From the NCBI GenBank assembly GCA_963828165.1, contig CAWHDR010000005.1:160001-224000 (forward strand): a stretch of 64,000 nt of DNA, written 5' to 3'. This stretch comes from an uncultured Chloroflexia bacterium. Lineage in GTDB: Bacteria; Chloroflexota; Limnocylindria; Limnocylindrales; CSP1-4. Positions 1-64,000 of this stretch are shown piece after piece; positions within the stretch are counted from its first letter, which is position 1, and each line of letters starts with the position of its first letter. A program made the position numbers and the translations under genes. The notes beneath the pieces were generated by a model, which was not told the DNA's origin, did not search any database, and was given only the letters and a program-made list of their open reading frames with translations.

Positions 1-659
1 TATCGATGAGGGGCTGGTAGTGGAACCCGATGGCACCCAACGGGGGGAGCTGGACCAGGAGGTGGCCGAGTGACCCGACCACGACCCCGATCGCGAGCCC
101 GACGGCACCCATCGACGGAGCCAGCACGATCGCGGCGCCGATGATGGCGAGGTTGTAGACGCTCGGGGCGACCGCAGCGGCCGCGAACCGTCCGCGTGAG
201 TTGAGCACGCTGGTCGCTACCGCGCCCATGGCCAGGAAGATCGGGCTCAGCACCATGATCCGGGTCAGCTCGATCGTGCGGGCCATCGTCGGCGCATCGA
301 AGCCGCCCGCGTAGGCGGGCACGATGACGTCGGCACCCACGAAGACGATCACGCCGAGCACGGCCAGTGCGACGAGCATCAGGTTCGTGACCGTCGACAC
401 CACGCGCCACGCACGTCCTTCCCCGTCGCTCGCCGTCACGCTCGCGAGGACCGGGATGAGCGCGGACGACAGGGCCCCCGCGGCGACGAGCTGGAACATC
501 AGGTCGGGCAATCGGAAGGCGGCGAAGAACGCGTCCGAGCTCGGTGGTGGGAAGGGTGTTGCCGATGACCACGAGGCGCACCCAGCCGAGCACGCGAGAA
601 AACAGGAATGCGCCCGAGACGATCATCCCGGCGCGGGCCAGGGTCCGTGCTGCGGTCAC
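1..659 (-). pseudogene. murJ: Lipid II flippase MurJ/MviN, N-terminal part (runs off window). Frameshifted as sequenced; probably an intact gene with a sequencing indel
   Basis: Manual translation from GTG at 659 (overlaps xerC stop): MTAARTLARAGMIVSGAFLFSRVLGWVRLVVIG..TEL, then after one extra G at ~535-536 DAFFAAFRLPDLMFQLVAAGALSSALIP, the typical MurJ N-terminus. Confidence 0.88.
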
Positions 660-1645
660 GGCCCGTCGCCCCGGCGCGCGCGCGGATGCGCATCGCGGTA
701 GGCCGCCGCCAGGCGACCGGGCGATACGTGCGTGTAGATCTGGGTCGTCGCCAGGTTCTCGTGTCCGAGGAGCTCCTGGACGACGCGCAGGTCCGCGCCG
801 CCGTCGAGCAGGTGCGTCGCGAAGGAATGCCGAAGCGTGTGTGGCGATACGCCCTGGGGGAGGCCGGCTCGGCGGCACAGTCGGTCGAGCCGGTACCGCA
901 GACCGCGGACCCCGAGCGGCGCGCCGTGGTGGTTCAGGAAGACCTCGGTCGGCGCCGGGTCGGCGTCGCCGGCCGGGCGGCGGTCCAGGAGGATCGGGCG
1001 GCCGTGGTCCAGGTACGTTGCGAGGGCCGCGAGGGCCGGCCGGCCCAACAGGCCGATGCGTTCCTTGCGGCCCTTGCCGATCACCCGGATCTCGCCGCGG
1101 CGCGGGTCCAGTGAGCCGAGATCCGCGGCGGCGAGCTCGCTGATCCGCAGGCCCGCGGCATAGGCGGTCTCGACGAGCGCTCGGTCGCGCAGCGCCAGCG
1201 CGATGGCGACGGCGATCCGATCCGGGCTGGCCGCCTCGGCTTGGGTCAGCTCCGCATCCACCGCGGCGAGCAGGCGGTCGACCTGGTCGACCTCCAGGAC
1301 CCGCGGCAGCCGCCGCGGCAGCCGCGGCGTCGCGATGGCGCCCCATGGGTCACCGGCTGCGAGACCCTCACGGGCGGCCCACCGGTGGAAGGACCGGATC
1401 GCTGCCAGCCGCTGGGCGACGGTCGTCCGTGCCGCGGTGCTCCCGAGATGCGCCAGGTACGCGCGCAGGTCCGAGCGCGCGGGACGCGCCCAGTCCACGC
1501 CACGTTCGAGGAGCCAGGAGAGGTACGCCCCGACGGCCGTGGCATAGGCCCGGATCGTGTGCGGTGAGGCGTCGCGAGCCGCGAGCGAGCGGAGGAACCG
1601 CTCGAGCGCCGGATGGGTCGCAGGATCGCCCGCGACCGCGCTCAC
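656..1645 (-). CDS. xerC: Tyrosine recombinase, XerC/XerD family
   Basis: Catalytic motifs GLRISEL, GKGRKER, HTLRHSFATH, LLGHENLATTQIY; directly downstream of topA. Confidence 0.9.
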   Translation of the reverse strand: MSAVAGDPATHPALERFLRSLAARDASPHTIRAYATAVGAYLSWLLERGVDWARPARSDLRAYLAHLGSTAARTTVAQRLAAIRSFHRWAAREGLAAGDPWGAIATPRLPRRLPRVLEVDQVDRLLAAVDAELTQAEAASPDRIAVAIALALRDRALVETAYAAGLRISELAAADLGSLDPRRGEIRVIGKGRKERIGLLGRPALAALATYLDHGRPILLDRRPAGDADPAPTEVFLNHHGAPLGVRGLRYRLDRLCRRAGLPQGVSPHTLRHSFATHLLDGGADLRVVQELLGHENLATTQIYTHVSPGRLAAAYRDAHPRARRGDGP

Positions 1646-4050
1646 GCGCCGGCGGCCGGTTCGGTCGGGGCCGCCCGTCGTGTGCTGCCGCGTGCGCCGC
1701 CGCGGGTCGTGCGGGTCCGCCCGCCGGCGCGGGCGCCACCGGACCGGCCGCCACGGGCGGGTCGGGCCAGCGCGGCCGGATCGGCCGGGCCACCCGGATA
1801 CCGCTCGCCAGGGACGATGGTGTCGGGGGTGGCCTCGCTCGCGGACCCGCAGATCAGGCAGATCGCGGCCTCGCCCTTGCGTGCCAGCGGGCCATCATCG
1901 ACATCGTGCGACCCACCGAGCGGTTCGTTGTTCGTCGTGAAGTCGCACTTGGGGTACTTGGAGCACCCCCAGAAGACGTTGCCGGTCCGTCGCGCGCGAC
2001 GCGGGACCAGGATCCCGTCCTTGTTCTTGGGGCAGACGACCTCGAACGGGAGCGGATCCGGCGGCGGCGGACCCTCCTTCTTGATGTAGTCGCACTCCGG
2101 GTATCTGGAGCAGCCCAGGAACGGCCCGTAGCGCCCGTTCTTGCCGACCAGCGTGCCCTCACCGCACTTGGGGCAGACCTCTCCCTGGCCGTCCTGCGGT
2201 GGCGGGAGGTCTTCGGGCAGCGGTCGCGTCTCCTTGTGCTCCGGGTAGAGGGAGCAGGCGAGGAAGCGTCCGTTGCGCCCGAAGCGGATGACCATCGGGT
2301 GGCCCTCAGAGCACACCTCGTCGGTCTCCTGCACCGGGCCGGGCCGCGCCGCCGCGGCGTCGATCGCGTCCGTCAGCGGACCGTAGAACGCGCGAAGGAG
2401 CGGCACCCAGGCTCGCTCCCCGGTCGCGACCTCGTCGAGCTCCTCCTCCATCCTCGCCGTGAACGCAACGTCCACGTAGTCGCCGAAGTTTTCGACCAGG
2501 TAGTCGGTGACCACCATGGCCAGCGGATCAGGCCACAGGCGGCGCTCCTCGACGCGCACATATCCCCGGTCGACGATCGTCGAGATGGTCGCGGCGTAGG
2601 TCGACGGCCGTCCGATCCCGTGCTCCTCGAGCGCCTTGATCAGGGTCGCCTCCGTGAAGCGCGGCGGCGGTTCGGTGAAGTGCTGGGTCGGGGTGACGTC
2701 CCGCACGCTGGTGGCGTCGCCCTCGGCCAGGGTCGGCAGACGGCCGCTCCCCTCCTCGTCCTCGTCGGCGTCGTCATCGCGACCCTCCGTGTAGACGCGA
2801 GCGAATCCCTCGAACAGCGTCTTGGTCGAGCTGGCCCGCAGCTCGTACGGTCCGTCGGCGAGCTCCACGGTCGTCGTCTCGAGCTCCTTGGGCGCCATCT
2901 GCGAGGCGAGCGCGCGCTGCCAGATGAGGCGGTAGAGACGCAGCTCCTCGGGCTTGAGCGTGCCTTCCAGTGAATCGGGATCGCGCCGGAACGACGTCGG
3001 GCGGATCGACTCGTGCGCCTCCTGGGCACCCTTGGACTTCGTCTTATAGACCCGACCCTTCGGCATCGTGAACGGGTCGCCGTAGCGGGCGGCGATGACC
3101 TCGCGTGCTTCGCCCATCGCGATGCCGGCGATCGCGGTCGAATCGGTTCGCATGTAGGTGATGAGCCCGTCGGGCGTGTCAGCGCCCTCGTACAGCCGCT
3201 GGGCGATCGACATCGTCCTCTTGGGGCTGAACGAAAGCTTCCGGCTCGCCTCCTGCTGGAGGGTGGAGGTCGTGAATGGTGGTGCCGGCGATCGCTTCTG
3301 GGTACGAACACCGATCTTGCGCACGACCGGCTTTGCCTCGCGCAGCGCGGTCACGTGACGCTCGGCCGTGACCTCGTCGGAGACATCGAGCGCCTCGCCG
3401 TCGATCCGGACGAGCTCGGCGGCGAACGTGTCGCCGGCGGCCGTCGCGAGGATGGCCTCGATCGTCCAGTACTCGCGAGCGGTGAACGCATCGATCTCGC
3501 GCTCGCGCTCGACCACGAGCCGGACCGCTACGGACTGGACGCGGCCGGCCGACAGGCCGCGGCGTACCTTCTTGCCGATGAGCGGGCTGAGGGTGTAGCC
3601 GACCAGCCGATCGACGATGCGGCGGGTCTGCTGGGCGTCGACGAGGTTCTGGTCGATGTCCCGCGGATTGGCGAACGCGTCGCGGATCGCGGACTCCGTG
3701 ATCTCGCTGAAGGTCACGCGCCGGGTCTTCGCGACGGGGACGTGGGCGGCCTCGGCGACGTGCCAGGCGATCGCCTCACCTTCGCGGTCGAGGTCGGTCG
3801 CGAGGAAGACGAGATCCGAGCTCTTGGCTGCCTTCTCGATCTCGTTGACCTGCTTGCGCCGGTCGTCGTTGATGACGTACTCGGGCTCGAACTCGTGATC
3901 GACGTCCACGCCGAACTTGCCCTTGCCCGGGTTCTCGGGCAGGTCGCGGACATGGCCGTAGGACGCGAGGACCTTGTAATCGGTCCCGAGGTATCGCTCG
4001 ATGGTGCGCGCCTTGGCCGGCAATTCGACGATGACGAGGTTCTTTGACAC
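1642..4050 (-). CDS. topA: DNA topoisomerase I with C-terminal zinc ribbons
   Basis: Toprim start SKNLVIVE.PAKA, ATDLDREGE, SAGRVQS, LITYMRTDS, GIGRPSTY, C4 zinc-ribbon repeats; GTG start at 4050 preferred over the ORF-track start. Confidence 0.96.
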   Translation of the reverse strand: MSKNLVIVELPAKARTIERYLGTDYKVLASYGHVRDLPENPGKGKFGVDVDHEFEPEYVINDDRRKQVNEIEKAAKSSDLVFLATDLDREGEAIAWHVAEAAHVPVAKTRRVTFSEITESAIRDAFANPRDIDQNLVDAQQTRRIVDRLVGYTLSPLIGKKVRRGLSAGRVQSVAVRLVVEREREIDAFTAREYWTIEAILATAAGDTFAAELVRIDGEALDVSDEVTAERHVTALREAKPVVRKIGVRTQKRSPAPPFTTSTLQQEASRKLSFSPKRTMSIAQRLYEGADTPDGLITYMRTDSTAIAGIAMGEAREVIAARYGDPFTMPKGRVYKTKSKGAQEAHESIRPTSFRRDPDSLEGTLKPEELRLYRLIWQRALASQMAPKELETTTVELADGPYELRASSTKTLFEGFARVYTEGRDDDADEDEEGSGRLPTLAEGDATSVRDVTPTQHFTEPPPRFTEATLIKALEEHGIGRPSTYAATISTIVDRGYVRVEERRLWPDPLAMVVTDYLVENFGDYVDVAFTARMEEELDEVATGERAWVPLLRAFYGPLTDAIDAAAARPGPVQETDEVCSEGHPMVIRFGRNGRFLACSLYPEHKETRPLPEDLPPPQDGQGEVCPKCGEGTLVGKNGRYGPFLGCSRYPECDYIKKEGPPPPDPLPFEVVCPKNKDGILVPRRARRTGNVFWGCSKYPKCDFTTNNEPLGGSHDVDDGPLARKGEAAICLICGSASEATPDTIVPGERYPGGPADPAALARPARGGRSGGARAGGRTRTTRGGARGSTRRAAPTEPAAGA

Positions 4051-4142
4051 GGCCGGGAGTGTAGCACCGGGTCCTTCGCGGACCCTTCGCTCATTCGAGG
4101 GGCCCGCGGCGTCCGTCGGTCGCGCCCGAAGGGCGCGCGGCA

Positions 4143-4481
4143 TCAGACCTCGCGGATGCGTCGGAGGAAGTCCTCGTCGATCTCGAGGTTCTCGTCGTCG
4201 TCGAGCGACTCGGCCGGGGGCGCCGCCACGGGTACCGCGACCTCGACCGCGACCTCGAGCTCGGTGCCGACGAGGGACCGCGGTGGGATCTCGACGAACC
4301 GAACGTGGAGGTACGGGAAGAAGAAGACCGCGTTGATGTCGTCGATGAACACCGGGCGCTTGCCGTCGAGGGTCTTCATGTTCGTGCAGCGGACGCCCAG
4401 GTCGAGGGCCGTCGGGAGCTCGAACAGGTCGACGACGACCGGCTGCTCGTTGTTGAGGTGGAGGACGGCGTTTCGGATCAT
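4143..4481 (-). CDS. Hypothetical protein (112 aa)
   Basis: Globular-looking composition with acidic C-terminal tail; co-oriented with neighbours. Confidence 0.7.
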   Translation of the reverse strand: MIRNAVLHLNNEQPVVVDLFELPTALDLGVRCTNMKTLDGKRPVFIDDINAVFFFPYLHVRFVEIPPRSLVGTELEVAVEVAVPVAAPPAESLDDDENLEIDEDFLRRIREV

Positions 4482-4533
4482 GACCGCATGGTGGGCCGCC
4501 GCAACGCCCTTTGGAGTGGCCCGATGGTCCCGT

Positions 4534-6191
4534 CTAGGGGTGGTAGAAGTCGACGACGAGCCGAACGCGCCCGCCCGACACCCACACGCCGATGCCGGCG
4601 CGGTCGTACTGGCTGTTCATCATGTTCACGTAATGGCCACCGTTGTAGGACTTCTCGCTCTGGAAATAGAGATGGCTGCCGAGGACGGCGCCCCTCGGGT
4701 TGCCGGAACGGCAGCCGAGGTTCTCCGCCCAGCGGTAGCTCGTGTAACCGGCGCGGCGCAGACGGTCGCCCGGGTTGCCGCCGATGAAGTGGCTGCAATC
4801 CGCCCCGACGGCCAGCTTCTTGGCGTACGGCCGCGCGACCTTGCTGCTGATGCCGCTGTCGAGCCTGAGCGGGGCGACGTTTCGGCCACCGGGGCTGCTG
4901 CAGCCGCCACTCGACGTCACCCAGCCACCGGTCCGTGTGCAGTTCATCAGGCCCAGGTAGAACCGTTCCACCGACGCCCAGCTTCCTCCGCCGACGGAGC
5001 CACCGCCGCACCGCCACCGCCACCGCCGCCACCGCCCGATCCGCCGCTGGGCGGTGGGTCGCTGGTCGTTTGCCGTGCGACCGGCTTCAGCTCGGTCCGG
5101 AACGCGGCCTGCTCGGCGGCCTTGAGCGGAACGCCGTCGGCGCTTCGCGCCGATCGGGCGACGGTCGCAACGACCCGCGTGTCGTAGGCGAATGATTTGG
5201 CCGGGTCGAAGACGAGGACCGTGTCGTTCTCGGCGAACGTGACCTTGCCCTTGATCGGCTTCCCGGCCACGAGGACCTTGAAGGCCCGCTTCACGGAGGC
5301 GCGGTCCATCTTCTGGCTGAAGCGCACCGAGATATCCGTGGGCCGCGCCACGTCCTGCGTGCGCGCCGCCGGCCGGAAGCGAACGACCGCCGGGGCGACG
5401 GCGGTCCTGACCGCCATGGCGATGCGCTCTACGGGGACGCCGTCGCGGTCGGTGACGCCCTCCACGATCAGCGTATAGCGGGTATCGGCCTTGAGCGCCT
5501 TGTTCGGCGTGAAGACGTAGCGCGGCAGACCGTCGACGTCCGACTCGACCGTGAGCTTGCCAGGGACCGCGGGGTCGAGCCGAACAGCCGTTGCCACGCT
5601 CGCGGCGTCCACGGGGCGATCGAACCCGACCGAGAACGTGGTATCGAGCGCGACCCGCTTGGCAAGCTTGTCGGTCGCCGCGACCACCGGGGTCGTCGGC
5701 CCGCGGGTCAGGAACGCCGCCCGCACGGGCTTCGTCAATGGCCGGCCCGTCCCGGCGAGCGCGCCCGGCTGGACCGTGATCGTGTGATACGTGTCAGCCG
5801 CCCAGTGCGCGACCGGCACGATGGTCACGGCCGTGTCGTCCTCGTTCCAGAGCAGCTCGACGGCGGTCGGTGGCTCGACGACCAGCGCGGCCTCGACCGA
5901 CGCGCGCTCCATGGGGGTCGAGAATCCGACGACCGTAGCGGCCTGGAGCTCGACGCCGGTACCGACCGAGGTCCGGAATGCGGCCTGGGTGAGGGGCACG
6001 ATATCGGTCGGTGGGGTGGCGGTCGTGAGGGTGGGCCGAACGAACGCCACGACCCCCAGTCCGAGCGCTGCCCCCAGGCTGAGCGCGACGGTCGCGCGCA
6101 CGATCCCCGATCGCCGCAGGGCGGTGGCCGCGTAGATCGCGGCCAGCACCGGGACGGCGAGGATCGCGATGATGAGCTTCCGCAATACCAT
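4534..6191 (-). pseudogene. Membrane-anchored protein with ~3 bacterial Ig-like (Big_5/SbsA-like) domains, Gly linker and C-terminal CAP/SCP domain; split by a 1-bp frameshift in the GGN linker (~5010)
   Basis: ORF 4947-6191 has N-terminal TM segments and repeated FSxPM/FDRPV/FSQKM Ig motifs; ORF 4534-4971 has CAP motifs (SH, AENL, GHYVNM, GIGV); restoring one G in GGT-GC-GGC joins them. Confidence 0.75.
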
Positions 6192-6321
6192 TCCCTGACT
6201 GGGTCAGTGGGGAGCGGCGGGGAGACATCCGCGCGGCCGCTGCGTCTCGTTGGGGCGTGACGCGTGACCGAGGGTAGCACCGACCTGGCAAGCCGGGCAA
6301 CCCTACGTTGGGCAGGGTGGC

Positions 6322-7635
6322 TCATCGTGGTCTGATCGGGGAACGTTCGCCCAGGAGCGGACCAGCAGGCCGATAGCGCCCGTGGATCCCCACCGCGAGA
6401 CCGCGGCGCTCGAGCAGGACGAGCGCGGTGAGGACGGTCGCGATCGGCAAATCCGTGACGGCCACGAGCTCGTCAACCGTCACGTGGCCGGCGACCAGCT
6501 GGGCGGCGATCCCGCCCTCGACCGCCCCGAGTGACTGCGTCGTCGCCGCCGCGACCGCGTCGCGCATCCCCGCGATCGGGCGGGCGAACCCCAGGTCCGC
6601 GATGAGCTGCGGGACGCCTGCGACGATGTGCGCCTCGTGCTCCCATTCGCGCAAGAACGCGAGGCAACCGGCCGACGCGGGGGCGTCGAGGCTGCCCGGC
6701 ACGAGATAGCACGGTCGACCCTGCTCCAGCGCCCAGGATGCCGTGATGAGGGCGCCGCTCCGGGCTGGCGCTTCCACCACGACCGTCGCATCGCTCAGGC
6801 CGCTGATGATGCGGTTGCGCCGGGGGAACGTTCCGTGACTCGGCTTGACGTCCGGGGCGAGCTCGGAGACGACCGCGCCACCGCCGGCGATGATCGCTGC
6901 CGCCAGTCGCGCGTGCGACCTCGGCGCAACGACGGCGTGACCACCGCCGATGACCGCGACCGTCGTCCCGCCCGCTCGGACCGTGGCTTCGTGCGCCACG
7001 CCATCGATCCCGAAGGCCAGCCCGGACACGACCGTGGCATCTGCCGCGACCAGCGCCGTCGCGATCCGGCCCGCGGTCGTCCGACCGGCGGTGGTCGCGC
7101 GACGCGTCCCGACGATCGCGGCGGCCCGCTCCCGGCTCAGGGCGGCCGGGTCGCCGGTCACGAACAGCACGTGCGGCGGCATGGCGATCGAGGCGAGACG
7201 CGACGGATACGTGGGCTCCTCGACGGTCACCACCCGGACGCCGAGCGAGCGGACGCGCTCGACGATGTCGGTCGACTGCTGGGCGGCCACAGCGATGGCG
7301 CGCGCGACACCGGCATGGATCGGGGCCTGGTCACGCCCGTCGGCTCCGCCCGAGCGCGTCGCCATCAACCGCTCGACGCCAGCCGACCCGGCTGCGACCT
7401 CCATGATGGCGCGGCCGGTCCCGAACTCGGCGAGCAGGGCGGCGAAGCCCACCGGTCCCAGGCCATGGGCGCTGGTCAGAACCGTCCAGGCATCGCGCTC
7501 GCTCGCGTACGGGTCGGTCGGGTCGTCGGCGATCGGTCGTCGGCCATCCGGGTCGAGTGGCTGGACACCGCCATGGGCCGCGGGCGGCGAACCCGTAGCC
7601 GACGGAGACGGCCCGCCGCTGCCGACGCCGAGCAT
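6322..7635 (-). CDS. dprA: DNA-processing protein DprA
   Basis: AIVGTRRAT, VVSGLAFGIDGVAH, FPRRNRIISGL, VVEAPARSGALITA motifs; C-terminal winged helix. Confidence 0.95.
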   Translation of the reverse strand: MLGVGSGGPSPSATGSPPAAHGGVQPLDPDGRRPIADDPTDPYASERDAWTVLTSAHGLGPVGFAALLAEFGTGRAIMEVAAGSAGVERLMATRSGGADGRDQAPIHAGVARAIAVAAQQSTDIVERVRSLGVRVVTVEEPTYPSRLASIAMPPHVLFVTGDPAALSRERAAAIVGTRRATTAGRTTAGRIATALVAADATVVSGLAFGIDGVAHEATVRAGGTTVAVIGGGHAVVAPRSHARLAAAIIAGGGAVVSELAPDVKPSHGTFPRRNRIISGLSDATVVVEAPARSGALITASWALEQGRPCYLVPGSLDAPASAGCLAFLREWEHEAHIVAGVPQLIADLGFARPIAGMRDAVAAATTQSLGAVEGGIAAQLVAGHVTVDELVAVTDLPIATVLTALVLLERRGLAVGIHGRYRPAGPLLGERSPIRPR

Positions 7636-9206
7636 CAGGACGCCAGCGCCTCGGCGGCGCGCGTCGCCGGCGAGCGGTACCAGGCGGCCTCGTCGAGGTG
7701 GACGGCCTCCACGCTCATCGAGCCATCCAGGTCGGCGATCGTTCGCGCCACCCGAAGCAGCCGTTCCGTGCCGCGACCGGACGCGAGCTCGTCGTCGGCG
7801 AGGGCGACCACGCGCGCGGCCGCCGCGGGAGACAGCCGGCAGGCGCGCCGGAGGGTCCTGCCCCGCAGCCGCCCGTTGAGAATCCCGCGATCAAGCGCCG
7901 AGCGAGCCCGCGCCGCGGCGATGCGCGCCCCGACGGCTGCAGACCCTTCCGGATCCCGTACGGCGACGATCGCCCCGGCCGACATCCGCGGCATCATGAC
8001 CCACAGGTCGATCCGGTCACGAAGTGGCCCGGACACGCGGCGTCCATAACGCTCGATGTCGCCCGGGGTGCAGCGGCAACGCCCTTCCGGCACCGTGCCC
8101 GCGAACCCGCACGGGCACGGATTCATCGCGGCAACCAGCTGGAAGCGGCACGGGAAGGTCATCGTGCGGCCGGCTCGCGCGATGACGACCCGCCCCTCCT
8201 CGAGCGGCTGCCGGAGGGCCTCCAGCACGTCCCGGTCGAATTCGGCCAGCTCGTCGAGGAACAGCACGCCCAGGTCCGCCCTCGTGATCTCGCCGGGCGT
8301 GATGCTCGGGCCGCCACCGACCATGGCCGCGTAGGACAGCGTGTGATGCGGCGATCGGAACGGCGGCCGGCGGTGGAGCTCGCGCACGGGTCCCTCCCCG
8401 GCAGCCGATGCCACGATCGACACCGACAGCGCCGCCGCGTCGTCGAGCGGTGGCAGCAGTCCGGGGATCGTCCGCGCGAGCAGCGTCTTGCCTACGCCGG
8501 GCGGACCGATCATGAGCATGCCGTGGCCGCCGGCGAGGGCGATCTCGAGGGCACGCCGCGCCTCGAGCTGGCCACGGACCTCGGCCAGGTCCGGGACGGC
8601 AGGCGCGCCACCACCGGCACCGTGGTCGGGCGCGTCCGTGGCCGCAGCCGTGTCCGAGATCGTCACGCGGGGCATCGCCACGAGCGCGCGGCGGGACCGG
8701 CGGCCGCGCACCGCGACGGTCGCCTCGGCCAGGGTATCGACGGCGACGACCTCGACGCCGTTGACGAGCCGAGCCTCGTCGGCCGCCGAGGCCGCCACGA
8801 CGACCCTCCGGACCCGCTGGCGCGCCAAGCACGCCACCATCGGGAGGATGCCGGGCACCGGACGCACCTCGCCGCCCAGCCCGAGCTCGCCGATCAGCGC
8901 GACAACGGCGCGGTCCGCGCGCACCTGCTCGGAGCCGAGCAGGATGCCCAAGGCCATCGCGAGATCCAGGGACGCACCGGTCTTGCGTAGCTCTGCGGGC
9001 GCAAGATTGACGGTGATCCGGCGCGGCGGAAACACGAAACCGGCGTTGCGGATCGCCCCACGAACCCGTTCGCGGGCCTCCTGGACCGCGGTGTCCGCAA
9101 GCCCGACGATCGCGAAGCCGGGCAGCCCCGGGGCGACGTCGACCTCGACCCGGATGAGCCGCCCGTCGAGCCCGTGGAGGGTGGCGGACGGGACGACAGC
9201 CAACAT
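7635..9206 (-). CDS. comM: YifB/ComM family Mg-chelatase-like AAA ATPase
   Basis: VNLAPAELRK, GPPGVGKT, PFRSPHH, VLFLDEL, AAMNPCPCG, SGPLRDRID. Confidence 0.93.
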   Translation of the reverse strand: MLAVVPSATLHGLDGRLIRVEVDVAPGLPGFAIVGLADTAVQEARERVRGAIRNAGFVFPPRRITVNLAPAELRKTGASLDLAMALGILLGSEQVRADRAVVALIGELGLGGEVRPVPGILPMVACLARQRVRRVVVAASAADEARLVNGVEVVAVDTLAEATVAVRGRRSRRALVAMPRVTISDTAAATDAPDHGAGGGAPAVPDLAEVRGQLEARRALEIALAGGHGMLMIGPPGVGKTLLARTIPGLLPPLDDAAALSVSIVASAAGEGPVRELHRRPPFRSPHHTLSYAAMVGGGPSITPGEITRADLGVLFLDELAEFDRDVLEALRQPLEEGRVVIARAGRTMTFPCRFQLVAAMNPCPCGFAGTVPEGRCRCTPGDIERYGRRVSGPLRDRIDLWVMMPRMSAGAIVAVRDPEGSAAVGARIAAARARSALDRGILNGRLRGRTLRRACRLSPAAAARVVALADDELASGRGTERLLRVARTIADLDGSMSVEAVHLDEAAWYRSPATRAAEALAS

Positions 9207-9267
9207 GGCGCCACCCTAGCGACGCTCGCTCACCCCGCCATTACCGGCCGCTCACCGGCGGCTCACC

Positions 9268-10428
9268 TCAGCGGGCGGTGACGGTCTCGGCGGCGGTCGC
9301 CTTGTCGATCGCGCGGGCGAAGTGCAGCAGCGACGCCCCGAGCGGCGAATCGGCTTTCGTGAACATGAACGGCGCCCCGGAGTTGAGGGCGCTGATCGCT
9401 CCCCGGTACTCGTTCACGACCTGGTGGTCGATGGTCCGCTTCAGGGCGCCCTCAGCGTTCTTGACGTTGATGCCGGTGAACGCATTCGACCGGTTGAGCA
9501 CGAGCTGGACCTTGTTCGGCGGGTACCCGAGGTGGTTCATCGTCTCGAGGATGAGCCGGACGTTCTTGAGGCAGGACAGGTCGGCAGTCATGACGACGAA
9601 CACCGTCTCGGCCACCTCGAACACGCCGAGGTTGACGTCGTCGAGCCGCTTGTCCACGTCGACCAGGATGTAGTCGTACATCGTGGTCAGGTGCTCGGTG
9701 ATGATCGGGAGGTGCTCCGGGCGCACGAGCTCGGCGGTCTCGGGCGACGGCGGGGCGAGCAAGAGATCCACGCCGGAGTCGTGCTTGACCATGACCTGCC
9801 GGATGAACTCGGCGTCCATCGACGGGGCCGTCACGACGTCGACGACGCTCTTGCGGTCGAGCCCGAGGTCCAGGAACACCCGATGGTCGCCGAACTGGAG
9901 GTTGCCGTCGACCAGGCAGACCTTGCGACCGAGTTCGCGATGCAGGGCGATGGCCGCGTTGATCGCGATCGTCGTCGTGCCCACCCCACCCTTCGCGCCG
10001 TAGAACGCGAGGATGCGGCCCATCGGCGGTCGCGCGAGCAGCGCATCGCGTGGAGCGAAGCGCGCCAGGAGGCTTTTGATGCGGGCCAGCAGCTCGGCCG
10101 GGTGGAACGGCTTGATGAGGTAGTCGTCTGCGCCGGCCCGCAATCCGCGGACCTTCTGCTCCACCTCCCGCTCGGCAGTGAGCATGATGATCGGGACGTG
10201 CGACGAGCCGCCCTCTTCGCTGCGGATCTTGGCCGCGACCTGGTAGCCGTCGAGCTTGGGCAGCATGACGTCGAGCAGGATGAGATCGGGCTCTTCCGCG
10301 CCCCACAATCGGAATCCCTCGGCGCCGTCCCCGGCGATGACGACGTCATAGCCCTCCTGCTTGAGCGTGTACTGCAGGAGACGCTGGACATTCGGGTCGT
10401 CATCGACGACGAGGATCTTTGCGGCCAT
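9268..10428 (-). CDS. Response-regulator receiver fused to CpaE/TadZ-like (MinD/ParA family) ATPase
   Basis: Receiver (ILVVDDD, LLDVMLP, KPF) followed by GAKGGVGTTT deviant Walker A and VDGNLQFGD. Confidence 0.85.
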   Translation of the reverse strand: MAAKILVVDDDPNVQRLLQYTLKQEGYDVVIAGDGAEGFRLWGAEEPDLILLDVMLPKLDGYQVAAKIRSEEGGSSHVPIIMLTAEREVEQKVRGLRAGADDYLIKPFHPAELLARIKSLLARFAPRDALLARPPMGRILAFYGAKGGVGTTTIAINAAIALHRELGRKVCLVDGNLQFGDHRVFLDLGLDRKSVVDVVTAPSMDAEFIRQVMVKHDSGVDLLLAPPSPETAELVRPEHLPIITEHLTTMYDYILVDVDKRLDDVNLGVFEVAETVFVVMTADLSCLKNVRLILETMNHLGYPPNKVQLVLNRSNAFTGINVKNAEGALKRTIDHQVVNEYRGAISALNSGAPFMFTKADSPLGASLLHFARAIDKATAAETVTAR

Positions 10429-11501
10429 CAGTCCTCCACGGCGGGTGCGCGGGCACGGGGGTCGCCGGGTGGGCTCCCCGGCGCGGCGATTATAGGGCTG
10501 GACCCCGCCGCACCGACATCGTCGCCGCGCCCGCGGCGGAACGCAAGGCGAAGGAAGTCCGTGACCCGTCGCTCGTAGTCATCGGGCGCGACGGCATGGC
10601 CGCCGCTGTGCCCCGCGCCCGGGACGATCCAGTGCTCGGACGCGGGCCCAGCCAGCGCGGCCAGCCGTCGACCGTCCGCGATGGGCACGGTCGTGTCGGC
10701 CCCACCGTGGATGAGCAGCAGCGGAACGGTCTCGAGAAGGCCGATGACCCGCGCCGGCTCCGTCGCCCGCGGATCGGCACCGAGCACGCGCGTCGCGCCA
10801 TCGAACAGGCGCGCGGCCATGAAGCGCCCGGCCGGACCACGGATCCGGGTCCCGACCGGGATCTCGAGCTCCGGCGCCGTCGAATCGGCGACGATGCCCA
10901 CGACCGCCGGGCGGGGCGCGACATCGACACCGCGCGGTGCTGTCGGATGCCCGTCAGCGGCAGCCAGCGTCCCGTCGCCCAGGACGGCCACGGCTGCGAT
11001 CGCCGCGATGCCACCCATCGATGTCCCGACCATGGCGACGCGCGTGATGCCCCGCTCACCCAGCCATGCGAGGGCGCCCGCGACGTCCTCAGTCTCGAGC
11101 AGGCCGAACGTCGATGGCCCATCGTCCGAGCCCCCGTGGCCACGAAAATCGAGCCCGAGGACCCCGGCGGTCCGCCGCAGGAAGGGCGCGTACTCGACGA
11201 GGTCCGGCGCGATGGAGCCCGAATAGCCGTGCAGCAATAGCACGGCCTCGTGCGGATCAGGTGTCCAATCTGCGGCGGAACCCCCCGCCGGCAGCCAGCG
11301 CGCGGCCAGCCGAAGTCCATCGCGCGCCCGTAGACGGACGACCTCCCCGCCCAGCTCGTCGAGTGCCGGGCCGAGCGCCTCCTCGCCGGGACCGACTCGA
11401 GGCGCGGTGAGCAACCGGTCCACCGCGCGCCTCGAGACGGCCCGCAACGTGATGGCCGAGACCGCCGCCGCGGCAGCGGCCCCGGCGATCCGGCGGATCA
11501 C
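10428..11501 (-). CDS. Alpha/beta hydrolase
   Basis: LLHGY, DFRGHGGS, nucleophile GTSMGG, IHGGAD, GAGH. Confidence 0.88.
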   Translation of the reverse strand: MIRRIAGAAAAAAVSAITLRAVSRRAVDRLLTAPRVGPGEEALGPALDELGGEVVRLRARDGLRLAARWLPAGGSAADWTPDPHEAVLLLHGYSGSIAPDLVEYAPFLRRTAGVLGLDFRGHGGSDDGPSTFGLLETEDVAGALAWLGERGITRVAMVGTSMGGIAAIAAVAVLGDGTLAAADGHPTAPRGVDVAPRPAVVGIVADSTAPELEIPVGTRIRGPAGRFMAARLFDGATRVLGADPRATEPARVIGLLETVPLLLIHGGADTTVPIADGRRLAALAGPASEHWIVPGAGHSGGHAVAPDDYERRVTDFLRLAFRRGRGDDVGAAGSSPIIAAPGSPPGDPRARAPAVED

Positions 11502-12478
11502 CCGGCGGTCAGATCGGTGCCGGGTCCGGCCGGAGGTGGCGACTTCGTCTCGGCGGTGGTGGCCGCCACGGGTCGGGCGGTCCGACTCACGCTTCCGGTG
11601 TCGCCCGCAGGTTGGACGAAGTCGAGGAACGGCTCCAGGAGGCGCGTGAATTCGAACGGGATGACGAACTTCGTCGATGGGCTCGTGCCGAGGGCCTTGA
11701 GCGCTTCGAGGTACTGCAGCGACATGGTCTTCTGGTCGACCACCGCGGCCGCTTCGTAGATCCGGGTGAGGGCCTGACCGAAGCCTTCGGCGCGCAGGAT
11801 GGCCGACTGTCGATCGCCCTCGGCCCGCAGGATCTCGGCCTGCTTCTGGCCTTCGGCGACGTTGATCGCCGCCTGGCGCGAGCCCTCCGACTCGGTGATG
11901 ACGGCGCGCCGGGTGCGCTCGGCGGAAAGCTGGCGGTTCATCGCGTCCTGGACGGCGACCGGTGGCGTGATCTCGCGGATCTCGACGGTCGTGACCTTGC
12001 CGCCCCAGCGTTCGGTCACCTCATCGAGCTTGACCCGCAGCACCTCGTTGATCTGCTCGCGCTTGGATAGCACCTCGTCGAGCAGGATGTCGCCGATCAC
12101 GGCCCGCAGGGTCGTCGTGGCCACGCCCTGGAGAGCCCCGGGGAAGTTGACGACGTTGACCACGCTCTTGAGCGGATCGCTGATCCGCCAGTAGATCAGG
12201 AAATCGACGTTGATCGGGGCGTTGTCCTTGGTGATCGTCGTCTGGCTGGGGACTTCGATGAACTGCTCGCGGACGTCGACCTTGACCGGCCGGTCGATGA
12301 CCGGGACCAGGAAGCGCAGACCGGGCTCGCGAACCATCGACTCGTTCGTCTTCCCGAGTCGGAAGACGACCATCTTCTCGTATTGCTGGACCACCCGGAT
12401 CGACAGGTAGACGATGACCAGCAGGACGACGACGACGAAGGCGACCGCGGCAGCCGTGGCCGGGATGGGGAACTCCAT
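11498..12478 (-). CDS. SPFH/band-7 (stomatin/slipin-like) membrane protein
   Basis: N-terminal TM, VVFRLGK, PGLRFLVP, ITKDN, AERTRRA; downstream of nfeD. Confidence 0.92.
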   Translation of the reverse strand: MEFPIPATAAAVAFVVVVLLVIVYLSIRVVQQYEKMVVFRLGKTNESMVREPGLRFLVPVIDRPVKVDVREQFIEVPSQTTITKDNAPINVDFLIYWRISDPLKSVVNVVNFPGALQGVATTTLRAVIGDILLDEVLSKREQINEVLRVKLDEVTERWGGKVTTVEIREITPPVAVQDAMNRQLSAERTRRAVITESEGSRQAAINVAEGQKQAEILRAEGDRQSAILRAEGFGQALTRIYEAAAVVDQKTMSLQYLEALKALGTSPSTKFVIPFEFTRLLEPFLDFVQPAGDTGSVSRTARPVAATTAETKSPPPAGPGTDLTAG

Positions 12479-12492
12479 GGGATCTCCCTTGC

Positions 12493-13890
12493 TCAGGATC
12501 GTGACGATGATGACGGGTCGAGCTCGACGATGACGGTCAATCCGTCCGTCGCGACCACGCGCACGGGAACGCCGCGTTCCAGCGGCCGGCCATCAGCGGT
12601 CCTCGCCGACCATTCCTCACCCGCGAGGTAGACCGAGCCGAGGGGCTCGATCGATCGGCGCACGACGCCGGTGACCCCCGGCGCAATTGACGAGGCGCTG
12701 CCCACGAGGCCGGCTGGTGCCGGCATGGCGCGGGTTCGGACGGCGAACGCCACGATGAGCAGGAAGAGCACGGCCACCGTGACGGTCGTCGTCGCCACGA
12801 CCGGTGTCGCGACGCGGACCAGCGGTTCGAACGGGTCTCCGGGCTGGGTGAAGAGGGCCGATGCCCCCAAAGCGAAGCACACGATGCCGCCCAGGCCGAG
12901 CAGGCCGTGGCTGGTCACGGTGAGCTCCAGGCCGATCAGGATCATCGCCAGCACGATCAGCAGGAGGCCCGCGATGTTGAGTGGCAGGCTGCCGAAGCCG
13001 ATGAAGGCGAGGATGATCGCCAGGGCGCCCAGGATACCGGTCACGAAGTTCGGGTTCTGCAACTCGAAGAGGATCCCGTAGAAGCCGATCGTGAACAGGA
13101 TGAACGAGATGTTCGGGTCGGACAGGAGGTGCAGGAACTCCTGGAACGGGTTCATCCCCAGCTCGTCGACCGTGGCGCCGGCGAGGTCGAGCGTCTCCGG
13201 CTGACCGTTCACGGTCACTGTCCGGCCGAGGGCGAAGGCGACGACCTCATCGATCGAGCCCGCGATGCCGTCGATCGCACCGACCGCGAGCGCTTCGGAC
13301 GCCGGCGAAGAACGGGCGTCGCGAACGGTCTCTTCGGCCCAGTCCGCGTCGCGGCCGCGCGTCTCCGCGATCGAGCGGATGCTCGCGATCGCGTCGTTCA
13401 GGACCTTCTGGCCAAGGTCGCCCTCGATGTCCTCGCCCCCGCCGCCGACCGGTGTGGCAGCGCCGATGTTGGTGCCCGGAGCCATCAGCGCGATGTGTCC
13501 TGCCAGCGTGATGAACGTCCCGGCGCTGGCGGCCCGGGCGCCCGAGGGCGTGACCCAGACGATCGTCGGCAGCGGGGCGTCAAGCAGCGTCGACACGATG
13601 CGCTGGGTCGCGTCCAGGCTGCCGCCCGGCGTGTTCAGCTCGATGACCACGGCCTCGGCGCCTTCGCGCTCGGCGTGGGCCACTCCCTCGGCGAGATACC
13701 CGGCCATCACGTTGTCGACGATGCCGGTCGCCGTCAGGACCACGATGTTCGAGCCCGTGCCCGGCACCGGTGGCTCCGCCGATGCGCTCGGTGATGCTTC
13801 CTGGGCCGCTGCGCCGGTGGCGGCGAGCATCTCCAGGGCGCCCAGCGCCAGGGGAAGCATGAGCACGAACGGAGCGAGGCGACGGAACAC
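12493..13890 (-). CDS. nfeD: NfeD family membrane-bound ClpP-class serine protease (long form)
   Basis: LNTPGG, AASAG, APGTNIGAATP, multiple TM helices, C-terminal OB-fold GEEWSAR. Confidence 0.9.
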   Translation of the reverse strand: MFRRLAPFVLMLPLALGALEMLAATGAAAQEASPSASAEPPVPGTGSNIVVLTATGIVDNVMAGYLAEGVAHAEREGAEAVVIELNTPGGSLDATQRIVSTLLDAPLPTIVWVTPSGARAASAGTFITLAGHIALMAPGTNIGAATPVGGGGEDIEGDLGQKVLNDAIASIRSIAETRGRDADWAEETVRDARSSPASEALAVGAIDGIAGSIDEVVAFALGRTVTVNGQPETLDLAGATVDELGMNPFQEFLHLLSDPNISFILFTIGFYGILFELQNPNFVTGILGALAIILAFIGFGSLPLNIAGLLLIVLAMILIGLELTVTSHGLLGLGGIVCFALGASALFTQPGDPFEPLVRVATPVVATTTVTVAVLFLLIVAFAVRTRAMPAPAGLVGSASSIAPGVTGVVRRSIEPLGSVYLAGEEWSARTADGRPLERGVPVRVVATDGLTVIVELDPSSSSRS

Positions 13891-13910
13891 GCTGAACCTC
13901 CGGTTCGCGC

Positions 13911-14495
13911 CTATCGTATCGCGGCAGCCTCCAGCGCCTCGAACACGAGCCGGCTCCAGGTCTCGAGGTCGTCACTGACCGCGGCCACCTCGCCGGGGGT
14001 CGCGAACGCACCCGTCAGCTTGTCGTGCTCCCGGACGCTCACCGGCCGGCCAACGGCGTCGGCCACGAACACGACACCCAGGTGGACCGCCCCGACGTCC
14101 GTCGTGTCGTCGTTGAGCAGCGCCAGCGGCTCGAATGCGGGTTCGAAGTCGGCGTCGAGCTCCTCGCGCCATTCCCGCCGCAGCCCGCCGAGCAGACCGT
14201 CGTCGCCGGGGTTGAGGTGGCCGCCGACCCCGATCGACCAGCGGTCGTGGAGGCGCTGATCGGCACCCGCCCGCGTCCGGCGCATCAGGAAGTAGCGGTC
14301 GCCGTCGCGCAGGACCAGGTACGGGATGATCTGTTTGTGCGTCGGGTCCTGCTCCATCGCATCACGCGGCGCATAGCGGCCATCGCGGGCGATGACCTCG
14401 AGGAATGCGGCCAATCCGTCCGAACGCAGCCCATGCCAGCCGGCCGCATCCGGGCACAGCTCGCGGGCGACCACGAGGACCTGCTCGCCGCTCAT
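13911..14495 (-). CDS. NUDIX-family phosphoesterase (YmaB-like)
   Basis: EQDPTHKQIIPY, SIGVGGHLN, LRREWREEL, VHLG, ETWS. Confidence 0.82.
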   Translation of the reverse strand: MSGEQVLVVARELCPDAAGWHGLRSDGLAAFLEVIARDGRYAPRDAMEQDPTHKQIIPYLVLRDGDRYFLMRRTRAGADQRLHDRWSIGVGGHLNPGDDGLLGGLRREWREELDADFEPAFEPLALLNDDTTDVGAVHLGVVFVADAVGRPVSVREHDKLTGAFATPGEVAAVSDDLETWSRLVFEALEAAAIR

Positions 14496-15379
14496 CGAGG
14501 CATCGCCTCCAGTCGTTCGCGGGCGGTCCGCAGGCGGTCGGCGATCTCGCTTGCATCGGGCCCGCCGGGGCGTTCAAGCTCCGCCAGCCACCCGTCGAGC
14601 GCGCTGATGAGGTCGCGCACCCGTGCGGCGAGCGCGGGGGCGTTCGTGGCGATGATGCCGGCGCCCATCTTCACGTCGCCGCGCGCCAGGCGGGTCGTGT
14701 CACGCCAGCCGGTCGCCGCGAGGTCGGCGGCGGTCGGCCAGTCACCGGACGGGCCAGCCGATGCTCCCCCGGCGACGGCCTCGACGAGCGCTGCCGCGAC
14801 GACGAGGGGCAGGTGGCTGATCCCCGCCACGGCCCGGTCGTGGGCAGCCGCCCCGAGCCGGACCGGTCGCGCGCCGCACGCCCTGGCGAAGTTCTCCACG
14901 CGCTCGATCGCGGCGGCATCCGACGTGGGCACGACGACCCATGGCCGATCGAGGAACAGGTCCGCGCTGGACGCCTCGTAGCCGCTGGTCTCTCGCCCGG
15001 CCATCGGATGGCCGCCCACGAAGCGCAGCCCGAGCGCGGTCGCGCGCAGCACGATGGCCTCCTTCGTGCTTGCCACGTCGGTCAGGACCGCGTCCGGGTC
15101 CAGGAGGTGCCGCCACGGACCTGCCAGCTCGTCGAGCTGTGCCAGGCAGTCCGGTGCCGGGCCGGCCAGGACGACGAGGTCCGCCCCATCGATCGCCTCC
15201 TCCGGCGACGCCGCCACGCGATCGATGACGCCGTCCGCGAAGGCGGCCCCGGGCCCGCGACCGGAGGGCGTCCAGGCGGCGATGGACCACGGCACCTTCA
15301 GCTCCGGCGTGCGGGATGCGCGGAGGGCACGAACCACCGATCCGCCGATGAGCCCCAGCCCGAGCAGCCCGATCCGCAT
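14492..15379 (-). CDS. tyrA: Prephenate/arogenate dehydrogenase
   Basis: GLGLIGGS Rossmann fold, TDVASTK, GGHPMAG, HDRAVAGISHLP, RDTTRLA; ATG at 15379. Confidence 0.9.
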   Translation of the reverse strand: MRIGLLGLGLIGGSVVRALRASRTPELKVPWSIAAWTPSGRGPGAAFADGVIDRVAASPEEAIDGADLVVLAGPAPDCLAQLDELAGPWRHLLDPDAVLTDVASTKEAIVLRATALGLRFVGGHPMAGRETSGYEASSADLFLDRPWVVVPTSDAAAIERVENFARACGARPVRLGAAAHDRAVAGISHLPLVVAAALVEAVAGGASAGPSGDWPTAADLAATGWRDTTRLARGDVKMGAGIIATNAPALAARVRDLISALDGWLAELERPGGPDASEIADRLRTARERLEAMPR

Positions 15380-15494
15380 GCCCGCGAGTATCGCAGCCGG
15401 TTCCCCGTCGCGTTGTACGGCGGTGCTACCATCGCGCCCGGAGCGCGCGAACGTGGTTCGGGGCGTCCTCAGACCTCCAGGCACGGAGGACAGC

Positions 15495-16181
15495 TTGACC
15501 GCCGACACCAGGCCGATCCGGGTCTTGCTCGTGGACGACCATCAGCTCCTCACCGATTCCCTGGCGCGGCTGCTTGCCGCTGAGCCGGACATCGAGGTCG
15601 TCGGAGTGGGTGGGAGCGTCGCCGACGCGAAGCTGCTCGCCCGTGAGCGGATGGACGTCGTGCTGATGGACTACCGCCTGCCGGATGGGACCGGCGCCGA
15701 GGCCACCCGGGCGATCAAGGCACGGTGGCCGAGCGCACGCGTGGTGATGCTGACCGCGGTCAATGACGACGAGACCGTCCTCGAGTCCATCCAGGCAGGA
15801 GCGGACGGCTATCTCACGAAGGATCGGGCCGTCGACGACGTCGTCGCGACCGTCCGCAGCGCCCGAGCGGGCGAGACCCTGCTGCCTCGTTCGGTGATCA
15901 TCGGCATCGCTCAGCGGGTCGCGAGCGCACGCGACCGGCAGCCCGAGCGGCCCCCGATCGAGGCCCTCACGGCGCGTGAGCTCCAGGTCCTGCAATCGTT
16001 GGCCGAGGGACTCGCGACCCCCGACATCTGCGAACGGCTGTTCATCTCGCGGAACACGCTTCGGACGCACGTGCAGAACATCATGATGAAGCTGCACGTG
16101 CACTCGAAGCTGGAGGCCGTGACCGTCGGCCTGCGCAACCGGATCATCGATCCGCCGCGAGCCGACGACCGCCTTTACTGA
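15495..16181 (+). CDS. NarL/LuxR-family DNA-binding response regulator
   Basis: RVLLVDDH, DVVLMD, LTARELQVL...RTHVQNIMMKL; TTG start after GGAGGA RBS. Confidence 0.92.
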   Translation: MTADTRPIRVLLVDDHQLLTDSLARLLAAEPDIEVVGVGGSVADAKLLARERMDVVLMDYRLPDGTGAEATRAIKARWPSARVVMLTAVNDDETVLESIQAGADGYLTKDRAVDDVVATVRSARAGETLLPRSVIIGIAQRVASARDRQPERPPIEALTARELQVLQSLAEGLATPDICERLFISRNTLRTHVQNIMMKLHVHSKLEAVTVGLRNRIIDPPRADDRLY

Positions 16182-16205
16182 TCCGGGCGGCGGCCCGACG
16201 TCGAA

Positions 16206-16457
16206 CTAACCCGCGCGTCGCCGTCGCCGCACGCGAACCTCGCGACGCTCGGCGACCCGCCGTTCCTCCTCGTCGGGGGGACCTGGATCGTCCGGCGGAT
16301 TGACCCGTCGCGTCGTCCCGCGCCGCTCGGTCTCGCGTCGCTCCGGGTTCAGGTTCGCACCGCAACGTGGGCAGCGTCGCTCCTCGGCGAAGAGCGATTC
16401 GAGCGGCGAGACGGTGTACAGCTGCCGCCCGCATTTCCAGCAGGCGAGTCGCGGCAT
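16206..16457 (-). CDS. Small zinc-ribbon protein with Arg-rich ERR-repeat tail
   Basis: CWKC...CPRC; GAGGAGG RBS upstream; follows trpB2. Confidence 0.7.
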   Translation of the reverse strand: MPRLACWKCGRQLYTVSPLESLFAEERRCPRCGANLNPERRETERRGTTRRVNPPDDPGPPDEEERRVAERREVRVRRRRRAG

Positions 16458-16469
16458 CAGCGCGCCTCC

Positions 16470-17843
16470 TCAGCCGACGCCGGGCAGGGCGGCGAGCGCC
16501 GCCTCGACCTTCTCGGCCGGGTACTCGTAGTCCTCGAGCGAGCCATCCAGGTAGCGCTCGTAGGCAGACAGGTCGAAATGCCCGTGGCCGCACAGGTTGA
16601 ACAGGATGACCCGCGCCTCGCCGGCCTCCTTGGCCGCGTTGGCCTCGTCGATGGCGACCCGGATGGCGTGGCTCGGTTCTGGAGCCGGCAGGATGCCCTC
16701 GGCGCGGGCGAAGGCGACGCCCGCCTCGAAGCTCGACCGCTGGTGGACGCTGCGCGCTTCGATGAAGTCGTGCTCCTTGAGCAGGCTGACCAGCGGCGCC
16801 ATGCCGTGGTACCGGAGCCCGCCGGCATGGATCGGCTCCGGGATGAAGTCGGAGCCGAGGGTGTGCATCTTCACGAGCGGCGTCAGCTTCCCGGTGTCGC
16901 CGAAGTCGTAGGCGTACACGCCGCGGGTCAGGCTCGGTGCCGCCTCCGGCTCGACCGCGATGACCCTGTGCGTGGCGCCGTCGCGGAAATTGCGGCCGAG
17001 GAACGGGAACGTCAGGCCGGCGAAGTTCGACCCACCACCCGTGCAGCCGATGATGATGTCCGGTGACTCCCCGGCCATGCCCATCTGCTCGATCGCTTCC
17101 TGCCCGATCACGGTCTGGTGCAGGAGCACGTGGTTCAGCACGGATCCCAGCGAGTACTTCGTGTCGTCGCGGGATGCGGCGTCCTCGACGGCCTCGCTGA
17201 TCGCGATGCCCAAAGATCCGGGGTTGTCGGGGGTCTCGCCGAGGACGGTCCGGCCGTAGTTCGTGGTCAGCGAGGGACTGGCGACGACTTCCGCACCGTA
17301 GGTCTCCATGAGGATCCGGCGGTACGGCTTCTGGTCGTAGCTCGCGCGGACCATGTAGACCTTGACCTCGAGCCCGAAGAGGGCGCCGGCGAACGCCAGG
17401 GCACTCCCCCACTGCCCCGCGCCGGTCTCGGTGGCCAGGCGTTTGACGCCTTCCTGCTGGTTGAAGAACGCCTGCGGGATGGCCGTGTTGGGCTTGTGGC
17501 TACCGGCCGGGCTGACGCCCTCGTACTTGTAGTAGATGTGGGCCGGGGTATCGAGCGCGCGCTCGAGTCGATGGGCCCGATAGAGCGGGCTGGGCCGGTA
17601 CAGGCGGTAGGCATCGCGGACGGGCTCGGGGATCTCGATCTCTCGCTCTGCCGACACCTCCTGCCCGATGAGCGCCATCGGGAAAAGCGGGGCGAGGTCG
17701 TCGGGCCCGATCGGCTGCCCGGTCCCAGGGTGGAGCGGCGGGAGCGGTGGCACCGGCAGGTCCGCCGCGATGTTGTACCAGGCGCGCGGGATCCGGCTCT
17801 CGTCGAGGACGAATTTGGTCTGCCGCGGATCCGAGGGCGCCAT
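16470..17843 (-). CDS. trpB2: TrpB-like PLP enzyme (tryptophan synthase beta, type 2)
   Basis: [53 protein letters not shown]. Confidence 0.93.
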
Positions 17844-17888
17844 GAGAACCTCCCGATATGGTCCGGCCGAGGGGCCGGGACGGGGAGC

Positions 17889-18791
17889 CTAGCGCCCGCG
17901 GACGCGGCGGCGCAACCGCTCGGGCCGGGTGGCGTACGCGGCGGTCGCGGCCAGCAACGGCAGGACGAGGATCACGCCGTTGTCCGACTTGCCATTGCCC
18001 TTGCCGCATGGCCGGTCCGCCGAGCCGTTGCCCTTGTTATGGCCGGGTGGTCCGGCGCCCTTCTCGGGACACGGCACCTTGCCCTTCGCGGCCTTGGGCG
18101 GCTTCGGCTTGGGTGGCTTCGGCTTGGGCTTCGGGGTCGGCTTGGGCGTGACGACCGCCGGCTTCGGGGTCGGCTTGGGCGTGACCCTGGGTGTCGGCAC
18201 CGGGGTGACCCGTGGGGTCGGGCGCGGTGTCGGTGCGGCGGTGACCCGCGGTGTCGGTGCGGCGGTGACCCGCGGTGTCGGTGCGGCGGTGACCCGCGGT
18301 GTCGGTGCGGCGGTGACCCGCGGTGTCGGTGCGGCGGTGACCCGCGGCGTCGGTGCCGTGGTCGGGGCCGCGGTGACCGCCGGCGTCGGGGCGACCTGGC
18401 CGGTGGGGACCGGGACCGGTGTGACGACCGGCGATGTGATCGGCCCCAATGACGCCGTTGCCGTGGCCGGTGACGCGAGCGGGGCGGAAGCCGACACCGA
18501 CGGACCGGGCACGATCGAGGGGGACGCGCTCGCCGGGGACGGGCCCGCGCTCGAGGACGGCTCAGCGGACGGCTGCCCGGGAGGCGATGTCGGACCGGGA
18601 GGAACGAGCCCGTCAGTGGGACCCGCCTCGGTCGGGGTCGGCGTGGGGATGGCGGCGATGTCCGTGGGACGCTGTGATGCCGCAGCCTGCTGCTGGAGCT
18701 CCACGCCACCGATGCCGAGCGCGATCGTCGCGAGCACGAGGTTCAGGACGCCGAGGCTGAGGATGAGCCGGACGCGCTGACCCGGTGTCAC
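17889..18791 (-). CDS. Pro/Thr-rich putative surface protein with hydrophobic segments at both ends
   Basis: GTG start after GAGGAGG; N-terminal hydrophobic helix, (VTAAPTPR)x5, KP-rich stretch, C-terminal hydrophobic segment plus Arg tail. Confidence 0.65.
   Translation of the reverse strand: MTPGQRVRLILSLGVLNLVLATIALGIGGVELQQQAAASQRPTDIAAIPTPTPTEAGPTDGLVPPGPTSPPGQPSAEPSSSAGPSPASASPSIVPGPSVSASAPLASPATATASLGPITSPVVTPVPVPTGQVAPTPAVTAAPTTAPTPRVTAAPTPRVTAAPTPRVTAAPTPRVTAAPTPRVTAAPTPRPTPRVTPVPTPRVTPKPTPKPAVVTPKPTPKPKPKPPKPKPPKAAKGKVPCPEKGAGPPGHNKGNGSADRPCGKGNGKSDNGVILVLPLLAATAAYATRPERLRRRVRGR
18223..18342. repeat. 24-bp tandem repeat, five perfect copies (CGCGGTGTCGGTGCGGCGGTGACC), coding
   Basis: Read directly; degenerate copies on both sides. 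Confidence 0.95.
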
Positions 18792-18819
18792 GACGATGGA
18801 ACCCTCCTCCTGGGCCCGG

Positions 18820-19500
18820 TCAGTGCGCCCCCGGGATCGGTTGATGGTACACGGCATCGGCCTCCGGGGGCGTTGCCCCGAGGGGCACGGAGGTCACGGG
18901 GACATATCGAGCCGGACCGCCGCCGGTGACGCTTTCGAACAGGCCGAGCACGTCCAGGCGCGCCTCGATTCGGCGATCGGTCATGGCCTTGGACAGCCGA
19001 TCTGCAACGAGCGCACCGGCGGCGACACCGTCCGATCGAGCGAGGGTGAGGTGCGCCCGGAACGGTCGGAGATCGGGCTCCCAGCCCGCGGCGACCAGCG
19101 CGTCGTTGAGCTCGGCCGATAGCCGTGCGAGCTCTTCGGTACCCGCGGCGACACCGATCCAGAGCGCTCGAGGCCGACCCCCCGGTGGGAAGGTCCCGGC
19201 GCCGCCAAGCTCGAGATCGATGGGGCCCGGGGTGGCGGAGGCGACCGCCCGAACGGCGGACGCCGTCGGCTCCAGGCGCTCTTCTGCGGTCGGGCCGAGG
19301 AAGCGCAGGGTCAGATGCAGGCCGTCGAGGCGGACCCAGCGGACATCACGGGCTCCGTGGGGCAGTGCCTCGGCCCGCACCTCGTCGACGATCGAACGAA
19401 CGGCGTCCGCGGCGACGTCGGGGAGTGGCACCGCGATGAAGAGGCGCCGGCCGGGTATGCCGGCGTATGGGTCGCCCCGCCGTTCGCGGCTCGGACTCAA
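18820..19500 (-). CDS. thpR: RNA 2',3'-cyclic phosphodiesterase (2H family)
   Basis: RLFIAV, two HxT motifs (HLTLRFLG, HLTLAR). Confidence 0.9.
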   Translation of the reverse strand: MSPSRERRGDPYAGIPGRRLFIAVPLPDVAADAVRSIVDEVRAEALPHGARDVRWVRLDGLHLTLRFLGPTAEERLEPTASAVRAVASATPGPIDLELGGAGTFPPGGRPRALWIGVAAGTEELARLSAELNDALVAAGWEPDLRPFRAHLTLARSDGVAAGALVADRLSKAMTDRRIEARLDVLGLFESVTGGGPARYVPVTSVPLGATPPEADAVYHQPIPGAH

Positions 19501-20093
19501 GGCCGCTCGACGGCGCCCTCGCGCACGGTCCCGTTATGTGCCTGGGATGCCCGAGAAGCCTCCTCGAGCCGCGGCCCGCCGCGGCCCTCGACCTCACGGT
19601 TCCACGTCGCTCGGTCGTCCCGCAGGACCTGCAGCGCGGCTTCCTGATCGCGCCATCCGACGACATCCACCGCCTTGTCCTCGAGCGCCTTGTAGGTGTT
19701 GAAGAACTGCTCGATCTCGACCAGGCGATGCGGGCGGACCTGCTCCAGTCGCTCGATGTGCTGCTGGTGGGCATCGCCGATCGCGACGCACAGCACCTTG
19801 AAGTCGAAGCCCTTCTCGTCGCGCATCTCCAGGCCGCCGATCGGGCGCGCCCACACGTGACAGCCGGTGAACGTGGGTTCGTCGATGACGAGGAGTGCGT
19901 CGGTGTGGTCGCCGTCACCGGCGCGGGTGCCCTCGATGAAGCCGTAATCGAAGTTGTAGAAGACCGCGCTGCTCAGCACCCGGTCCAGTCGGAAGACCCC
20001 GACCTCTTCGTCGAACTCGTACTTGTTGCGCGACCCGCGCGGGATCTCGACGACGATCTCGACAACGTCCGGATAGGGGCCGGGACTCTGCAT
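19497..20093 (-). CDS. ppa: Inorganic pyrophosphatase (family I)
   Basis: EIPRGSRNKYE, LDRVL, YGFI, DGDHTD, FFNTYKALE. Confidence 0.93.
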   Translation of the reverse strand: MQSPGPYPDVVEIVVEIPRGSRNKYEFDEEVGVFRLDRVLSSAVFYNFDYGFIEGTRAGDGDHTDALLVIDEPTFTGCHVWARPIGGLEMRDEKGFDFKVLCVAIGDAHQQHIERLEQVRPHRLVEIEQFFNTYKALEDKAVDVVGWRDQEAALQVLRDDRATWNREVEGRGGPRLEEASRASQAHNGTVREGAVERP

Positions 20094-20290
20094 GCCGCCA
20101 CGATACCCGGCTCGGTCATCGCCGGCCGACATGGGCCGTGGGGCCAGGAGCGTTCAACGGGCGCAGGAACGGCGCCTCAGCCGCGTTCGGCTCGCTCTAC
20201 ATCCCCGATCGATACGGGAACAGGCCCCTCGGGTGCGCTTTGGTCGTCGGTTGGAACGCTGGTGGCCCCCAACGAGGTCCAGGGCGCCGA

Positions 20291-21385
20291 CTAGTCGTTG
20301 TAGAGGCGTTCCTCGATGAGCTTCTCCTGGACCGTTCGACCGTTCGGGTCGAAGCAGGAGAACTCGAAGTGCTTCTCGAACTCGAGGTCCACGTTGTCCT
20401 GGCCGCCACGGTTCTTCTCGACCGAGAGGATCACCCAGTCGCGGAAGCGCTGCGCCTGGTACGGGTTGAACTCGATGTTCACCTTGGCGACGATGTGGTA
20501 CTTCTCGTTCATGATCAGGATGATGTCGGCTTCGTAGTTGATGGCCGACGAGCCGCGCAGGTGGAAGTTGCGCAGGCGCGAGGCCTTGAGGCCTTCCTTG
20601 TCCGCGGCCACGATCGCGACCATCGGCACTTCCTCGGACAGCGCGATGTCCTTGAGGCCGTTGACGATGTAGGTGACCTTCTCCGACTCGTTCTCGGGCT
20701 CGGGGATCTGGGGCACCTTCTGCATGTAGTCGACGAAGACCACGAGGCGTCGCTCACCCGACAGCTCACGGTGCTGCTGCACGAGCTTGCGGATGTTGTC
20801 GATCGTGCTGGCCGTCTGCGAGCCCCGCAGGAGGTACAGGTTCTGGCCGTAGCGCGCGATGCGATCGAGCGACGGGCGCAGCCGCGGGTTGTTGGCGAGC
20901 TGCGGCGCGGGGCCCCCTTCGGCCATCCACGTCCCGAGGATCTCCTTGCGGACGTCCTGGATCTTGATCGCGCCGGTCTTGTGCGGCAGGTGGGCGAGGG
21001 CCGACTCCATGGCGATGAGTCGGTTCATGAGATAGGCCTCGTCGTGCTCGAAGCACAGGTAGAGCACGTTCGCCTGACCACCGGATGCGATATTGCGGGC
21101 CATCTGGAGTGCCATCGTCGTCTTGCCCGTGCCCTGGGCCCCGCCGATCAGCATCAGCTCCCCGGCGCGCAGGCCGAGACCGATCGTCTTGTCGAGCGGG
21201 GTGAAGCCCAGCGGGACCGGCTGGTACTCGGCGAGATGCCCGGTCGTGACCCGCTCGTTGAGATCGCCCAGGACGTCGAGCGCGGAGCGCGGCGTCATGC
21301 TGCCGTTCGCGGTGTCGAGATGCCAGTCACTCGTGGGAGACGGGACGCTGGCGGGTTCGGTCGAGGGTTCAGTCTTGATGGTCAC
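20291..21385 (-). CDS. Stand-alone DnaB-like helicase C-terminal (RecA-fold) ATPase
   Basis: GGAQGTGKT, FVDYMQ, LRGSSAINYEAD, EKNRGG; no DnaB N-terminal domain. Confidence 0.82.
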   Translation of the reverse strand: MTIKTEPSTEPASVPSPTSDWHLDTANGSMTPRSALDVLGDLNERVTTGHLAEYQPVPLGFTPLDKTIGLGLRAGELMLIGGAQGTGKTTMALQMARNIASGGQANVLYLCFEHDEAYLMNRLIAMESALAHLPHKTGAIKIQDVRKEILGTWMAEGGPAPQLANNPRLRPSLDRIARYGQNLYLLRGSQTASTIDNIRKLVQQHRELSGERRLVVFVDYMQKVPQIPEPENESEKVTYIVNGLKDIALSEEVPMVAIVAADKEGLKASRLRNFHLRGSSAINYEADIILIMNEKYHIVAKVNIEFNPYQAQRFRDWVILSVEKNRGGQDNVDLEFEKHFEFSCFDPNGRTVQEKLIEERLYND

Positions 21386-21497
21386 GCGGTGATGTCCTCC
21401 CCGAGAGGCATGCGTTCGAAGCCGCGGTGCGGCCGCCGTAGCGTAGCACCGGCGTCACTGGGACTCACCCACCCGGAAGTGCTATCCCGGACCCCGT

Positions 21498-22888
21498 TCA
21501 TTCGGTCGCGGCGATCTCGTCGAACGTGGCGACGATCGCCCGGATCGCGCCCTCGTAGTTGGCCAGGGACATCCATTCGTCCGGGGCGTGGGCGTTGTCG
21601 TCCGGCTGCGCGAAGCCCAGCAAGACGACCGGTAAGCCCAGGATCGATTCGAAGCTGGCGGTCACCGGGATCGACCCGCCCGCGCGGATGTAGACCGGCG
21701 CACGGCCGAACGTGGCCTCGAGCGCCCGCGCGGCAGCCCTGGTCATGGGATGGTCGAGGGGCGTCCGGCTGGGCGGCCCGCCGCCCAGATCCTGCACCGT
21801 GACCCGGACGCCGGGCGGCGCGATCTCGAGCACGAAGTCGCGGAACTTCTCGAAGATGTCGTGCGGCTCCTGCGCCGACACGAGCCGGCAGCTGACCTTG
21901 GCGTGGGCATGGGCGGGGATGATCGTCTTGGTGCCGTGCCCCTGGAACCCGCCCCAGATGCCGTTCACGTCGAGCGTGGGGCGCGTGGCGCGCCGCTCGA
22001 GCGTGGAGTAGCCGACCTCGCCGACCAGGTCCCCGAGGTGGCGGCGCTCCCGGTACTCGTCCTCGTCGAACGGAAGCTCGGCGATCTCGGCGTGCTCTTC
22101 GTCGGTGAGGGCCTCGACGGCGTCGTAGAAACCAGGGATCCGGATCCGGCCGTCCGGGCCCTTGAGCGCGGCGATGATCTGGGCCAAGGCGTTGGCCGGG
22201 TTCTGGACCGCCCCGCCGTAGCTGCCCGAGTGGAGGTCCACGGGCGATCCCACCACATCGAGCTGGGCATACATGAGGCCACGCAGGCTGACCGTGATCG
22301 CGGGGATGTTGCCCTCGAAGAACCCGGTATCACTGATGATCGCGACATCCGCCGTCAGCCGGTCGCGGTTCGCGGTGAGCCACGCGTCCAGGCCCTCGGA
22401 TCCACTCTCCTCGGCGCCCTCGAACACGTACTTGACGTTGATCGGGAAGCCGCCGCGCGTCGCCAGGACCGCGGCCGCCGCCATCGCGTGGGCGTGGATC
22501 TGGCCCTTGTCGTCTGCGGCGCCTCGCGCGAGCATCCGGCCATCGACGGCGGCCGGCTCGAACGGAGGCGACGTCCACAGGTCGAGCGGATCCACCGGCT
22601 GGACGTCGTAGTGCCCGTAGACGAGCGCGGTGGGCGCCCCTTCAGCGTGCAGCCAGTCGGCGTAGACGACTGGGTGGAACTCGTCTCCTCGACCGCGACG
22701 TTCTCGAGACCGGCCGTCCGGAGGGCATCCGCGAGCCACTCGGCGGCCCGGCGCACGTCTGGGGCGTGTTCCGGCAGCGCTGAGATGCTGGGGATCCGGA
22801 GGAACTCCTTATAGCTCTCCAGGCGGGCGTCCTGCGTCGCGTCCAGGTGCTGGTCGACGGAGAGGGGCGTGGCGGTTCGGTCGGGCAT
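21498..22888 (-). pseudogene. M20 family dipeptidase; 1-bp frameshift at ~22682 as sequenced
   Basis: N-part (FLRIPSISA..DVRRAAEWL) in ORF 22355-22888; remainder (YGHYDVQP, RGAADDKG, DLHSG, GGSIP, NAHAPDE) in ORF 21498-22739. Confidence 0.85.
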
Positions 22889-22940
22889 CGTCAGAGTCTA
22901 TCGAAGGTGCCTCTTCGCGGGCGGCTGGCCGAGAATCGAA

Positions 22941-22966
22941 ACGAGCGAGCCAGTCGGCTCGCTCGT
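22941..22966 (-). terminator. Probable terminator hairpin downstream of ftsH
   Basis: Perfect 11-bp stem ACGAGCGAGCC-N4-GGCTCGCTCGT; only a short U tract. Confidence 0.5.
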
Positions 22967-22992
22967 GCTCGAGATCTGGGAGTTGGCTTGGT

Positions 22993-24900
22993 TCAGGCCG
23001 GCTGCGGGTTCGGCTCCGGGATGGGCTGCCCTGGGCCGACGACGGCCGGGCTGCCGTGGCCATCGTCCTTGGGCGGCATGTCGGAGAACAACGCCTCGAA
23101 GCCCTCGCTGTCGACGGTCTCCTCCGCAACGAGCTTCTCGGCGAGGGCCACGAGCCGATCGCGGTGGGTCGTGAGGACCTCCGTCGCCCGCTCGTATGCC
23201 TTGTCGATGATCGCCCGGACCTCTTCGTCGATGACGCGTGCGACGTCGTCGCTGTAGTTGCGCTGCTCGCCGATCTCGCGGCCCAGGAACACCAGCTCGT
23301 CGCGCTTCCCGAAGGACAGCGGGCCGAGCTTGTCGCTCATGCCGAACTCGGTGACCATGCGCCGCGCGAGGTCGGTCGCTTTCTCGATGTCGTTGCTGGC
23401 GCCGGTCGTCGTGTCGCCGAAGATCATCCGCTCCGCGACGTTGCCGGCCAGCAGGCCCGCGATCTTGTCCTCGAACTCGGTCTTGGACTGGAGATACCGG
23501 TCTTCCCGGGGCAGGGCCATCGTGTAGCCGAGGGCCATGCCGCGACTGATGATGGTGACCTTGGCGACCGGGTCGCACTTGGGCAGGATCCGCTGGACGA
23601 CCGCGTGACCACCTTCGTGGTAGGCGATGATCGCCTTCTCCGCGTCCGAGATGACCCGCGACTTGCGCTCCGGGCCGGCGATGATCCGCTCCAGCGCCTC
23701 CTGGAACTCGGACATGCCGATGACCTTCTTGTTGCGGCGAGCCGACAGGATGGCGGCCTCGTTGACGAGGTTCGCGAGGTCGGCGCCGGAGAAGCCCGGC
23801 GACTGGCGCGCGACGCCTTCGACATCGACGCCCTTGTCGAGCGGCTTGCCCTTGGTATGGACGCGCAGGATCTCGGTCCGGCCACGGATGTCGGGGCGGT
23901 CGAGGATGACCTGGCGGTCGAAGCGGCCCGGGCGCAGGAGGGCTGGGTCCAGGACGTCCGGCCGGTTCGTGGCGGCGACGACGATCACGTTCGTGTTCGT
24001 GTCGAAGCCGTCCATCTCGACCAGGATCTGGTTGAGGGTCTGCTCGCGCTCGTCGTGCGAGCCGCCCAGACCGGCGCCACGCTGGCGGCCGACCGCGTCG
24101 ATCTCGTCGACGAAGACGATGCACGGCGAGTTGCGCTTGGCCTGGTCGAACAGGTCGCGCACGCGGCTCGCGCCGACGCCGACGAACATCTCGACGAACT
24201 CAGAGCCGGAGATGCTGAAGAACGGCACGCCGGCCTCACCCGCGACGGCGCGAGCCATCAGGGTCTTGCCGGTGCCGGGGGGCCCGACGAGCAGCACACC
24301 ACGCGGGATGCGCGCGCCCAGGGAGTTGAACTTCTCCGGGAACTTCAGGAACTCCACGACCTCCTGGAGCTCCGTCTTGGCCTCGTCGACGCCCGCCACA
24401 TCGGCGAACGTGACGACAGTCTTGTTGCCGAGGAACATGCGCGCCCGGCTCTTGCCGAAGCTGAGGGCTTGATTGTTGGTGCCCTGCGCCTGTCTCATCA
24501 TGAAGAAGATGAAGCCGCCGATGATGAGCAGCGGCAGGACCGCCGTCAGCAAGAGGCCGAGCCACGACGTGTCTGGCGCGGGGGTCGCCTTGAAGATGTC
24601 GGGGCTCAGGGTCAGGTTCGTGCCCTCGGCCGCCTTCTGCATGTCGCCCCACACGTCGGTCAGGATCGTGGGAACGGTGACGGTATAGGTCTGGGCCGTG
24701 GAGCCGGTCTTCTTGACCGTCAGGGTCGTGCCCTGCTGGGTGACCTCCGCGACCTCGTTAGCGGCGACATCGCCAAGGAATTTGGAGTAGCCGGTGGTGA
24801 CGGGCTGCGAGCTGGACGTGATCCACGTGAACAGCAGCGCAGCCGTCCCGACGACGAGGACCAGCATCACGATGCCGTTCCGGAAGAACTTCGGGTTCAA
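22993..24900 (-). CDS. ftsH: ATP-dependent zinc metalloprotease FtsH
   Basis: Two TM helices, [40 protein letters not shown]. Confidence 0.97.
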
Positions 24901-25103
24901 GAGGGGGGCCTCCGGGTGTGAGTGGGGCGACGATCGAGCGTCGCTCCGTGGGGCGAGTATAGCGTCGGACCCGAACCGGGCCCCCTGACGGATGTCCGGC
25001 CGTCAATCAACCCTACGGACGGATAGCAGGCGCGGATGGCGACGCCGTCGAGCGTGAAGAAAACGAAATGACCCGTCGATCGCCGGTGAGGGATGTCGTG
25101 GGT

Positions 25104-25178
25104 TGGTAGCGGAGGGCGGATTCGAACCACCGACCAAGGGCTTATGAGTCCCCTGCTCTACCACTGAGCTACTCCGCC
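25104..25178 (-). tRNA. tRNA-Met (CAT), elongator type, CCA encoded
   Basis: GGCGGAGTAGCTCAGTGGTAGAGCAGGGGACTCATAAGCCCTTGGTCGGTGGTTCGAATCCGCCCTCCGCTACCA folds as a cloverleaf; G2-C71 and C3-G70 favour Met. Confidence 0.95.
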
Positions 25179-25188
25179 GCTGCTATCA

Positions 25189-25217
25189 AGCTTATCGAGC
25201 GTGATGCGGGGCGGCAA
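25189..25217 (-). promoter_or_regulatory. Sigma70-type promoter of the intact tRNA-Met
   Basis: TTGCCG-N17-TAAGCT ending 10 nt upstream of G1; homologous to the promoters at 32059 and 33498. Confidence 0.65.
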
Positions 25218-25415
25218 ACGCCGAGAAACGGTGGCCGCGGCGACCGGCGAGTGGTCATCGCGGAAAGAGGCCGGAAATAGGATCGACCGTCTTGACGGCC
25301 GACCGCCCTGTCAAGCACCCACCGCTTCGGTGGACGTGATGGGCTAAGGTTCTGGCCTATTGCCCTTGCCTCGTCCTGGTCGACCGTCACTGCGGGACTG
25401 CCCGGAGGTTGGAGA

Positions 25416-25814
25416 TTGGCACCGCGGGTTCTCATCGCCGACGACGAGCGGCACATCCGGACGCTCATCGAGCAGTCGCTCGAGGAGCTCGAGGATGAAG
25501 GGGTCGAGCTCCTCACCGCATCCGACGGGGCGGAGGCCCTCGCGGAGGCTGCGCGGCATCGGCCTGAGCTGATCTTCCTCGACATCATGATGCCGAACCA
25601 GAACGGCTTCGAAGTCTGCCGGGCGATCAAGCAGGAGCTCGGCCTCCGCGACAGCGTCGTCGTGATGCTCACCGCCAAGGGGCAGGCCTACGATCGCGAG
25701 CAGGGACTCCTCGCCGGAGCCGATCAGTACATCACGAAGCCGTTCGACCCTGACGAGCTTCTCGAGATTGCGCGAGCCGTTCTCGACCTCCCCGAGGGAG
25801 CATCACGGATATGA
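25416..25814 (+). CDS. Single-domain response regulator (receiver)
   Basis: VLIADDE, FLDIMMP, MLTAKG, KPF. Confidence 0.9.
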   Translation: MAPRVLIADDERHIRTLIEQSLEELEDEGVELLTASDGAEALAEAARHRPELIFLDIMMPNQNGFEVCRAIKQELGLRDSVVVMLTAKGQAYDREQGLLAGADQYITKPFDPDELLEIARAVLDLPEGASRI

Positions 25815-26869
25815 AGCGCCCGCTGGTCGCGAGCCGCAGCCTTCCCCTCCTCGCCGTCGTCATCCTCTCGGCCTGCTCCGCCGTCGGCGCTCCGGGCCCG
25901 ACGGCCTCGGAGGCCATCAAGGTCGCCGTGATGATCGACTCTGGGAGCGAACGGGACAAATCGTTCAACGAGTACACCCTGCGGGGCGCTCGTGAGGCTG
26001 CCGAGGAGCTGGGCTTCGAGTTCGCCTACGTGACCCCGCAGTCCGCGACGGACTACGCGGATACGCTCGAGAGCATGATCCTCGCCGAGGATCCGGACCT
26101 GGTCGTCACCGTCGGGTTTCGGATGGGCGAGGCGACAGCTCTCGCGGCGCGGGCTCATCCCGACCTCCGGTTCGCCATCGTGGACAACGAATACCAGCCG
26201 GGACTGGGGTGTCCCGAGACCGCCGCGGACTGCTATGCGGACGGCGGGCTGTCGACGGTCACCAGCCTGATGTTCGCCGAGGACGAGGTGGCCTACCTCG
26301 CCGGCACGCTGGCTGGCTGCATGACCGAGACCGGGACGGTGGCGACTGTGGCCGGGGTGGAGATCCCGCCGGTCGTGCGACTGCTCACCGGCTTCGAGAG
26401 CGGCGCCCGCTCGGTACGACCAGACGTCGTGACGCTTCACGAGTACATCCCGGACTTCAACGATCCGGACACGGGCAAGGCGGTCGCCCAGGGCTTCATA
26501 CGCCAGAACGCCGACGTGATCTTCGGCGCGGGCGGCAACACCGGGAACGGGGGCCTGTTGGCGGCCAAGGAGGCCGGCGTGATGGCGGTCGGCGTGGACG
26601 TGGACCAGTACCACACCTACCCGGAGGTGCGCGAGGTCCTGCTCACATCCGCCGCGAAGAACATGGACGTGGCGGCCGCCACCGCCGTGCGCGACTTCGC
26701 CGCCGGCCGACTGGAGGCGGGTATCCGCCTTTCGACCCTCGCGAATGGAGGCATCAGCCTCGCGCCGTACCACGACTGGGAGGACCGCATCCCCCAGGAT
26801 TGCAAGGACATGGTCATAGAGGCCGAGGCCGCGGTGAAGGCCGACCCGACGATCACCGGCGGCAAATGA
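25811..26869 (+). CDS. BMP/PnrA-family substrate-binding lipoprotein
   Basis: Lipobox LSAC, DKSFN, FAEDEVAYLAG, ADVIFGAGGNTG, VGVDVDQ, LTSAAKNMD. Confidence 0.9.
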   Translation: MKRPLVASRSLPLLAVVILSACSAVGAPGPTASEAIKVAVMIDSGSERDKSFNEYTLRGAREAAEELGFEFAYVTPQSATDYADTLESMILAEDPDLVVTVGFRMGEATALAARAHPDLRFAIVDNEYQPGLGCPETAADCYADGGLSTVTSLMFAEDEVAYLAGTLAGCMTETGTVATVAGVEIPPVVRLLTGFESGARSVRPDVVTLHEYIPDFNDPDTGKAVAQGFIRQNADVIFGAGGNTGNGGLLAAKEAGVMAVGVDVDQYHTYPEVREVLLTSAAKNMDVAAATAVRDFAAGRLEAGIRLSTLANGGISLAPYHDWEDRIPQDCKDMVIEAEAAVKADPTITGGK

Positions 26870-29800
26870 GCGGAGCCTCGCCACCACCGCCACCGGGCGC
26901 GATCCCGGCGGCGGGCGACGGAGTGCCGCCACGCGATCCGATGGGCCCGTTCGTCGTCGTTGGATCATTGGCCGTCGCGGTGGCCACGGTCTGGATGGGG
27001 CTCGCCCTGGTCGGCTCACTCGAGACAGGACAGAGCCAGTACGCCGCGCTGGCCGCGATCACGGCGACCATACTTGCCACCAACCTGGCCGCCCTGCTTC
27101 TCGCGCGTCGCCAGGACCGAGCCGGACCGGCGATCTGGCTGATTGCCGTCAGCCAGCTGGTCGGGGCGGTCGCGGTCTCATTCGTCGTCGCCGACGTGTG
27201 GCTCCTCGGCCTGTTCCTCCTGGCGATCGTGCCCCTCGAGATCGCCACCGCCGACCGACCGCAACGCATCCCCCTGGCAACAATTCTCGCCCTGTTGGGA
27301 GCGGCGAGCCTGGTGGGCGTCGAGCTGCTCGATCCCCCTGGCCGACTGCCCCTATTCGCCGAAGAACCGGGGGTCATGGCACTCCCTGCTGTGGTCCTGA
27401 TCGCCCACAGCGCCAGCCTCGCCTTCCTCTTCTGGCGACTGCGCCTGAGAGGCGACGCGCCCCACCATGTCCGACTCGACCTGGCGACACAGCTTCCGCT
27501 CGTGCTGACCGGCATCTCGGTCGTGTCGATCCTCCTGGTCTTCGGAGTCCTGATGTTCCAGATCCGCGATTTACAGATCGGGGAGGTCGAGCGGACGTTC
27601 CAGACCCTTGCCGACATCCAGGCCGAGCGCGTGGGGAACGCGCTCGATGAGCAGATTCAGATCCTGATCTCGCTGGGCAGGCGAAGTGCTGTCCTCTTGG
27701 ACGCGCTCGTCGCGGCGAACGCCGTATACCCGGATGCGGAGGCCGACCGGCAAGCCCTGCTCGCGGAGCGCCAGCGACAGTGGCAGTCGGAGCCGGACAC
27801 CAGCGAGTTCGTCCTGCGCTACCGAAACAGTCCGGAGGCCCTCGAGCTGAGCCGGTTCCGTGGGGAGGATCTGCTGCACAACAACGTCCTCCTCACCGAC
27901 CGCGAGGGAGGCCTCGTGGCTGCTCAGGGTGAGAAGCCATCGCGGTTCTCCTTCCAGGACCAGGGGTGGTGGCGAGCCGCCTGGGACGACGCGCAGGGCA
28001 GCGTCTACCTAGGCGACCTCAACCTGAACATCGAGGCCGGTACGGCCTCGATGTTCATCGCGGTCGGCGTGCTCAATCCGCAGACGAACGAGACGATCGG
28101 CGTGCTCTTCTCGCGCTATGACCTGAGCGGGGTCCAGCGTGACATCGCGATCGCCAACGACCAGCTCGACGCGGCCGTGCACCTGCTGTCTTCGGATGCG
28201 CTCCTGATCGCCGGACCCAACCCGGAGGCGGTCGGCCTGCCCGCTGCGATCGAGCTCCCCCAGGACGGAACGGGGGCGACCGATCCCGAGCCGACATCGG
28301 ACGTCGTGGCTCGGGCACCGCTGACGACGACCGGCGTGGTCCATCGGGATGCCCTGCGGACGCTGGGATGGCGGATCTCCGTCAGCGACTCTCAGGAGAA
28401 TGCATTGGCCGAGGTGACCCGCTCGACCGAAGTGGCGGCCCTCGTGGGGCTGCTCGCAATCGCGCTCGGAGTGATGGCCGCCACCGCCGCCGCGCGCCCG
28501 ATCACCCGACCGATCGAGGCCCTCACCGCGACCGCGTCGGCCATCGCAGCGGGCGACCTCGACCAGCGGGCCAGCCCGGCGGGCCCGGTCGAGCTGACGA
28601 CCCTCGCCGAAGCGTTCAATACGCTGACGGCTCGTCTGCGGTCCCTGATCAGCGGCCTGCAGGACGAGGTCGCGCAGCGAACGAGCCAGCTCCAGGCGCG
28701 CGTGGAGCAGCTCGCTTCCCTCAACCGGATCACCCAGACCGTCTCCTCGGTGCACGACCTCAAGACCGCTCCGCCGGTGGTTGCGAAAGAGCTCGTCGAG
28801 TTGTTTGACGCTCAATACAGCGGCATCGCTCTGCTGGACGGCATCCCGCTGCTGGACGGCAATCGAGCCGCGCTCAGCGTCGTCGCGGAGTACGTCCGAC
28901 CCGGCACGACAGCGGACGCCGGCGCGCTGACCCGGCTCATCACGGACAATGCCCTGTCGACACACTCGATCACAACAGGACGCTCGTTTGTCGTTGCCAC
29001 GCACGTGGACCCCCTCGCCGCCCCAGTCCGGGATCTTCTCGCGGAGCTGGGGACCACGTCGCTCATGGTTGTCCCGCTCCTCTCCCGCGGAGCGGTCATC
29101 GGTATCCTTGCCATTGCCGCGGACTCGGCTGACCGCGAGTTCACGGCGAACGAGGTGGCGCTTGCCGAGACGGTGGCCGGCCAGATCGCAAGTGCCGTCG
29201 AGAACTCGCGCTTGTTTGCCGAGATGCAGGACGCTAAGGAGGCGGCGGTCGCCGCGAACGAGGCCAAGAGCGTCTTCCTCACGAACGTCAGCCACGAGCT
29301 TCGGACGCCGCTCACCTCGGTCGTCGGGTTCGCGAAGATCATCCGCAAGCGGCTCGAGGAGCGAGTGTTCCCGCTGATCGAGGACGACGATCGTGGTGCG
29401 GGCCGCGCGGTCGAGCAAATTCGGGCCAACGTGGACATCATCGTCGCCGAGGCCGAGCGACTGACGACGCTCATCAACAACGTCCTTGACCTTGCCAAGA
29501 TCGAGGCGGGCAAGGTGGATTGGCAGATGGAGCCGGTCCGTGCGAACACGATCGTCGATCGCGCCATCGCGGCCACCGGACCGCTCTTCGAGGAGAAGGG
29601 ACTTCGCCTCGTGCGCGAAGTCGCCGATGACGTCCCGGAGGTCATCGGCGATCGGGACAGCCTGATCCAGGTGGTGATCAACCTGCTGTCCAACGCCGTG
29701 AAGTTCACGAGCGAGGGGATCGTGACCTGTCGGGTCCGGAGGCATGACGCGGAAGTGGTCATCAGCGTGACGGACACCGGCGCGGGGATCGCGGAGGCCG

Positions 29801-30060
29801 ACCAGCCGCGGGTCTTCGAACAGTTCGCGCAGGTAGGTGACACGCTCACGGGTAAGCCGTACGGTACGGGTCTCGGGTTGCCCATCTGCAAGCAGATCGT
29901 CGAACGCCACGGTGGCCGCATCTGGGTCGAGAGCAACCTCGAGGCCGGCAGCACCTTCTCGTTCACCCTCCCGATCCCCAAGCACGGAGAAGACGAGTTC
30001 GAGCCGGGCGCCGAAGGTAAGGCGCCACCGCCAGTCGCTCGCGCGGCGCGGCTTCGATGA
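26866..30060 (+). CDS. Multi-TM sensor histidine kinase (TM bundle, Cache-like, HAMP, GAF, HisKA, HATPase)
   Basis: ATG at 26866 overlaps the BMP stop; SHELRTPL, NLLSNAVKF, DTGAGI, GTGLGL; HAMP ITRPIEALT. Confidence 0.92.
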   Translation: MSGASPPPPPGAIPAAGDGVPPRDPMGPFVVVGSLAVAVATVWMGLALVGSLETGQSQYAALAAITATILATNLAALLLARRQDRAGPAIWLIAVSQLVGAVAVSFVVADVWLLGLFLLAIVPLEIATADRPQRIPLATILALLGAASLVGVELLDPPGRLPLFAEEPGVMALPAVVLIAHSASLAFLFWRLRLRGDAPHHVRLDLATQLPLVLTGISVVSILLVFGVLMFQIRDLQIGEVERTFQTLADIQAERVGNALDEQIQILISLGRRSAVLLDALVAANAVYPDAEADRQALLAERQRQWQSEPDTSEFVLRYRNSPEALELSRFRGEDLLHNNVLLTDREGGLVAAQGEKPSRFSFQDQGWWRAAWDDAQGSVYLGDLNLNIEAGTASMFIAVGVLNPQTNETIGVLFSRYDLSGVQRDIAIANDQLDAAVHLLSSDALLIAGPNPEAVGLPAAIELPQDGTGATDPEPTSDVVARAPLTTTGVVHRDALRTLGWRISVSDSQENALAEVTRSTEVAALVGLLAIALGVMAATAAARPITRPIEALTATASAIAAGDLDQRASPAGPVELTTLAEAFNTLTARLRSLISGLQDEVAQRTSQLQARVEQLASLNRITQTVSSVHDLKTAPPVVAKELVELFDAQYSGIALLDGIPLLDGNRAALSVVAEYVRPGTTADAGALTRLITDNALSTHSITTGRSFVVATHVDPLAAPVRDLLAELGTTSLMVVPLLSRGAVIGILAIAADSADREFTANEVALAETVAGQIASAVENSRLFAEMQDAKEAAVAANEAKSVFLTNVSHELRTPLTSVVGFAKIIRKRLEERVFPLIEDDDRGAGRAVEQIRANVDIIVAEAERLTTLINNVLDLAKIEAGKVDWQMEPVRANTIVDRAIAATGPLFEEKGLRLVREVADDVPEVIGDRDSLIQVVINLLSNAVKFTSEGIVTCRVRRHDAEVVISVTDTGAGIAEADQPRVFEQFAQVGDTLTGKPYGTGLGLPICKQIVERHGGRIWVESNLEAGSTFSFTLPIPKHGEDEFEPGAEGKAPPPVARAARLR

Positions 30061-31733
30061 GCCCGCCGGTGCAGCCCCCCGCGCAGCGAGGGGCGGCGAG
30101 CGCGCGAGCCGATGGTATGAACGCGAAGCACAGGCGCCCACGACGGGATGAGCCGGTAGCGCTGCGGCGCGTGCTGGACCGTCGGACGATCGAGGCGTTC
30201 CTGGCGGGGGCCCTTGGAGCCCAGTCCTCGGCAGAGGTCGTCCTGGTCGACACCGACGGCACTCCGTTCGCCGGCGGTGGCAAGTGGCTGACGCCCCGCA
30301 TCTCGCAGGTGCGCCGCGCCCTCGCGGAGGCAACCGACGCCGTGTCCGTGGCCGGGATGTCCGTTCGTCCCCTCCACGCGCATTCTCGACTCGTGGGCGG
30401 GCTCGTCGTCGAGGGTTCTGCGGCCGACGACGTCGTCGACCTGCTCCAGGACGCGCTCGGCATCATCGTGGGTCAGGCGCTCGACGCGCGGGACCTCGGA
30501 CAAGAGACGTTGGACCGGTACCGCGAGATCAACGTCCTGTACCGACTGGGCGAGACCGTCGGTGCGCTGCTCGATGCCGACGAGATCCCCGGTTTGCTGC
30601 TGTACGAGGCCGAACATGCGATCAAGGCCGACGCCACGGCCGTGCTGCTCGAACCGGGCGAGTCGCGGCGGGTGGCCGCCAGTGCGGGAACGGCGCGGTT
30701 GTCCCAGGAGATGATCGAAACATCGTCGCGCCTGATCGATCAGGTCGTTGAGATGGGCCAGCCGAGCATCATGGCGTCACCGGCGATCGCATCGGCGCAC
30801 CTCGGTTCGCTGCTTTGCGTACCCATCCGGGCCCGGGACAGGCCGATCGGGGTCGTCCTGCTCGGCCGGCGCAAGGGGCGGGCCGTGTTCAGCGCCGGCG
30901 AGGAGAAGCTGCTGCTCGCCATCGCCACCGAGGGCGGCGTCGCGTATGATCGCGCGCTCCTCCTCGACGAGCGGGTGCAGCGCGAGCGTCTCGAGGAGGA
31001 GCTCTCGGTCGGCCGTCGCATCCAGCTCAGCCTGCTACCCGCGTCGTCCCCACACCACGCCGGCTGGGAGTTCGCTGCCGTCTACCGCGCAGCCCGGCAG
31101 GTTGGTGGCGACTTCTACGACTTCATCGAGACGCCTGAGGCGCCCGGAACGCTCGGGCTGATCATCGGGGACGTGACGGGTAAGGGGGTGCCGGCCGCCC
31201 TGTTGATGGCGTCCACCCGGGCGATCCTACGGGCGTCTTCCGCCGGGCGACCGCCGCCATCCGTCATTCTCGAACGCACCAACGAACAGCTCCTCCGCGA
31301 CGGCCGCGCCGGCCTGTTCGTGACGGCGTTGTACGGCAGCCTGGACCTCATCACCGGGGATCTCGTGTTCGCCAGCGGCGGTCACGATCCGCCGCTGTGG
31401 ATCCGCGGCGACGCGCGGCAGTCGCGCCTGTTGACCACGCGCGGCACGCTCCTCGGCGCCTTCGGCGCGATCAGACTCGAGGATCGGCACATCCGACTTG
31501 CTCCAGGCGACACGCTCGTCCTCTACACCGACGGCGTCACCGAAGCGCGCGACCGCGTGGGACGACTCTTTGGCGAGCGTCGCCTCAGGGCAAACCTCAC
31601 CGCGAATGCCGCCGGGAGCGCGGAGGAGACCGCCCAGGCGGTGCTCAACGCGGTATCGGACTTCGTCGGCAACATTCCGCCCTCCGACGACCTGACGCTC
31701 GTCGTCGTCAGGCGGCAGGGCGCGCATCCCTGA
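30057..31733 (+). CDS. GAF plus SpoIIE/PP2C serine phosphatase (RsbU-like)
   Basis: IQLSLLP, VGGDFYD, GDVTGKGVPAAL, YTDGVTEA, DDLT. Confidence 0.92.
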   Translation: MSPPVQPPAQRGAASARADGMNAKHRRPRRDEPVALRRVLDRRTIEAFLAGALGAQSSAEVVLVDTDGTPFAGGGKWLTPRISQVRRALAEATDAVSVAGMSVRPLHAHSRLVGGLVVEGSAADDVVDLLQDALGIIVGQALDARDLGQETLDRYREINVLYRLGETVGALLDADEIPGLLLYEAEHAIKADATAVLLEPGESRRVAASAGTARLSQEMIETSSRLIDQVVEMGQPSIMASPAIASAHLGSLLCVPIRARDRPIGVVLLGRRKGRAVFSAGEEKLLLAIATEGGVAYDRALLLDERVQRERLEEELSVGRRIQLSLLPASSPHHAGWEFAAVYRAARQVGGDFYDFIETPEAPGTLGLIIGDVTGKGVPAALLMASTRAILRASSAGRPPPSVILERTNEQLLRDGRAGLFVTALYGSLDLITGDLVFASGGHDPPLWIRGDARQSRLLTTRGTLLGAFGAIRLEDRHIRLAPGDTLVLYTDGVTEARDRVGRLFGERRLRANLTANAAGSAEETAQAVLNAVSDFVGNIPPSDDLTLVVVRRQGAHP

Positions 31734-31894
31734 CCTTCCGCGACCGGTTTGCGCCCCAACCACGACGCAACCCGCGGACACCCGAGCGCGGCGAAGCGGG
31801 GGTTCGAGTGCGAGCGGCTGGCGCCCGATGCGGCGAGTAGACCTTCGCTCGCCGCTTGGAGGCGCGATACGGGTCCACGTTTCGAGCGGGATTC

Positions 31895-32128
31895 GGTTAT
31901 GCGCTGAATCGGAGTTATGTGCTCTTGAGTTCGTCGTCGATAGAGCCCATACCTGAGCACATTCTCGATCAGATCCCACTCAGAAAGCACAGCGGATAGA
32001 TCGGCGGGCTTATGAGTCCCCCTGCTCTACCACTGAGCTACTCCGCCGTGGCAATTCAAGATTACCGAGCGTAAACGGCCTCGGCAACCGCTGGAAATGC
32101 AGCACATAACTATCGAACAGCACATACC
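31895..32128. repeat. Junction A: conserved left arm, tRNA-Met 5' half (32006-32047), promoter (32059-32087) and right arm
   Basis: Aligns by eye with 33335-33567 and 35835-35984; tRNA part matches 25138-25178 except for one extra C in the C run. Confidence 0.92.
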
Positions 32129-32242
32129 TGTTCTCACGGATGTCAGCTTTTGCCGACGACACGGACGTACCATCAGGTGGACAGGGCACGATGTGCCATG
32201 AGCTGGCACTCGGCGATTGAGCGACCCCGGAGGGCCTCCCAG

Positions 32243-33169
32243 ATGCGAGCAATGGTGGCTGAGAGCTCGGCCCCCGGCAGGATCGCGTTGCGGGAGGTTC
32301 GGGAGCCGGTGCCGGCGCCCGGTGAAGTGCTCGTGGACGTGCGTGCATTCTCGATCAATCGGGGCGAGATGAGGATGCTCGGAACGGCTAACGACGGCTG
32401 GCGTCCCGGATGGGACTTCGCCGGCATCCTGCGGTCCGACGTCGAAAACGGCCTGAAAGCTGGCGCCCGGGTGGTCGGCATCCGGCGAGGCGGGAGTTGG
32501 GCCGAGCAGGTGGCGGTTCACGAAGGATGGATCGCCGAGTTGCCTGGTGGAGTCTCCTTTGCTCAAGGGGCGACGCTACCAACGGCCGGCCTGGCAGCCC
32601 TGCGCATGCTGAGAATGGGACCATCGATCCTCGGTCGCCGAGTCTTGGTGACGGGGGCCTCGGGCGGTGTCGGTCGGTTTGCCATCCAGCTGGCCCACCT
32701 CGGTGGCGCGGAGGTAACGGCGATGGTCAGCAGCCGATCGGCGCGGGCCGGGGGCCTTCGCCAGCTCGGTGCCGATGACGTGGTCTCGGACGTCGACCAG
32801 CTCCGGGGTCGTTTCGACCTCATCCTCGAGTCGGTGGGAGGCGAAACGCTCGGCCGACTCGTCACCAAAGTCGACGCCCGAGGGACGCTGATCATGTTCG
32901 GCAACACCTCCGACGAACCAACCACGTTCAACGTCCGCGACGTCTACAACGATGCCCTCGTCCGTCTTCAGGGGTTCGAGTTGTTCTTCGGTGGCGATCC
33001 GTTCGGTCGCGACCTCGGGTACCTCGCCTCACTTGTGGCCGACGACAAGCTCGATCCTCAGCTCGGTGCTGAGCTGCCCTGGGAGGAGATCACCGGGGCG
33101 ATGGATCGGCTGCAGAATTGGGACGTCGCCGGGAAGGTCGCCCTCACGCTCGGCGAACCCGCGGGTTGA
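32243..33169 (+). CDS. MDR-superfamily (zinc-binding dehydrogenase / quinone reductase-like) oxidoreductase
   Basis: PGEVLVDV, INRGE, PGWDFAG, VLVTGASGGVG, GKVAL; ATG after GGAGG. Confidence 0.88.
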   Translation: MRAMVAESSAPGRIALREVREPVPAPGEVLVDVRAFSINRGEMRMLGTANDGWRPGWDFAGILRSDVENGLKAGARVVGIRRGGSWAEQVAVHEGWIAELPGGVSFAQGATLPTAGLAALRMLRMGPSILGRRVLVTGASGGVGRFAIQLAHLGGAEVTAMVSSRSARAGGLRQLGADDVVSDVDQLRGRFDLILESVGGETLGRLVTKVDARGTLIMFGNTSDEPTTFNVRDVYNDALVRLQGFELFFGGDPFGRDLGYLASLVADDKLDPQLGAELPWEEITGAMDRLQNWDVAGKVALTLGEPAG

Positions 33170-33334
33170 GCGTCAGTCGACGTACTGAAGAGGCACGACC
33201 AACCTGGAACCCGCCACGACATTCGAGGCCGCCGAAGCCGTCGCCGCGGCAGAACCGGGATCTTGGTTCGGGCGGACACGGTGCCAGATTACCGAGCGAC
33301 CGCTTGTGCCGTTAGGTGAGACGATGGCGAATCA

Positions 33335-33567
33335 GGTATGAGCTCTATCGGAGTTATGTGCTCTTGGCTCGACCGCCGATAGAGCCTATAAGTCACCCGA
33401 TTCGTGCTTGGGTCCCACTCGGGAAAGCACAGCGCATCGAAGAAGTGACTTATGAGTCCCCTGCTCTACCACTGAGCTACTCCGCCGTGGCAATTCAAGA
33501 TTACCGAGCGTAACCGCCTCGGCAACCGCTGCCCGTTGCAGCGCATGACTATCGAACAGCGCATGAC
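33335..33567. repeat. Junction B: left arm, tRNA-Met 5' half (33449-33486), promoter (33498-33525) and right arm
   Basis: 38-bp identity with tRNA 25141-25178; arms homologous to junctions A and C. Confidence 0.92.
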
Positions 33568-33636
33568 TCCCGACACGGTGCCAGGACGTCAGCGTCGCCC
33601 CCGGTGGACGGCGGAGGTGTGGCCTTTACCGAGTCG

Positions 33637-34368
33637 TCAGCCGGCGACGGCGAGTGTGGGCGCTTTGCGAGGCGTCGTCGCAGAGGCCGCTCGTGGCCTT
33701 GAGTCCTCAGGCCGGAACCAGCCCGGCATGTCCCGGACCAGGTCTGGATCGCCGTACAAGGCGACCGACGCATCGGCGATCGCCGAGCCCCACGTCTGAA
33801 GACCCCGCGAGATCGGATAGAGGGTCGTGGCGTCCGCCTCCACGTGGACATACCGCTCGGGTGGTAGGCCCGGATCGTCGAAGCAGATCGACGGCAGGGC
33901 GCCCCGCTCGAGCACGAGCCAGATCTTCTTGGCACGCAGCCCGCCGACCTCGAACTCGAGGACCGCGCGCCGCTCGGGCGCGGTCGACGGGTCGGCTCGA
34001 TGGGTCATCCACAACATGATCACGTCGGGATCGCGCTGCACCATCGCGGGATCCTCCGGGACCCAGCGCTCTGCCCAGCTGTGGAGCGACATGAGCGTCG
34101 GGACGAGCTGCTCGCCTGCCGGCGTGAGGCGGTGGGGTGCCGGGCGCGCCGGTGCAGAACGGCCGGTGCGCTCGATGATGCCGAGCTCCTCGAGCTTGCG
34201 CAACCGCCGCGCCAACACCGAGCGCGAGATGCTTGGAAGCGTGTCGGCCAGGGCGTTGAAGCCGAGCGACCCGTGGCTCGCCAGCTCGCGGACGATCAGG
34301 AGGCTCCAGCGGTCTCCGAGGTGTTCGACCGCCTTCGTGAAGCTGCAGTAGTCGCCTGACCCCTTCAT
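33637..34368 (-). CDS. HxlR-family winged-helix regulator with C-terminal extension (SCP2-like)
   Basis: YCSFTKAVEHLGDRWSLLIVREL, ISRSVLARRLRKLE, LTPAGEQL. Confidence 0.88.
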   Translation of the reverse strand: MKGSGDYCSFTKAVEHLGDRWSLLIVRELASHGSLGFNALADTLPSISRSVLARRLRKLEELGIIERTGRSAPARPAPHRLTPAGEQLVPTLMSLHSWAERWVPEDPAMVQRDPDVIMLWMTHRADPSTAPERRAVLEFEVGGLRAKKIWLVLERGALPSICFDDPGLPPERYVHVEADATTLYPISRGLQTWGSAIADASVALYGDPDLVRDMPGWFRPEDSRPRAASATTPRKAPTLAVAG

Positions 34369-34398
34369 GGCTACATTCTCGCACCCACGGCAAAGCGC

Positions 34399-34421
34399 AA
34401 CAGTTCTTCGCGAGAACTGTT
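34399..34421. promoter_or_regulatory. Palindromic operator, probably for the HxlR regulator
   Basis: Perfect inverted repeat AACAGTTCT-N5-AGAACTGTT between the divergent hxlR and flavoprotein genes. Confidence 0.65.
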
Positions 34422-34512
34422 CAGCTCGATGGCGGCGTGCCTATGGTCCCTCAAGAAGCGTACGGGTAGCGGCCGGTCGGACGGCGGGTGCGGCGTGCAG
34501 GAGGTCAACGAG

Positions 34513-35775
34513 ATGCAGATAACCACTTTGCCCGAATCGGTCGACACTCTGATCATCGGGGCCGGCCAGGCCGGGCTAGCGACGTCATGGATGCTGGGCG
34601 CTGCCCGCCAGGAGCACCTCGTGCTCGAGCGGCGCGACCGGCTCGGCGGAGGTTGGCAGGACCGCTGGGACGCGTTCACCCTCGTCACCCCAAACTGGAT
34701 TGCCTCGTTTCCGGGTTGGCCCTACGACGGCCCCGACCCGGACGGCTTCATGGGCCGCGATTCGATCGTCGAGCGCGTCGCCCGCTACGCGCATGTCGTC
34801 GACGCGCCGGTCGCGCTCGGGACCGCGGTCGAGCGGCTCACGCCGGCGAAAGGTGGCCCATTCCGAGTGAGGACGAATCGCGGCGACATCACCGCGCAGC
34901 GGGTCGTCGTCGCCACCGGCAGCTACCACGTCCCGCAGATTCCGCCGCCGGCTGCGCGCATCGCACCGAGAGTCACCCAGCTCCATTCGCACGACTACCG
35001 AAACGAGTCGATGCTGCCCGAGGGCGCTGTCCTCGTCGTCGGATCCGGCCAGACCGGCGTGCAGCTCGCGGAAGAGCTGTCCGACGCCGGACGCCGTGTC
35101 TACCTCTCGGTCGGGGCGGCCGGCCGAGCGCCGCGGCGGTATCGCGGGGTCGACATCTTCGGCTGGCTCGCCCAGATCGCGCGGCGGGGCCCAGAGTTCG
35201 GACTCGGCCTCCCGACGGTCGACGTGCTCCCGGACCCGAATCTGAAGTTCGCCGCCAACCCGCACGTCTCGGGACGAAATGGTGGCCACGATACGAACCT
35301 TCGGCGGTTCGCAGCGGACGGGATGCAGCTCGCCGGACGCCTCGTAGCGGCCGACGGCGAGCGCGTCACCTTCGCCGACGATCTGCCCGCGAAACTCGTC
35401 CACGCTGACCGGTTCTTCGACGATCACCTGCGGGACCTGATCGAGACCTTTATCGATAAGGCCGGCCTTGACATGCCGCCGGACGACCGCGTGCCATTCG
35501 ACTACGAGCCGCGTGCACTCACCGAGCTCGACCTGGAGAGTGCCGGGGTCTCGACGATCATCTGGGCGACCGGCTACGCCCTCGACTACGGCTGGATCGA
35601 TGCCCCGATCTTCGGCGAGCGCGGCTATCCACGGAACGAGCGTGGCGTGACCGAGATTCCCGGCCTCTTCTTCGTCGGCCTGCTCTGGCAGCACACCCAA
35701 GCGTCAGCGACCCTCGTCGGGCCGGCCCTGGACGGGCCGTACGTCGCGGAGAAGTTGACGATGGCGGCTGTGTGA
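34513..35775 (+). CDS. FAD/NAD(P)-dependent flavoprotein (flavin-containing monooxygenase-like)
   Basis: IIGAGQAGL, VATG, QLHSHDYRN, VVGSGQTG, IWATGY; ATG after AGGAGG. Confidence 0.88.
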   Translation: MQITTLPESVDTLIIGAGQAGLATSWMLGAARQEHLVLERRDRLGGGWQDRWDAFTLVTPNWIASFPGWPYDGPDPDGFMGRDSIVERVARYAHVVDAPVALGTAVERLTPAKGGPFRVRTNRGDITAQRVVVATGSYHVPQIPPPAARIAPRVTQLHSHDYRNESMLPEGAVLVVGSGQTGVQLAEELSDAGRRVYLSVGAAGRAPRRYRGVDIFGWLAQIARRGPEFGLGLPTVDVLPDPNLKFAANPHVSGRNGGHDTNLRRFAADGMQLAGRLVAADGERVTFADDLPAKLVHADRFFDDHLRDLIETFIDKAGLDMPPDDRVPFDYEPRALTELDLESAGVSTIIWATGYALDYGWIDAPIFGERGYPRNERGVTEIPGLFFVGLLWQHTQASATLVGPALDGPYVAEKLTMAAV

Positions 35776-35834
35776 GTACGCGCAGTCACAGATCCATCCC
35801 GTTTCTAGGCTCGCTGGAGTGAAGGTACGGATTA

Positions 35835-35984
35835 GATATGCGCTCTATCCGAGTTATGTGCTCCAGGGTCGACCACCGATAGAGCCGATAAGTCACCCTG
35901 TTCGTGCGTGGTCCCACTCGGGAAAGCACAGCGGATAGATCGGCGGGCTATGAGTCCCCTGCTCTACCACTGAGCTACTCCGCC
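35835..35984. repeat. Junction C (outer end): left arm plus displaced tRNA-Met 5' half (35945-35984)
   Basis: Same arm; tRNA part lacks one T; followed by different DNA containing a TTGCCG-N18-TAGATT promoter (35993-36022). Confidence 0.9.
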
Positions 35985-36055
35985 GCACGTTGAATCTAAA
36001 CGAGGCGGGTCCAGAGCGGCAAACGCGGTCCCGATGGCCGACCGCCGGCGATCGC

Positions 36056-36382
36056 CTACTTGCCGGGCGCCTTGTACTTGATCGACTGGGCCTTCTCGAG
36101 CGCCGCCAGCGTCTCGTCGACGGTGAGCAGCACGGTCGTCTCGAACGAGCTCAGGGCTCCGCCCGCGCCGATGGCGACGGCGGCCGCGGCCATCGACACG
36201 TTGTCGGGGGCTTCCCAGAGGTTGTAGGCATCGTGGTCGCCAAAGGCGTACCAGAAGCCGTGCAGCTTGCCGCCCACCGATTCGATGTATTGCTGGGCGG
36301 CAGCCCGTCGATCCTCGGGCTTCTTGATGAGCCGCGCCCACGTTTCCGGGGTGTAGCTGAACCGCGTCAGGTACATCGGCAT
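36056..36382 (-). CDS. GYD domain-containing protein
   Basis: MPMYLTRFSYT...IESVGGKL..FWYAFGDHD pattern. Confidence 0.82.
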   Translation of the reverse strand: MPMYLTRFSYTPETWARLIKKPEDRRAAAQQYIESVGGKLHGFWYAFGDHDAYNLWEAPDNVSMAAAAVAIGAGGALSSFETTVLLTVDETLAALEKAQSIKYKAPGK

Positions 36383-36426
36383 CGATGCCTCTCCTCTTCC
36401 TGTTTGCTGGAATGCCGGCCGACGAG

Positions 36427-38235
36427 CTAGCCCGTGCCCACCCGCGTGATGCCCACCATCCGATGGTAATGGGACACGAACACGTCCCGGTGGACCACGG
36501 CCCCAGCGGCGTTACGGACCGTCCGCGTGATCGACACGTCCTTTCCGTCGACGGGCCACTCGATGCGCTCGCTCTTCCCGCGTGGCAGGGACGACGTCTT
36601 CTGGACGGTGTCATAGCCGCCGACGACGTTGCTGACGCTGGGCCGACTCCAGGAGACGGTCCGACCGTTCGGGACGCTCCAGATCTCGAACCGGACCGTG
36701 CCCGGCGACGCGAAGGCCTTGATCAGGACCGGGTGCTTCGTGTCGTTGCGGAAGCGCATCGACTGCGATCCCGAGACCGTGGCATCCAGGCCGAGCGGAT
36801 AGCGGGTGATGTAGTACCAGTGCGGTGAACGGGTCACGATCTGGAGACCGGCTCGCGCGGCGGCATTGAAGAGCGTCGTCGAGGTGGCACAGATCCCACC
36901 CGCCAGGGCCTTGCCCTCGACCGAGTGACCGCCCACGATGGCCCCACCGAGGCGGTAGCCGGTCCGGAAGCTGACTTCGCCGATCGCGTCCCAGAAGTCG
37001 AACAGCGCCCCGGGTTGGACCACATAGCCATCGAGCCGACGCGCGGGGATCGAGATGTTCGCGGCGAACCCGTTGTGGGCACTCGGGGTGTAGTAGGTCG
37101 ACCAGCTGCCCATCAGGAGCACCATCGGTGCCTTCTTCTTCGCCTCTTCCGTCGACAGCTTCGGGGCGACCTGCATCGTCTTGACCTTGACCGCGTTGTC
37201 GGTCGCCGACCCCTCGAGCCGCGCGGCGAGCGCCGCCACGACGCCGCTGGCCGTGGCCTTCACGTCGAGCGCGCGTCCGAGCCGCGATGCCGTGACCCCG
37301 AAGACGCCACCGGCACGCGTCCGCAGGTAGCGTGCCTCGGTCGGGGCACGGTGGAGGTCCTTCGCGAAGCGCTTGACGACGGCCGGCACGCCGGCCGGAT
37401 CGAGGTTTGGCGCATAGGCCGCGCCCAGACCGTCGAACGTCATCCACATGCGGATGCGCGCCGCCCGGATCTCCCATCTCTGCTTGCCGTGGGTGAGGAC
37501 GAGCTTCGTGGCGATCCGCTCGGCGACCTCGTAGGCGCGCCGGGCGTCCGCGTCGCTGATGGCCGGGGGCACCGGGACGCTGTCAGCCGAGAAGTCGAGG
37601 GCCGCCGGCGACGCCGGATCGAGGAGGGCCGCCGTGATCGCCGGAGCGATCCCGCTCGTGTCGACTTCGACGCCGTCGACGGCCGTCGACATCGTCAGGG
37701 CCTCCCTGGTCGAGCTGACGCCGGCGTCCCGGGGCTGGCGGTATCCCCGCTCGGCGAACGCCGCCAGCTCGGCCGCGAGGCGATCCGCTTCGAAGCTCAG
37801 GAGCGTCGGCATCGAGACGGGTCGGGTCAGCTGCCGAACCCCTTCGAGCGCCTCATCGAAGCGCGTGCCATCGCGACCCACCGCAGCGGCCCGGTCGAGC
37901 ATCCCGTCGAAGTCGACCTCGCGAGCGACGACGGCGTACGGGATGACGGCGTAGCCGGTTCCCGAGCGCACGGTGACGGCCCCATCCTCGAGCTTGCCCA
38001 GCGCCGAGCCGAGCGCGAGACGGGCATCGGCGCGGGTCATGCCACCGATCGCGACGCCGCCGACCTGGACGCCCGGCAGGATCCGATCCACGTACGCCTG
38101 CCGGAACGCGATCACGCCCAAAGTCACCAGCAGGACGCCCAGCAACGCGCCGAACACGAATCCGCGGGCTGTGCGCCCCGGTCGCGGGATGCGCAGCGCT
38201 CGGACCACTGGTGCTAACGGACGGGTCACGGCCAT
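36427..38235 (-). CDS. VanW family protein with N-terminal putative peptidoglycan-binding repeats
   Basis: TM anchor, ILPGVQVGGVAIGGMT, GGICATSTTLFNAA, RSPH, GLDATV, RFRNDT. Confidence 0.87.
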   Translation of the reverse strand: MAVTRPLAPVVRALRIPRPGRTARGFVFGALLGVLLVTLGVIAFRQAYVDRILPGVQVGGVAIGGMTRADARLALGSALGKLEDGAVTVRSGTGYAVIPYAVVAREVDFDGMLDRAAAVGRDGTRFDEALEGVRQLTRPVSMPTLLSFEADRLAAELAAFAERGYRQPRDAGVSSTREALTMSTAVDGVEVDTSGIAPAITAALLDPASPAALDFSADSVPVPPAISDADARRAYEVAERIATKLVLTHGKQRWEIRAARIRMWMTFDGLGAAYAPNLDPAGVPAVVKRFAKDLHRAPTEARYLRTRAGGVFGVTASRLGRALDVKATASGVVAALAARLEGSATDNAVKVKTMQVAPKLSTEEAKKKAPMVLLMGSWSTYYTPSAHNGFAANISIPARRLDGYVVQPGALFDFWDAIGEVSFRTGYRLGGAIVGGHSVEGKALAGGICATSTTLFNAAARAGLQIVTRSPHWYYITRYPLGLDATVSGSQSMRFRNDTKHPVLIKAFASPGTVRFEIWSVPNGRTVSWSRPSVSNVVGGYDTVQKTSSLPRGKSERIEWPVDGKDVSITRTVRNAAGAVVHRDVFVSHYHRMVGITRVGTG

Positions 38236-38343
38236 CGGGCGAACACCTGCCTGGGACGCGGGCCATACCTGCGTCAGGTGTGGGAGCCTACGACACCCGC
38301 GTCCCGGCGAGAAGGGGGTAATCCGGGCGCGATCGCCCGCGCG

Positions 38344-39250
38344 TCACGAGGCGAACGTGTCGCAGTCGTCCGAGTTGCCGCTCCGGTAGCCCGCCGTGAA
38401 CCATTGGACGCGCTGCTCGGCCGAACCGTGGGTCCAGGATTCGGGGTCGATCCGGCCGGTCGTCGCCTCCTGGATCCGGTCATCGCCGACGGCCTGGGCC
38501 GCGCTCACGGCTTCCTGGACATCGCCGGCCTCGAGGTCCGACGCAGCCGAATGGGCCCACACGCCCGCCAGGCAGTCCGCCTGCAACTCCTGGCGCACGG
38601 AGAGGTCGTTCGCCTGGCTCGGGTCCTGCTGCGCGAGCTCCTGCACGCGCTGTGAGATCCCAAGGACCGTCTGGATGTGGTGGCCGTATTCGTGGGAAAT
38701 GACGTACGCCATCGCGAAGTCGCCGCCCGAGGCACCGAACCTCGACTCGAGCTCATCGAAGAAGCCGATGTCCAGGTAGACCTTCTGGTCCGCGGGGCAG
38801 TAGAAGGGTCCGGTCGCCGACGAGGCCGGGCCGCAGGCCGACTGCGTCGAGCTTTCGAACAGCACCAGCTTGGTCTCGGGATAGTCCTTGCCGGAGGTCC
38901 GAAACTGGTCCTCCCAGAACAGTTCGATCGACTCGACGATGTAGGCGATCTGCTGGTCGGTGTCGCTCTGGGGATTCAGCGTCCCGCCGGGCTCGGCCGC
39001 GCCCCCACCCAGGCCGCCCAGACCGGGGATCCCGCCACCGCCGCCACCGAGGATCCCGCTGAACAGCAGGAACAGCACGACGACCACGATGATGGTCCCG
39101 ATCCCGCCGCCGGCCTTGCCGCCCGGGATCGGGATGGGGATCGCCTCCGCCGCCTCCGCCGCCCCCGAAAACGTCGCCCAGGCCCCCACCCGTGCTCTGG
39201 CCACGCCGATCCTCGATCCGGCCGAAGCCGGTGTTCCGCTTCCATTTCAT
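38344..39250 (-). pseudogene. YpfJ/KPN_02809-type neutral zinc metallopeptidase; frameshift in the Gly run at ~39143 as sequenced
   Basis: MKW...IEDRRG N-terminus in one frame; GPFYCPAD, HEYGHH, ELQADC, THGS in the other. Confidence 0.85.
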
Positions 39251-39374
39251 GACGTGCTGGGGTCTCCTCGACGCAAGTGCCGACAGCGTACGGCCGGCGG
39301 CCGCGACTGCGTGTCGCAATGCCGGCGGGCAGCCTTGCAGCAGCATCGCGTGGCGGTGCTCACGGAGGACGCGC

Positions 39375-39881
39375 TCAGACGACTTCGTGCAGGCGCCCGG
39401 TCAGGACGTCGAACACGAGTCCATGGACCGGCACCCGCCGCAGGAGCTGGTGTTCGCGCAGGAGTGCGACCTGGGCCCGCACGCTCGCGGCCAGGTCGCT
39501 GAATCCGCCGAACTCGAGCCCGATGTCCTCCGCCGTCACCCCGACGGCGGCGGCGAGTCGCTCGCGCAGGGCGGCCTCGTCGACGTCGTGGAGACCGCAG
39601 CCCGTGTGCTGGATCACGACGATCTCGTCCGTGCCGAGGAGCTGCTGGCTCACGATCAGCGAGCGGATGACGTCATCGGTCACGAGCCCGCCGGCGTTGC
39701 GGATGACGTGCGCGTCACCCGTCCGCAATCCGAGCGCCTCCCCGGTGTCGAGGCGCGCGTCCATGCAGGCCACGATCGCGAGACCACTCAGGGGCGCCGC
39801 GGTGAGCGCCGACCGATCGAACGCTTCCGAGTACCGCTCGTTCGCCTCCAGGAGCCGCGCGTACTCGGCACCGTCGGTCAT
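39375..39881 (-). CDS. Beta-class carbonic anhydrase
   Basis: ACMDARL, IRNAGG, HTGCG. Confidence 0.9.
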   Translation of the reverse strand: MTDGAEYARLLEANERYSEAFDRSALTAAPLSGLAIVACMDARLDTGEALGLRTGDAHVIRNAGGLVTDDVIRSLIVSQQLLGTDEIVVIQHTGCGLHDVDEAALRERLAAAVGVTAEDIGLEFGGFSDLAASVRAQVALLREHQLLRRVPVHGLVFDVLTGRLHEVV

Positions 39882-39909
39882 GCCCGGTCAGCTTCCTGCG
39901 CGCCGCGGA

Positions 39910-41895
39910 TCAGGCCGACGGACCCTGGCCACCGGCGTAGCGCTCGATCAGCTCACCGATCGTGAGCCGGCCGTAACGCTCATCCAGCTGCTCCCGGGCG
40001 ATCCGCCACATCGTGCGGAGCGGCCGTGGACCGGATCGCTCGAGCTCATCGAGGCGGACCGCGGCGAAGCGCTCGATGCCGGGCACGGCACGCAGGTCGG
40101 CCGCCAGCCGGGTCGCGGCGTCGTCGACGGTCGATTCGCGGGTGATCCCGGCCGAGGCCGGTCGAGCCGGCCCGGCCGCCGTGTCGCTGCGCGGGGTGGG
40201 CGGCGCCGAGGCCGCACGGACGGCGCGCTCTGCGTCGGCGATCGCGGCGTCCACGGATTCGGGCGTGGTGAACCGCGGCGTCGAGGTACCGGCCGACGTC
40301 GGCGGCGTGGCCGGCGTTGCCGGCGTTGCCGCGCTCGCTGCCGGGCTGGTGGTCGAGGGGCTTGCACCAGTCGTCGCCGGACCTGCTGCGGGCGATGCGC
40401 CGCTCGCCGAGGCGGCACCGCCGGTCGCCGATGTCCCGCTCCCGGATGCGCCGCTCTTCGACCCGCTCGGCGGTCGCGTCTTCGAGCCACCAGATCCCGA
40501 CTGCGAGCCGCTGCCGGCGCCACCCATCGCCTGGCTGAGCATCTCCGGAATATCGATCCCGGTCAGGCCCTTCACGGTCGCGCCCGCCTCGGTGACGGTG
40601 CGGGTCACGTTCTTGACCATGTCGGACGCACCGTCGTTGGACAGGACCGTCAGGTGGTCGATGTTGCCCATCGGCTCCGCGGCCGCCCGGACGATGTCCG
40701 GCAGCTGGGAGAGGACGGTCTGGATGATGGCCGCCTCGTTGAACTGGCGGTAGGCGTCGGCGCGCAGCGCGAGGGCCTTGGCCTCCGCCTCGCCCTTGGA
40801 CAGCACGATCCCGGCCTCGGCGTTGCCCTCGAGCGTCGTCTGCTTGGCGACGGCCTCGGCGGTCACCTCGACCACGCGGGCCTGCGCCTCGCCGGCGAGC
40901 TTGACTCGCTCGGCATCGCCCTGGGCCTGGGCGATCGCGGCGCCCTTCGCGCCCTCGGCGCGGCGGATCTGTGCCGCGGCGTCTGCCTCGGCGGGTCGGA
41001 CGGTCGTCGCGACCAGTTCCTGTTCCTTGCGCGCCGCCTCGAGCTGGGCGAGCTCGGTCTGCTTGCGGGTGACTTCCTGCGTCGCCTCGGCCTCGGCCAG
41101 TGGCCCGGCCTGGGCGGCACGTGCCTGCGCCGCAGCGGTCTGGGTCTCGGTCTCGGCGCGTCGAAGCGCGACGTCCCGCGACGCATTGATCTTGACCTGC
41201 TCGGCCTCGGCCTCGCGAACGGCGGCCTCCTGGTCGGCCGACGCCTTGGCCATGCGCGCATCGCGCTCGCGGCGAGCCGTCTCCTGCTGGCCGATGAGCT
41301 CCATGTAGCCGGACTCGTCGCGGATCGCCTGGATCGTGAAGGAGTCGATCTGGAGGCCCGACGTCGCTAGGTCACCCTTCGCCGCGTCCTGGACGGCCTG
41401 CTGGAACTTCATCCGATCGAGGTTGAGCTCCTCGACGGTCAGCGTGCCGACGATCGAGCGAAGGGAGCCCTCGAGGACGTTCTTGACGATCGAGTCGACC
41501 TGCTCCTCCTGGGATTCGAGGAAGCGCTCGGCGGCGTTGCGGATGGACTCGTCGTCGGCACCGATCTTGAACGTCGCGACGCCCTGGACGGCGACCTTGA
41601 TGCCCTGCCGCGTGACCGCATCGGCCAGGTTCACGTTGATCTGGCGCGCCGTCAGCTTGAGCTTGCCGACCTTGTGGACCAGCGGCAGGACGATGACGCC
41701 GCCGCCACGCACGACCTTGAGGTTCTTGCGCCCGTCGGGCGATCGATCGCGCTGACCGCTGACGACGAGCGCCTCGTTGGCGCCCGCGACCTTGTAGCGG
41801 CTGCCGATGTAACTGATGATCAGGACGACGATGACGATGATCGCGAAGATCGGGATCACCCCTCCGCCGATGAACTCGAACACGCCGTCAAGCAT
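39910..41895 (-). CDS. Flotillin-like SPFH protein with long C-terminal extension
   Basis: NEALVVSG, VLEGSLRSIVG, AEA-rich coiled coil, QLPDIVRAAAEPMGNID. Confidence 0.88.
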   Translation of the reverse strand: MLDGVFEFIGGGVIPIFAIIVIVVLIISYIGSRYKVAGANEALVVSGQRDRSPDGRKNLKVVRGGGVIVLPLVHKVGKLKLTARQINVNLADAVTRQGIKVAVQGVATFKIGADDESIRNAAERFLESQEEQVDSIVKNVLEGSLRSIVGTLTVEELNLDRMKFQQAVQDAAKGDLATSGLQIDSFTIQAIRDESGYMELIGQQETARRERDARMAKASADQEAAVREAEAEQVKINASRDVALRRAETETQTAAAQARAAQAGPLAEAEATQEVTRKQTELAQLEAARKEQELVATTVRPAEADAAAQIRRAEGAKGAAIAQAQGDAERVKLAGEAQARVVEVTAEAVAKQTTLEGNAEAGIVLSKGEAEAKALALRADAYRQFNEAAIIQTVLSQLPDIVRAAAEPMGNIDHLTVLSNDGASDMVKNVTRTVTEAGATVKGLTGIDIPEMLSQAMGGAGSGSQSGSGGSKTRPPSGSKSGASGSGTSATGGAASASGASPAAGPATTGASPSTTSPAASAATPATPATPPTSAGTSTPRFTTPESVDAAIADAERAVRAASAPPTPRSDTAAGPARPASAGITRESTVDDAATRLAADLRAVPGIERFAAVRLDELERSGPRPLRTMWRIAREQLDERYGRLTIGELIERYAGGQGPSA

Positions 41896-42442
41896 CGGTC
41901 CCTCCCTCATGCGCCGAGGCCCCGGCCGGCGGCGTCGTCCATTCCACGATGAGTCCCGTACCGCCCACGCCCGTCACGCGGGCGACGGTGCCGGCCGGGA
42001 TGTCGCGCGCCGCGGTGGCGCTGAATTCGTGTGTCTGGCCCTCGGCCTTGACGAGCACGCTGCCGTTACGGCCCGCCGGGATGCCGACCTGGACGTAGGC
42101 GTCCTGACCGATGAGGTCGCTCGTAGAGAACGGCTGAGGCGCTTCGGCTCGTCGCAGGGCACTAAAGATGAAATACGCGATCGCGAGGCCGACGATGCCG
42201 AAGCCCGCACCCCACAGCGCGGCCTGGCCGCCGTGGACGTCGAGGACCTGCGTGGCGAAGAGCCCGCCGACGCCGAACATCGACACGAATGACAGCAGCA
42301 GCGGCATCAGGCTTACGCCGCCCACATCGAAGTCGAAGACCGCCCCGAGGATGTCGTCGACGAGGACGGTGATCAGCAGCAGCCCGCCACCCACCAGGAG
42401 GCAGACGACGAAGACGAAGTCCTCGACCGGGATGTCGATCAT
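41888..42442 (-). CDS. Short NfeD-like (YuaF-type) membrane protein
   Basis: Three TM segments plus C-terminal OB-fold; immediately upstream of flotillin. Confidence 0.8.
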   Translation of the reverse strand: MIDIPVEDFVFVVCLLVGGGLLLITVLVDDILGAVFDFDVGGVSLMPLLLSFVSMFGVGGLFATQVLDVHGGQAALWGAGFGIVGLAIAYFIFSALRRAEAPQPFSTSDLIGQDAYVQVGIPAGRNGSVLVKAEGQTHEFSATAARDIPAGTVARVTGVGGTGLIVEWTTPPAGASAHEGGTDA

Positions 42443-42533
42443 CGGCGTCGCGGCCTCCCTCGTCCGGCGCGAGCGCGTCGGGAGGACAGGATAGCGACCC
42501 GCGAACCGGCTGCGCGTCCGAACGCGCGGATGG

Positions 42534-43022
42534 TCAGTCGGACGGGCCGAACAGCACCGTCAGCCAGCGTTCGAGCGGCGCGACATCGTCGGTCTGGGCA
42601 CCGATCCGGAGGGCCGCCGAGCCAGGCGCGTCCGGGGGCAGGGCCGGGGCATCCTTCTCGAGCGTGAAGGCGATCTCGCGCGCGCCGCCCAGGCCGTAGG
42701 CTCGGCCCTGCTGCTCGACGTAGCGCTGGCGGGCGATGAGATCGAGCTCTCGCTCGAGCGCACCGACCTCGATCCGGAGGGCGGCGTTCGCCGACGCGAT
42801 GTCGTCGGCGCGGGCCGTCGCGGCGGATGCTTCACCCACCTGACGAGCGAACGCGATCACGATCCAGGCGGCCAGCATCGCGCAGGCCAGGATCCCGATC
42901 CGCCGGCGCGTGATGCCCGCGATCGGCAGCGCGGCGAGGTCCGGAGCGGTGGTCTCGCGGTCCCGTGCGCCCGGATCCAGGTCGGACGCGTCGTCGGGTT
43001 CGAGGCTCGAGCGGCGGGACAT
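42534..43022 (-). CDS. Septum formation initiator (FtsB/DivIC-like)
   Basis: Single TM, coiled coil, YVEQQGRAYGL...E motif. Confidence 0.65.
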   Translation of the reverse strand: MSRRSSLEPDDASDLDPGARDRETTAPDLAALPIAGITRRRIGILACAMLAAWIVIAFARQVGEASAATARADDIASANAALRIEVGALERELDLIARQRYVEQQGRAYGLGGAREIAFTLEKDAPALPPDAPGSAALRIGAQTDDVAPLERWLTVLFGPSD

Positions 43023-43162
43023 GGCGGCGAGCGTAGCTACGTGCAGCTGGGGTGTCAACCGCGCTGGCGTGACAACCAAGCTGTCACACGAGCGCGGCAG
43101 CGTGGGCGTAGACTGCCGCCGATACCGAACATCTGTTCGGATACAACTCGGGGAACCCGACG

Positions 43163-45481
43163 ATGCGCCTCTACGCCCCTGCCGATCCCACGACCGTCCT
43201 GAACGGCCTCCTCGAGGAGCCGTCCCTCGCTCGCGGCGTCGTCCATCACGCCGTCCTGCCGCCGCGCGAGGCGATCCATGCCCCGATGCCGCCATGGCTC
43301 GACCCGCGCATCGTGAACGGTCTCGCCGGCCGCGGGATCGAGCAGCTGTACTCGCACCAGGCCGAAGCGATCGATGCGGTCCATGCCGGCGAGGACGTCG
43401 TCGTGGTCACGCCGACGGCTTCGGGAAAGACGCTGTGCTACGCGCTGCCGGCGCTCCAGGCGATCGCCGAGGACCCGGCGGCGCGGGCGCTGTTCCTGTT
43501 CCCGACGAAGGCGCTCGGCCAGGACCAGGTCACGGAGTTCGGGGAGCTCTCGGCAGCGGCCGGGCTGTCGATCATCACCTCGACCTACGACGGCGATACA
43601 CCCGCCCCGATCCGATCCGCGGTGCGCGCCGCCGGGCAGGTCGTCGTGACCAATCCGGACATGCTCCATTCGGCGATCCTGCCGCACCACACGAAGTGGT
43701 TCCAACTGTTCGAGCAGCTCCAGCTCATCGTCATCGACGAGCTCCACACCTACCGCGGCGTGTTCGGCAGCCACGTCGCGAACGTGCTGCGGCGGCTCCT
43801 CCGGATCTGCGCGCACTACGGCAGCAAGCCGATCATCGTGTGCTGCTCCGCGACGATCGGGAACCCGGGCGAGCTCGCCACGATGCTGACCGGTCGATCG
43901 GCGCGGCTGGTGGACCGGAACGGGGCCCCGGCCGGCGAGCGCCACGTACTGCTCGTGGATCCGCCGGTCCTGGAGCCCGCGAGCGGCGCTCGCGGTTCGG
44001 CCGTGACGCTGGCGCAGCGATGGGCTTTGCCCTTCCTGCGCGCCGGCCGCCAGACGATCGTGTTCGGTCGCTCGCGCGTCGCCGTCGAGCTGCTGCTCAC
44101 CGGTCTGCGCGAGTCGTTGCGGGAGAGTTACGGCCCGCGCAGCCGCATCCGGGGCTACCGCGGCGGCTACCTGCCCACCGAGCGTCGGGCCATCGAGCAC
44201 GGCCTGCGCGACGGGGAGATCCTCGGGGTCGTCTCGACCAACGCGCTCGAGCTCGGCGTCGACATCGGACGGCTGGACGTGTCGATCCTGGCCGGCTATC
44301 CGGGTTCGGTAGCCGGAACGTGGCAGCAGTTCGGTCGGGCCGGCCGGCGGCAGGGAACGAGCGTCGCGATCCTGGTGGCGTCGGGCGCGCCCGTCGATCA
44401 GTACGTCATCCACCATCCCGAGTTCCTGCTCGAGGGGGCGCCGGAGGAGGCTCGGCTCGATCCGGACAACCTGCACGTCCTGCTCGCGCACCTGCGCGCG
44501 GCGACCTTCGAGCTGCCGTTCGAGCCGGGCGAGGTGTTCGGGCCCGGCCCGGCGGACGACCTGCTCGGCTTCCTCGCCGAGGAACGCCATGTCCGCCAGG
44601 CGGCCGACGGCCGCTGGTACTGGTCCAGCGAGAACTTCCCGGCATCGGAGATCTCGCTCCGGACCGCCGCGCCGGAGAACGTCGTGATCATCGACACGAC
44701 GCCGGACCGCCCACGGGTCCTTGGCGAGGTCGACCTGTTCAGTGCCCAGGTCCTCGTCCACGAGCGGGCGATCTACATCCACGAATCGGTGCAGTACTAC
44801 GTGGACCGGCTCGAATGGCACGAGCGCAAGGCGTACGTCCACAAGGTCGACGTGGACCACTACACCTATGCGAACCGGGCCGTCACGCTCAAGCCGCTCG
44901 AAATCTTCGCGGAGGCTCCCGCCACGGGCGGCCGGCGGATCCACGGCGAGGTCATGGTCGCGAGCCTCGTGACCCTGTTCAAGAAGCTCAAGTTCCTGAC
45001 GGACGAGAACGTCGGCTGGGGTCCCATCGACCTGCCGGAGCTCGAGCTCCAGACGACCGCTTACTGGCTGACCGCCGAGCGCGTCCGCGACCACTGGCGC
45101 CGGGACGATCTCGATGTCGCGCTGCTGGGCGCCGGGCGCGCGATCCAGACCATCGCCGCGGTCCTGCTGATGGTGGACCCGCGCGACCTCGGCCTGGTGA
45201 CGCAGGTCCGCTCGCCCCACGCCGAGGAACCCACGATCTACCTGTACGAGGCGGTACCGGGGGGCATCGGCCTCGCACCGCGCCTGTGGGACCGGCACGA
45301 CGAGCTGCTCGCCGGCGCAGCGGCGTTGATCACGGGCTGTGGATGCGACGGCGGCTGTCCGGCATGCACCGGTCCGCGGCTGGAGCCGAACGTTGATGCT
45401 CGGGCACTCGCGCTACGCCTGCTGCGCGAGCTGGGTGCCCGGGCTGATGCGGCCCCGCCCGTCCTCGCGACGCCGGCGTGA
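43163..45481 (+). CDS. mrfA: DEAD/DEAH helicase with DUF1998 (MrfA/Hrq1-like)
   Basis: TPTASGKT, FPTKAL, DELH, TNALELG, QFGRAGR, C-terminal CGCDGGCPAC. Confidence 0.88.
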   Translation: MRLYAPADPTTVLNGLLEEPSLARGVVHHAVLPPREAIHAPMPPWLDPRIVNGLAGRGIEQLYSHQAEAIDAVHAGEDVVVVTPTASGKTLCYALPALQAIAEDPAARALFLFPTKALGQDQVTEFGELSAAAGLSIITSTYDGDTPAPIRSAVRAAGQVVVTNPDMLHSAILPHHTKWFQLFEQLQLIVIDELHTYRGVFGSHVANVLRRLLRICAHYGSKPIIVCCSATIGNPGELATMLTGRSARLVDRNGAPAGERHVLLVDPPVLEPASGARGSAVTLAQRWALPFLRAGRQTIVFGRSRVAVELLLTGLRESLRESYGPRSRIRGYRGGYLPTERRAIEHGLRDGEILGVVSTNALELGVDIGRLDVSILAGYPGSVAGTWQQFGRAGRRQGTSVAILVASGAPVDQYVIHHPEFLLEGAPEEARLDPDNLHVLLAHLRAATFELPFEPGEVFGPGPADDLLGFLAEERHVRQAADGRWYWSSENFPASEISLRTAAPENVVIIDTTPDRPRVLGEVDLFSAQVLVHERAIYIHESVQYYVDRLEWHERKAYVHKVDVDHYTYANRAVTLKPLEIFAEAPATGGRRIHGEVMVASLVTLFKKLKFLTDENVGWGPIDLPELELQTTAYWLTAERVRDHWRRDDLDVALLGAGRAIQTIAAVLLMVDPRDLGLVTQVRSPHAEEPTIYLYEAVPGGIGLAPRLWDRHDELLAGAAALITGCGCDGGCPACTGPRLEPNVDARALALRLLRELGARADAAPPVLATPA

Positions 45482-46896
45482 CGACACCGGTCGCGGACGG
45501 GCCCTCGTCCGACCTGGCCCGCCGCCTCGAACGGTTCCGGGCCGCGGTCCGGGTCGCGCCCGGCAACGAGACCGATCCCCTCCCCCACGCGCCCATCCCG
45601 ACCGCCGACCTGGCGTCACGCCTTGCCTCGACGCTCGACGGCGAGATCGTGACCGCCCGCGGGGGCCGGTTCGTCCGGGTCGAGGGCCGCTCGGTCGACA
45701 TCCCGGTGGATCGGCCGCGATTGGCGGGACTGCCCGGTCAGCCGCCGGCGGACCGCCCGCTGGTCTGCCTCGACACGGAGACGACGGGCCTGGCGACGGC
45801 CGCGGGCACGGTGGCGTTCCTGATCGGGCTCGGCTGGTGGGAGCGCGAGCGGTTCCGGCAGGTCCAGCTGCTGCTGCCCGACCACGCGGACGAGGGGGTG
45901 CTGCTCGACGAGCTCGCCCGGCATATCCCGCCCGACGCCTGGCTCGTGACCTACAACGGCCGCGGATTCGACTGGCCGTTGCTCGTGGCCCGCTACCGGA
46001 TGGCCCGACGCGCCGCGCCCGTCCACGACGGGCACCTCGACCTGCTGCCCATCGTCCGGCGCCTGTTCCGCCACCGGATGGACGACGCTCGGCTGCAGAC
46101 GGTCGAGCGCGTGCTGCTGGGGGTCGAGCGCCACCACGACGTCGACGGCTGGGAGATCCCGGGGCGGTACCTCGGATTCCTGCGGGGCGGGCCCGCCGAG
46201 CCGCTGGCCGCCGTCGTGCGCCACAACGACGAGGACGTCCGATCCCTGGCTCGCCTCATCGCGTTGCTGGACTCGGGCTACACCTCGCCCGAGGCGCGCC
46301 GGGACGCCCCGATCGGCGACGTGGCGGGCCTCGCCCGGGCATTCGTGCGGGCACGGCGTCCCGAGGAGGCCCTGGCCTGTCTCGACGAGGTCATGGAGCG
46401 GGCCGATGCGCCGCTGCCGGCAGTGGTCGAGGTCACGAGACCCGTGGTCGCGATGACGCCACTGCGGACCGCGGTCCCCTGGTGGGCGCCGCAGGCGCGG
46501 GCCGACTTCGGCGGGCCGCCGCGAAACCGTGACCGCGGACCATCGAGCTGGCACCGGACGGCAGCCTTCGCCGCGACCTGGGACGCGCAACGGGTGGCGC
46601 TCGACCGGGCGCATCTCCTCCGCCGGCTCGGCCGGTTCGCCGATTCGGCCGAGGCGTGGGCGGGCGTCGCGGCCGGACCGGGACGCACCGCGATCGTCGC
46701 CTGGATCGAGATCGCGAAGCTCCGCGAGCACCGCCTGGGAGATCCCGCGGGCGCCCTCGAAGCCGCGCTCCGGGGCGTCGCCGCAGCCGACCGACGGCGT
46801 CACCTCGCGCTGCCGGAACCCGCGCTCGAGGCGGACCTGCGTCATCGACTGGCCCGGCTGCAGCGGCGGCTCGCTCCGCGTCGCACGGTCGCCTGA
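45478..46896 (+). CDS. mrfB: YprB/MrfB-like RNase H-fold exonuclease with TPR-like tail
   Basis: LDTETTGL, TYNGRGFDWP, HLDLL, HNDEDV; coupled to the helicase gene. Confidence 0.82.
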   Translation: MTTPVADGPSSDLARRLERFRAAVRVAPGNETDPLPHAPIPTADLASRLASTLDGEIVTARGGRFVRVEGRSVDIPVDRPRLAGLPGQPPADRPLVCLDTETTGLATAAGTVAFLIGLGWWERERFRQVQLLLPDHADEGVLLDELARHIPPDAWLVTYNGRGFDWPLLVARYRMARRAAPVHDGHLDLLPIVRRLFRHRMDDARLQTVERVLLGVERHHDVDGWEIPGRYLGFLRGGPAEPLAAVVRHNDEDVRSLARLIALLDSGYTSPEARRDAPIGDVAGLARAFVRARRPEEALACLDEVMERADAPLPAVVEVTRPVVAMTPLRTAVPWWAPQARADFGGPPRNRDRGPSSWHRTAAFAATWDAQRVALDRAHLLRRLGRFADSAEAWAGVAAGPGRTAIVAWIEIAKLREHRLGDPAGALEAALRGVAAADRRRHLALPEPALEADLRHRLARLQRRLAPRRTVA

Positions 46897-46915
46897 CCCG
46901 TCGAGCTCGGGCTGC

Positions 46916-47902
46916 TCAGGCCTCCGCGTCGAGCGCGGCGCGGACCGGGCCGGCGAGCGCCTCGAGCGTGGGGCGATCGAACGGCGCCGGCCAGTCGAAC
47001 ATCACCGCGCCGAGGCCAGCGTCGCGATACCGGCGAAGCTCGGCGACGACCGTGTCTACCGGCCCCGTAAACGGCGAGCCCATCGCCATCCTCAGCGCGT
47101 CGTCGCGCGACATCGCCTGGTGCTGGAGGGTCGCGGTCAGCGCCTCGACGGCCTCCTCCCGGGTCGGGCGGATGCACGGCGCGGGCAAACCAGCGGTCCG
47201 CTCGATCGTCGCCGGATCGCGACCGACGACTCGACAGTGCTCGTCCAGGATCTCGCTCCGCCGGTGGAACGACTCGGGTGAGTCCTGGTCCGCGTTCCAG
47301 ATGTCCGCATACTCGGCCACGAACCGGAGCGTGCGCTTCTCCCCGCTCCCGCCGATGGCAAGCGGCAGCCGCTCCTGGATCGGTGGCGGATCGTTGCGGG
47401 CATCGACCGCCGAGAACCACTGGCCGTCCCGGGTCACCGACTCCCCGTCGAGAAGGCCGCGACAGATCGCGGCGGCCTCGCCCATCCGGTCGAGCCGCCG
47501 GCCAACGGGCGGGAACTCCCACCCGAACGCCTGGTGCTCCCGCTCGAACCAACCGGCTCCGAGACCCAGCGCGGCTCGGCCCCCGGTCGCGTGGTCCAGC
47601 GCCGTCGCCATCTTCACGAGCAGCCCCGGGTTCCGATACGCGGCGCCCGAGACGAGGCAGCCCATCCGCGCCCGGCTGGTCACGCAGGCCCAACCGAACA
47701 GGATCGACCAGCCCTCGAAGACCGGGCCGTCGAGGTAGCCCAGCTCGCCGACTCCCGCGGCGGCCTGCGGGAAGAAGTGGTCGTTGCTCCAGAGGTCGTC
47801 GAAGCCGAGCTCGTCGATGTCGTGGCCGATGGCCATCAGCTCCGGCCAGGTCACGTACTGCCCCCAGACCTGGAACCCGAGGCGAAGGCGCGGTGGAGCC
47901 AT
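46916..47902 (-). CDS. LLM-class (luciferase-like, possibly F420-dependent) oxidoreductase
   Basis: GFDDLWSNDHF, YRNPGLLVKMATALD, GLGAGW, IGGSGEKRTL. Confidence 0.88.
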   Translation of the reverse strand: MAPPRLRLGFQVWGQYVTWPELMAIGHDIDELGFDDLWSNDHFFPQAAAGVGELGYLDGPVFEGWSILFGWACVTSRARMGCLVSGAAYRNPGLLVKMATALDHATGGRAALGLGAGWFEREHQAFGWEFPPVGRRLDRMGEAAAICRGLLDGESVTRDGQWFSAVDARNDPPPIQERLPLAIGGSGEKRTLRFVAEYADIWNADQDSPESFHRRSEILDEHCRVVGRDPATIERTAGLPAPCIRPTREEAVEALTATLQHQAMSRDDALRMAMGSPFTGPVDTVVAELRRYRDAGLGAVMFDWPAPFDRPTLEALAGPVRAALDAEA

Positions 47903-47904
47903 CG

Positions 47905-48963
47905 TCAGACCTCCGACACGCTGACGACGGCCCCGGTCCGGGCGGACTCCTCGGCGGCCTCCATGACGCGCAACCCGCGAACCGAGTCGAGCGGATCGAC
48001 CGGGCGTTCGCCGGTACCCCGGACCGCATCCCGGAAGCCCTCGTAGTACCAGCGGTAGTCGCCGCGGTCCGTCCGGACCGGCGTGACCGAGCCATCGCTC
48101 GCGTAGATGCGGCCCCATCGCTCGGGCGGGTCCTCCCCGAACCCGGGATCGTCCGGGCGCATGCCCGCGAGGAGCTGGTCCTCCTGGGGATCGGCGTCCT
48201 CCTTCACGTACTCGCCGCCAAGACCGCGGATCCGGAACCGCGGTCCGGTTCGCGCGGCGATCAGCGACGTCCACAGCCGCGACCGCACGCCGTCGGCGTG
48301 ATCGATGGCGAGAAAGGTGGAATCGTCCACCTGACTGCCGGCCCGGCGCCGGTCCATCTGGGCGAACACTCGGCGAGCCGCACCGAACAGGACCAGGCTC
48401 TGGTCCACGAGGTGCGCGCCCAGATCGCGATGCGGGCCACCGGCCTCCTCGGCGGCCTCGCGCCACTGGTCACCGACGACGCCCCATCGCTCGAACCGCG
48501 CCTCGAAGCTGTCGATCTCGCCGAGGGTGCCCGCCGCGAGGAGCGACCTCACGGTCAGGAAGTCACCGTCCCCGCGCCGGTTCTGGTAGACGGACAGGAT
48601 CCGGCCCGAGCGGTCCGCCGCCTCAAGCAGCGTCCCGGCTTCCGGGACATCCATCGCGATCGGCTTGTCGACCACGACGTGCCGCCCGGCCTCCAGCGCG
48701 CGGATCCCGATCGGCACGTGGGACCGGTTCGGGGTCACGACCACGACCATCTCGACGTCGCCGGAATCCAGGAGCTCGTCGACGGTCGCGACGACCGTCG
48801 CTCCGGGGTGCTCGGCCGCTGCCTGCGCCTGCCGTTCCGGGTTCGAGGTGGCGATGACGGCCAGCCGCAGGCCATCGACCGCGTCGATGTAGGGCGCATG
48901 GAACAGGCGGCCGGCCAGCCCGTAGCCGACCATGCCGACACCGATCGAGCCCCGCGACACCAT
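47905..48963 (-). CDS. Gfo/Idh/MocA oxidoreductase (scyllo-inositol dehydrogenase IolW/YdgJ-like)
   Basis: VGYGLAGRLFHAP, VVDKP, YQNRR.DGDF, DLGAHLVDQ. Confidence 0.87.
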   Translation of the reverse strand: MVSRGSIGVGMVGYGLAGRLFHAPYIDAVDGLRLAVIATSNPERQAQAAAEHPGATVVATVDELLDSGDVEMVVVVTPNRSHVPIGIRALEAGRHVVVDKPIAMDVPEAGTLLEAADRSGRILSVYQNRRGDGDFLTVRSLLAAGTLGEIDSFEARFERWGVVGDQWREAAEEAGGPHRDLGAHLVDQSLVLFGAARRVFAQMDRRRAGSQVDDSTFLAIDHADGVRSRLWTSLIAARTGPRFRIRGLGGEYVKEDADPQEDQLLAGMRPDDPGFGEDPPERWGRIYASDGSVTPVRTDRGDYRWYYEGFRDAVRGTGERPVDPLDSVRGLRVMEAAEESARTGAVVSVSEV

Positions 48964-48972
48964 CGTTCGTGC

Positions 48973-50214
48973 CTAGCCGGCGAGGTAGGGCGTGGCGACC
49001 TCGCAGAAGCGCTCGGCGACTCGCCGCGCAGCGGCCTCGTCGTCGCTCATGCGCAACCCGAACGGCGCCAGGTTCGCGTCGAAGACGCCGATGCCGATGC
49101 TCAACGAACGTGCGAGCAGGGCGTCGGTCACCGGCAGCATCCCGCGATGGTATTCGGCGTCGCCGGCGCCGAAGCACGAGCAATCGAAGGGGCAGCCCTT
49201 GCCGCTGACCGTCCGCCGCTCGAGCAAGTGCTCCATGTTCGAATAGACGTGCCAACCGGACGCGTCGAGCGTGATCGAGCCGAGCTCCGTCGCGACGTTC
49301 CGCGCGATCTCCGCGGACGGGAAGGTCACGACGAGGTGCGTCGCGAGGTCGCCCTCGGGATCGACCACCGTCCGAAAGCCGAGCCCGGGAAGCTCCGCGA
49401 TCGTCGATTTGACGATCTTCTTGTTCGCGCGGAGATGTGACCGGATCAGGTCGAGCTTGCGGACCTGGGCCAGCAGGACCGCGCCCGACAGCTCCGTCAT
49501 CCGGAAGTTCATGCCGAGGAACGGACGCTCCGCGTACTTCGAGCCGAGGCGGTTCGGCGCGTGACCCTGGTCGTGGATCGCGAACAGCCGGCCATACAGG
49601 TCCTCGTCGTCGGTGACGATCATCCCGCCATCGCCGCAGGTGATGGTCTTGTACTCGTTGAAGCTGTAGACCCCCGTGGCGCCGATCCCGCCGACTCCCT
49701 GGCCCTGATACGACGCGCCAAAGGCCTGCGCGCAGTCCTCGATGATCGGGATGCCGTGGCGGTCCGCGACATCCTTCAGCTCGTCGAGCCGCGCTGGAGC
49801 CCCCAACATGTGGACGACGATGATCGCCCGCGTGCGGGGCGTGATCCGCGCCTCGACGTCGGCCGGATCGAGGTTGAACGAGTCGTCGATCTCAGCGAGC
49901 ACCGGCGTCGCCCGGGCGTAGACGATGGCGGAGATCGAGGCGACGAACGTGAAGCCCGGCACGATCACCTCGTCGCCGGGCCCGATGCCGAGGCCGAGCA
50001 GCGAGATCCACAGCCCGCCCGAACCGCCGCCGCTCAGGCCCAGGGCGAACTTGACCCCGGCGAGCGCCGCGATCTCCTGCTCGACGTGACGCACCTTCGC
50101 CCCGAAGTTCGGATCGTCGGCGCTGCCGTAACGGCTCAGGGAGCGGCTGGTGAGGACCTGCATGACCTCGGCGATCTCTTCCTCGCCGATCAGCTCGACA
50201 CCGGGTCCGGGCAT
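48973..50214 (-). CDS. DegT/DnrJ/EryC1/StrS PLP-dependent aminotransferase
   Basis: GDEVIVPGFTF, IEDCAQA, SFNEYKTITCGDGG, GMNFRM. Confidence 0.92.
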   Translation of the reverse strand: MPGPGVELIGEEEIAEVMQVLTSRSLSRYGSADDPNFGAKVRHVEQEIAALAGVKFALGLSGGGSGGLWISLLGLGIGPGDEVIVPGFTFVASISAIVYARATPVLAEIDDSFNLDPADVEARITPRTRAIIVVHMLGAPARLDELKDVADRHGIPIIEDCAQAFGASYQGQGVGGIGATGVYSFNEYKTITCGDGGMIVTDDEDLYGRLFAIHDQGHAPNRLGSKYAERPFLGMNFRMTELSGAVLLAQVRKLDLIRSHLRANKKIVKSTIAELPGLGFRTVVDPEGDLATHLVVTFPSAEIARNVATELGSITLDASGWHVYSNMEHLLERRTVSGKGCPFDCSCFGAGDAEYHRGMLPVTDALLARSLSIGIGVFDANLAPFGLRMSDDEAAARRVAERFCEVATPYLAG

Positions 50215-50232
50215 GCCGGCTCTCCCCTCTTT

Positions 50233-50252
50233 CCGTGCAACCGATTGCACGG
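50233..50252. promoter_or_regulatory. LacI-type operator 1
   Basis: CCGTGCAACCGATTGCACGG palindrome with central CG, between the divergent degT and iolE genes. Confidence 0.75.
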
Positions 50253-50323
50253 CACCCTACCAGCACGATAATCTGACCGTCAACATCGGAGGCTGGCGAG
50301 ACGAGCGGAGGGTCGGGAGCGAC

Positions 50324-51217
50324 GTGAGCGATCTCCTCGAACGAGTGGCGGGCGCGCCGATCACGTGGGGCGTGGACGGTTCGCCGGGCTGGGGCTACCT
50401 GATGGGCCGGGACCGGGTCCTGCGCGAGATGGTCGAAAGCGGTCTGTCTGCGACCGAGCTGGGTCCCGACGGCTACCTGCCGACCGATCCGGCAGAACTC
50501 CAGGACTACCTCGCGCAGTTCGACCTGAGCATCGTGGGCGGCTTCGTGCCGGCCCTGCTCTACCGACCGGACCAGATCGAGGCCCAGCTCGAATACGTGA
50601 CGCGGGCCGCTCGGCAGCTGGCCAGCACCGGCTCCAAGGTCTTGGTGCTGGGACCGTCGTCGCATCACCCCGGGTACGACACGTCGGTCGACATGGACGA
50701 CGACGAATGGACGGCGTTCCTCACGAACCTGCGGCGCCTGGAAGACGTCGTCACCGACGCCGGCCTCGAGACCGCGCTCCATCCGCACTGGGGCATGGCG
50801 ATCGAGACCGGCACGCACATCGACCGATTGCTCGAGTCGTCCTCGGTCGGGCTCTGTCTCGACACGGGCCACGTCTACCTGGCCGGCAGCGATCCGGTCG
50901 ATGTCGCGCGCTCCGCGCGCGGTCGCGTCCTCCACGTCCACCTCAAGGACGTCGATCCGGCCAAGGCCGCCCTCGTCCGGAGCGGCGAGATGCCCTTTCG
51001 TGAGTCTGTCATCGACGGCCTGTTCGTGCCCCTCGGGCAGGGAGGCGTCGACATCGCCGGCGTGATCGCTGCACTCGAGGCCGACGGGTACCGCGGCTGG
51101 TATGTCCTCGAGCAGGACGTGTCGCTGAAGGGCGAGCCCCCGGTCGGCGAGGGCCCGAAGGCCGACGCGGTCGACAGCGTGGCGTACCTGAGCAGTCTGT
51201 CCGGGGCTCCTGCGTGA
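50324..51217 (+). CDS. iolE: Inosose dehydratase IolE/MocC-like TIM-barrel protein
   Basis: APITWGV, TELGP, HPH, DTGH, HLKD, EQD; iolD in the same operon. Confidence 0.78.
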   Translation: MSDLLERVAGAPITWGVDGSPGWGYLMGRDRVLREMVESGLSATELGPDGYLPTDPAELQDYLAQFDLSIVGGFVPALLYRPDQIEAQLEYVTRAARQLASTGSKVLVLGPSSHHPGYDTSVDMDDDEWTAFLTNLRRLEDVVTDAGLETALHPHWGMAIETGTHIDRLLESSSVGLCLDTGHVYLAGSDPVDVARSARGRVLHVHLKDVDPAKAALVRSGEMPFRESVIDGLFVPLGQGGVDIAGVIAALEADGYRGWYVLEQDVSLKGEPPVGEGPKADAVDSVAYLSSLSGAPA

Positions 51218-52137
51218 GCCAGCGGGCCCTGAGCGACCTCGAGGCGACCTGCGTCCTCCCGGCGCGGGCCCGACTGGGTGAGTGCCCGACCTGGAGTCCC
51301 GATGACGCGCGGCTCTACTGGATCGACATCGACGATCGGGCGATCCACCGCTACGACCCGCAGTCCGGGCTCGATGAGCAGCGTCCGACACCGGGACGCC
51401 CGGGCTCCCTGGCCCTCACCGCCACCCCGGGACGACTCCTCGTCGCGCTGGAGGGCCGGCTGGGGTTCTTCGACTGGCCATCGGGAGTCTGGCGCGATTG
51501 GATCGCGCTCGAGCCGGAGGGCTTCGGCAATCGCCTCAACGACGGGCGTTGCGATCCGGCGGGGCGCTTCTGGGTCGGCTCGATGTTCGATCCGGCTGTA
51601 GCGGGCAATGCCACGGGGATGCTCCATCGGATCGAGCCGGACGGGACGGCGGTCACGGTGCGGTCGGGGATCGGCGTGGCCAACGGCCTCGCATTCGCCC
51701 CGGACGGGCGAACCATGTACTTCGCCGACACCCCCAAGGAGACGGTCTGGGCGTACGACTACGACGTCGATACGGGCGAAGCCAGGAACGAGCGGGTCTT
51801 CCTCGATTTCGAGCCGTTGCCTGGCCGCCCGGACGGGGCAGCGGTGGACGAGGCCGGCTGCTACTGGATCGCGGCCGTCATGGGCGGGTTGGTCCTCCGG
51901 GTGACGCCGGCCGGGGACATCGATCGGCGGATCCGGGTGCCCGTCGAGAAACCGACGATGCCCGCGTTCGGCGGGCCGGGTCTGTCGACCCTGTACATCA
52001 CGACGATCGGTGGCGGCGGATCCCACGAGGTCGACCCGAGCCAGCCCGACGCGGGTGGCCTCTTCGCGCTCGAGCCTGGTGTCAGCGGGCTGGTAGAGCC
52101 GCGGTTCGGCGGCGGTACTGGCGCGGGGGTGATGTGA
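51214..52137 (+). CDS. SMP-30/gluconolactonase family protein
   Basis: LGECPTW, NRLNDG, NGLAF, PDGAAVD, FGG. Confidence 0.9.
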   Translation: MSQRALSDLEATCVLPARARLGECPTWSPDDARLYWIDIDDRAIHRYDPQSGLDEQRPTPGRPGSLALTATPGRLLVALEGRLGFFDWPSGVWRDWIALEPEGFGNRLNDGRCDPAGRFWVGSMFDPAVAGNATGMLHRIEPDGTAVTVRSGIGVANGLAFAPDGRTMYFADTPKETVWAYDYDVDTGEARNERVFLDFEPLPGRPDGAAVDEAGCYWIAAVMGGLVLRVTPAGDIDRRIRVPVEKPTMPAFGGPGLSTLYITTIGGGGSHEVDPSQPDAGGLFALEPGVSGLVEPRFGGGTGAGVM

Positions 52138-53132
52138 CCGCGACGACGCCGCCGGTCTGGTTCGAACGCCCCGTGCTCGCCGAGGTGGCGGCGAACGTGG
52201 CCGGCCGATGCACGATCCTCGGTCCCGCGACTGCGGACGACCCGTTCGCAGGCGTCGGCGCCGCTGCGGCGGCGGTCGTCGGGGCCGCGCCGTTCGGCGA
52301 GGTGGCGATGGAGCGCGCCCCGGGGCTGGTGGTCATCGCCCGGACCGGCATCGGCTACGACGCGGTCGACGTCGCCGCCGCGACCCGGCGCGGGATCCTG
52401 GTCTGCAACACGCCCGACGGCCCGACCATCTCGACAGCCGAGCATGCCGTGACGTTGATGCTGGTCGTGGCAAAGAACGTGAAGGCCGCCGAGGGCGCGC
52501 TCCGGACCGCCAGCGCGATCGGCTACTACAGCCGTCACGACGGCATCGAGCTCGACGGCAAGGTCCTGGGCCTGGTCGGCTTCGGCCGGATCGCGCGGCA
52601 TGTCGCCCGGATCGCCGGTGGCCTCGGGATGCGCGTCACGACCTTCGACCCTTACCTCCCCGCCTCCGCCCTACCCGCCGGGATCGACCGCATGGACACC
52701 TTCGACGCGCTCCTCGGGGTTGCCGATGTCGTGTCCGTTCATGTCCCGCTGACCGACGAGTCCCGCGGCCTCTTCGGCGCCGCCCAGTTCGCGGCGATGA
52801 AGCGTGGAGCCGTGTTCATCAACACCGCGCGTGGCGGACTGGTCGACCAGGATGCCCTCCTCGGAGCGCTCGACGACGGCCACCTGTTCGGGGCGGGGCT
52901 CGACGTCACCTCGCCCGAGCCGCTCCCCGCGGGCCACCCGTTGCTGGGCCGAGACGACGTCGTCGTCACTCCGCATGTCGCCTCAGCGACCGCGGACGGC
53001 AAGGCGCGCATCTTCCGGCTCGCGTTCGAGCAGGCGATGGCCGCCGTCCAGGGGCGGCGGCCCGAACACCTGGTCAATCCCGAGGTCTGGGAACGCAAGG
53101 CAGCGGTGCCGTACGCAGGGGTGGGCAAGTGA
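52134..53132 (+). CDS. D-isomer-specific 2-hydroxyacid dehydrogenase (SerA-like)
   Basis: RTGIGYD, GFGRIA, HVPLT, INTARG, GAGLDV..EP, TPHVA; GTG overlaps the upstream stop. Confidence 0.9.
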   Translation: MTATTPPVWFERPVLAEVAANVAGRCTILGPATADDPFAGVGAAAAAVVGAAPFGEVAMERAPGLVVIARTGIGYDAVDVAAATRRGILVCNTPDGPTISTAEHAVTLMLVVAKNVKAAEGALRTASAIGYYSRHDGIELDGKVLGLVGFGRIARHVARIAGGLGMRVTTFDPYLPASALPAGIDRMDTFDALLGVADVVSVHVPLTDESRGLFGAAQFAAMKRGAVFINTARGGLVDQDALLGALDDGHLFGAGLDVTSPEPLPAGHPLLGRDDVVVTPHVASATADGKARIFRLAFEQAMAAVQGRRPEHLVNPEVWERKAAVPYAGVGK

Positions 53133-54304
53133 CGAAGACGATCGGGATCGGCGTAGTCGGTTTCGGATGGATGGGCCAGGCGCACAGCCGCGCCTACCGC
53201 GACATCCCGGTCTACTTCCCGGAGACCGGGATCCAGCCCCGGCTGGTTGCGGTCGCGGACAACGTCCCCGCACGCCTCGACCTCGCCCGTGACAATTTCG
53301 GCTTCGAAACGGGGCATCTCGACTGGCGCGAGCTCATCGCCCGCGATGACGTCGATGTCGTCGACGTCACCGCGCCCAACGCCCTCCACCGCGAGATCGT
53401 GGAAGCAGCGGCGGCTGCGGGCAAGCACATCTCGTGCGAGAAACCGGTCGGCATCGATCCAGACGCGACCGCCGCCATCGAGTTGGCCGGACGGCGGGCC
53501 GGCGTCGTCACGGGCTGCGGCTACAACTACCGCTGGGCGCCGCTCGTCCAGCACACCCGCCAACTGGTCGCCGACGGGCGGCTCGGCGACCTGACCCACT
53601 ACCGCGGGCGGTTCTTCTCGATGTACGGACGCGACCGGCTCGGCCTGCTCTCGTGGCGATTCCTCCAGGAAGAGGCGGGCTACGGCGTCCTGAGCGACCT
53701 CATGTCCCACGCGATCGACATGGCCCAGTTCCTGTGCGGACCGATCAGCCGGGTCGTCGCGGTCAAGGAGACGTTCATCAAGCAACGGCCCCTGCCGACG
53801 CCCGGTTCCGGCACGCATTACGAACGGGGCAAGCCCGGCGACCCGACCGGCGCCGTGACCAATGAGGACTACGTCGGCGCGCTCGTCGAGTTCGAGAGCG
53901 GCGCGCGCGGCACCCTCGAGTGCGACCGTTCCATCGTTGGGCCGCAGAGCTCCATGGCTTTCGAGCTCAACGGCTCCAAGGGCGCCGTCGGGTGGGATCA
54001 CGAGAAGCTCAACCAGCTGCGGTTGTACCTTCCCGAGGAGCAGCCCAACGACGGGTTCATCGAGGTCCTCGGCGGCGACGCCTTCCCGAATCACGGGAAC
54101 ATCGTCCCGGGCGGCGGCAATTCGATCGGCTACGAGGACATGAAGCTGATCGAGGCGCTGGCGTTCCTCAAGTCCGTCGTCGCCGGGCAGCCCCACGACC
54201 CGGGGTTCACCCAGGCCCTGGCCAACGCTTCGGTCGCCGCCGCGATGGTGCGCTCGTGGTCGTCGGGGGCATGGGAAGACGTCGTCAGCCTGCGCATCGA
54301 TTGA
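53129..54304 (+). CDS. Gfo/Idh/MocA oxidoreductase (inositol dehydrogenase-like)
   Basis: IGVVGFGWMG, CEKP, DLMSHAID. Confidence 0.88.
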   Translation: MTKTIGIGVVGFGWMGQAHSRAYRDIPVYFPETGIQPRLVAVADNVPARLDLARDNFGFETGHLDWRELIARDDVDVVDVTAPNALHREIVEAAAAAGKHISCEKPVGIDPDATAAIELAGRRAGVVTGCGYNYRWAPLVQHTRQLVADGRLGDLTHYRGRFFSMYGRDRLGLLSWRFLQEEAGYGVLSDLMSHAIDMAQFLCGPISRVVAVKETFIKQRPLPTPGSGTHYERGKPGDPTGAVTNEDYVGALVEFESGARGTLECDRSIVGPQSSMAFELNGSKGAVGWDHEKLNQLRLYLPEEQPNDGFIEVLGGDAFPNHGNIVPGGGNSIGYEDMKLIEALAFLKSVVAGQPHDPGFTQALANASVAAAMVRSWSSGAWEDVVSLRID

Positions 54305-54317
54305 GGTACGCGCCAGG

Positions 54318-55079
54318 ATGCTGAAGAACCTGACGAAGGCGAAGCTGGCCGAAGGAAAGGCCGTCTTCGGCTGCTTCGTCCGGACCGCCGAGCCGTCGCT
54401 GATCGAGTACGTCGCCATGCTCGGCTGGGACTTCCTCGTGCTCGACGCCGAGCATGGGACGCTCCTGCCGAACCATGTCGAGGACCTGTGCCGGGCCATC
54501 GAGCCGCGCGGCGTGACGCCGATGGTGCGGGTGACGACGAACGACCCGCCGACGATCCTGCGCTACCTCGACACGGGCGCCCACGGCGCCCACATCCCGT
54601 GGGTCAACAGCGCCGCCGAGGCCGAGCGTGCCGTGCAGTCCGTGAAGTACTCGCCCCGCGGCATCCGCGGGCTGGCCGGCAGCCGGGCGTCGGAGTGGGG
54701 GCTCCGCGAACCCCTGAGCGACTTCGTCGGGCGATCCAATCGCGAAACGCTGATCGTGATCCAGGTCGAGACCCAGGACGCCGTCGACGCCATCGACGAC
54801 TACCTGGCGATCGATGGCGTCGACGTCCTGTTTCTCGGGCCGACCGACCTCTCCCAGTCCCTGGGTCACCCGGGCGACCTGGGCCATCCCGACGTCCTGG
54901 CCGCCATGGACCGCGTCGCTGAGGCCGTCGTCGGATCGGACAAGGTCCTCGGGATCTACGCGGGCACCGCCGACATGACTCGTGAGTGGCTGGACCGCGG
55001 GGCGCGCTACTTCACGACGTCACTGGAGCCATTCCTACGGGATGGCATGACCCGGCACCTGCAGCACGTTCGAGGATGA
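54318..55079 (+). CDS. HpcH/HpaI-family aldolase
   Basis: LDAEHG, GIRG, QVET, FLGPTDLS. Confidence 0.9.
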   Translation: MLKNLTKAKLAEGKAVFGCFVRTAEPSLIEYVAMLGWDFLVLDAEHGTLLPNHVEDLCRAIEPRGVTPMVRVTTNDPPTILRYLDTGAHGAHIPWVNSAAEAERAVQSVKYSPRGIRGLAGSRASEWGLREPLSDFVGRSNRETLIVIQVETQDAVDAIDDYLAIDGVDVLFLGPTDLSQSLGHPGDLGHPDVLAAMDRVAEAVVGSDKVLGIYAGTADMTREWLDRGARYFTTSLEPFLRDGMTRHLQHVRG

Positions 55080-55086
55080 CGAAGCC

Positions 55087-56931
55087 ATGAAGACGATCCG
55101 GCTGACCACCGCCCAGGCCATCGTGCGATGGGTGCTCGCGCAGCGGACGAGGATCGACGGTGAGGACGTGCCGATCTTCGCGGGCGTCTTCGCGATCTTC
55201 GGCCACGGCAACGTGACATCCCTCGGCGAGGCGCTCGAGCCGGTCCAGGACGAGCTGCCGACCTACCGCGGCCACAACGAGCAGTCGATGGCCCTCGCCG
55301 CGGTCGCCTACGCCAAGGCCATGCGGGGTCGGCGGATCATGATCGCGACCTCGTCGATCGGCCCCGGCTCGACCAACATGGTGACTGCCGCTGCCGTCGC
55401 CCACGCCAACCGCCTGCCGGTCCTGCTCTTCTCCGGCGACACCTTCCAGCACCGCATCGTCGACCCCGTGCTCCAGCAGGTCGAGCATTTCGACGACCCG
55501 ACGCTGACGGTCACCGACACGTTCAAGCCCGTGAGCCGCTACTGGGACCGGATCACGAAGCCCGCCCAGATCGTCCGGTCGCTGCCGCAGGCCCTCGCCG
55601 TGATGCTCGACCCGGCCACGCGCGGCCCGGCCTTCTTCGCCCTGCCACAGGACGTCCAGGCCGAGGCATACGACTTCCCGGAGCGGTTCTTCGAGCCGAA
55701 GGTCCACTACATCCGCCGGCCTGGCCCCGATCCGCGCGACGTCCAGGCGGCCGCCACCCTCATCAAGCACGCCCAGCGACCGCTGATCGTGGCCGGCGGA
55801 GGCGTCCATTACTCCGGCGCGGTCGACGTCCTGCGCTCCTTCGCGGAGCGCCATGCCATCCCGGTCGTCGAGACCGTCGCGGGCAAGTCGACACTCACGC
55901 ACGACCATCCCAACTACGCCGGCCCGATCGGGGTCACGGGATCGACCGCGGCGAACGCCGTGGCGGAACGGGCCGACGTCGTCATCGCGGTGGGGACGCG
56001 GCTCCAGGATTTCACGACGGGCTCCTGGTCCGTGTTCGCCGATCCGGATGTCCGGTTCGTGGCGGTGAACACGGCCTCGTGGGATGCGCACAAGCAGGGG
56101 GCGCAGCCGGTCGTCGGCGACGCCAAGGTCTCGCTCGAGGCGATCGACGCCGCCCTCGGCACGCACGCGGCACCACCCGAGTGGCTGTCGACGGCCGACG
56201 AGCGCATCGCCGAATGGCACGCCTATCTGGATTCCTGGTCCGGGCGAACGCATGACGGCCCGCCCGCCTATGCCGAGGTCATCCAGGTCATCAACACGGC
56301 CGCCGACCCCGCGGACTACATCGTCTCCGCGGCCGGTGGCCTGCCCGGCGAGCTGAGCATGGGCTGGCGCTCCAAGGGGATCGGGACGTTCGACTCAGAG
56401 TACGGCTACTCGACGATGGGCTACGAGATCGCCGGAGCGTGGGGCGCGCGGATCGCCCGGCCGACGGGTGAGGTCATCGCCTGGGTCGGCGACGGCTCGT
56501 ACCTGATGATGAACTCGGACATCTACTCGACGGTGATGACCGGTCAGAAGGTCATCTTCATGGTCTGCGACAACGGCGGCTTCGCGGTCATCAACCGCCT
56601 GCAGGTCAACACCGGCGGAGCCGAATTCAACAACCTGCTCCGCAACACCAATCACGAGCGCTACTTCCAGGTCGACTTCGTGAAGCACGCCGAATCGATG
56701 GGCGCGATCGCCGAGCGGGTCGAGACCATCGACGAGCTGCCGGCGGCGTTCGCCCGGGCAAGGGCCGCCGACCGGAGCTACGTCATCGTCATACCTGTGA
56801 GCGAATACACCTGGACCGAGGGCGGTGCTTGGTGGGAGGTCGGCGTGCCCGAGGTCAGCGAACGGGCCGCGGTCCGCGCGGCACGTGAGGACTGGGCCGC
56901 CAAGAAGCAGCGCCAGCGCGTCGGCGTCTGA
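55087..56931 (+). CDS. iolD: 3D-(3,5/4)-trihydroxycyclohexane-1,2-dione acylhydrolase
   Basis: IFGHGNV, NEQSMA, SSIGPG, EYGYSTMGYEIAG, GDGSYLM, INRLQ, WWEVGVPEVS. Confidence 0.95.
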   Translation: MKTIRLTTAQAIVRWVLAQRTRIDGEDVPIFAGVFAIFGHGNVTSLGEALEPVQDELPTYRGHNEQSMALAAVAYAKAMRGRRIMIATSSIGPGSTNMVTAAAVAHANRLPVLLFSGDTFQHRIVDPVLQQVEHFDDPTLTVTDTFKPVSRYWDRITKPAQIVRSLPQALAVMLDPATRGPAFFALPQDVQAEAYDFPERFFEPKVHYIRRPGPDPRDVQAAATLIKHAQRPLIVAGGGVHYSGAVDVLRSFAERHAIPVVETVAGKSTLTHDHPNYAGPIGVTGSTAANAVAERADVVIAVGTRLQDFTTGSWSVFADPDVRFVAVNTASWDAHKQGAQPVVGDAKVSLEAIDAALGTHAAPPEWLSTADERIAEWHAYLDSWSGRTHDGPPAYAEVIQVINTAADPADYIVSAAGGLPGELSMGWRSKGIGTFDSEYGYSTMGYEIAGAWGARIARPTGEVIAWVGDGSYLMMNSDIYSTVMTGQKVIFMVCDNGGFAVINRLQVNTGGAEFNNLLRNTNHERYFQVDFVKHAESMGAIAERVETIDELPAAFARARAADRSYVIVIPVSEYTWTEGGAWWEVGVPEVSERAAVRAAREDWAAKKQRQRVGV

Positions 56932-56936
56932 CGGCG

Positions 56937-57722
56937 ATGGGCGACTTCGACGACCGGGTGGTCGTGATCACGGGCGCCGCATCCTTCGTGGGCGAGGCGA
57001 TCGCCGCCGACCTGGTGGCCGCCGGCGCCCGCGTGGTCCTGGGTGACCGCGATGCGGACCACGGAGCGGCCGCGGCGGGGCGTCTGGCCGACGCGGCGCG
57101 TTTCGTGGCGACGGATGTGTCCCAGGATGCCGACCTGGACCGGCTCATCTCGACCGCGCTCGACGAGCACGGACGGCTCGATGGCGTGGTCGGGGTCGCC
57201 GCAGACTTCGAGGACCAGCTCCTCGGCAGCACGCGCGAGCTATGGGACCGCGTCCTCGACGCCAACGTCGGGTCGGCCGCGATGCTCACGACGAAGGGAG
57301 CCGCGGCGATGACCGCGGGCGGCGCGATCGTTCACATCGCCTCGGTGAGCGGACATGTCTCCCAGCCGGCCCACGTCGTGTACAACGTGTCCAAGGCGGC
57401 GTTGCTGATGCTCGTCAAGAGCTCGGCGCACCACCTCGCCTCGCGCCGCATCCGCGTCAACGCGGTCTCGCCCGGCTGGATGTGGAGCCGCAATATCGAG
57501 CGGCGCTACGGCACACGGGAACGGGCCGACGCCCTGGCTGCGGAGTTCCAGCCGCTCGGCCGGATGGCGGATCCCGAGGAAGTGGCCCACGCGGTGACGT
57601 TCCTGTTGTCGGACCGTTCGTCGTTCATCACCGGTGCCGAGCTGCTGGTGGACGGTGGCTACTCGACGATCGGTCCCGAGGCGCTCGGCCAGCCGTTCGA
57701 GAAGGTCCGGACGATCGTCTAG
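56937..57722 (+). CDS. SDR family oxidoreductase
   Basis: VITGAA, YNVSK, RVNAVSPG, FITG..LLVDGG. Confidence 0.9.
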   Translation: MGDFDDRVVVITGAASFVGEAIAADLVAAGARVVLGDRDADHGAAAAGRLADAARFVATDVSQDADLDRLISTALDEHGRLDGVVGVAADFEDQLLGSTRELWDRVLDANVGSAAMLTTKGAAAMTAGGAIVHIASVSGHVSQPAHVVYNVSKAALLMLVKSSAHHLASRRIRVNAVSPGWMWSRNIERRYGTRERADALAAEFQPLGRMADPEEVAHAVTFLLSDRSSFITGAELLVDGGYSTIGPEALGQPFEKVRTIV

Positions 57723-57724
57723 CG

Positions 57725-60334
57725 TCAGCGGCGCGAGCGCGCCCGGACGAGGTCGTCGAGCTTCTCCCGACTCGCGGCCATGTAGGCGGCCAGCCGCGCC
57801 CGTTCGCCGGGTGAGCGGACCGTGGCGATCTGCTCGACCCACGTCCTCGCACCGTCGATGATCGTGCCGATCGCGGCCGCGTCGTCGGGCGCGAACGCCG
57901 GCTTGCCGGGGATGTCCACGTACACCGGGGAGCTGTGAGCGCCCATGCTCGTGGCAAAGCCCGAGTGGATCTGCTCGCGGCTGGTGACCCGCGCGGCAAG
58001 CCATCCGCTCGTCGAGATCGTGACGCGCTCCGCGAGGCTCGCCCGATCGCTCCCTCCCGCGGTCGTGGCCGCGATGACGACGCCATCGCGGATGAGCTCG
58101 AGGCGATCGATCACCGGTTGCGCGGCCGACGCGGCGGCACGCACCTCGACCGATCCCCCACTCCGCCCAAGCGTGATGACGTCGCCCGGCCCGCAGCCGT
58201 CGACCTCAAGGTCGACGAAGGATCCCGACGATACGAACGTCCGCCCCGCCCGTACGGCGGCCGCCCAGGTCTCGAACGAGATCGGCGCGCCGGGGTCCAG
58301 GCGGGCGTAGGTCCGGACGGCCCCGAGCGGGATCTCGGCCGACATCTTGTCCGTGCCACCCACGATCGGCAGCCGGAAGCCGCAATTGAGGAAGCGATAC
58401 CACTCGCGGATGGACGGACCGTCGATGTCCGGCGTGAGTGCCTGCATCTCGACCGCGTCGATCTTGCCCGAGACGATATCGGCGGCGACCTCTCCGTACG
58501 GCAACGGGAAGTGGACGGCGAGCGCCAACCCGCCCTGCTCGCGGGCCGCATCGGCCCAATCCGCGATCAGGCCGGTGAGCGGATCGCCCAGGCGGGCCTC
58601 CGGAGCTCCGGCGCTCGCCATCGGGAGCACCGCGTCCGATGCGCCGAGCAACCCGATGTGACCGAGCATGTTCTGGCGGTTTTCGCTGCCCATGACCACC
58701 ATGTGGCGGCCGGTCGGGTCGGTGACGACGGCGGCCGGGAGGTCCGCGCCGCTCGTGTGATGGTCGCCCCACTGCGTCGCGAGCAGGTTGACGATGGCCA
58801 CGCCCTCGGCCCGCGCCTGGAGCAGGGCCGAGGTCGGCGAGATGAAGTGGACGTGGCAGTCGACGGTGATCCAGTCTGGGCCGGCGGGGCCCGCGACCGG
58901 CTCCAGCGCCAGGACGAGCGGGGCGCGGCTGCGATCGCCGTTGCCGTCCGCGCCAACCTCGATGGAGCGACTGAGCGGGCGGTAGCCGAACCCGCGCACC
59001 ACCTCGACCTGCACGGCCCCTTCCGGTAGCTCGATGGGGAACCGGCCCGGGACGTAGGCGTAGGTCGCAGCGCCGAGGACCAGGTCCGCGCCGGTGTCCT
59101 CGTTGAGCCCCGGGTTGATCTCGTCGCGGTGGCCCATCGGAGGGAGATACCGCCCGTCCGCCGCCCGGAACCGGACACGAGCCGGCATGACGTCCCCGGT
59201 CGTCGCGTCGACGATCTCGACGTCCAGCCGGCGGGTCGGCGTCCGCAGCGATTCGATGGTGACGGCGCCGAACCGCTTGCGTGCGCCGTCCGCCGGCAGG
59301 CGGCCCGCCGGTACGAGATCCTCGCCGACGGCGATCGTGGCGTCGTCGGTCATCGCGAGGTCGACGAGCGTCGCGGTCGTTGAAGGCCCGTCATCCGCGA
59401 GCGGCGTCCCCCATCCCATGACCGCGCCCGACTGCCCACGGTCCGGCTCGAGCGTCGGCGGCGCGGGGCGCTTCCGGAACACCTGCCCGAGGTCCACGGC
59501 AACCTCGCCGGCTGCCACTGACTTGCCCTCGATCCGGAGCGTGCGCCGCGGCTCGAGGACCAGGGGCGAGGCGGCCCCGCGGAATGTCGTGACTGCGGCG
59601 ACGACGACCCCACCTCCGGCGTCGAGCGACGCGAGCGGTTCCATCCGCAGTCGGACGAGGTCGCCGGCACCGTCCGGGATCTCGATCGCGTGCAGCCACA
59701 GGGCGATGTCGCCCGTCGGGCTGGGCACCGAATCGGCTACTCCGGTCTGCGCGGGACCCCAGCTGCCCGGCAGGATCCCGAGCAACCCGGCGTGCCCGGG
59801 CTCTGCGTAGCCACCCACGGGCATCGCGGGATATGGCCCGCGCCAGTCGAGCGGCGTGTCGATCCTGTGCGCCACGGCGGCGAAGGCGCCCTGACCCCAG
59901 CCGATGATGCCCTCATTCACCTCGAAGCGGCGGCGCATGATTCCGGAGATCTCCCGCCCCGACGCGAGTTCCACGGTGTAGCGGGCCAGCGGCTGGCCGA
60001 CGGGCGTGACCCAGCCGATCGGCAGGTCCGCCGGACGACCCGCGACCGGGTCGCGCCACGCGTCGCAGAAATGGGCCACCACGACGTGACTGGCCGGACC
60101 AGCCGCGCGCAGGTCGACGACCACCTCACGGTCGAGCAGGAGCCAGCGGCGCTCGCTGGTCACAAGGGCGAGTCGGAACGGCAGGCCTCGGAAGACGGCT
60201 CGGCCCGCCGGCAGCCGTCCGATCGCCTCGCGATAGCCCGGATGGAGCCGCGCGCCCAGCTCGCGGTCGCTCGTGTTGCGCTTCCGTCGCAGGTCGACCG
60301 GGGTCGCCCGGGGCGTCGATCGCGGCAGTGTCAT
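57725..60334 (-). CDS. CehA/McbA-family (PHP-fold) metallohydrolase
   Basis: DCHVH, ENRQ..LGH, WYRFLNCGFRLP..GGTDK, RTY, GRTFVSSG, AHSSPVY. Confidence 0.78.
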   Translation of the reverse strand: MTLPRSTPRATPVDLRRKRNTSDRELGARLHPGYREAIGRLPAGRAVFRGLPFRLALVTSERRWLLLDREVVVDLRAAGPASHVVVAHFCDAWRDPVAGRPADLPIGWVTPVGQPLARYTVELASGREISGIMRRRFEVNEGIIGWGQGAFAAVAHRIDTPLDWRGPYPAMPVGGYAEPGHAGLLGILPGSWGPAQTGVADSVPSPTGDIALWLHAIEIPDGAGDLVRLRMEPLASLDAGGGVVVAAVTTFRGAASPLVLEPRRTLRIEGKSVAAGEVAVDLGQVFRKRPAPPTLEPDRGQSGAVMGWGTPLADDGPSTTATLVDLAMTDDATIAVGEDLVPAGRLPADGARKRFGAVTIESLRTPTRRLDVEIVDATTGDVMPARVRFRAADGRYLPPMGHRDEINPGLNEDTGADLVLGAATYAYVPGRFPIELPEGAVQVEVVRGFGYRPLSRSIEVGADGNGDRSRAPLVLALEPVAGPAGPDWITVDCHVHFISPTSALLQARAEGVAIVNLLATQWGDHHTSGADLPAAVVTDPTGRHMVVMGSENRQNMLGHIGLLGASDAVLPMASAGAPEARLGDPLTGLIADWADAAREQGGLALAVHFPLPYGEVAADIVSGKIDAVEMQALTPDIDGPSIREWYRFLNCGFRLPIVGGTDKMSAEIPLGAVRTYARLDPGAPISFETWAAAVRAGRTFVSSGSFVDLEVDGCGPGDVITLGRSGGSVEVRAAASAAQPVIDRLELIRDGVVIAATTAGGSDRASLAERVTISTSGWLAARVTSREQIHSGFATSMGAHSSPVYVDIPGKPAFAPDDAAAIGTIIDGARTWVEQIATVRSPGERARLAAYMAASREKLDDLVRARSRR

Positions 60335-60400
60335 CGACGCAGGCCAGAGGTCGCGTTCGTTCGCCGTGGCACTCGCGATCACCCTCCGCGACAACCTGCG

Positions 60401-60447
60401 TTGACCCTCTCGCGTCGGTATGCTAGCGTCCGCGCAACCGATTGCAC
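60401..60447 (+). promoter_or_regulatory. Putative lacI-operon promoter plus LacI-type operator 2
   Basis: TTGACC-N17-TAGCGT (with TG extension), followed by GCGCAACCGATTGCAC (60432-60447), which shares 14 bp with operator 1. Confidence 0.7.
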
Positions 60448-60577
60448 AAGTCACCGAATGCACGCGAAAGCGGAGGGGCATCGGTCAGTGGGTGCCTGCG
60501 CTACACCGTCCGGCGAGCAGCCCCGGACGGACGTGATCATCGTCGCGCCGCCCGTCTGGGCGGCTTAGACGGGCCGG

Positions 60578-61660
60578 ATGCGCCGACCCCCTGAACGTCG
60601 GGTCGTCCTCGCGGACGTCGCCCGGCTCGCCGACACCTCCGAGGCGACGGCGTCGCGCGCCCTCAAGCACGATCCCAGGATCGGCGAGGCGACCCGCGCC
60701 GCCGTGCATGCCGCAGCCGCAAAGCTCGGCTACGTCCCCAATGCCGCGGCTCGCAGCCTGCGGGCGCAACGCACCCACATCCTGGGGATCCTGCTCGACG
60801 ACCTTGCCGACCCGGTCCACGCCAAGGTCGCGGCGGGCTTCGAGGAAGCGGCCGCCAGCCAGGGCTACGCGGTCTTCATCATGACGGGTCTGCACGACGG
60901 GGCCCGCGAACAGCGGGCATTGACGGCCTTCGTCGAGCACCGCGCCGACGGGATCATCGTCGCATCCTGCGTCAGCGACCCTGCCGACGTGCTGGCCCGG
61001 GTCCGGGCCGATCGCGTGGTCTTCGTCCAGCCGGACTACCCGGCCCTCGCCGACGGCGCCGAGCCGCCAGCTCGCGGCGTCGTCCGGACGGACGACCGCG
61101 CGGGAGTGGCTGCGACCGTGCGACACCTCGCCGAACGTGGGTACCGGCGCCTGAGTTATGCCGGCCCGAGCGGCTGGTCCTCCAATGCGTGGCGGCGTGC
61201 AGCCGCCACCGCCACCGTCGAGGAGCTCGGACTCGGACCGCTCCGCTTCATCGACGTCGCCGTGGACGCCTGGCGGGATGCGTCGGGCCTGGCCCTGACC
61301 CTCGCCGCCGAGCCTCCCGACGCCGTGCTGTGCTACGACGACAAGCTCGCCCTCGGCCTGCTCGACGCGCTGCGCTCGACGAGCCTGGCGGTGCCCGAGG
61401 ACCTGGCGGTGGTTGGCTTCGACGGGATCCCGGCGGCTCGTCAGTCCTGGCCACGGCTGACGACCGTGGAGGTCCCATCCGTGGAGGTCGGCCGACACGC
61501 GGTCGAGATGTTGATCTCGTCGGTGCGCGATGGCCGGATGCCGGCCTCGGAGGTCCTCCCGGTGAGCCTGGTGGTCGGCGACAGCACGCCGCCGCGCGCT
61601 CCGCGGAGCGACGGCCGCAGCGGGCGGGCGGCGGTCGCCAGCACCCCCGGACGCGGATGA
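60578..61660 (+). CDS. LacI-family transcriptional regulator
   Basis: LADVARLA..S.ATASRAL, LGYVPNAAARSL, VPEDLAVVGFD, LTTV. Confidence 0.93.
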   Translation: MRRPPERRVVLADVARLADTSEATASRALKHDPRIGEATRAAVHAAAAKLGYVPNAAARSLRAQRTHILGILLDDLADPVHAKVAAGFEEAAASQGYAVFIMTGLHDGAREQRALTAFVEHRADGIIVASCVSDPADVLARVRADRVVFVQPDYPALADGAEPPARGVVRTDDRAGVAATVRHLAERGYRRLSYAGPSGWSSNAWRRAAATATVEELGLGPLRFIDVAVDAWRDASGLALTLAAEPPDAVLCYDDKLALGLLDALRSTSLAVPEDLAVVGFDGIPAARQSWPRLTTVEVPSVEVGRHAVEMLISSVRDGRMPASEVLPVSLVVGDSTPPRAPRSDGRSGRAAVASTPGRG

Positions 61661-62811
61661 CCGGGCCCGGCGCCGCACCCGCGATCGAGCTCGTCAACGT
61701 GACGAAGCGCTACGGCGAGGCCGTCGCGCTCGATGGCGTCTCGCTCCAGATCGAGTCGGGCGAGTTCTTCTGCCTGCTGGGCCCGTCCGGGTGCGGGAAG
61801 ACCACCACGCTCAACCTGATCGGCGGGTTCATCCCGCTCACGTCTGGCGAGCTGCACATCGACGGGCAGCGGGTCAACGACCTGCCCCCGCACCAGCGCG
61901 ACGTGAACACCGTGTTCCAGAACTACGCGCTCTTCCCGCACATGTCCGTCGCCGACAACGTCGCGTTCGGGCTGCGGATGGAAAGCCTGCCGGACGACGA
62001 GATCGGCCGGCGCGTCGGCGAGTACCTCGAGCTGGTCGGCCTGGCCGAATACCGCGACCGGTACCCAGGCCAGCTGTCGGGTGGACAGGCGCAGCGGGTC
62101 GCCCTTGCCCGGGCGCTCGCGAAGCGACCGACCGTCCTGCTCCTCGACGAGCCGCTGGGAGCGCTCGATCTCAAGCTCCGCAAGCAGATGCAGGTCGAGC
62201 TGGCGCGGATCCACCGCCAGGTCGGTACGACCTTCGTGTTCGTGACCCACGACCAGGAAGAGGCCCTCTCCATGGCGACGCGGATCGCGGTCATGGCCGG
62301 CGGCCATGTTCGCCAGATCGGGACGCCGCGTGAGATCTACCTGGGGCCGGTCGACCGGTTCGTCGCCGACTTCATCGGCGAATCGAACTTCCTCGACGGT
62401 CGCGTCGCCTCGAACGGCCAGGGACCCGCCTTCCAGCTGAGCGACGGGACGGTCGTCCCCATCCCGACGGAGGCCGGAGGGACGCAGGACGATCGAGTGG
62501 CGTTGATGATCCGGCCCGAGTCGGTCGGCGTCGGCCGGGCGGCGCCTCGCGGAACGACGCCGAACGTCGTCATCGACGGCCGGGCAACGAACGTCGCATT
62601 CATGGGTAACCACACCAGGATCACGGTCCAGACCGACGCCGGGATCCTCGTCGCGCTTCGGTTCCATGGCGAGTCGGACGAGCAGGCTGTCGAGGAGGAG
62701 ATGTTGGATCAAGAGGTGCACGTTTGGTGGGATCCGCGCGAATCAACGGTCGTCGCAGCCGGCGACCTTCGGGGATCGAAGGAAGAGTCTCGAGGAGGTC
62801 CTGAGGGATGA
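61657..62811 (+). CDS. ABC transporter ATP-binding protein (PotA-like)
   Basis: GPSGCGKT, VFQNYALFPH, LSGGQ, LLLDEPLGALD. Confidence 0.92.
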   Translation: MTGPGAAPAIELVNVTKRYGEAVALDGVSLQIESGEFFCLLGPSGCGKTTTLNLIGGFIPLTSGELHIDGQRVNDLPPHQRDVNTVFQNYALFPHMSVADNVAFGLRMESLPDDEIGRRVGEYLELVGLAEYRDRYPGQLSGGQAQRVALARALAKRPTVLLLDEPLGALDLKLRKQMQVELARIHRQVGTTFVFVTHDQEEALSMATRIAVMAGGHVRQIGTPREIYLGPVDRFVADFIGESNFLDGRVASNGQGPAFQLSDGTVVPIPTEAGGTQDDRVALMIRPESVGVGRAAPRGTTPNVVIDGRATNVAFMGNHTRITVQTDAGILVALRFHGESDEQAVEEEMLDQEVHVWWDPRESTVVAAGDLRGSKEESRGGPEG

Positions 62812-63926
62812 ACGCGATCGACAATCAACTGTCACGGCGTCGATTTCTCCAGGCGTCGGCGGCCGTCGGAGCCGCAGTCTCGCTGGGCGGGATCAGCGCC
62901 GCCTGCAATGCCATCGGCGGGCCGGCGGTGACGGGTGGGACGTTCAACTGGATGACCTGGGGCGACCACTACATCGACACGCAGCTCAAGGCCATCGAAA
63001 CGTCCGACAAGATCGTGGCCCAGATCAGTGAGCTCGCCGGCAACGCCGAGGGGTTCGCCAAGCTGAAGGAGGTCAAGGGCGAGCTGGACATGATCTCGGG
63101 CGACGCCCTGTGGGTGCCCGATGCCTACTTCGCCGAAGGGCTCATCGAGCCGTTCGACATCGGCTCGCTGAAGGTCTCCTCCCAGCTGTACTCGTTCGCG
63201 CGGGAGTTCGACATCTGGACGACACCCGACGGCTACCTCGGCTACCCGTTCGGCTGGTCGCCGATCAGCATCTACTACAACGTGGCTGAGGTCAGCCCGG
63301 CACCCGACTCGTGGGCCGTGCTCCTCGATCCCAAGTACAAGGGGCGCATCGTCATCGAGAACCAGCCCGAAGAGATCGTCGCGTACATGGGCAAGGCCTC
63401 CGGCGTCGACGACGTCTACAACATGACCGACGACCAGCTCGCGACGGTCAAAGGACTGCTCGAACAGCTCAAGCCCAACGTGCTGAAGTTCGCGCAGCAG
63501 GCCACCGACAGCGTCAACGCCATGACGACCGGAGAGGCGTGGCTCATCACCGGCAACCTCGGCAACGAGGACCGGGTGAAGGACGCCGGAGGGCCGGAGA
63601 TCAAGGGCTTCATCCCCAAGGAAGGCACCGTCGGCTGGATGGATGCCGAGATGATCGTCAAGGACGGTGCCAACAAGGCGCTGCTCTTCCCGTACCTGGA
63701 GAAGGCCGAGGTGGCCGAGAACATCGCCGCCAACTTCATCACTCATGGCCGACCACTCTTCAACGAGGCGGCCTACCAGGTCCTGGTCAATCAGGGTGAG
63801 CAGGACCGTGCCGACCGGTATCTCTACAACAAGGCCGAAGAGACCCTGGCCAAGACGACCCTGAAGGGCCCCGGTACCTCGACCGAGAAGTCGATCCAGC
63901 TCTTCAACGAAGTCTTCGGAGCGTAG
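62808..63926 (+). CDS. PotD/PotF-like substrate-binding protein with Tat signal
   Basis: SRRRFL, SAAC lipobox-like, WGDHY, DSW..LLDPKYKG, PKEG. Confidence 0.88.
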   Translation: MNAIDNQLSRRRFLQASAAVGAAVSLGGISAACNAIGGPAVTGGTFNWMTWGDHYIDTQLKAIETSDKIVAQISELAGNAEGFAKLKEVKGELDMISGDALWVPDAYFAEGLIEPFDIGSLKVSSQLYSFAREFDIWTTPDGYLGYPFGWSPISIYYNVAEVSPAPDSWAVLLDPKYKGRIVIENQPEEIVAYMGKASGVDDVYNMTDDQLATVKGLLEQLKPNVLKFAQQATDSVNAMTTGEAWLITGNLGNEDRVKDAGGPEIKGFIPKEGTVGWMDAEMIVKDGANKALLFPYLEKAEVAENIAANFITHGRPLFNEAAYQVLVNQGEQDRADRYLYNKAEETLAKTTLKGPGTSTEKSIQLFNEVFGA

Positions 63927-63936
63927 TCCGCCGACC

Positions 63937-64000
63937 ATGGCGACCGAGATCGTCGGCGGGACCGCACTGGCCCCGCCGACGGCGATCGGCTCGAGGCGGG
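63937..64000 (+). CDS. Start of next gene (probably ABC permease), truncated by window edge
   Basis: ATG 10 nt after the SBP stop; identity inferred from context only. Confidence 0.4.
   Translation, partial: MATEIVGGTALAPPTAIGSRR

Follow-up and report, generated by a model that had tools for sequence, protein, structure and literature searches.

Putative CIME-like units without integrase genes are stacked at tRNA-Met(CAU) in an uncultured member of 'Ca. Limnocylindria'

Introduction

In integrons, the intI gene lies by attI, and the cassettes end in attC sites, whose imperfectly palindromic sequence functions as a folded single strand. IMEX integrate at the chromosomal dif site via the host XerCD. 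For islands that target tRNA genes, a classification by Williams from 2002, to which PMC6563490 and PMC1635311 refer, reportedly includes crossover in the anticodon loop.

CIMEs, as outlined in PMC5704250, are integrase-less, att-flanked units accreted in tandem, described in ICESt1-related islands of Streptococcus thermophilus. The tycheposon islands of Prochlorococcus, in the account given in bioRxiv 10.1101/2020.12.28.424599, are arrays in which partial tRNA copies mark the boundaries. Use of the 5'-distal region of a tRNA is called "considerably less frequent" in PMC6563490, which cites Zhao and Williams 2002. For Limnocylindria, a literature search of partly accessible sources returned no described mobile elements.

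Here we analyze an array of integrase-less units at a tRNA-Met gene of an uncultured Chloroflexota bacterium. A preliminary description had not recognised the array as a described system, yet the CIME concept and tycheposon islands had both been published, and tRNA 5'-side integration, as touched on in PMC6563490, is rare but reported.

Results and Discussion

Anatomy of the array

All coordinates are positions in the window, the 64,000-nt stretch of DNA that was analyzed, and G000 denotes the source genome under study, a metagenome-assembled draft of 6 contigs and 3.3 Mb that is 88% complete. ARAGORN placed an intact tRNA-Met(CAU) gene at 25104-25178 on the minus strand, in agreement with direct reading of the sequence; Rfam scored it as a tRNA with 65.6 bits, its sole match within 24900-36300. 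A repeat search found the 38-nt 5' half of this gene four times (25143-25180, 32012-32049, 33451-33488 and 35949-35986), with 79-100% identity and spacings of 6869, 1439 and 2498 nt. Direct reading set the displaced halves at 32009-32047 (copy 2, with one extra C), 33449-33486 (copy 3) and 35948-35984 (copy 4, with one T missing in the loop), all on the minus strand. In all four junctions, read directly, the tRNA identity stops at the anticodon loop (TTATGAG on the plus strand), and CTTATGAG marks its end in all three displaced copies as well as in the aligned arms of other genomes.

Each of the three extra 5' halves is preceded by a conserved arm of about 115 bp, which the repeat search returned as an 84-nt family (31889-31972, 33328-33411 and 35828-35911; 69-85% identity). 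These P arms lie on the plus strand at 31889-32008 (unit 1, subtype B), 33328-33448 (unit 2, subtype A) and 35828-35947 (unit 3). The P arm carries three TTATGNGCT-type sites, two direct and 18 bp apart plus one inverted, at 31897, 31915 and 31943 (minus) in unit 1, at 33336, 33354 and 33382 (minus) in unit 2, and at 35836, 35854 and 35882 (minus) in unit 3. The preliminary description had reported four 5' halves, three of them with a conserved arm, and its coordinates agree with ours to within a few bases. It missed a second conserved arm (P'), formed by a promoter-like block with two further sites that follows two of the three extra halves. The P' arms lie after copies 2 and 3, at 32048-32130 (unit 2) and 33487-33570 (unit 3) on the plus strand, and each holds two inverted copies of the arm site motif (32100-32109 and 32118-32127; 33539-33548 and 33557-33566). 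The corresponding block upstream of the intact tRNA (25179-25221, minus strand), recovered among the repeat families and by alignment of upstream regions, contains the promoter-like hexamers TTTGCC and TAAGCT, 18 nt apart on the minus strand; a strict promoter consensus scan did not flag the upstream promoter-like block, and no P' sites follow it in unit 1.

The three units measure 6.9, 1.4 and 2.5 kb and carry signalling and redox genes. Every unit has a tRNA half on each side and a P arm on its distal side, with a P' arm also in units 2 and 3. According to Pfam, the cargo of unit 1 (25416-31733, plus strand) comprises a response regulator (25416-25814), a Bmp-type binding protein (25811-26869), a HAMP/GAF/HisKA/HATPase kinase (within 26209-30060) and a GAF-SpoIIE (PP2C) phosphatase (30057-31733), for which the other 130 genus genomes gave no match at E<=1e-60. 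Unit 2 encodes a zinc-type alcohol dehydrogenase / quinone oxidoreductase (32150-33169, plus strand; Pfam ADH_zinc_N and ADH_N). Unit 3 (33637-35775) pairs an HxlR-type regulator on the minus strand (33637-34368) with a flavin-dependent monooxygenase / pyridine-nucleotide oxidoreductase on the plus strand (34429-35775; both by Pfam); homologues occur in 41 of 130 other genus genomes at no more than 64% identity, and lie 150-170 kb from the resident tRNA-Met in the three genomes compared (G030, G149 and G020).

On the tRNA 3' side, the array is flanked by ftsH (22993-24900, minus strand), whose position next to tRNA-Met is conserved in all relatives examined. The opposite chromosomal flank (35985-38235, minus strand) consists of the upstream block, a GYD-domain gene (36056-36382) and a VanW-domain gene (36427-38235), the latter adjoining the tRNA in empty-site relatives; these three genes were assigned by Pfam.

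Pfam detected no integrase, transposase or relaxase domain in the 8 large unit ORFs. A purpose-built HMM, which recovered 3 of 3 positive-control loci, found no tyrosine recombinase in the six frames of 24900-36100, and three integrases of the family described below gave no significant tblastn match to the array. The earlier observation of three cargo units free of integrase genes is confirmed.

Relation to tRNA islands, tycheposons and integrons

Like other tRNA-targeting islands, the array repeats part of the tRNA directly at the distal end of each unit, its tRNA identity ends at the anticodon loop, and older units appear to have been pushed outward by successive insertions. The orientation is reversed, however. 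A typical element lies downstream and carries the tRNA 3' part, whereas these units lie upstream of tRNA-Met, the repeat being the 5' half plus the upstream block, so that the element would supply the 5' half and a promoter-like block. Further, the integrase found within such islands is absent from the G000 array and present only in some relatives.

Compared with tycheposons as the preprint presents them, the likenesses are that islands adjoin tRNA genes, partial tRNA copies separate the elements, newcomers push older material inward, remnants are present, and most island material has no integrase. Tycheposons are described there as 10-20 kb in size, with an integrase and usually a replication module, whereas Pfam showed no primase/helicase replication module in the unit ORFs or in the ten recurrent ORF clusters scanned. 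Their integrase-less material is said to have no clear boundaries, unlike the units here, which keep both conserved arms.

The array had also been likened to an integron. It does share small units with diverse accessory genes, a single recombination platform and recurrent toxin-antitoxin units with that system. However, no intI adjoins the platform (24900-36100 searched), no attI lies next to an integrase, and the arms show no attC-type folded sites: for 34 arms, RNAalifold yielded no consensus RNA fold (-4.9 kcal/mol, covariation term 0.01), with 10 predicted pairs and a double change in 1 of them. Each unit carries a double-stranded, attP-like module of about 250 bp with a tRNA half of its own. 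We therefore rejected the integron assignment.

Spread, variable units and empty sites

Within the genus, 11 of 131 genomes have the arm, at the same tRNA and with 1-3 units of unrelated cargo. Searches of species-representative genomes and of metagenomes gave the arm-half-P' module in 31 and at least 120 stretches, respectively. Thus the proposed family of integrase-less units bounded by att-type sequences is real and widespread, with units at one tRNA and an identity break in the anticodon loop, as the preliminary description had it. The 80 metagenome contigs listed contain 90 arms; among these listed matches, a full tRNA-Met 5' half follows 67 of the 90 arms and a core-only stump takes its place at 14 of 90, complete arm-half-P' junctions number 27, and half-to-half spacings (n = 17) range from 1.26 to 6.26 kb with a median of 2.4 kb. 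Of 38 arms in representative-genome loci, 4 likewise have core-only stumps. By a strict two-site test, 17 of 53 half copies lead into one and the same integrase-less P' type, and 5 more do so by eye; neither an integrase nor an integrase stump comes after any of these.

Unit number and content at the locus vary among relatives, and empty sites exist, as the earlier proposal implied. In 7 of 29 tRNA loci of 3 kb (L024-L052), namely L028-L031, L035, L037 and L052, both ftsH and VanW adjoin the tRNA, in the order ftsH-tRNA-VanW. The G000 cargo was not found in the other fetched arrays. In public sequencing runs, each holding at most 14% of the sampled words, we saw no circle, empty-site read or alternative junction of the G000 array.

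Since the genome is a 6-contig metagenome-assembled draft, we wondered whether mis-assembly or a recent local duplication gave rise to the repeats. A 249-nt junction query matched this locus alone in the 3.3-Mb assembly, the copies differ from each other (69-80% among the arms), each is closer to arms elsewhere, and the same layout recurs in more than 100 independent assemblies. These results leave an artefact, or chance, with practically no probability.

Site motif and conservation of the arms

The motif TTATGNGCTS (at most one mismatch), derived from the same arm and P' sequences on which it was scored, had 13 of its 13 window matches inside arms and P' arms. The 3.3-Mb assembly holds 257 matches, and motif clusters (at least three within 300 bp) occur in it at three places only, which are the three junctions. 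Each G000 arm is closest to an arm of another genome (84%, 93% and 85%), while array-mates share 69-80%, which points to independent histories of the G000 arms. The arms are conserved block-wise, with variable spacers between the blocks.

In 9 of 10 comparable genomes, the identity of the non-coding arm to G000 exceeds the nucleotide identity of ftsH, for example 92% versus 85% in L061 (VanW 73%), 91% versus 82% in L082 and 92% versus 81% in L104. Being better conserved than ftsH, the arms are probably still in use.

This conservation bears on a first alternative, in which integrative elements that were once autonomous lost their integrase and decayed, the units being what is left of them, now fixed as inert chromosomal DNA; according to PMC5704250, this is the standard origin proposed for CIMEs. 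Signs of decay do exist: in G118 and G155 an N-terminal integrase stump comes after a displaced half, the integrase of G022 carries a frameshift, some arms have core-only stumps or truncated halves, the ends of a composite arm-half-P' junction in L079 are degenerate, P' sites are missing from unit 1, and no cognate integrase was found in the 88%-complete G000 assembly. Against such an origin, species differ less in the arms than in ftsH, and far less than in VanW; a single integrase-less P' type recurs after 17 of 53 halves (plus the 5 by eye), none of them followed by an integrase or stump; and no tyrosine-recombinase similarity was found inside the G000 units. We consider fossil elements an unlikely explanation.

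A second alternative requires no site-specific recombinase today. In this case, RecA-type recombination after DNA uptake would swap the units among cells, with the modules of about 250 bp and the ftsH/tRNA flank as portable homology. The modules and flanks are indeed the only parts common to different arrays, the cargo differing; integrases are rare near arms; and the GC content of the units resembles that of the flanks, as expected for swaps among relatives. Homology-driven exchange would, however, leave unexplained why every copy loses its tRNA identity exactly at the anticodon loop, why five site motifs are conserved block by block between variable spacers, and why there are core-only stumps; we regard it as improbable.

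Integrases in relatives and in G000

We then asked which enzyme could act on these sites. Integrases of the P0001 family (E<=1e-20) have matches in 41 of 131 genus genomes. They are Xer-like, with a SAM-like N domain and a catalytic domain in 314-340 aa, and in 8 of the 10 loci fetched a divergent tRNA lies just upstream of the integrase (Met x3, Gly x3, Lys and Arg). Such an integrase sits beside tRNA-Met in G018, G065, G031 and G022. The preliminary description had suggested looking for an integrase next to the same arm, and one is present on a G084 contig, which carries the integrase, an arm with its half at 3.3 kb from it, and then an integrase-less unit. In G098, an element at tRNA-Gly has a displaced 5' half as its boundary, 6 kb off, and some boxes of its arm recur in the Met arm. 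The P' region by the G065 and G031 integrases has another sequence than the P' arm of the integrase-less units, although the kind of site is the same. The position of Xer-like integrases just upstream of tRNA 5' ends in sister species, together with one element that shares the arm, points to CIME-like cassettes.

Integrases are scarce where arms abound. The 80 arm-bearing metagenome contigs listed (339 kb) contain no tyrosine recombinase, and only 1 of the 31 representative-genome arm stretches has one; by comparison with its supposed clients, the proposed helper is thus rare. The relatives examined showed no conjugation genes, so the autonomous relative would be an integrative element rather than an ICE.

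G000 has three tyrosine recombinases, two Xer-type genes and one at C1:454497. The latter is 40% identical to P0001, with no site cluster near it. The two Xer-type genes lie 22-25 kb and about 65 kb from the tRNA and are likewise placed in relatives (seven genomes); the one nearest to the array (window 656-1645, 24 kb off) is syntenic in relatives. Host Xer-type recombinases, in the manner of IMEX, or an unrecognised enzyme might thus move the units in place of the P0001 family. As with IMEX, recombinase-less units are stacked in tandem at one site, and the proposed cognate family is itself Xer-like; the units outnumber element integrases, and their sites may resemble the XerC-side arm of dif. 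The target here is a tRNA gene and not dif, however, no match to a dif-like inverted CATAA-N6-8-TTATG site was found in G000, and relatives possess element-borne integrases with homologous arms. Nor did the ORF clusters contain a recurrent unrecognised gene accompanying the arms. We regard this reading, too, as improbable.

Proposed explanation

Taken together, we propose, with a probability of about 0.62, that the array consists of three non-autonomous, CIME-like integrative units stacked at tRNA-Met(CAU) and moved by a Xer-like tyrosine integrase. Like CIMEs as PMC5704250 portrays them, the G000 units keep attL- and attR-type sites and have no integration or transfer genes, share a target gene with related elements in a tandem arrangement, and have integrase-bearing relatives at the same site (G084; G018, G065, G031 and G022). 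They differ from that portrayal in being very small (1.3-6.9 kb), in forming, across many species, a family that is coherent in sequence and has a conserved P' arm to itself, in the absence of a conjugation module from the relatives examined here, and in targeting a tRNA 5' half and not the 3' end of a gene. Cis-mobilisation of the units is putative.

As a circle, each unit would have a composite attP of about 250 bp in three parts: a P arm of about 115 bp with three TTATGNGCT-type sites; a core that corresponds to the tRNA 5' half, position +1 to the anticodon loop; and a P' arm of about 85 bp with the tRNA promoter-like block and two more inverted sites. The integrase, possibly of the P0001-type family, would bind these sites, with crossover within the anticodon loop or beside it. 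A new 5' half and promoter would come with the arriving unit, so that the tRNA stays intact, while the previous 5' half would move outward and become linked to that unit's P arm. Repeated events of this kind could have built the array, in which the tRNA 3' half (25104-25140) would be native, the 5' half (25141-25178) brought in by unit 1, and copy 4 (35948-35984) the original chromosomal half. Because the G000 units encode no integrase, they would depend on the enzyme of a sibling element, which may act in trans, as the preliminary description supposed, or with which the units may co-excise in cis; they may still move.

The locus is a clear natural example of the reversed tRNA orientation, where promoter and 5' half have to come with the element. 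The module with its five repeated sites is a candidate minimal substrate for a simple Xer-like integrase, and the many units set against very few integrases bear on how integrase-free island material by tRNA genes accumulates. If active, the units would give a large uncultured soil lineage a compact, abundant means of moving accessory genes, one to four at a time, between its members; the cargo includes signalling systems, redox enzymes, regulators and toxin-antitoxin pairs.

Origin of the cargo

More tentatively, and with odds that we put below even, 'Ca. Limnocylindria', uncultured Chloroflexota of soil and sediment, may possess a tRNA-anchored, integron-like cassette system built from different parts. 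Rare, transient elements with a Xer-like integrase would insert and shuffle integrase-less cassettes at the anticodon loop. Each cassette would have a portable attP of about 250 bp, with a spare 5' half of tRNA-Met and its promoter among its parts; the cassettes would gain cargo by aberrant excision of neighbouring chromosomal DNA, and would be stranded, with toxin-antitoxin cassettes to stabilise them, once the helper leaves. Pick-up by aberrant excision is suggested by a unit in G118 that carries a VanW fragment. Toxin-antitoxin units recur in the arrays, and the top recurrent arm-associated ORF clusters were a toxin-antitoxin pair, GYD, HxlR, a hydrolase and ERCC4.

The cassette array at tRNA-Met

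ARAGORN predicted two tRNA genes in the window, one of which is tRNA-Met(cat) at 25104-25178 on the minus strand; the other, a tRNA-Gly(GCC), lies near the window start (5042-5110, plus strand). A repeat search returned a 38-nt family of four copies (25143-25180, 32012-32049, 33451-33488 and 35949-35986; 79-100% identity), spaced 6869, 1439 and 2498 nt apart, which corresponds to the 5' half of the tRNA (anticodon loop to position +1). An 84-nt family of three copies (31889-31972, 33328-33411 and 35828-35911; 69-85% identity), here called the P arm, directly adjoins each extra half on its anticodon-loop side. Reading the junctions directly, we found that tRNA identity ends at the loop sequence CTTATGAG, that copy 2 of the half has one extra C, and that copy 4 lacks one loop T. 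A block of about 45 nt past the tRNA 5' end is common to all four copies (repeat families D3 and D7). The array laid out in the preliminary description, including its coordinates, was therefore confirmed by ARAGORN, the repeat families and the four junctions. We add to it a second conserved stretch, the P' arm, which continues from copies 2 and 3 and forms an inverted repeat with the P arms (I7, I8). Within the assembly of the window's own genome (G000), the junction sequence was found at the array locus only.

According to Pfam, the array is flanked by ftsH (22993-24900) on one side and by GYD-domain and VanW-domain genes on the other. Unit 1 (25179-32008) encodes a response regulator, a Bmp-type binding protein, a HAMP/GAF/HisKA/HATPase kinase and a GAF-SpoIIE phosphatase, unit 2 (32048-33448) a zinc-type dehydrogenase, and unit 3 (33487-35947) an HxlR regulator and a flavin monooxygenase-like oxidoreductase. 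The Bmp-type ORF (25811-26869) and the long kinase ORF (26209-30060) overlap by 660 nt in different frames; the kinase start is probably near 26866. In GC content (0.65-0.71) the units resemble the flanks, so composition is uninformative.

The units had been described as free of integrase genes, and this held in every search: Pfam detected no recombinase domain in them, and a tyrosine-recombinase HMM, built from ten sequences and recovering three positive-control loci, had no match in the six frames of 24900-36100. Integrase remnants in the G000 units were also rejected, as tblastn with three family integrases (E<=10) gave chance-level matches only.

Arms carry ordered sites and a promoter-like block

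The motif TTATGNGCTS, allowing at most one mismatch, has 13 matches in the 64-kb window, all 13 inside P and P' arms; since the motif was derived from these same sequences, the count describes the layout and is no independent test. Each P arm contains a direct pair of sites 18 bp apart with an inverted copy after another 28 bp, and each P' arm contains two inverted copies, 18 bp apart. A loose form of the motif occurs 257 times in 3.3 Mb, where clusters of three or more within 300 bp coincide with the three junctions only.

We aligned 34 arms from many genomes and found conserved blocks with variable spacers between them. The possibility that the arm is an RNA was rejected: Rfam (E<=1) returned only tRNA in 24900-36300, and RNAalifold found no supported structure in the 34 arms. 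Taken together, the blocks, the variable spacers and the lack of a supported RNA fold fit protein-binding DNA.

By eye, TTGCC-type and TAnnnT hexamers, 17-18 nt apart, are present in every version of the upstream block. We infer that this block may be the tRNA promoter, and keep the reading at that strength because a strict sigma-70 consensus scan does not flag it. The P' type found in integrase-less units consists of the promoter-like block followed by AGCACATAAC-N8-AGCACATA (type sequence AGCACATAACTATCGAACAGCACATACC).

An integrase family of the genus at the 5' side of tRNA genes

G000 has three tyrosine recombinase genes. Two of them score as XerC/XerD-like, and across seven genomes they keep distances of 22-25 kb and about 65 kb from tRNA-Met; the nearer is the XerC-like gene at 656-1645 (minus strand) of the window. 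We gave low weight to the host dif/IMEX idea, in which chromosomal Xer recombinases would move the units, as scans of G000 for dif-like sites had no match, either with the pattern GCNCATAAN{5,9}TTATGNGC or with the looser CATAA-N6-8-TTATG. The third gene (C1:454497) is 40% identical to the family of P0001, a partial integrase found together with two arms on one 12-kb contig of the congeneric genome G084, and has no tRNA or site cluster nearby.

Relatives of P0001 at E<=1e-20 are present in 41 of the 131 genomes of the genus. In 8 of 10 fetched loci of this family, a divergent tRNA gene lies just upstream of the integrase. The adjacent tRNA is tRNA-Met in G018, G065 and G031, tRNA-Gly(UCC) in G098 (locus L068), G030 (L072) and G031 (L073), tRNA-Lys(CUU) in G074 (L069), and tRNA-Arg(CCG) in G085 (L070). 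The integrase abutting an intact tRNA-Met in G022 (L065:9427-10363) is frameshifted and spread over at least three frames, being either a pseudogene or the product of assembly indel errors. A displaced tRNA-Gly 5' half (positions 1-39) bounds the 6-kb G098 element, whose arm has the boxes GCGCTGTGCT and GCACGAATCGG and TTAT..GC-type sites in common with the Met arm. The family integrases (314-340 aa) consist of a SAM-like N domain and a catalytic domain, without a separate arm-binding domain; they are Xer-like in NCBIfam, with scores below the cut-offs, and 36-38% identical to actinophage integrases. Thus, the genus has a family of simple integrases that use the 5' side of tRNA genes and share the arm architecture. 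We infer that its members bind the TTATGNGCT sites.

Proposed route of integration and accretion

In the route we propose, a circular unit would carry a single attP of about 250 bp, composed of P arm, core (the tRNA 5' half) and P' arm, and an integrase would cross over in or beside the anticodon loop of the resident tRNA. The tRNA would then be completed by the 5' half of the unit together with its promoter-like block, and the old 5' half would end beyond the unit, fused to the P arm. Later arrivals at the intact tRNA would displace older units outward. Copy 4 (35948-35984) would be the original chromosomal half, and the internal junctions would be attP-like, matching what was observed.

Integrase-less units would enter or leave only with an enzyme supplied by a sibling, or within a composite circle cut at the outer sites; the second of these routes is the one published for CIMEs (PMC5704250). 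Departure of the helper would strand them. This would account for the abundance of units relative to integrases, and for the position of the intact integrases of known context, all of which adjoin an intact tRNA.

The unit of G118 nearest to the tRNA (L059:8947-15648) combines an upstream flank of native type with a DUF11 repeat ORF of 2006 aa and a C-terminal fragment of VanW, after which comes the arm. In G026, the array has a DUF11 gene and VanW as its usual neighbours. The G118 unit looks like a chromosomal flank captured by aberrant excision in another host. As a hypothesis only, such capture could supply new cargo and give rise to units that, like unit 1, have no P' sites.

Comparison with known systems

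The array has the structure that defines CIMEs in tandem accretion (PMC5704250). It also resembles tycheposon islands (bioRxiv 10.1101/2020.12.28.424599), which abut tRNA genes, have partial tRNAs between elements and consist mostly of material without an integrase. Unlike both, it has the tRNA in reversed orientation, a mode of integration called "considerably less frequent" in a review (PMC6563490); its units are small, and those without an integrase keep both conserved arms across many species. In the partial collection of literature searched on cis-mobilizable, integrase-lacking tandem, or Limnocylindria elements, we found no account of this cassette family.

The preliminary description interpreted the array as integron-like, a reading that we can support in part. 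Its claim of integrase-less units at one tRNA extends to many relatives; the integron likeness was dropped, as the platform has no intI and the arms lack an attC-like fold. The array is not an integron.

The arm family in relatives and metagenomes

The arm is present in 11 of the 131 genus genomes. In G026, G030, G020, G118, G109 and G149, an arm with a displaced half lies 1.25-6.7 kb from the intact tRNA, and two units are found in G083. Cargo differs between the arrays of relatives and is unrelated, comprising a luciferase-like fragment, an adenylate cyclase with a RibD_C protein, a Ser/Thr kinase, a two-component pair, a LuxR regulator with a flavin oxidoreductase, a Phd/HicA-like pair, a PEP-utilising enzyme and a Fic protein. 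Empty sites, with ftsH and VanW both beside the tRNA, account for 7 of 29 tRNA loci of 3 kb (L028-L031, L035, L037 and L052 among L024-L052).

A pattern scan of species-representative genomes gave 31 stretches, by record title from Chloroflexota or 'Candidatus Limnocylindria' MAGs except for one arm contig each from MAGs titled Eisenbacteria and Methylomirabilota (L076 and L080); the L080 cassette is 87% identical to one in the Chloroflexota contig L078. These could reflect mis-binning or spread beyond the phylum. Most of the 38 true arms from these stretches and the earlier loci are joined to a full half. The exceptions are four arms with a stump of about 20 nt, one arm cut earlier, one arm without a half, and one arm (L088:5531-5700) whose adjoining 5' half resembles that of tRNA-Lys(UUU), with the loop CTTAAAAG on that strand, so the family may use a second, similar tRNA.

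In metagenome contigs, the arm occurs in at least 120 stretches, and the matches listed comprise 80 loci (339 kb) with 90 arms. Among these 90, the arm is followed by a full tRNA-Met 5' half in 67, a half with indels in 2, a core-only stump in 14, something else in 2 and the contig end in 5. The same listed matches include 27 complete arm-half-P' junctions and twelve contigs with two or more arms, and their half-to-half spacings (n=17) span 1.26-6.26 kb (median 2.4 kb). Core-only junctions retain about 18-20 nt of the half next to the arm (TTATGA(G)TCCCCTGCT), after which the sequence is unrelated and frequently reads GTATCT or GAATC; such loci are L092, L098:4453, L099, L104:4887 and the 14 metagenome contigs, including L109, L113, L120, L132, L141 and L148. 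They may point to a minimal core, to a secondary target or to a separate type of element. The arm pattern had no match in viral contigs.

Fossils or a lineage kept for its ends

The units could be read as decayed fossils. G000 has no cognate integrase, and tyrosine recombinases near arms are rare, with none found in the 80 listed metagenome contigs and a single one among the 31 representative-genome stretches. P' sites are missing from unit 1. In G118 and G155, displaced halves are followed by integrase stumps, so decay does occur. The G000 cargo was not found in the other fetched arrays. In the other 130 genus genomes, the unit 1 phosphatase had no match at E<=1e-60, and the unit 3 oxidoreductase has homologues in 41 of them, at no more than 64% identity, which in the three positions compared (G030, G149 and G020) lie 150-170 kb from that genome's tRNA-Met.

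Excision of the array was not observed in public runs. No run contains more than 14% of the words sampled from 30500-36500. Contigs of four runs gave short pieces, mostly of unit 3 (33460-35800), at about 90-99% identity (97-99% in run X6), with many low-support joints whose sides are 20-40 nt, none of them at att sites. These data show neither excision nor its absence, and parts left uncovered, such as unit 2, carry no meaning. Terminal repeats indicative of free circular forms were not found in the 111 arm-bearing loci L076-L186.

The ends of the units argue against the fossil reading. Each G000 arm is nearer to an arm of another genome (84%, 93% and 85%) than to its array-mates (69-80%), indicating that the array grew through separate arrivals rather than local duplication. 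Identity to G000 is higher in the non-coding arm than in ftsH nucleotides in 9 of 10 measurable genomes, and far higher than in VanW. Further, the integrase-less P' type follows 17 of 53 half copies under a strict test for two sites, with another five assigned by eye, and never precedes an integrase or an integrase stump; the P' region beside the G065 and G031 integrases is of other sequence, with the same kind of site. We think, therefore, that the units are more than fossils. They fit a non-autonomous element lineage still selected for its ends.

Recurrent cargo

The most recurrent cassette cargo is a Phd-like/HicA-like toxin-antitoxin pair (18 ORFs at 12 loci), often in the tRNA-adjacent unit. 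A toxin-antitoxin unit is common to L062 (11164-12032), L087, L091, L104 (2746-3615) and L105 at 82-89% identity. In two species-representative genomes, 678 nt of arm and cargo (L079:7324-8000 and L096:6433-7110) are 98.7% identical; L079 has neither an adjoining half nor the proximal part of the arm. An ORF for an ERCC4-domain nuclease also recurs in arm contigs, at L157:2073-2966 and six other loci.
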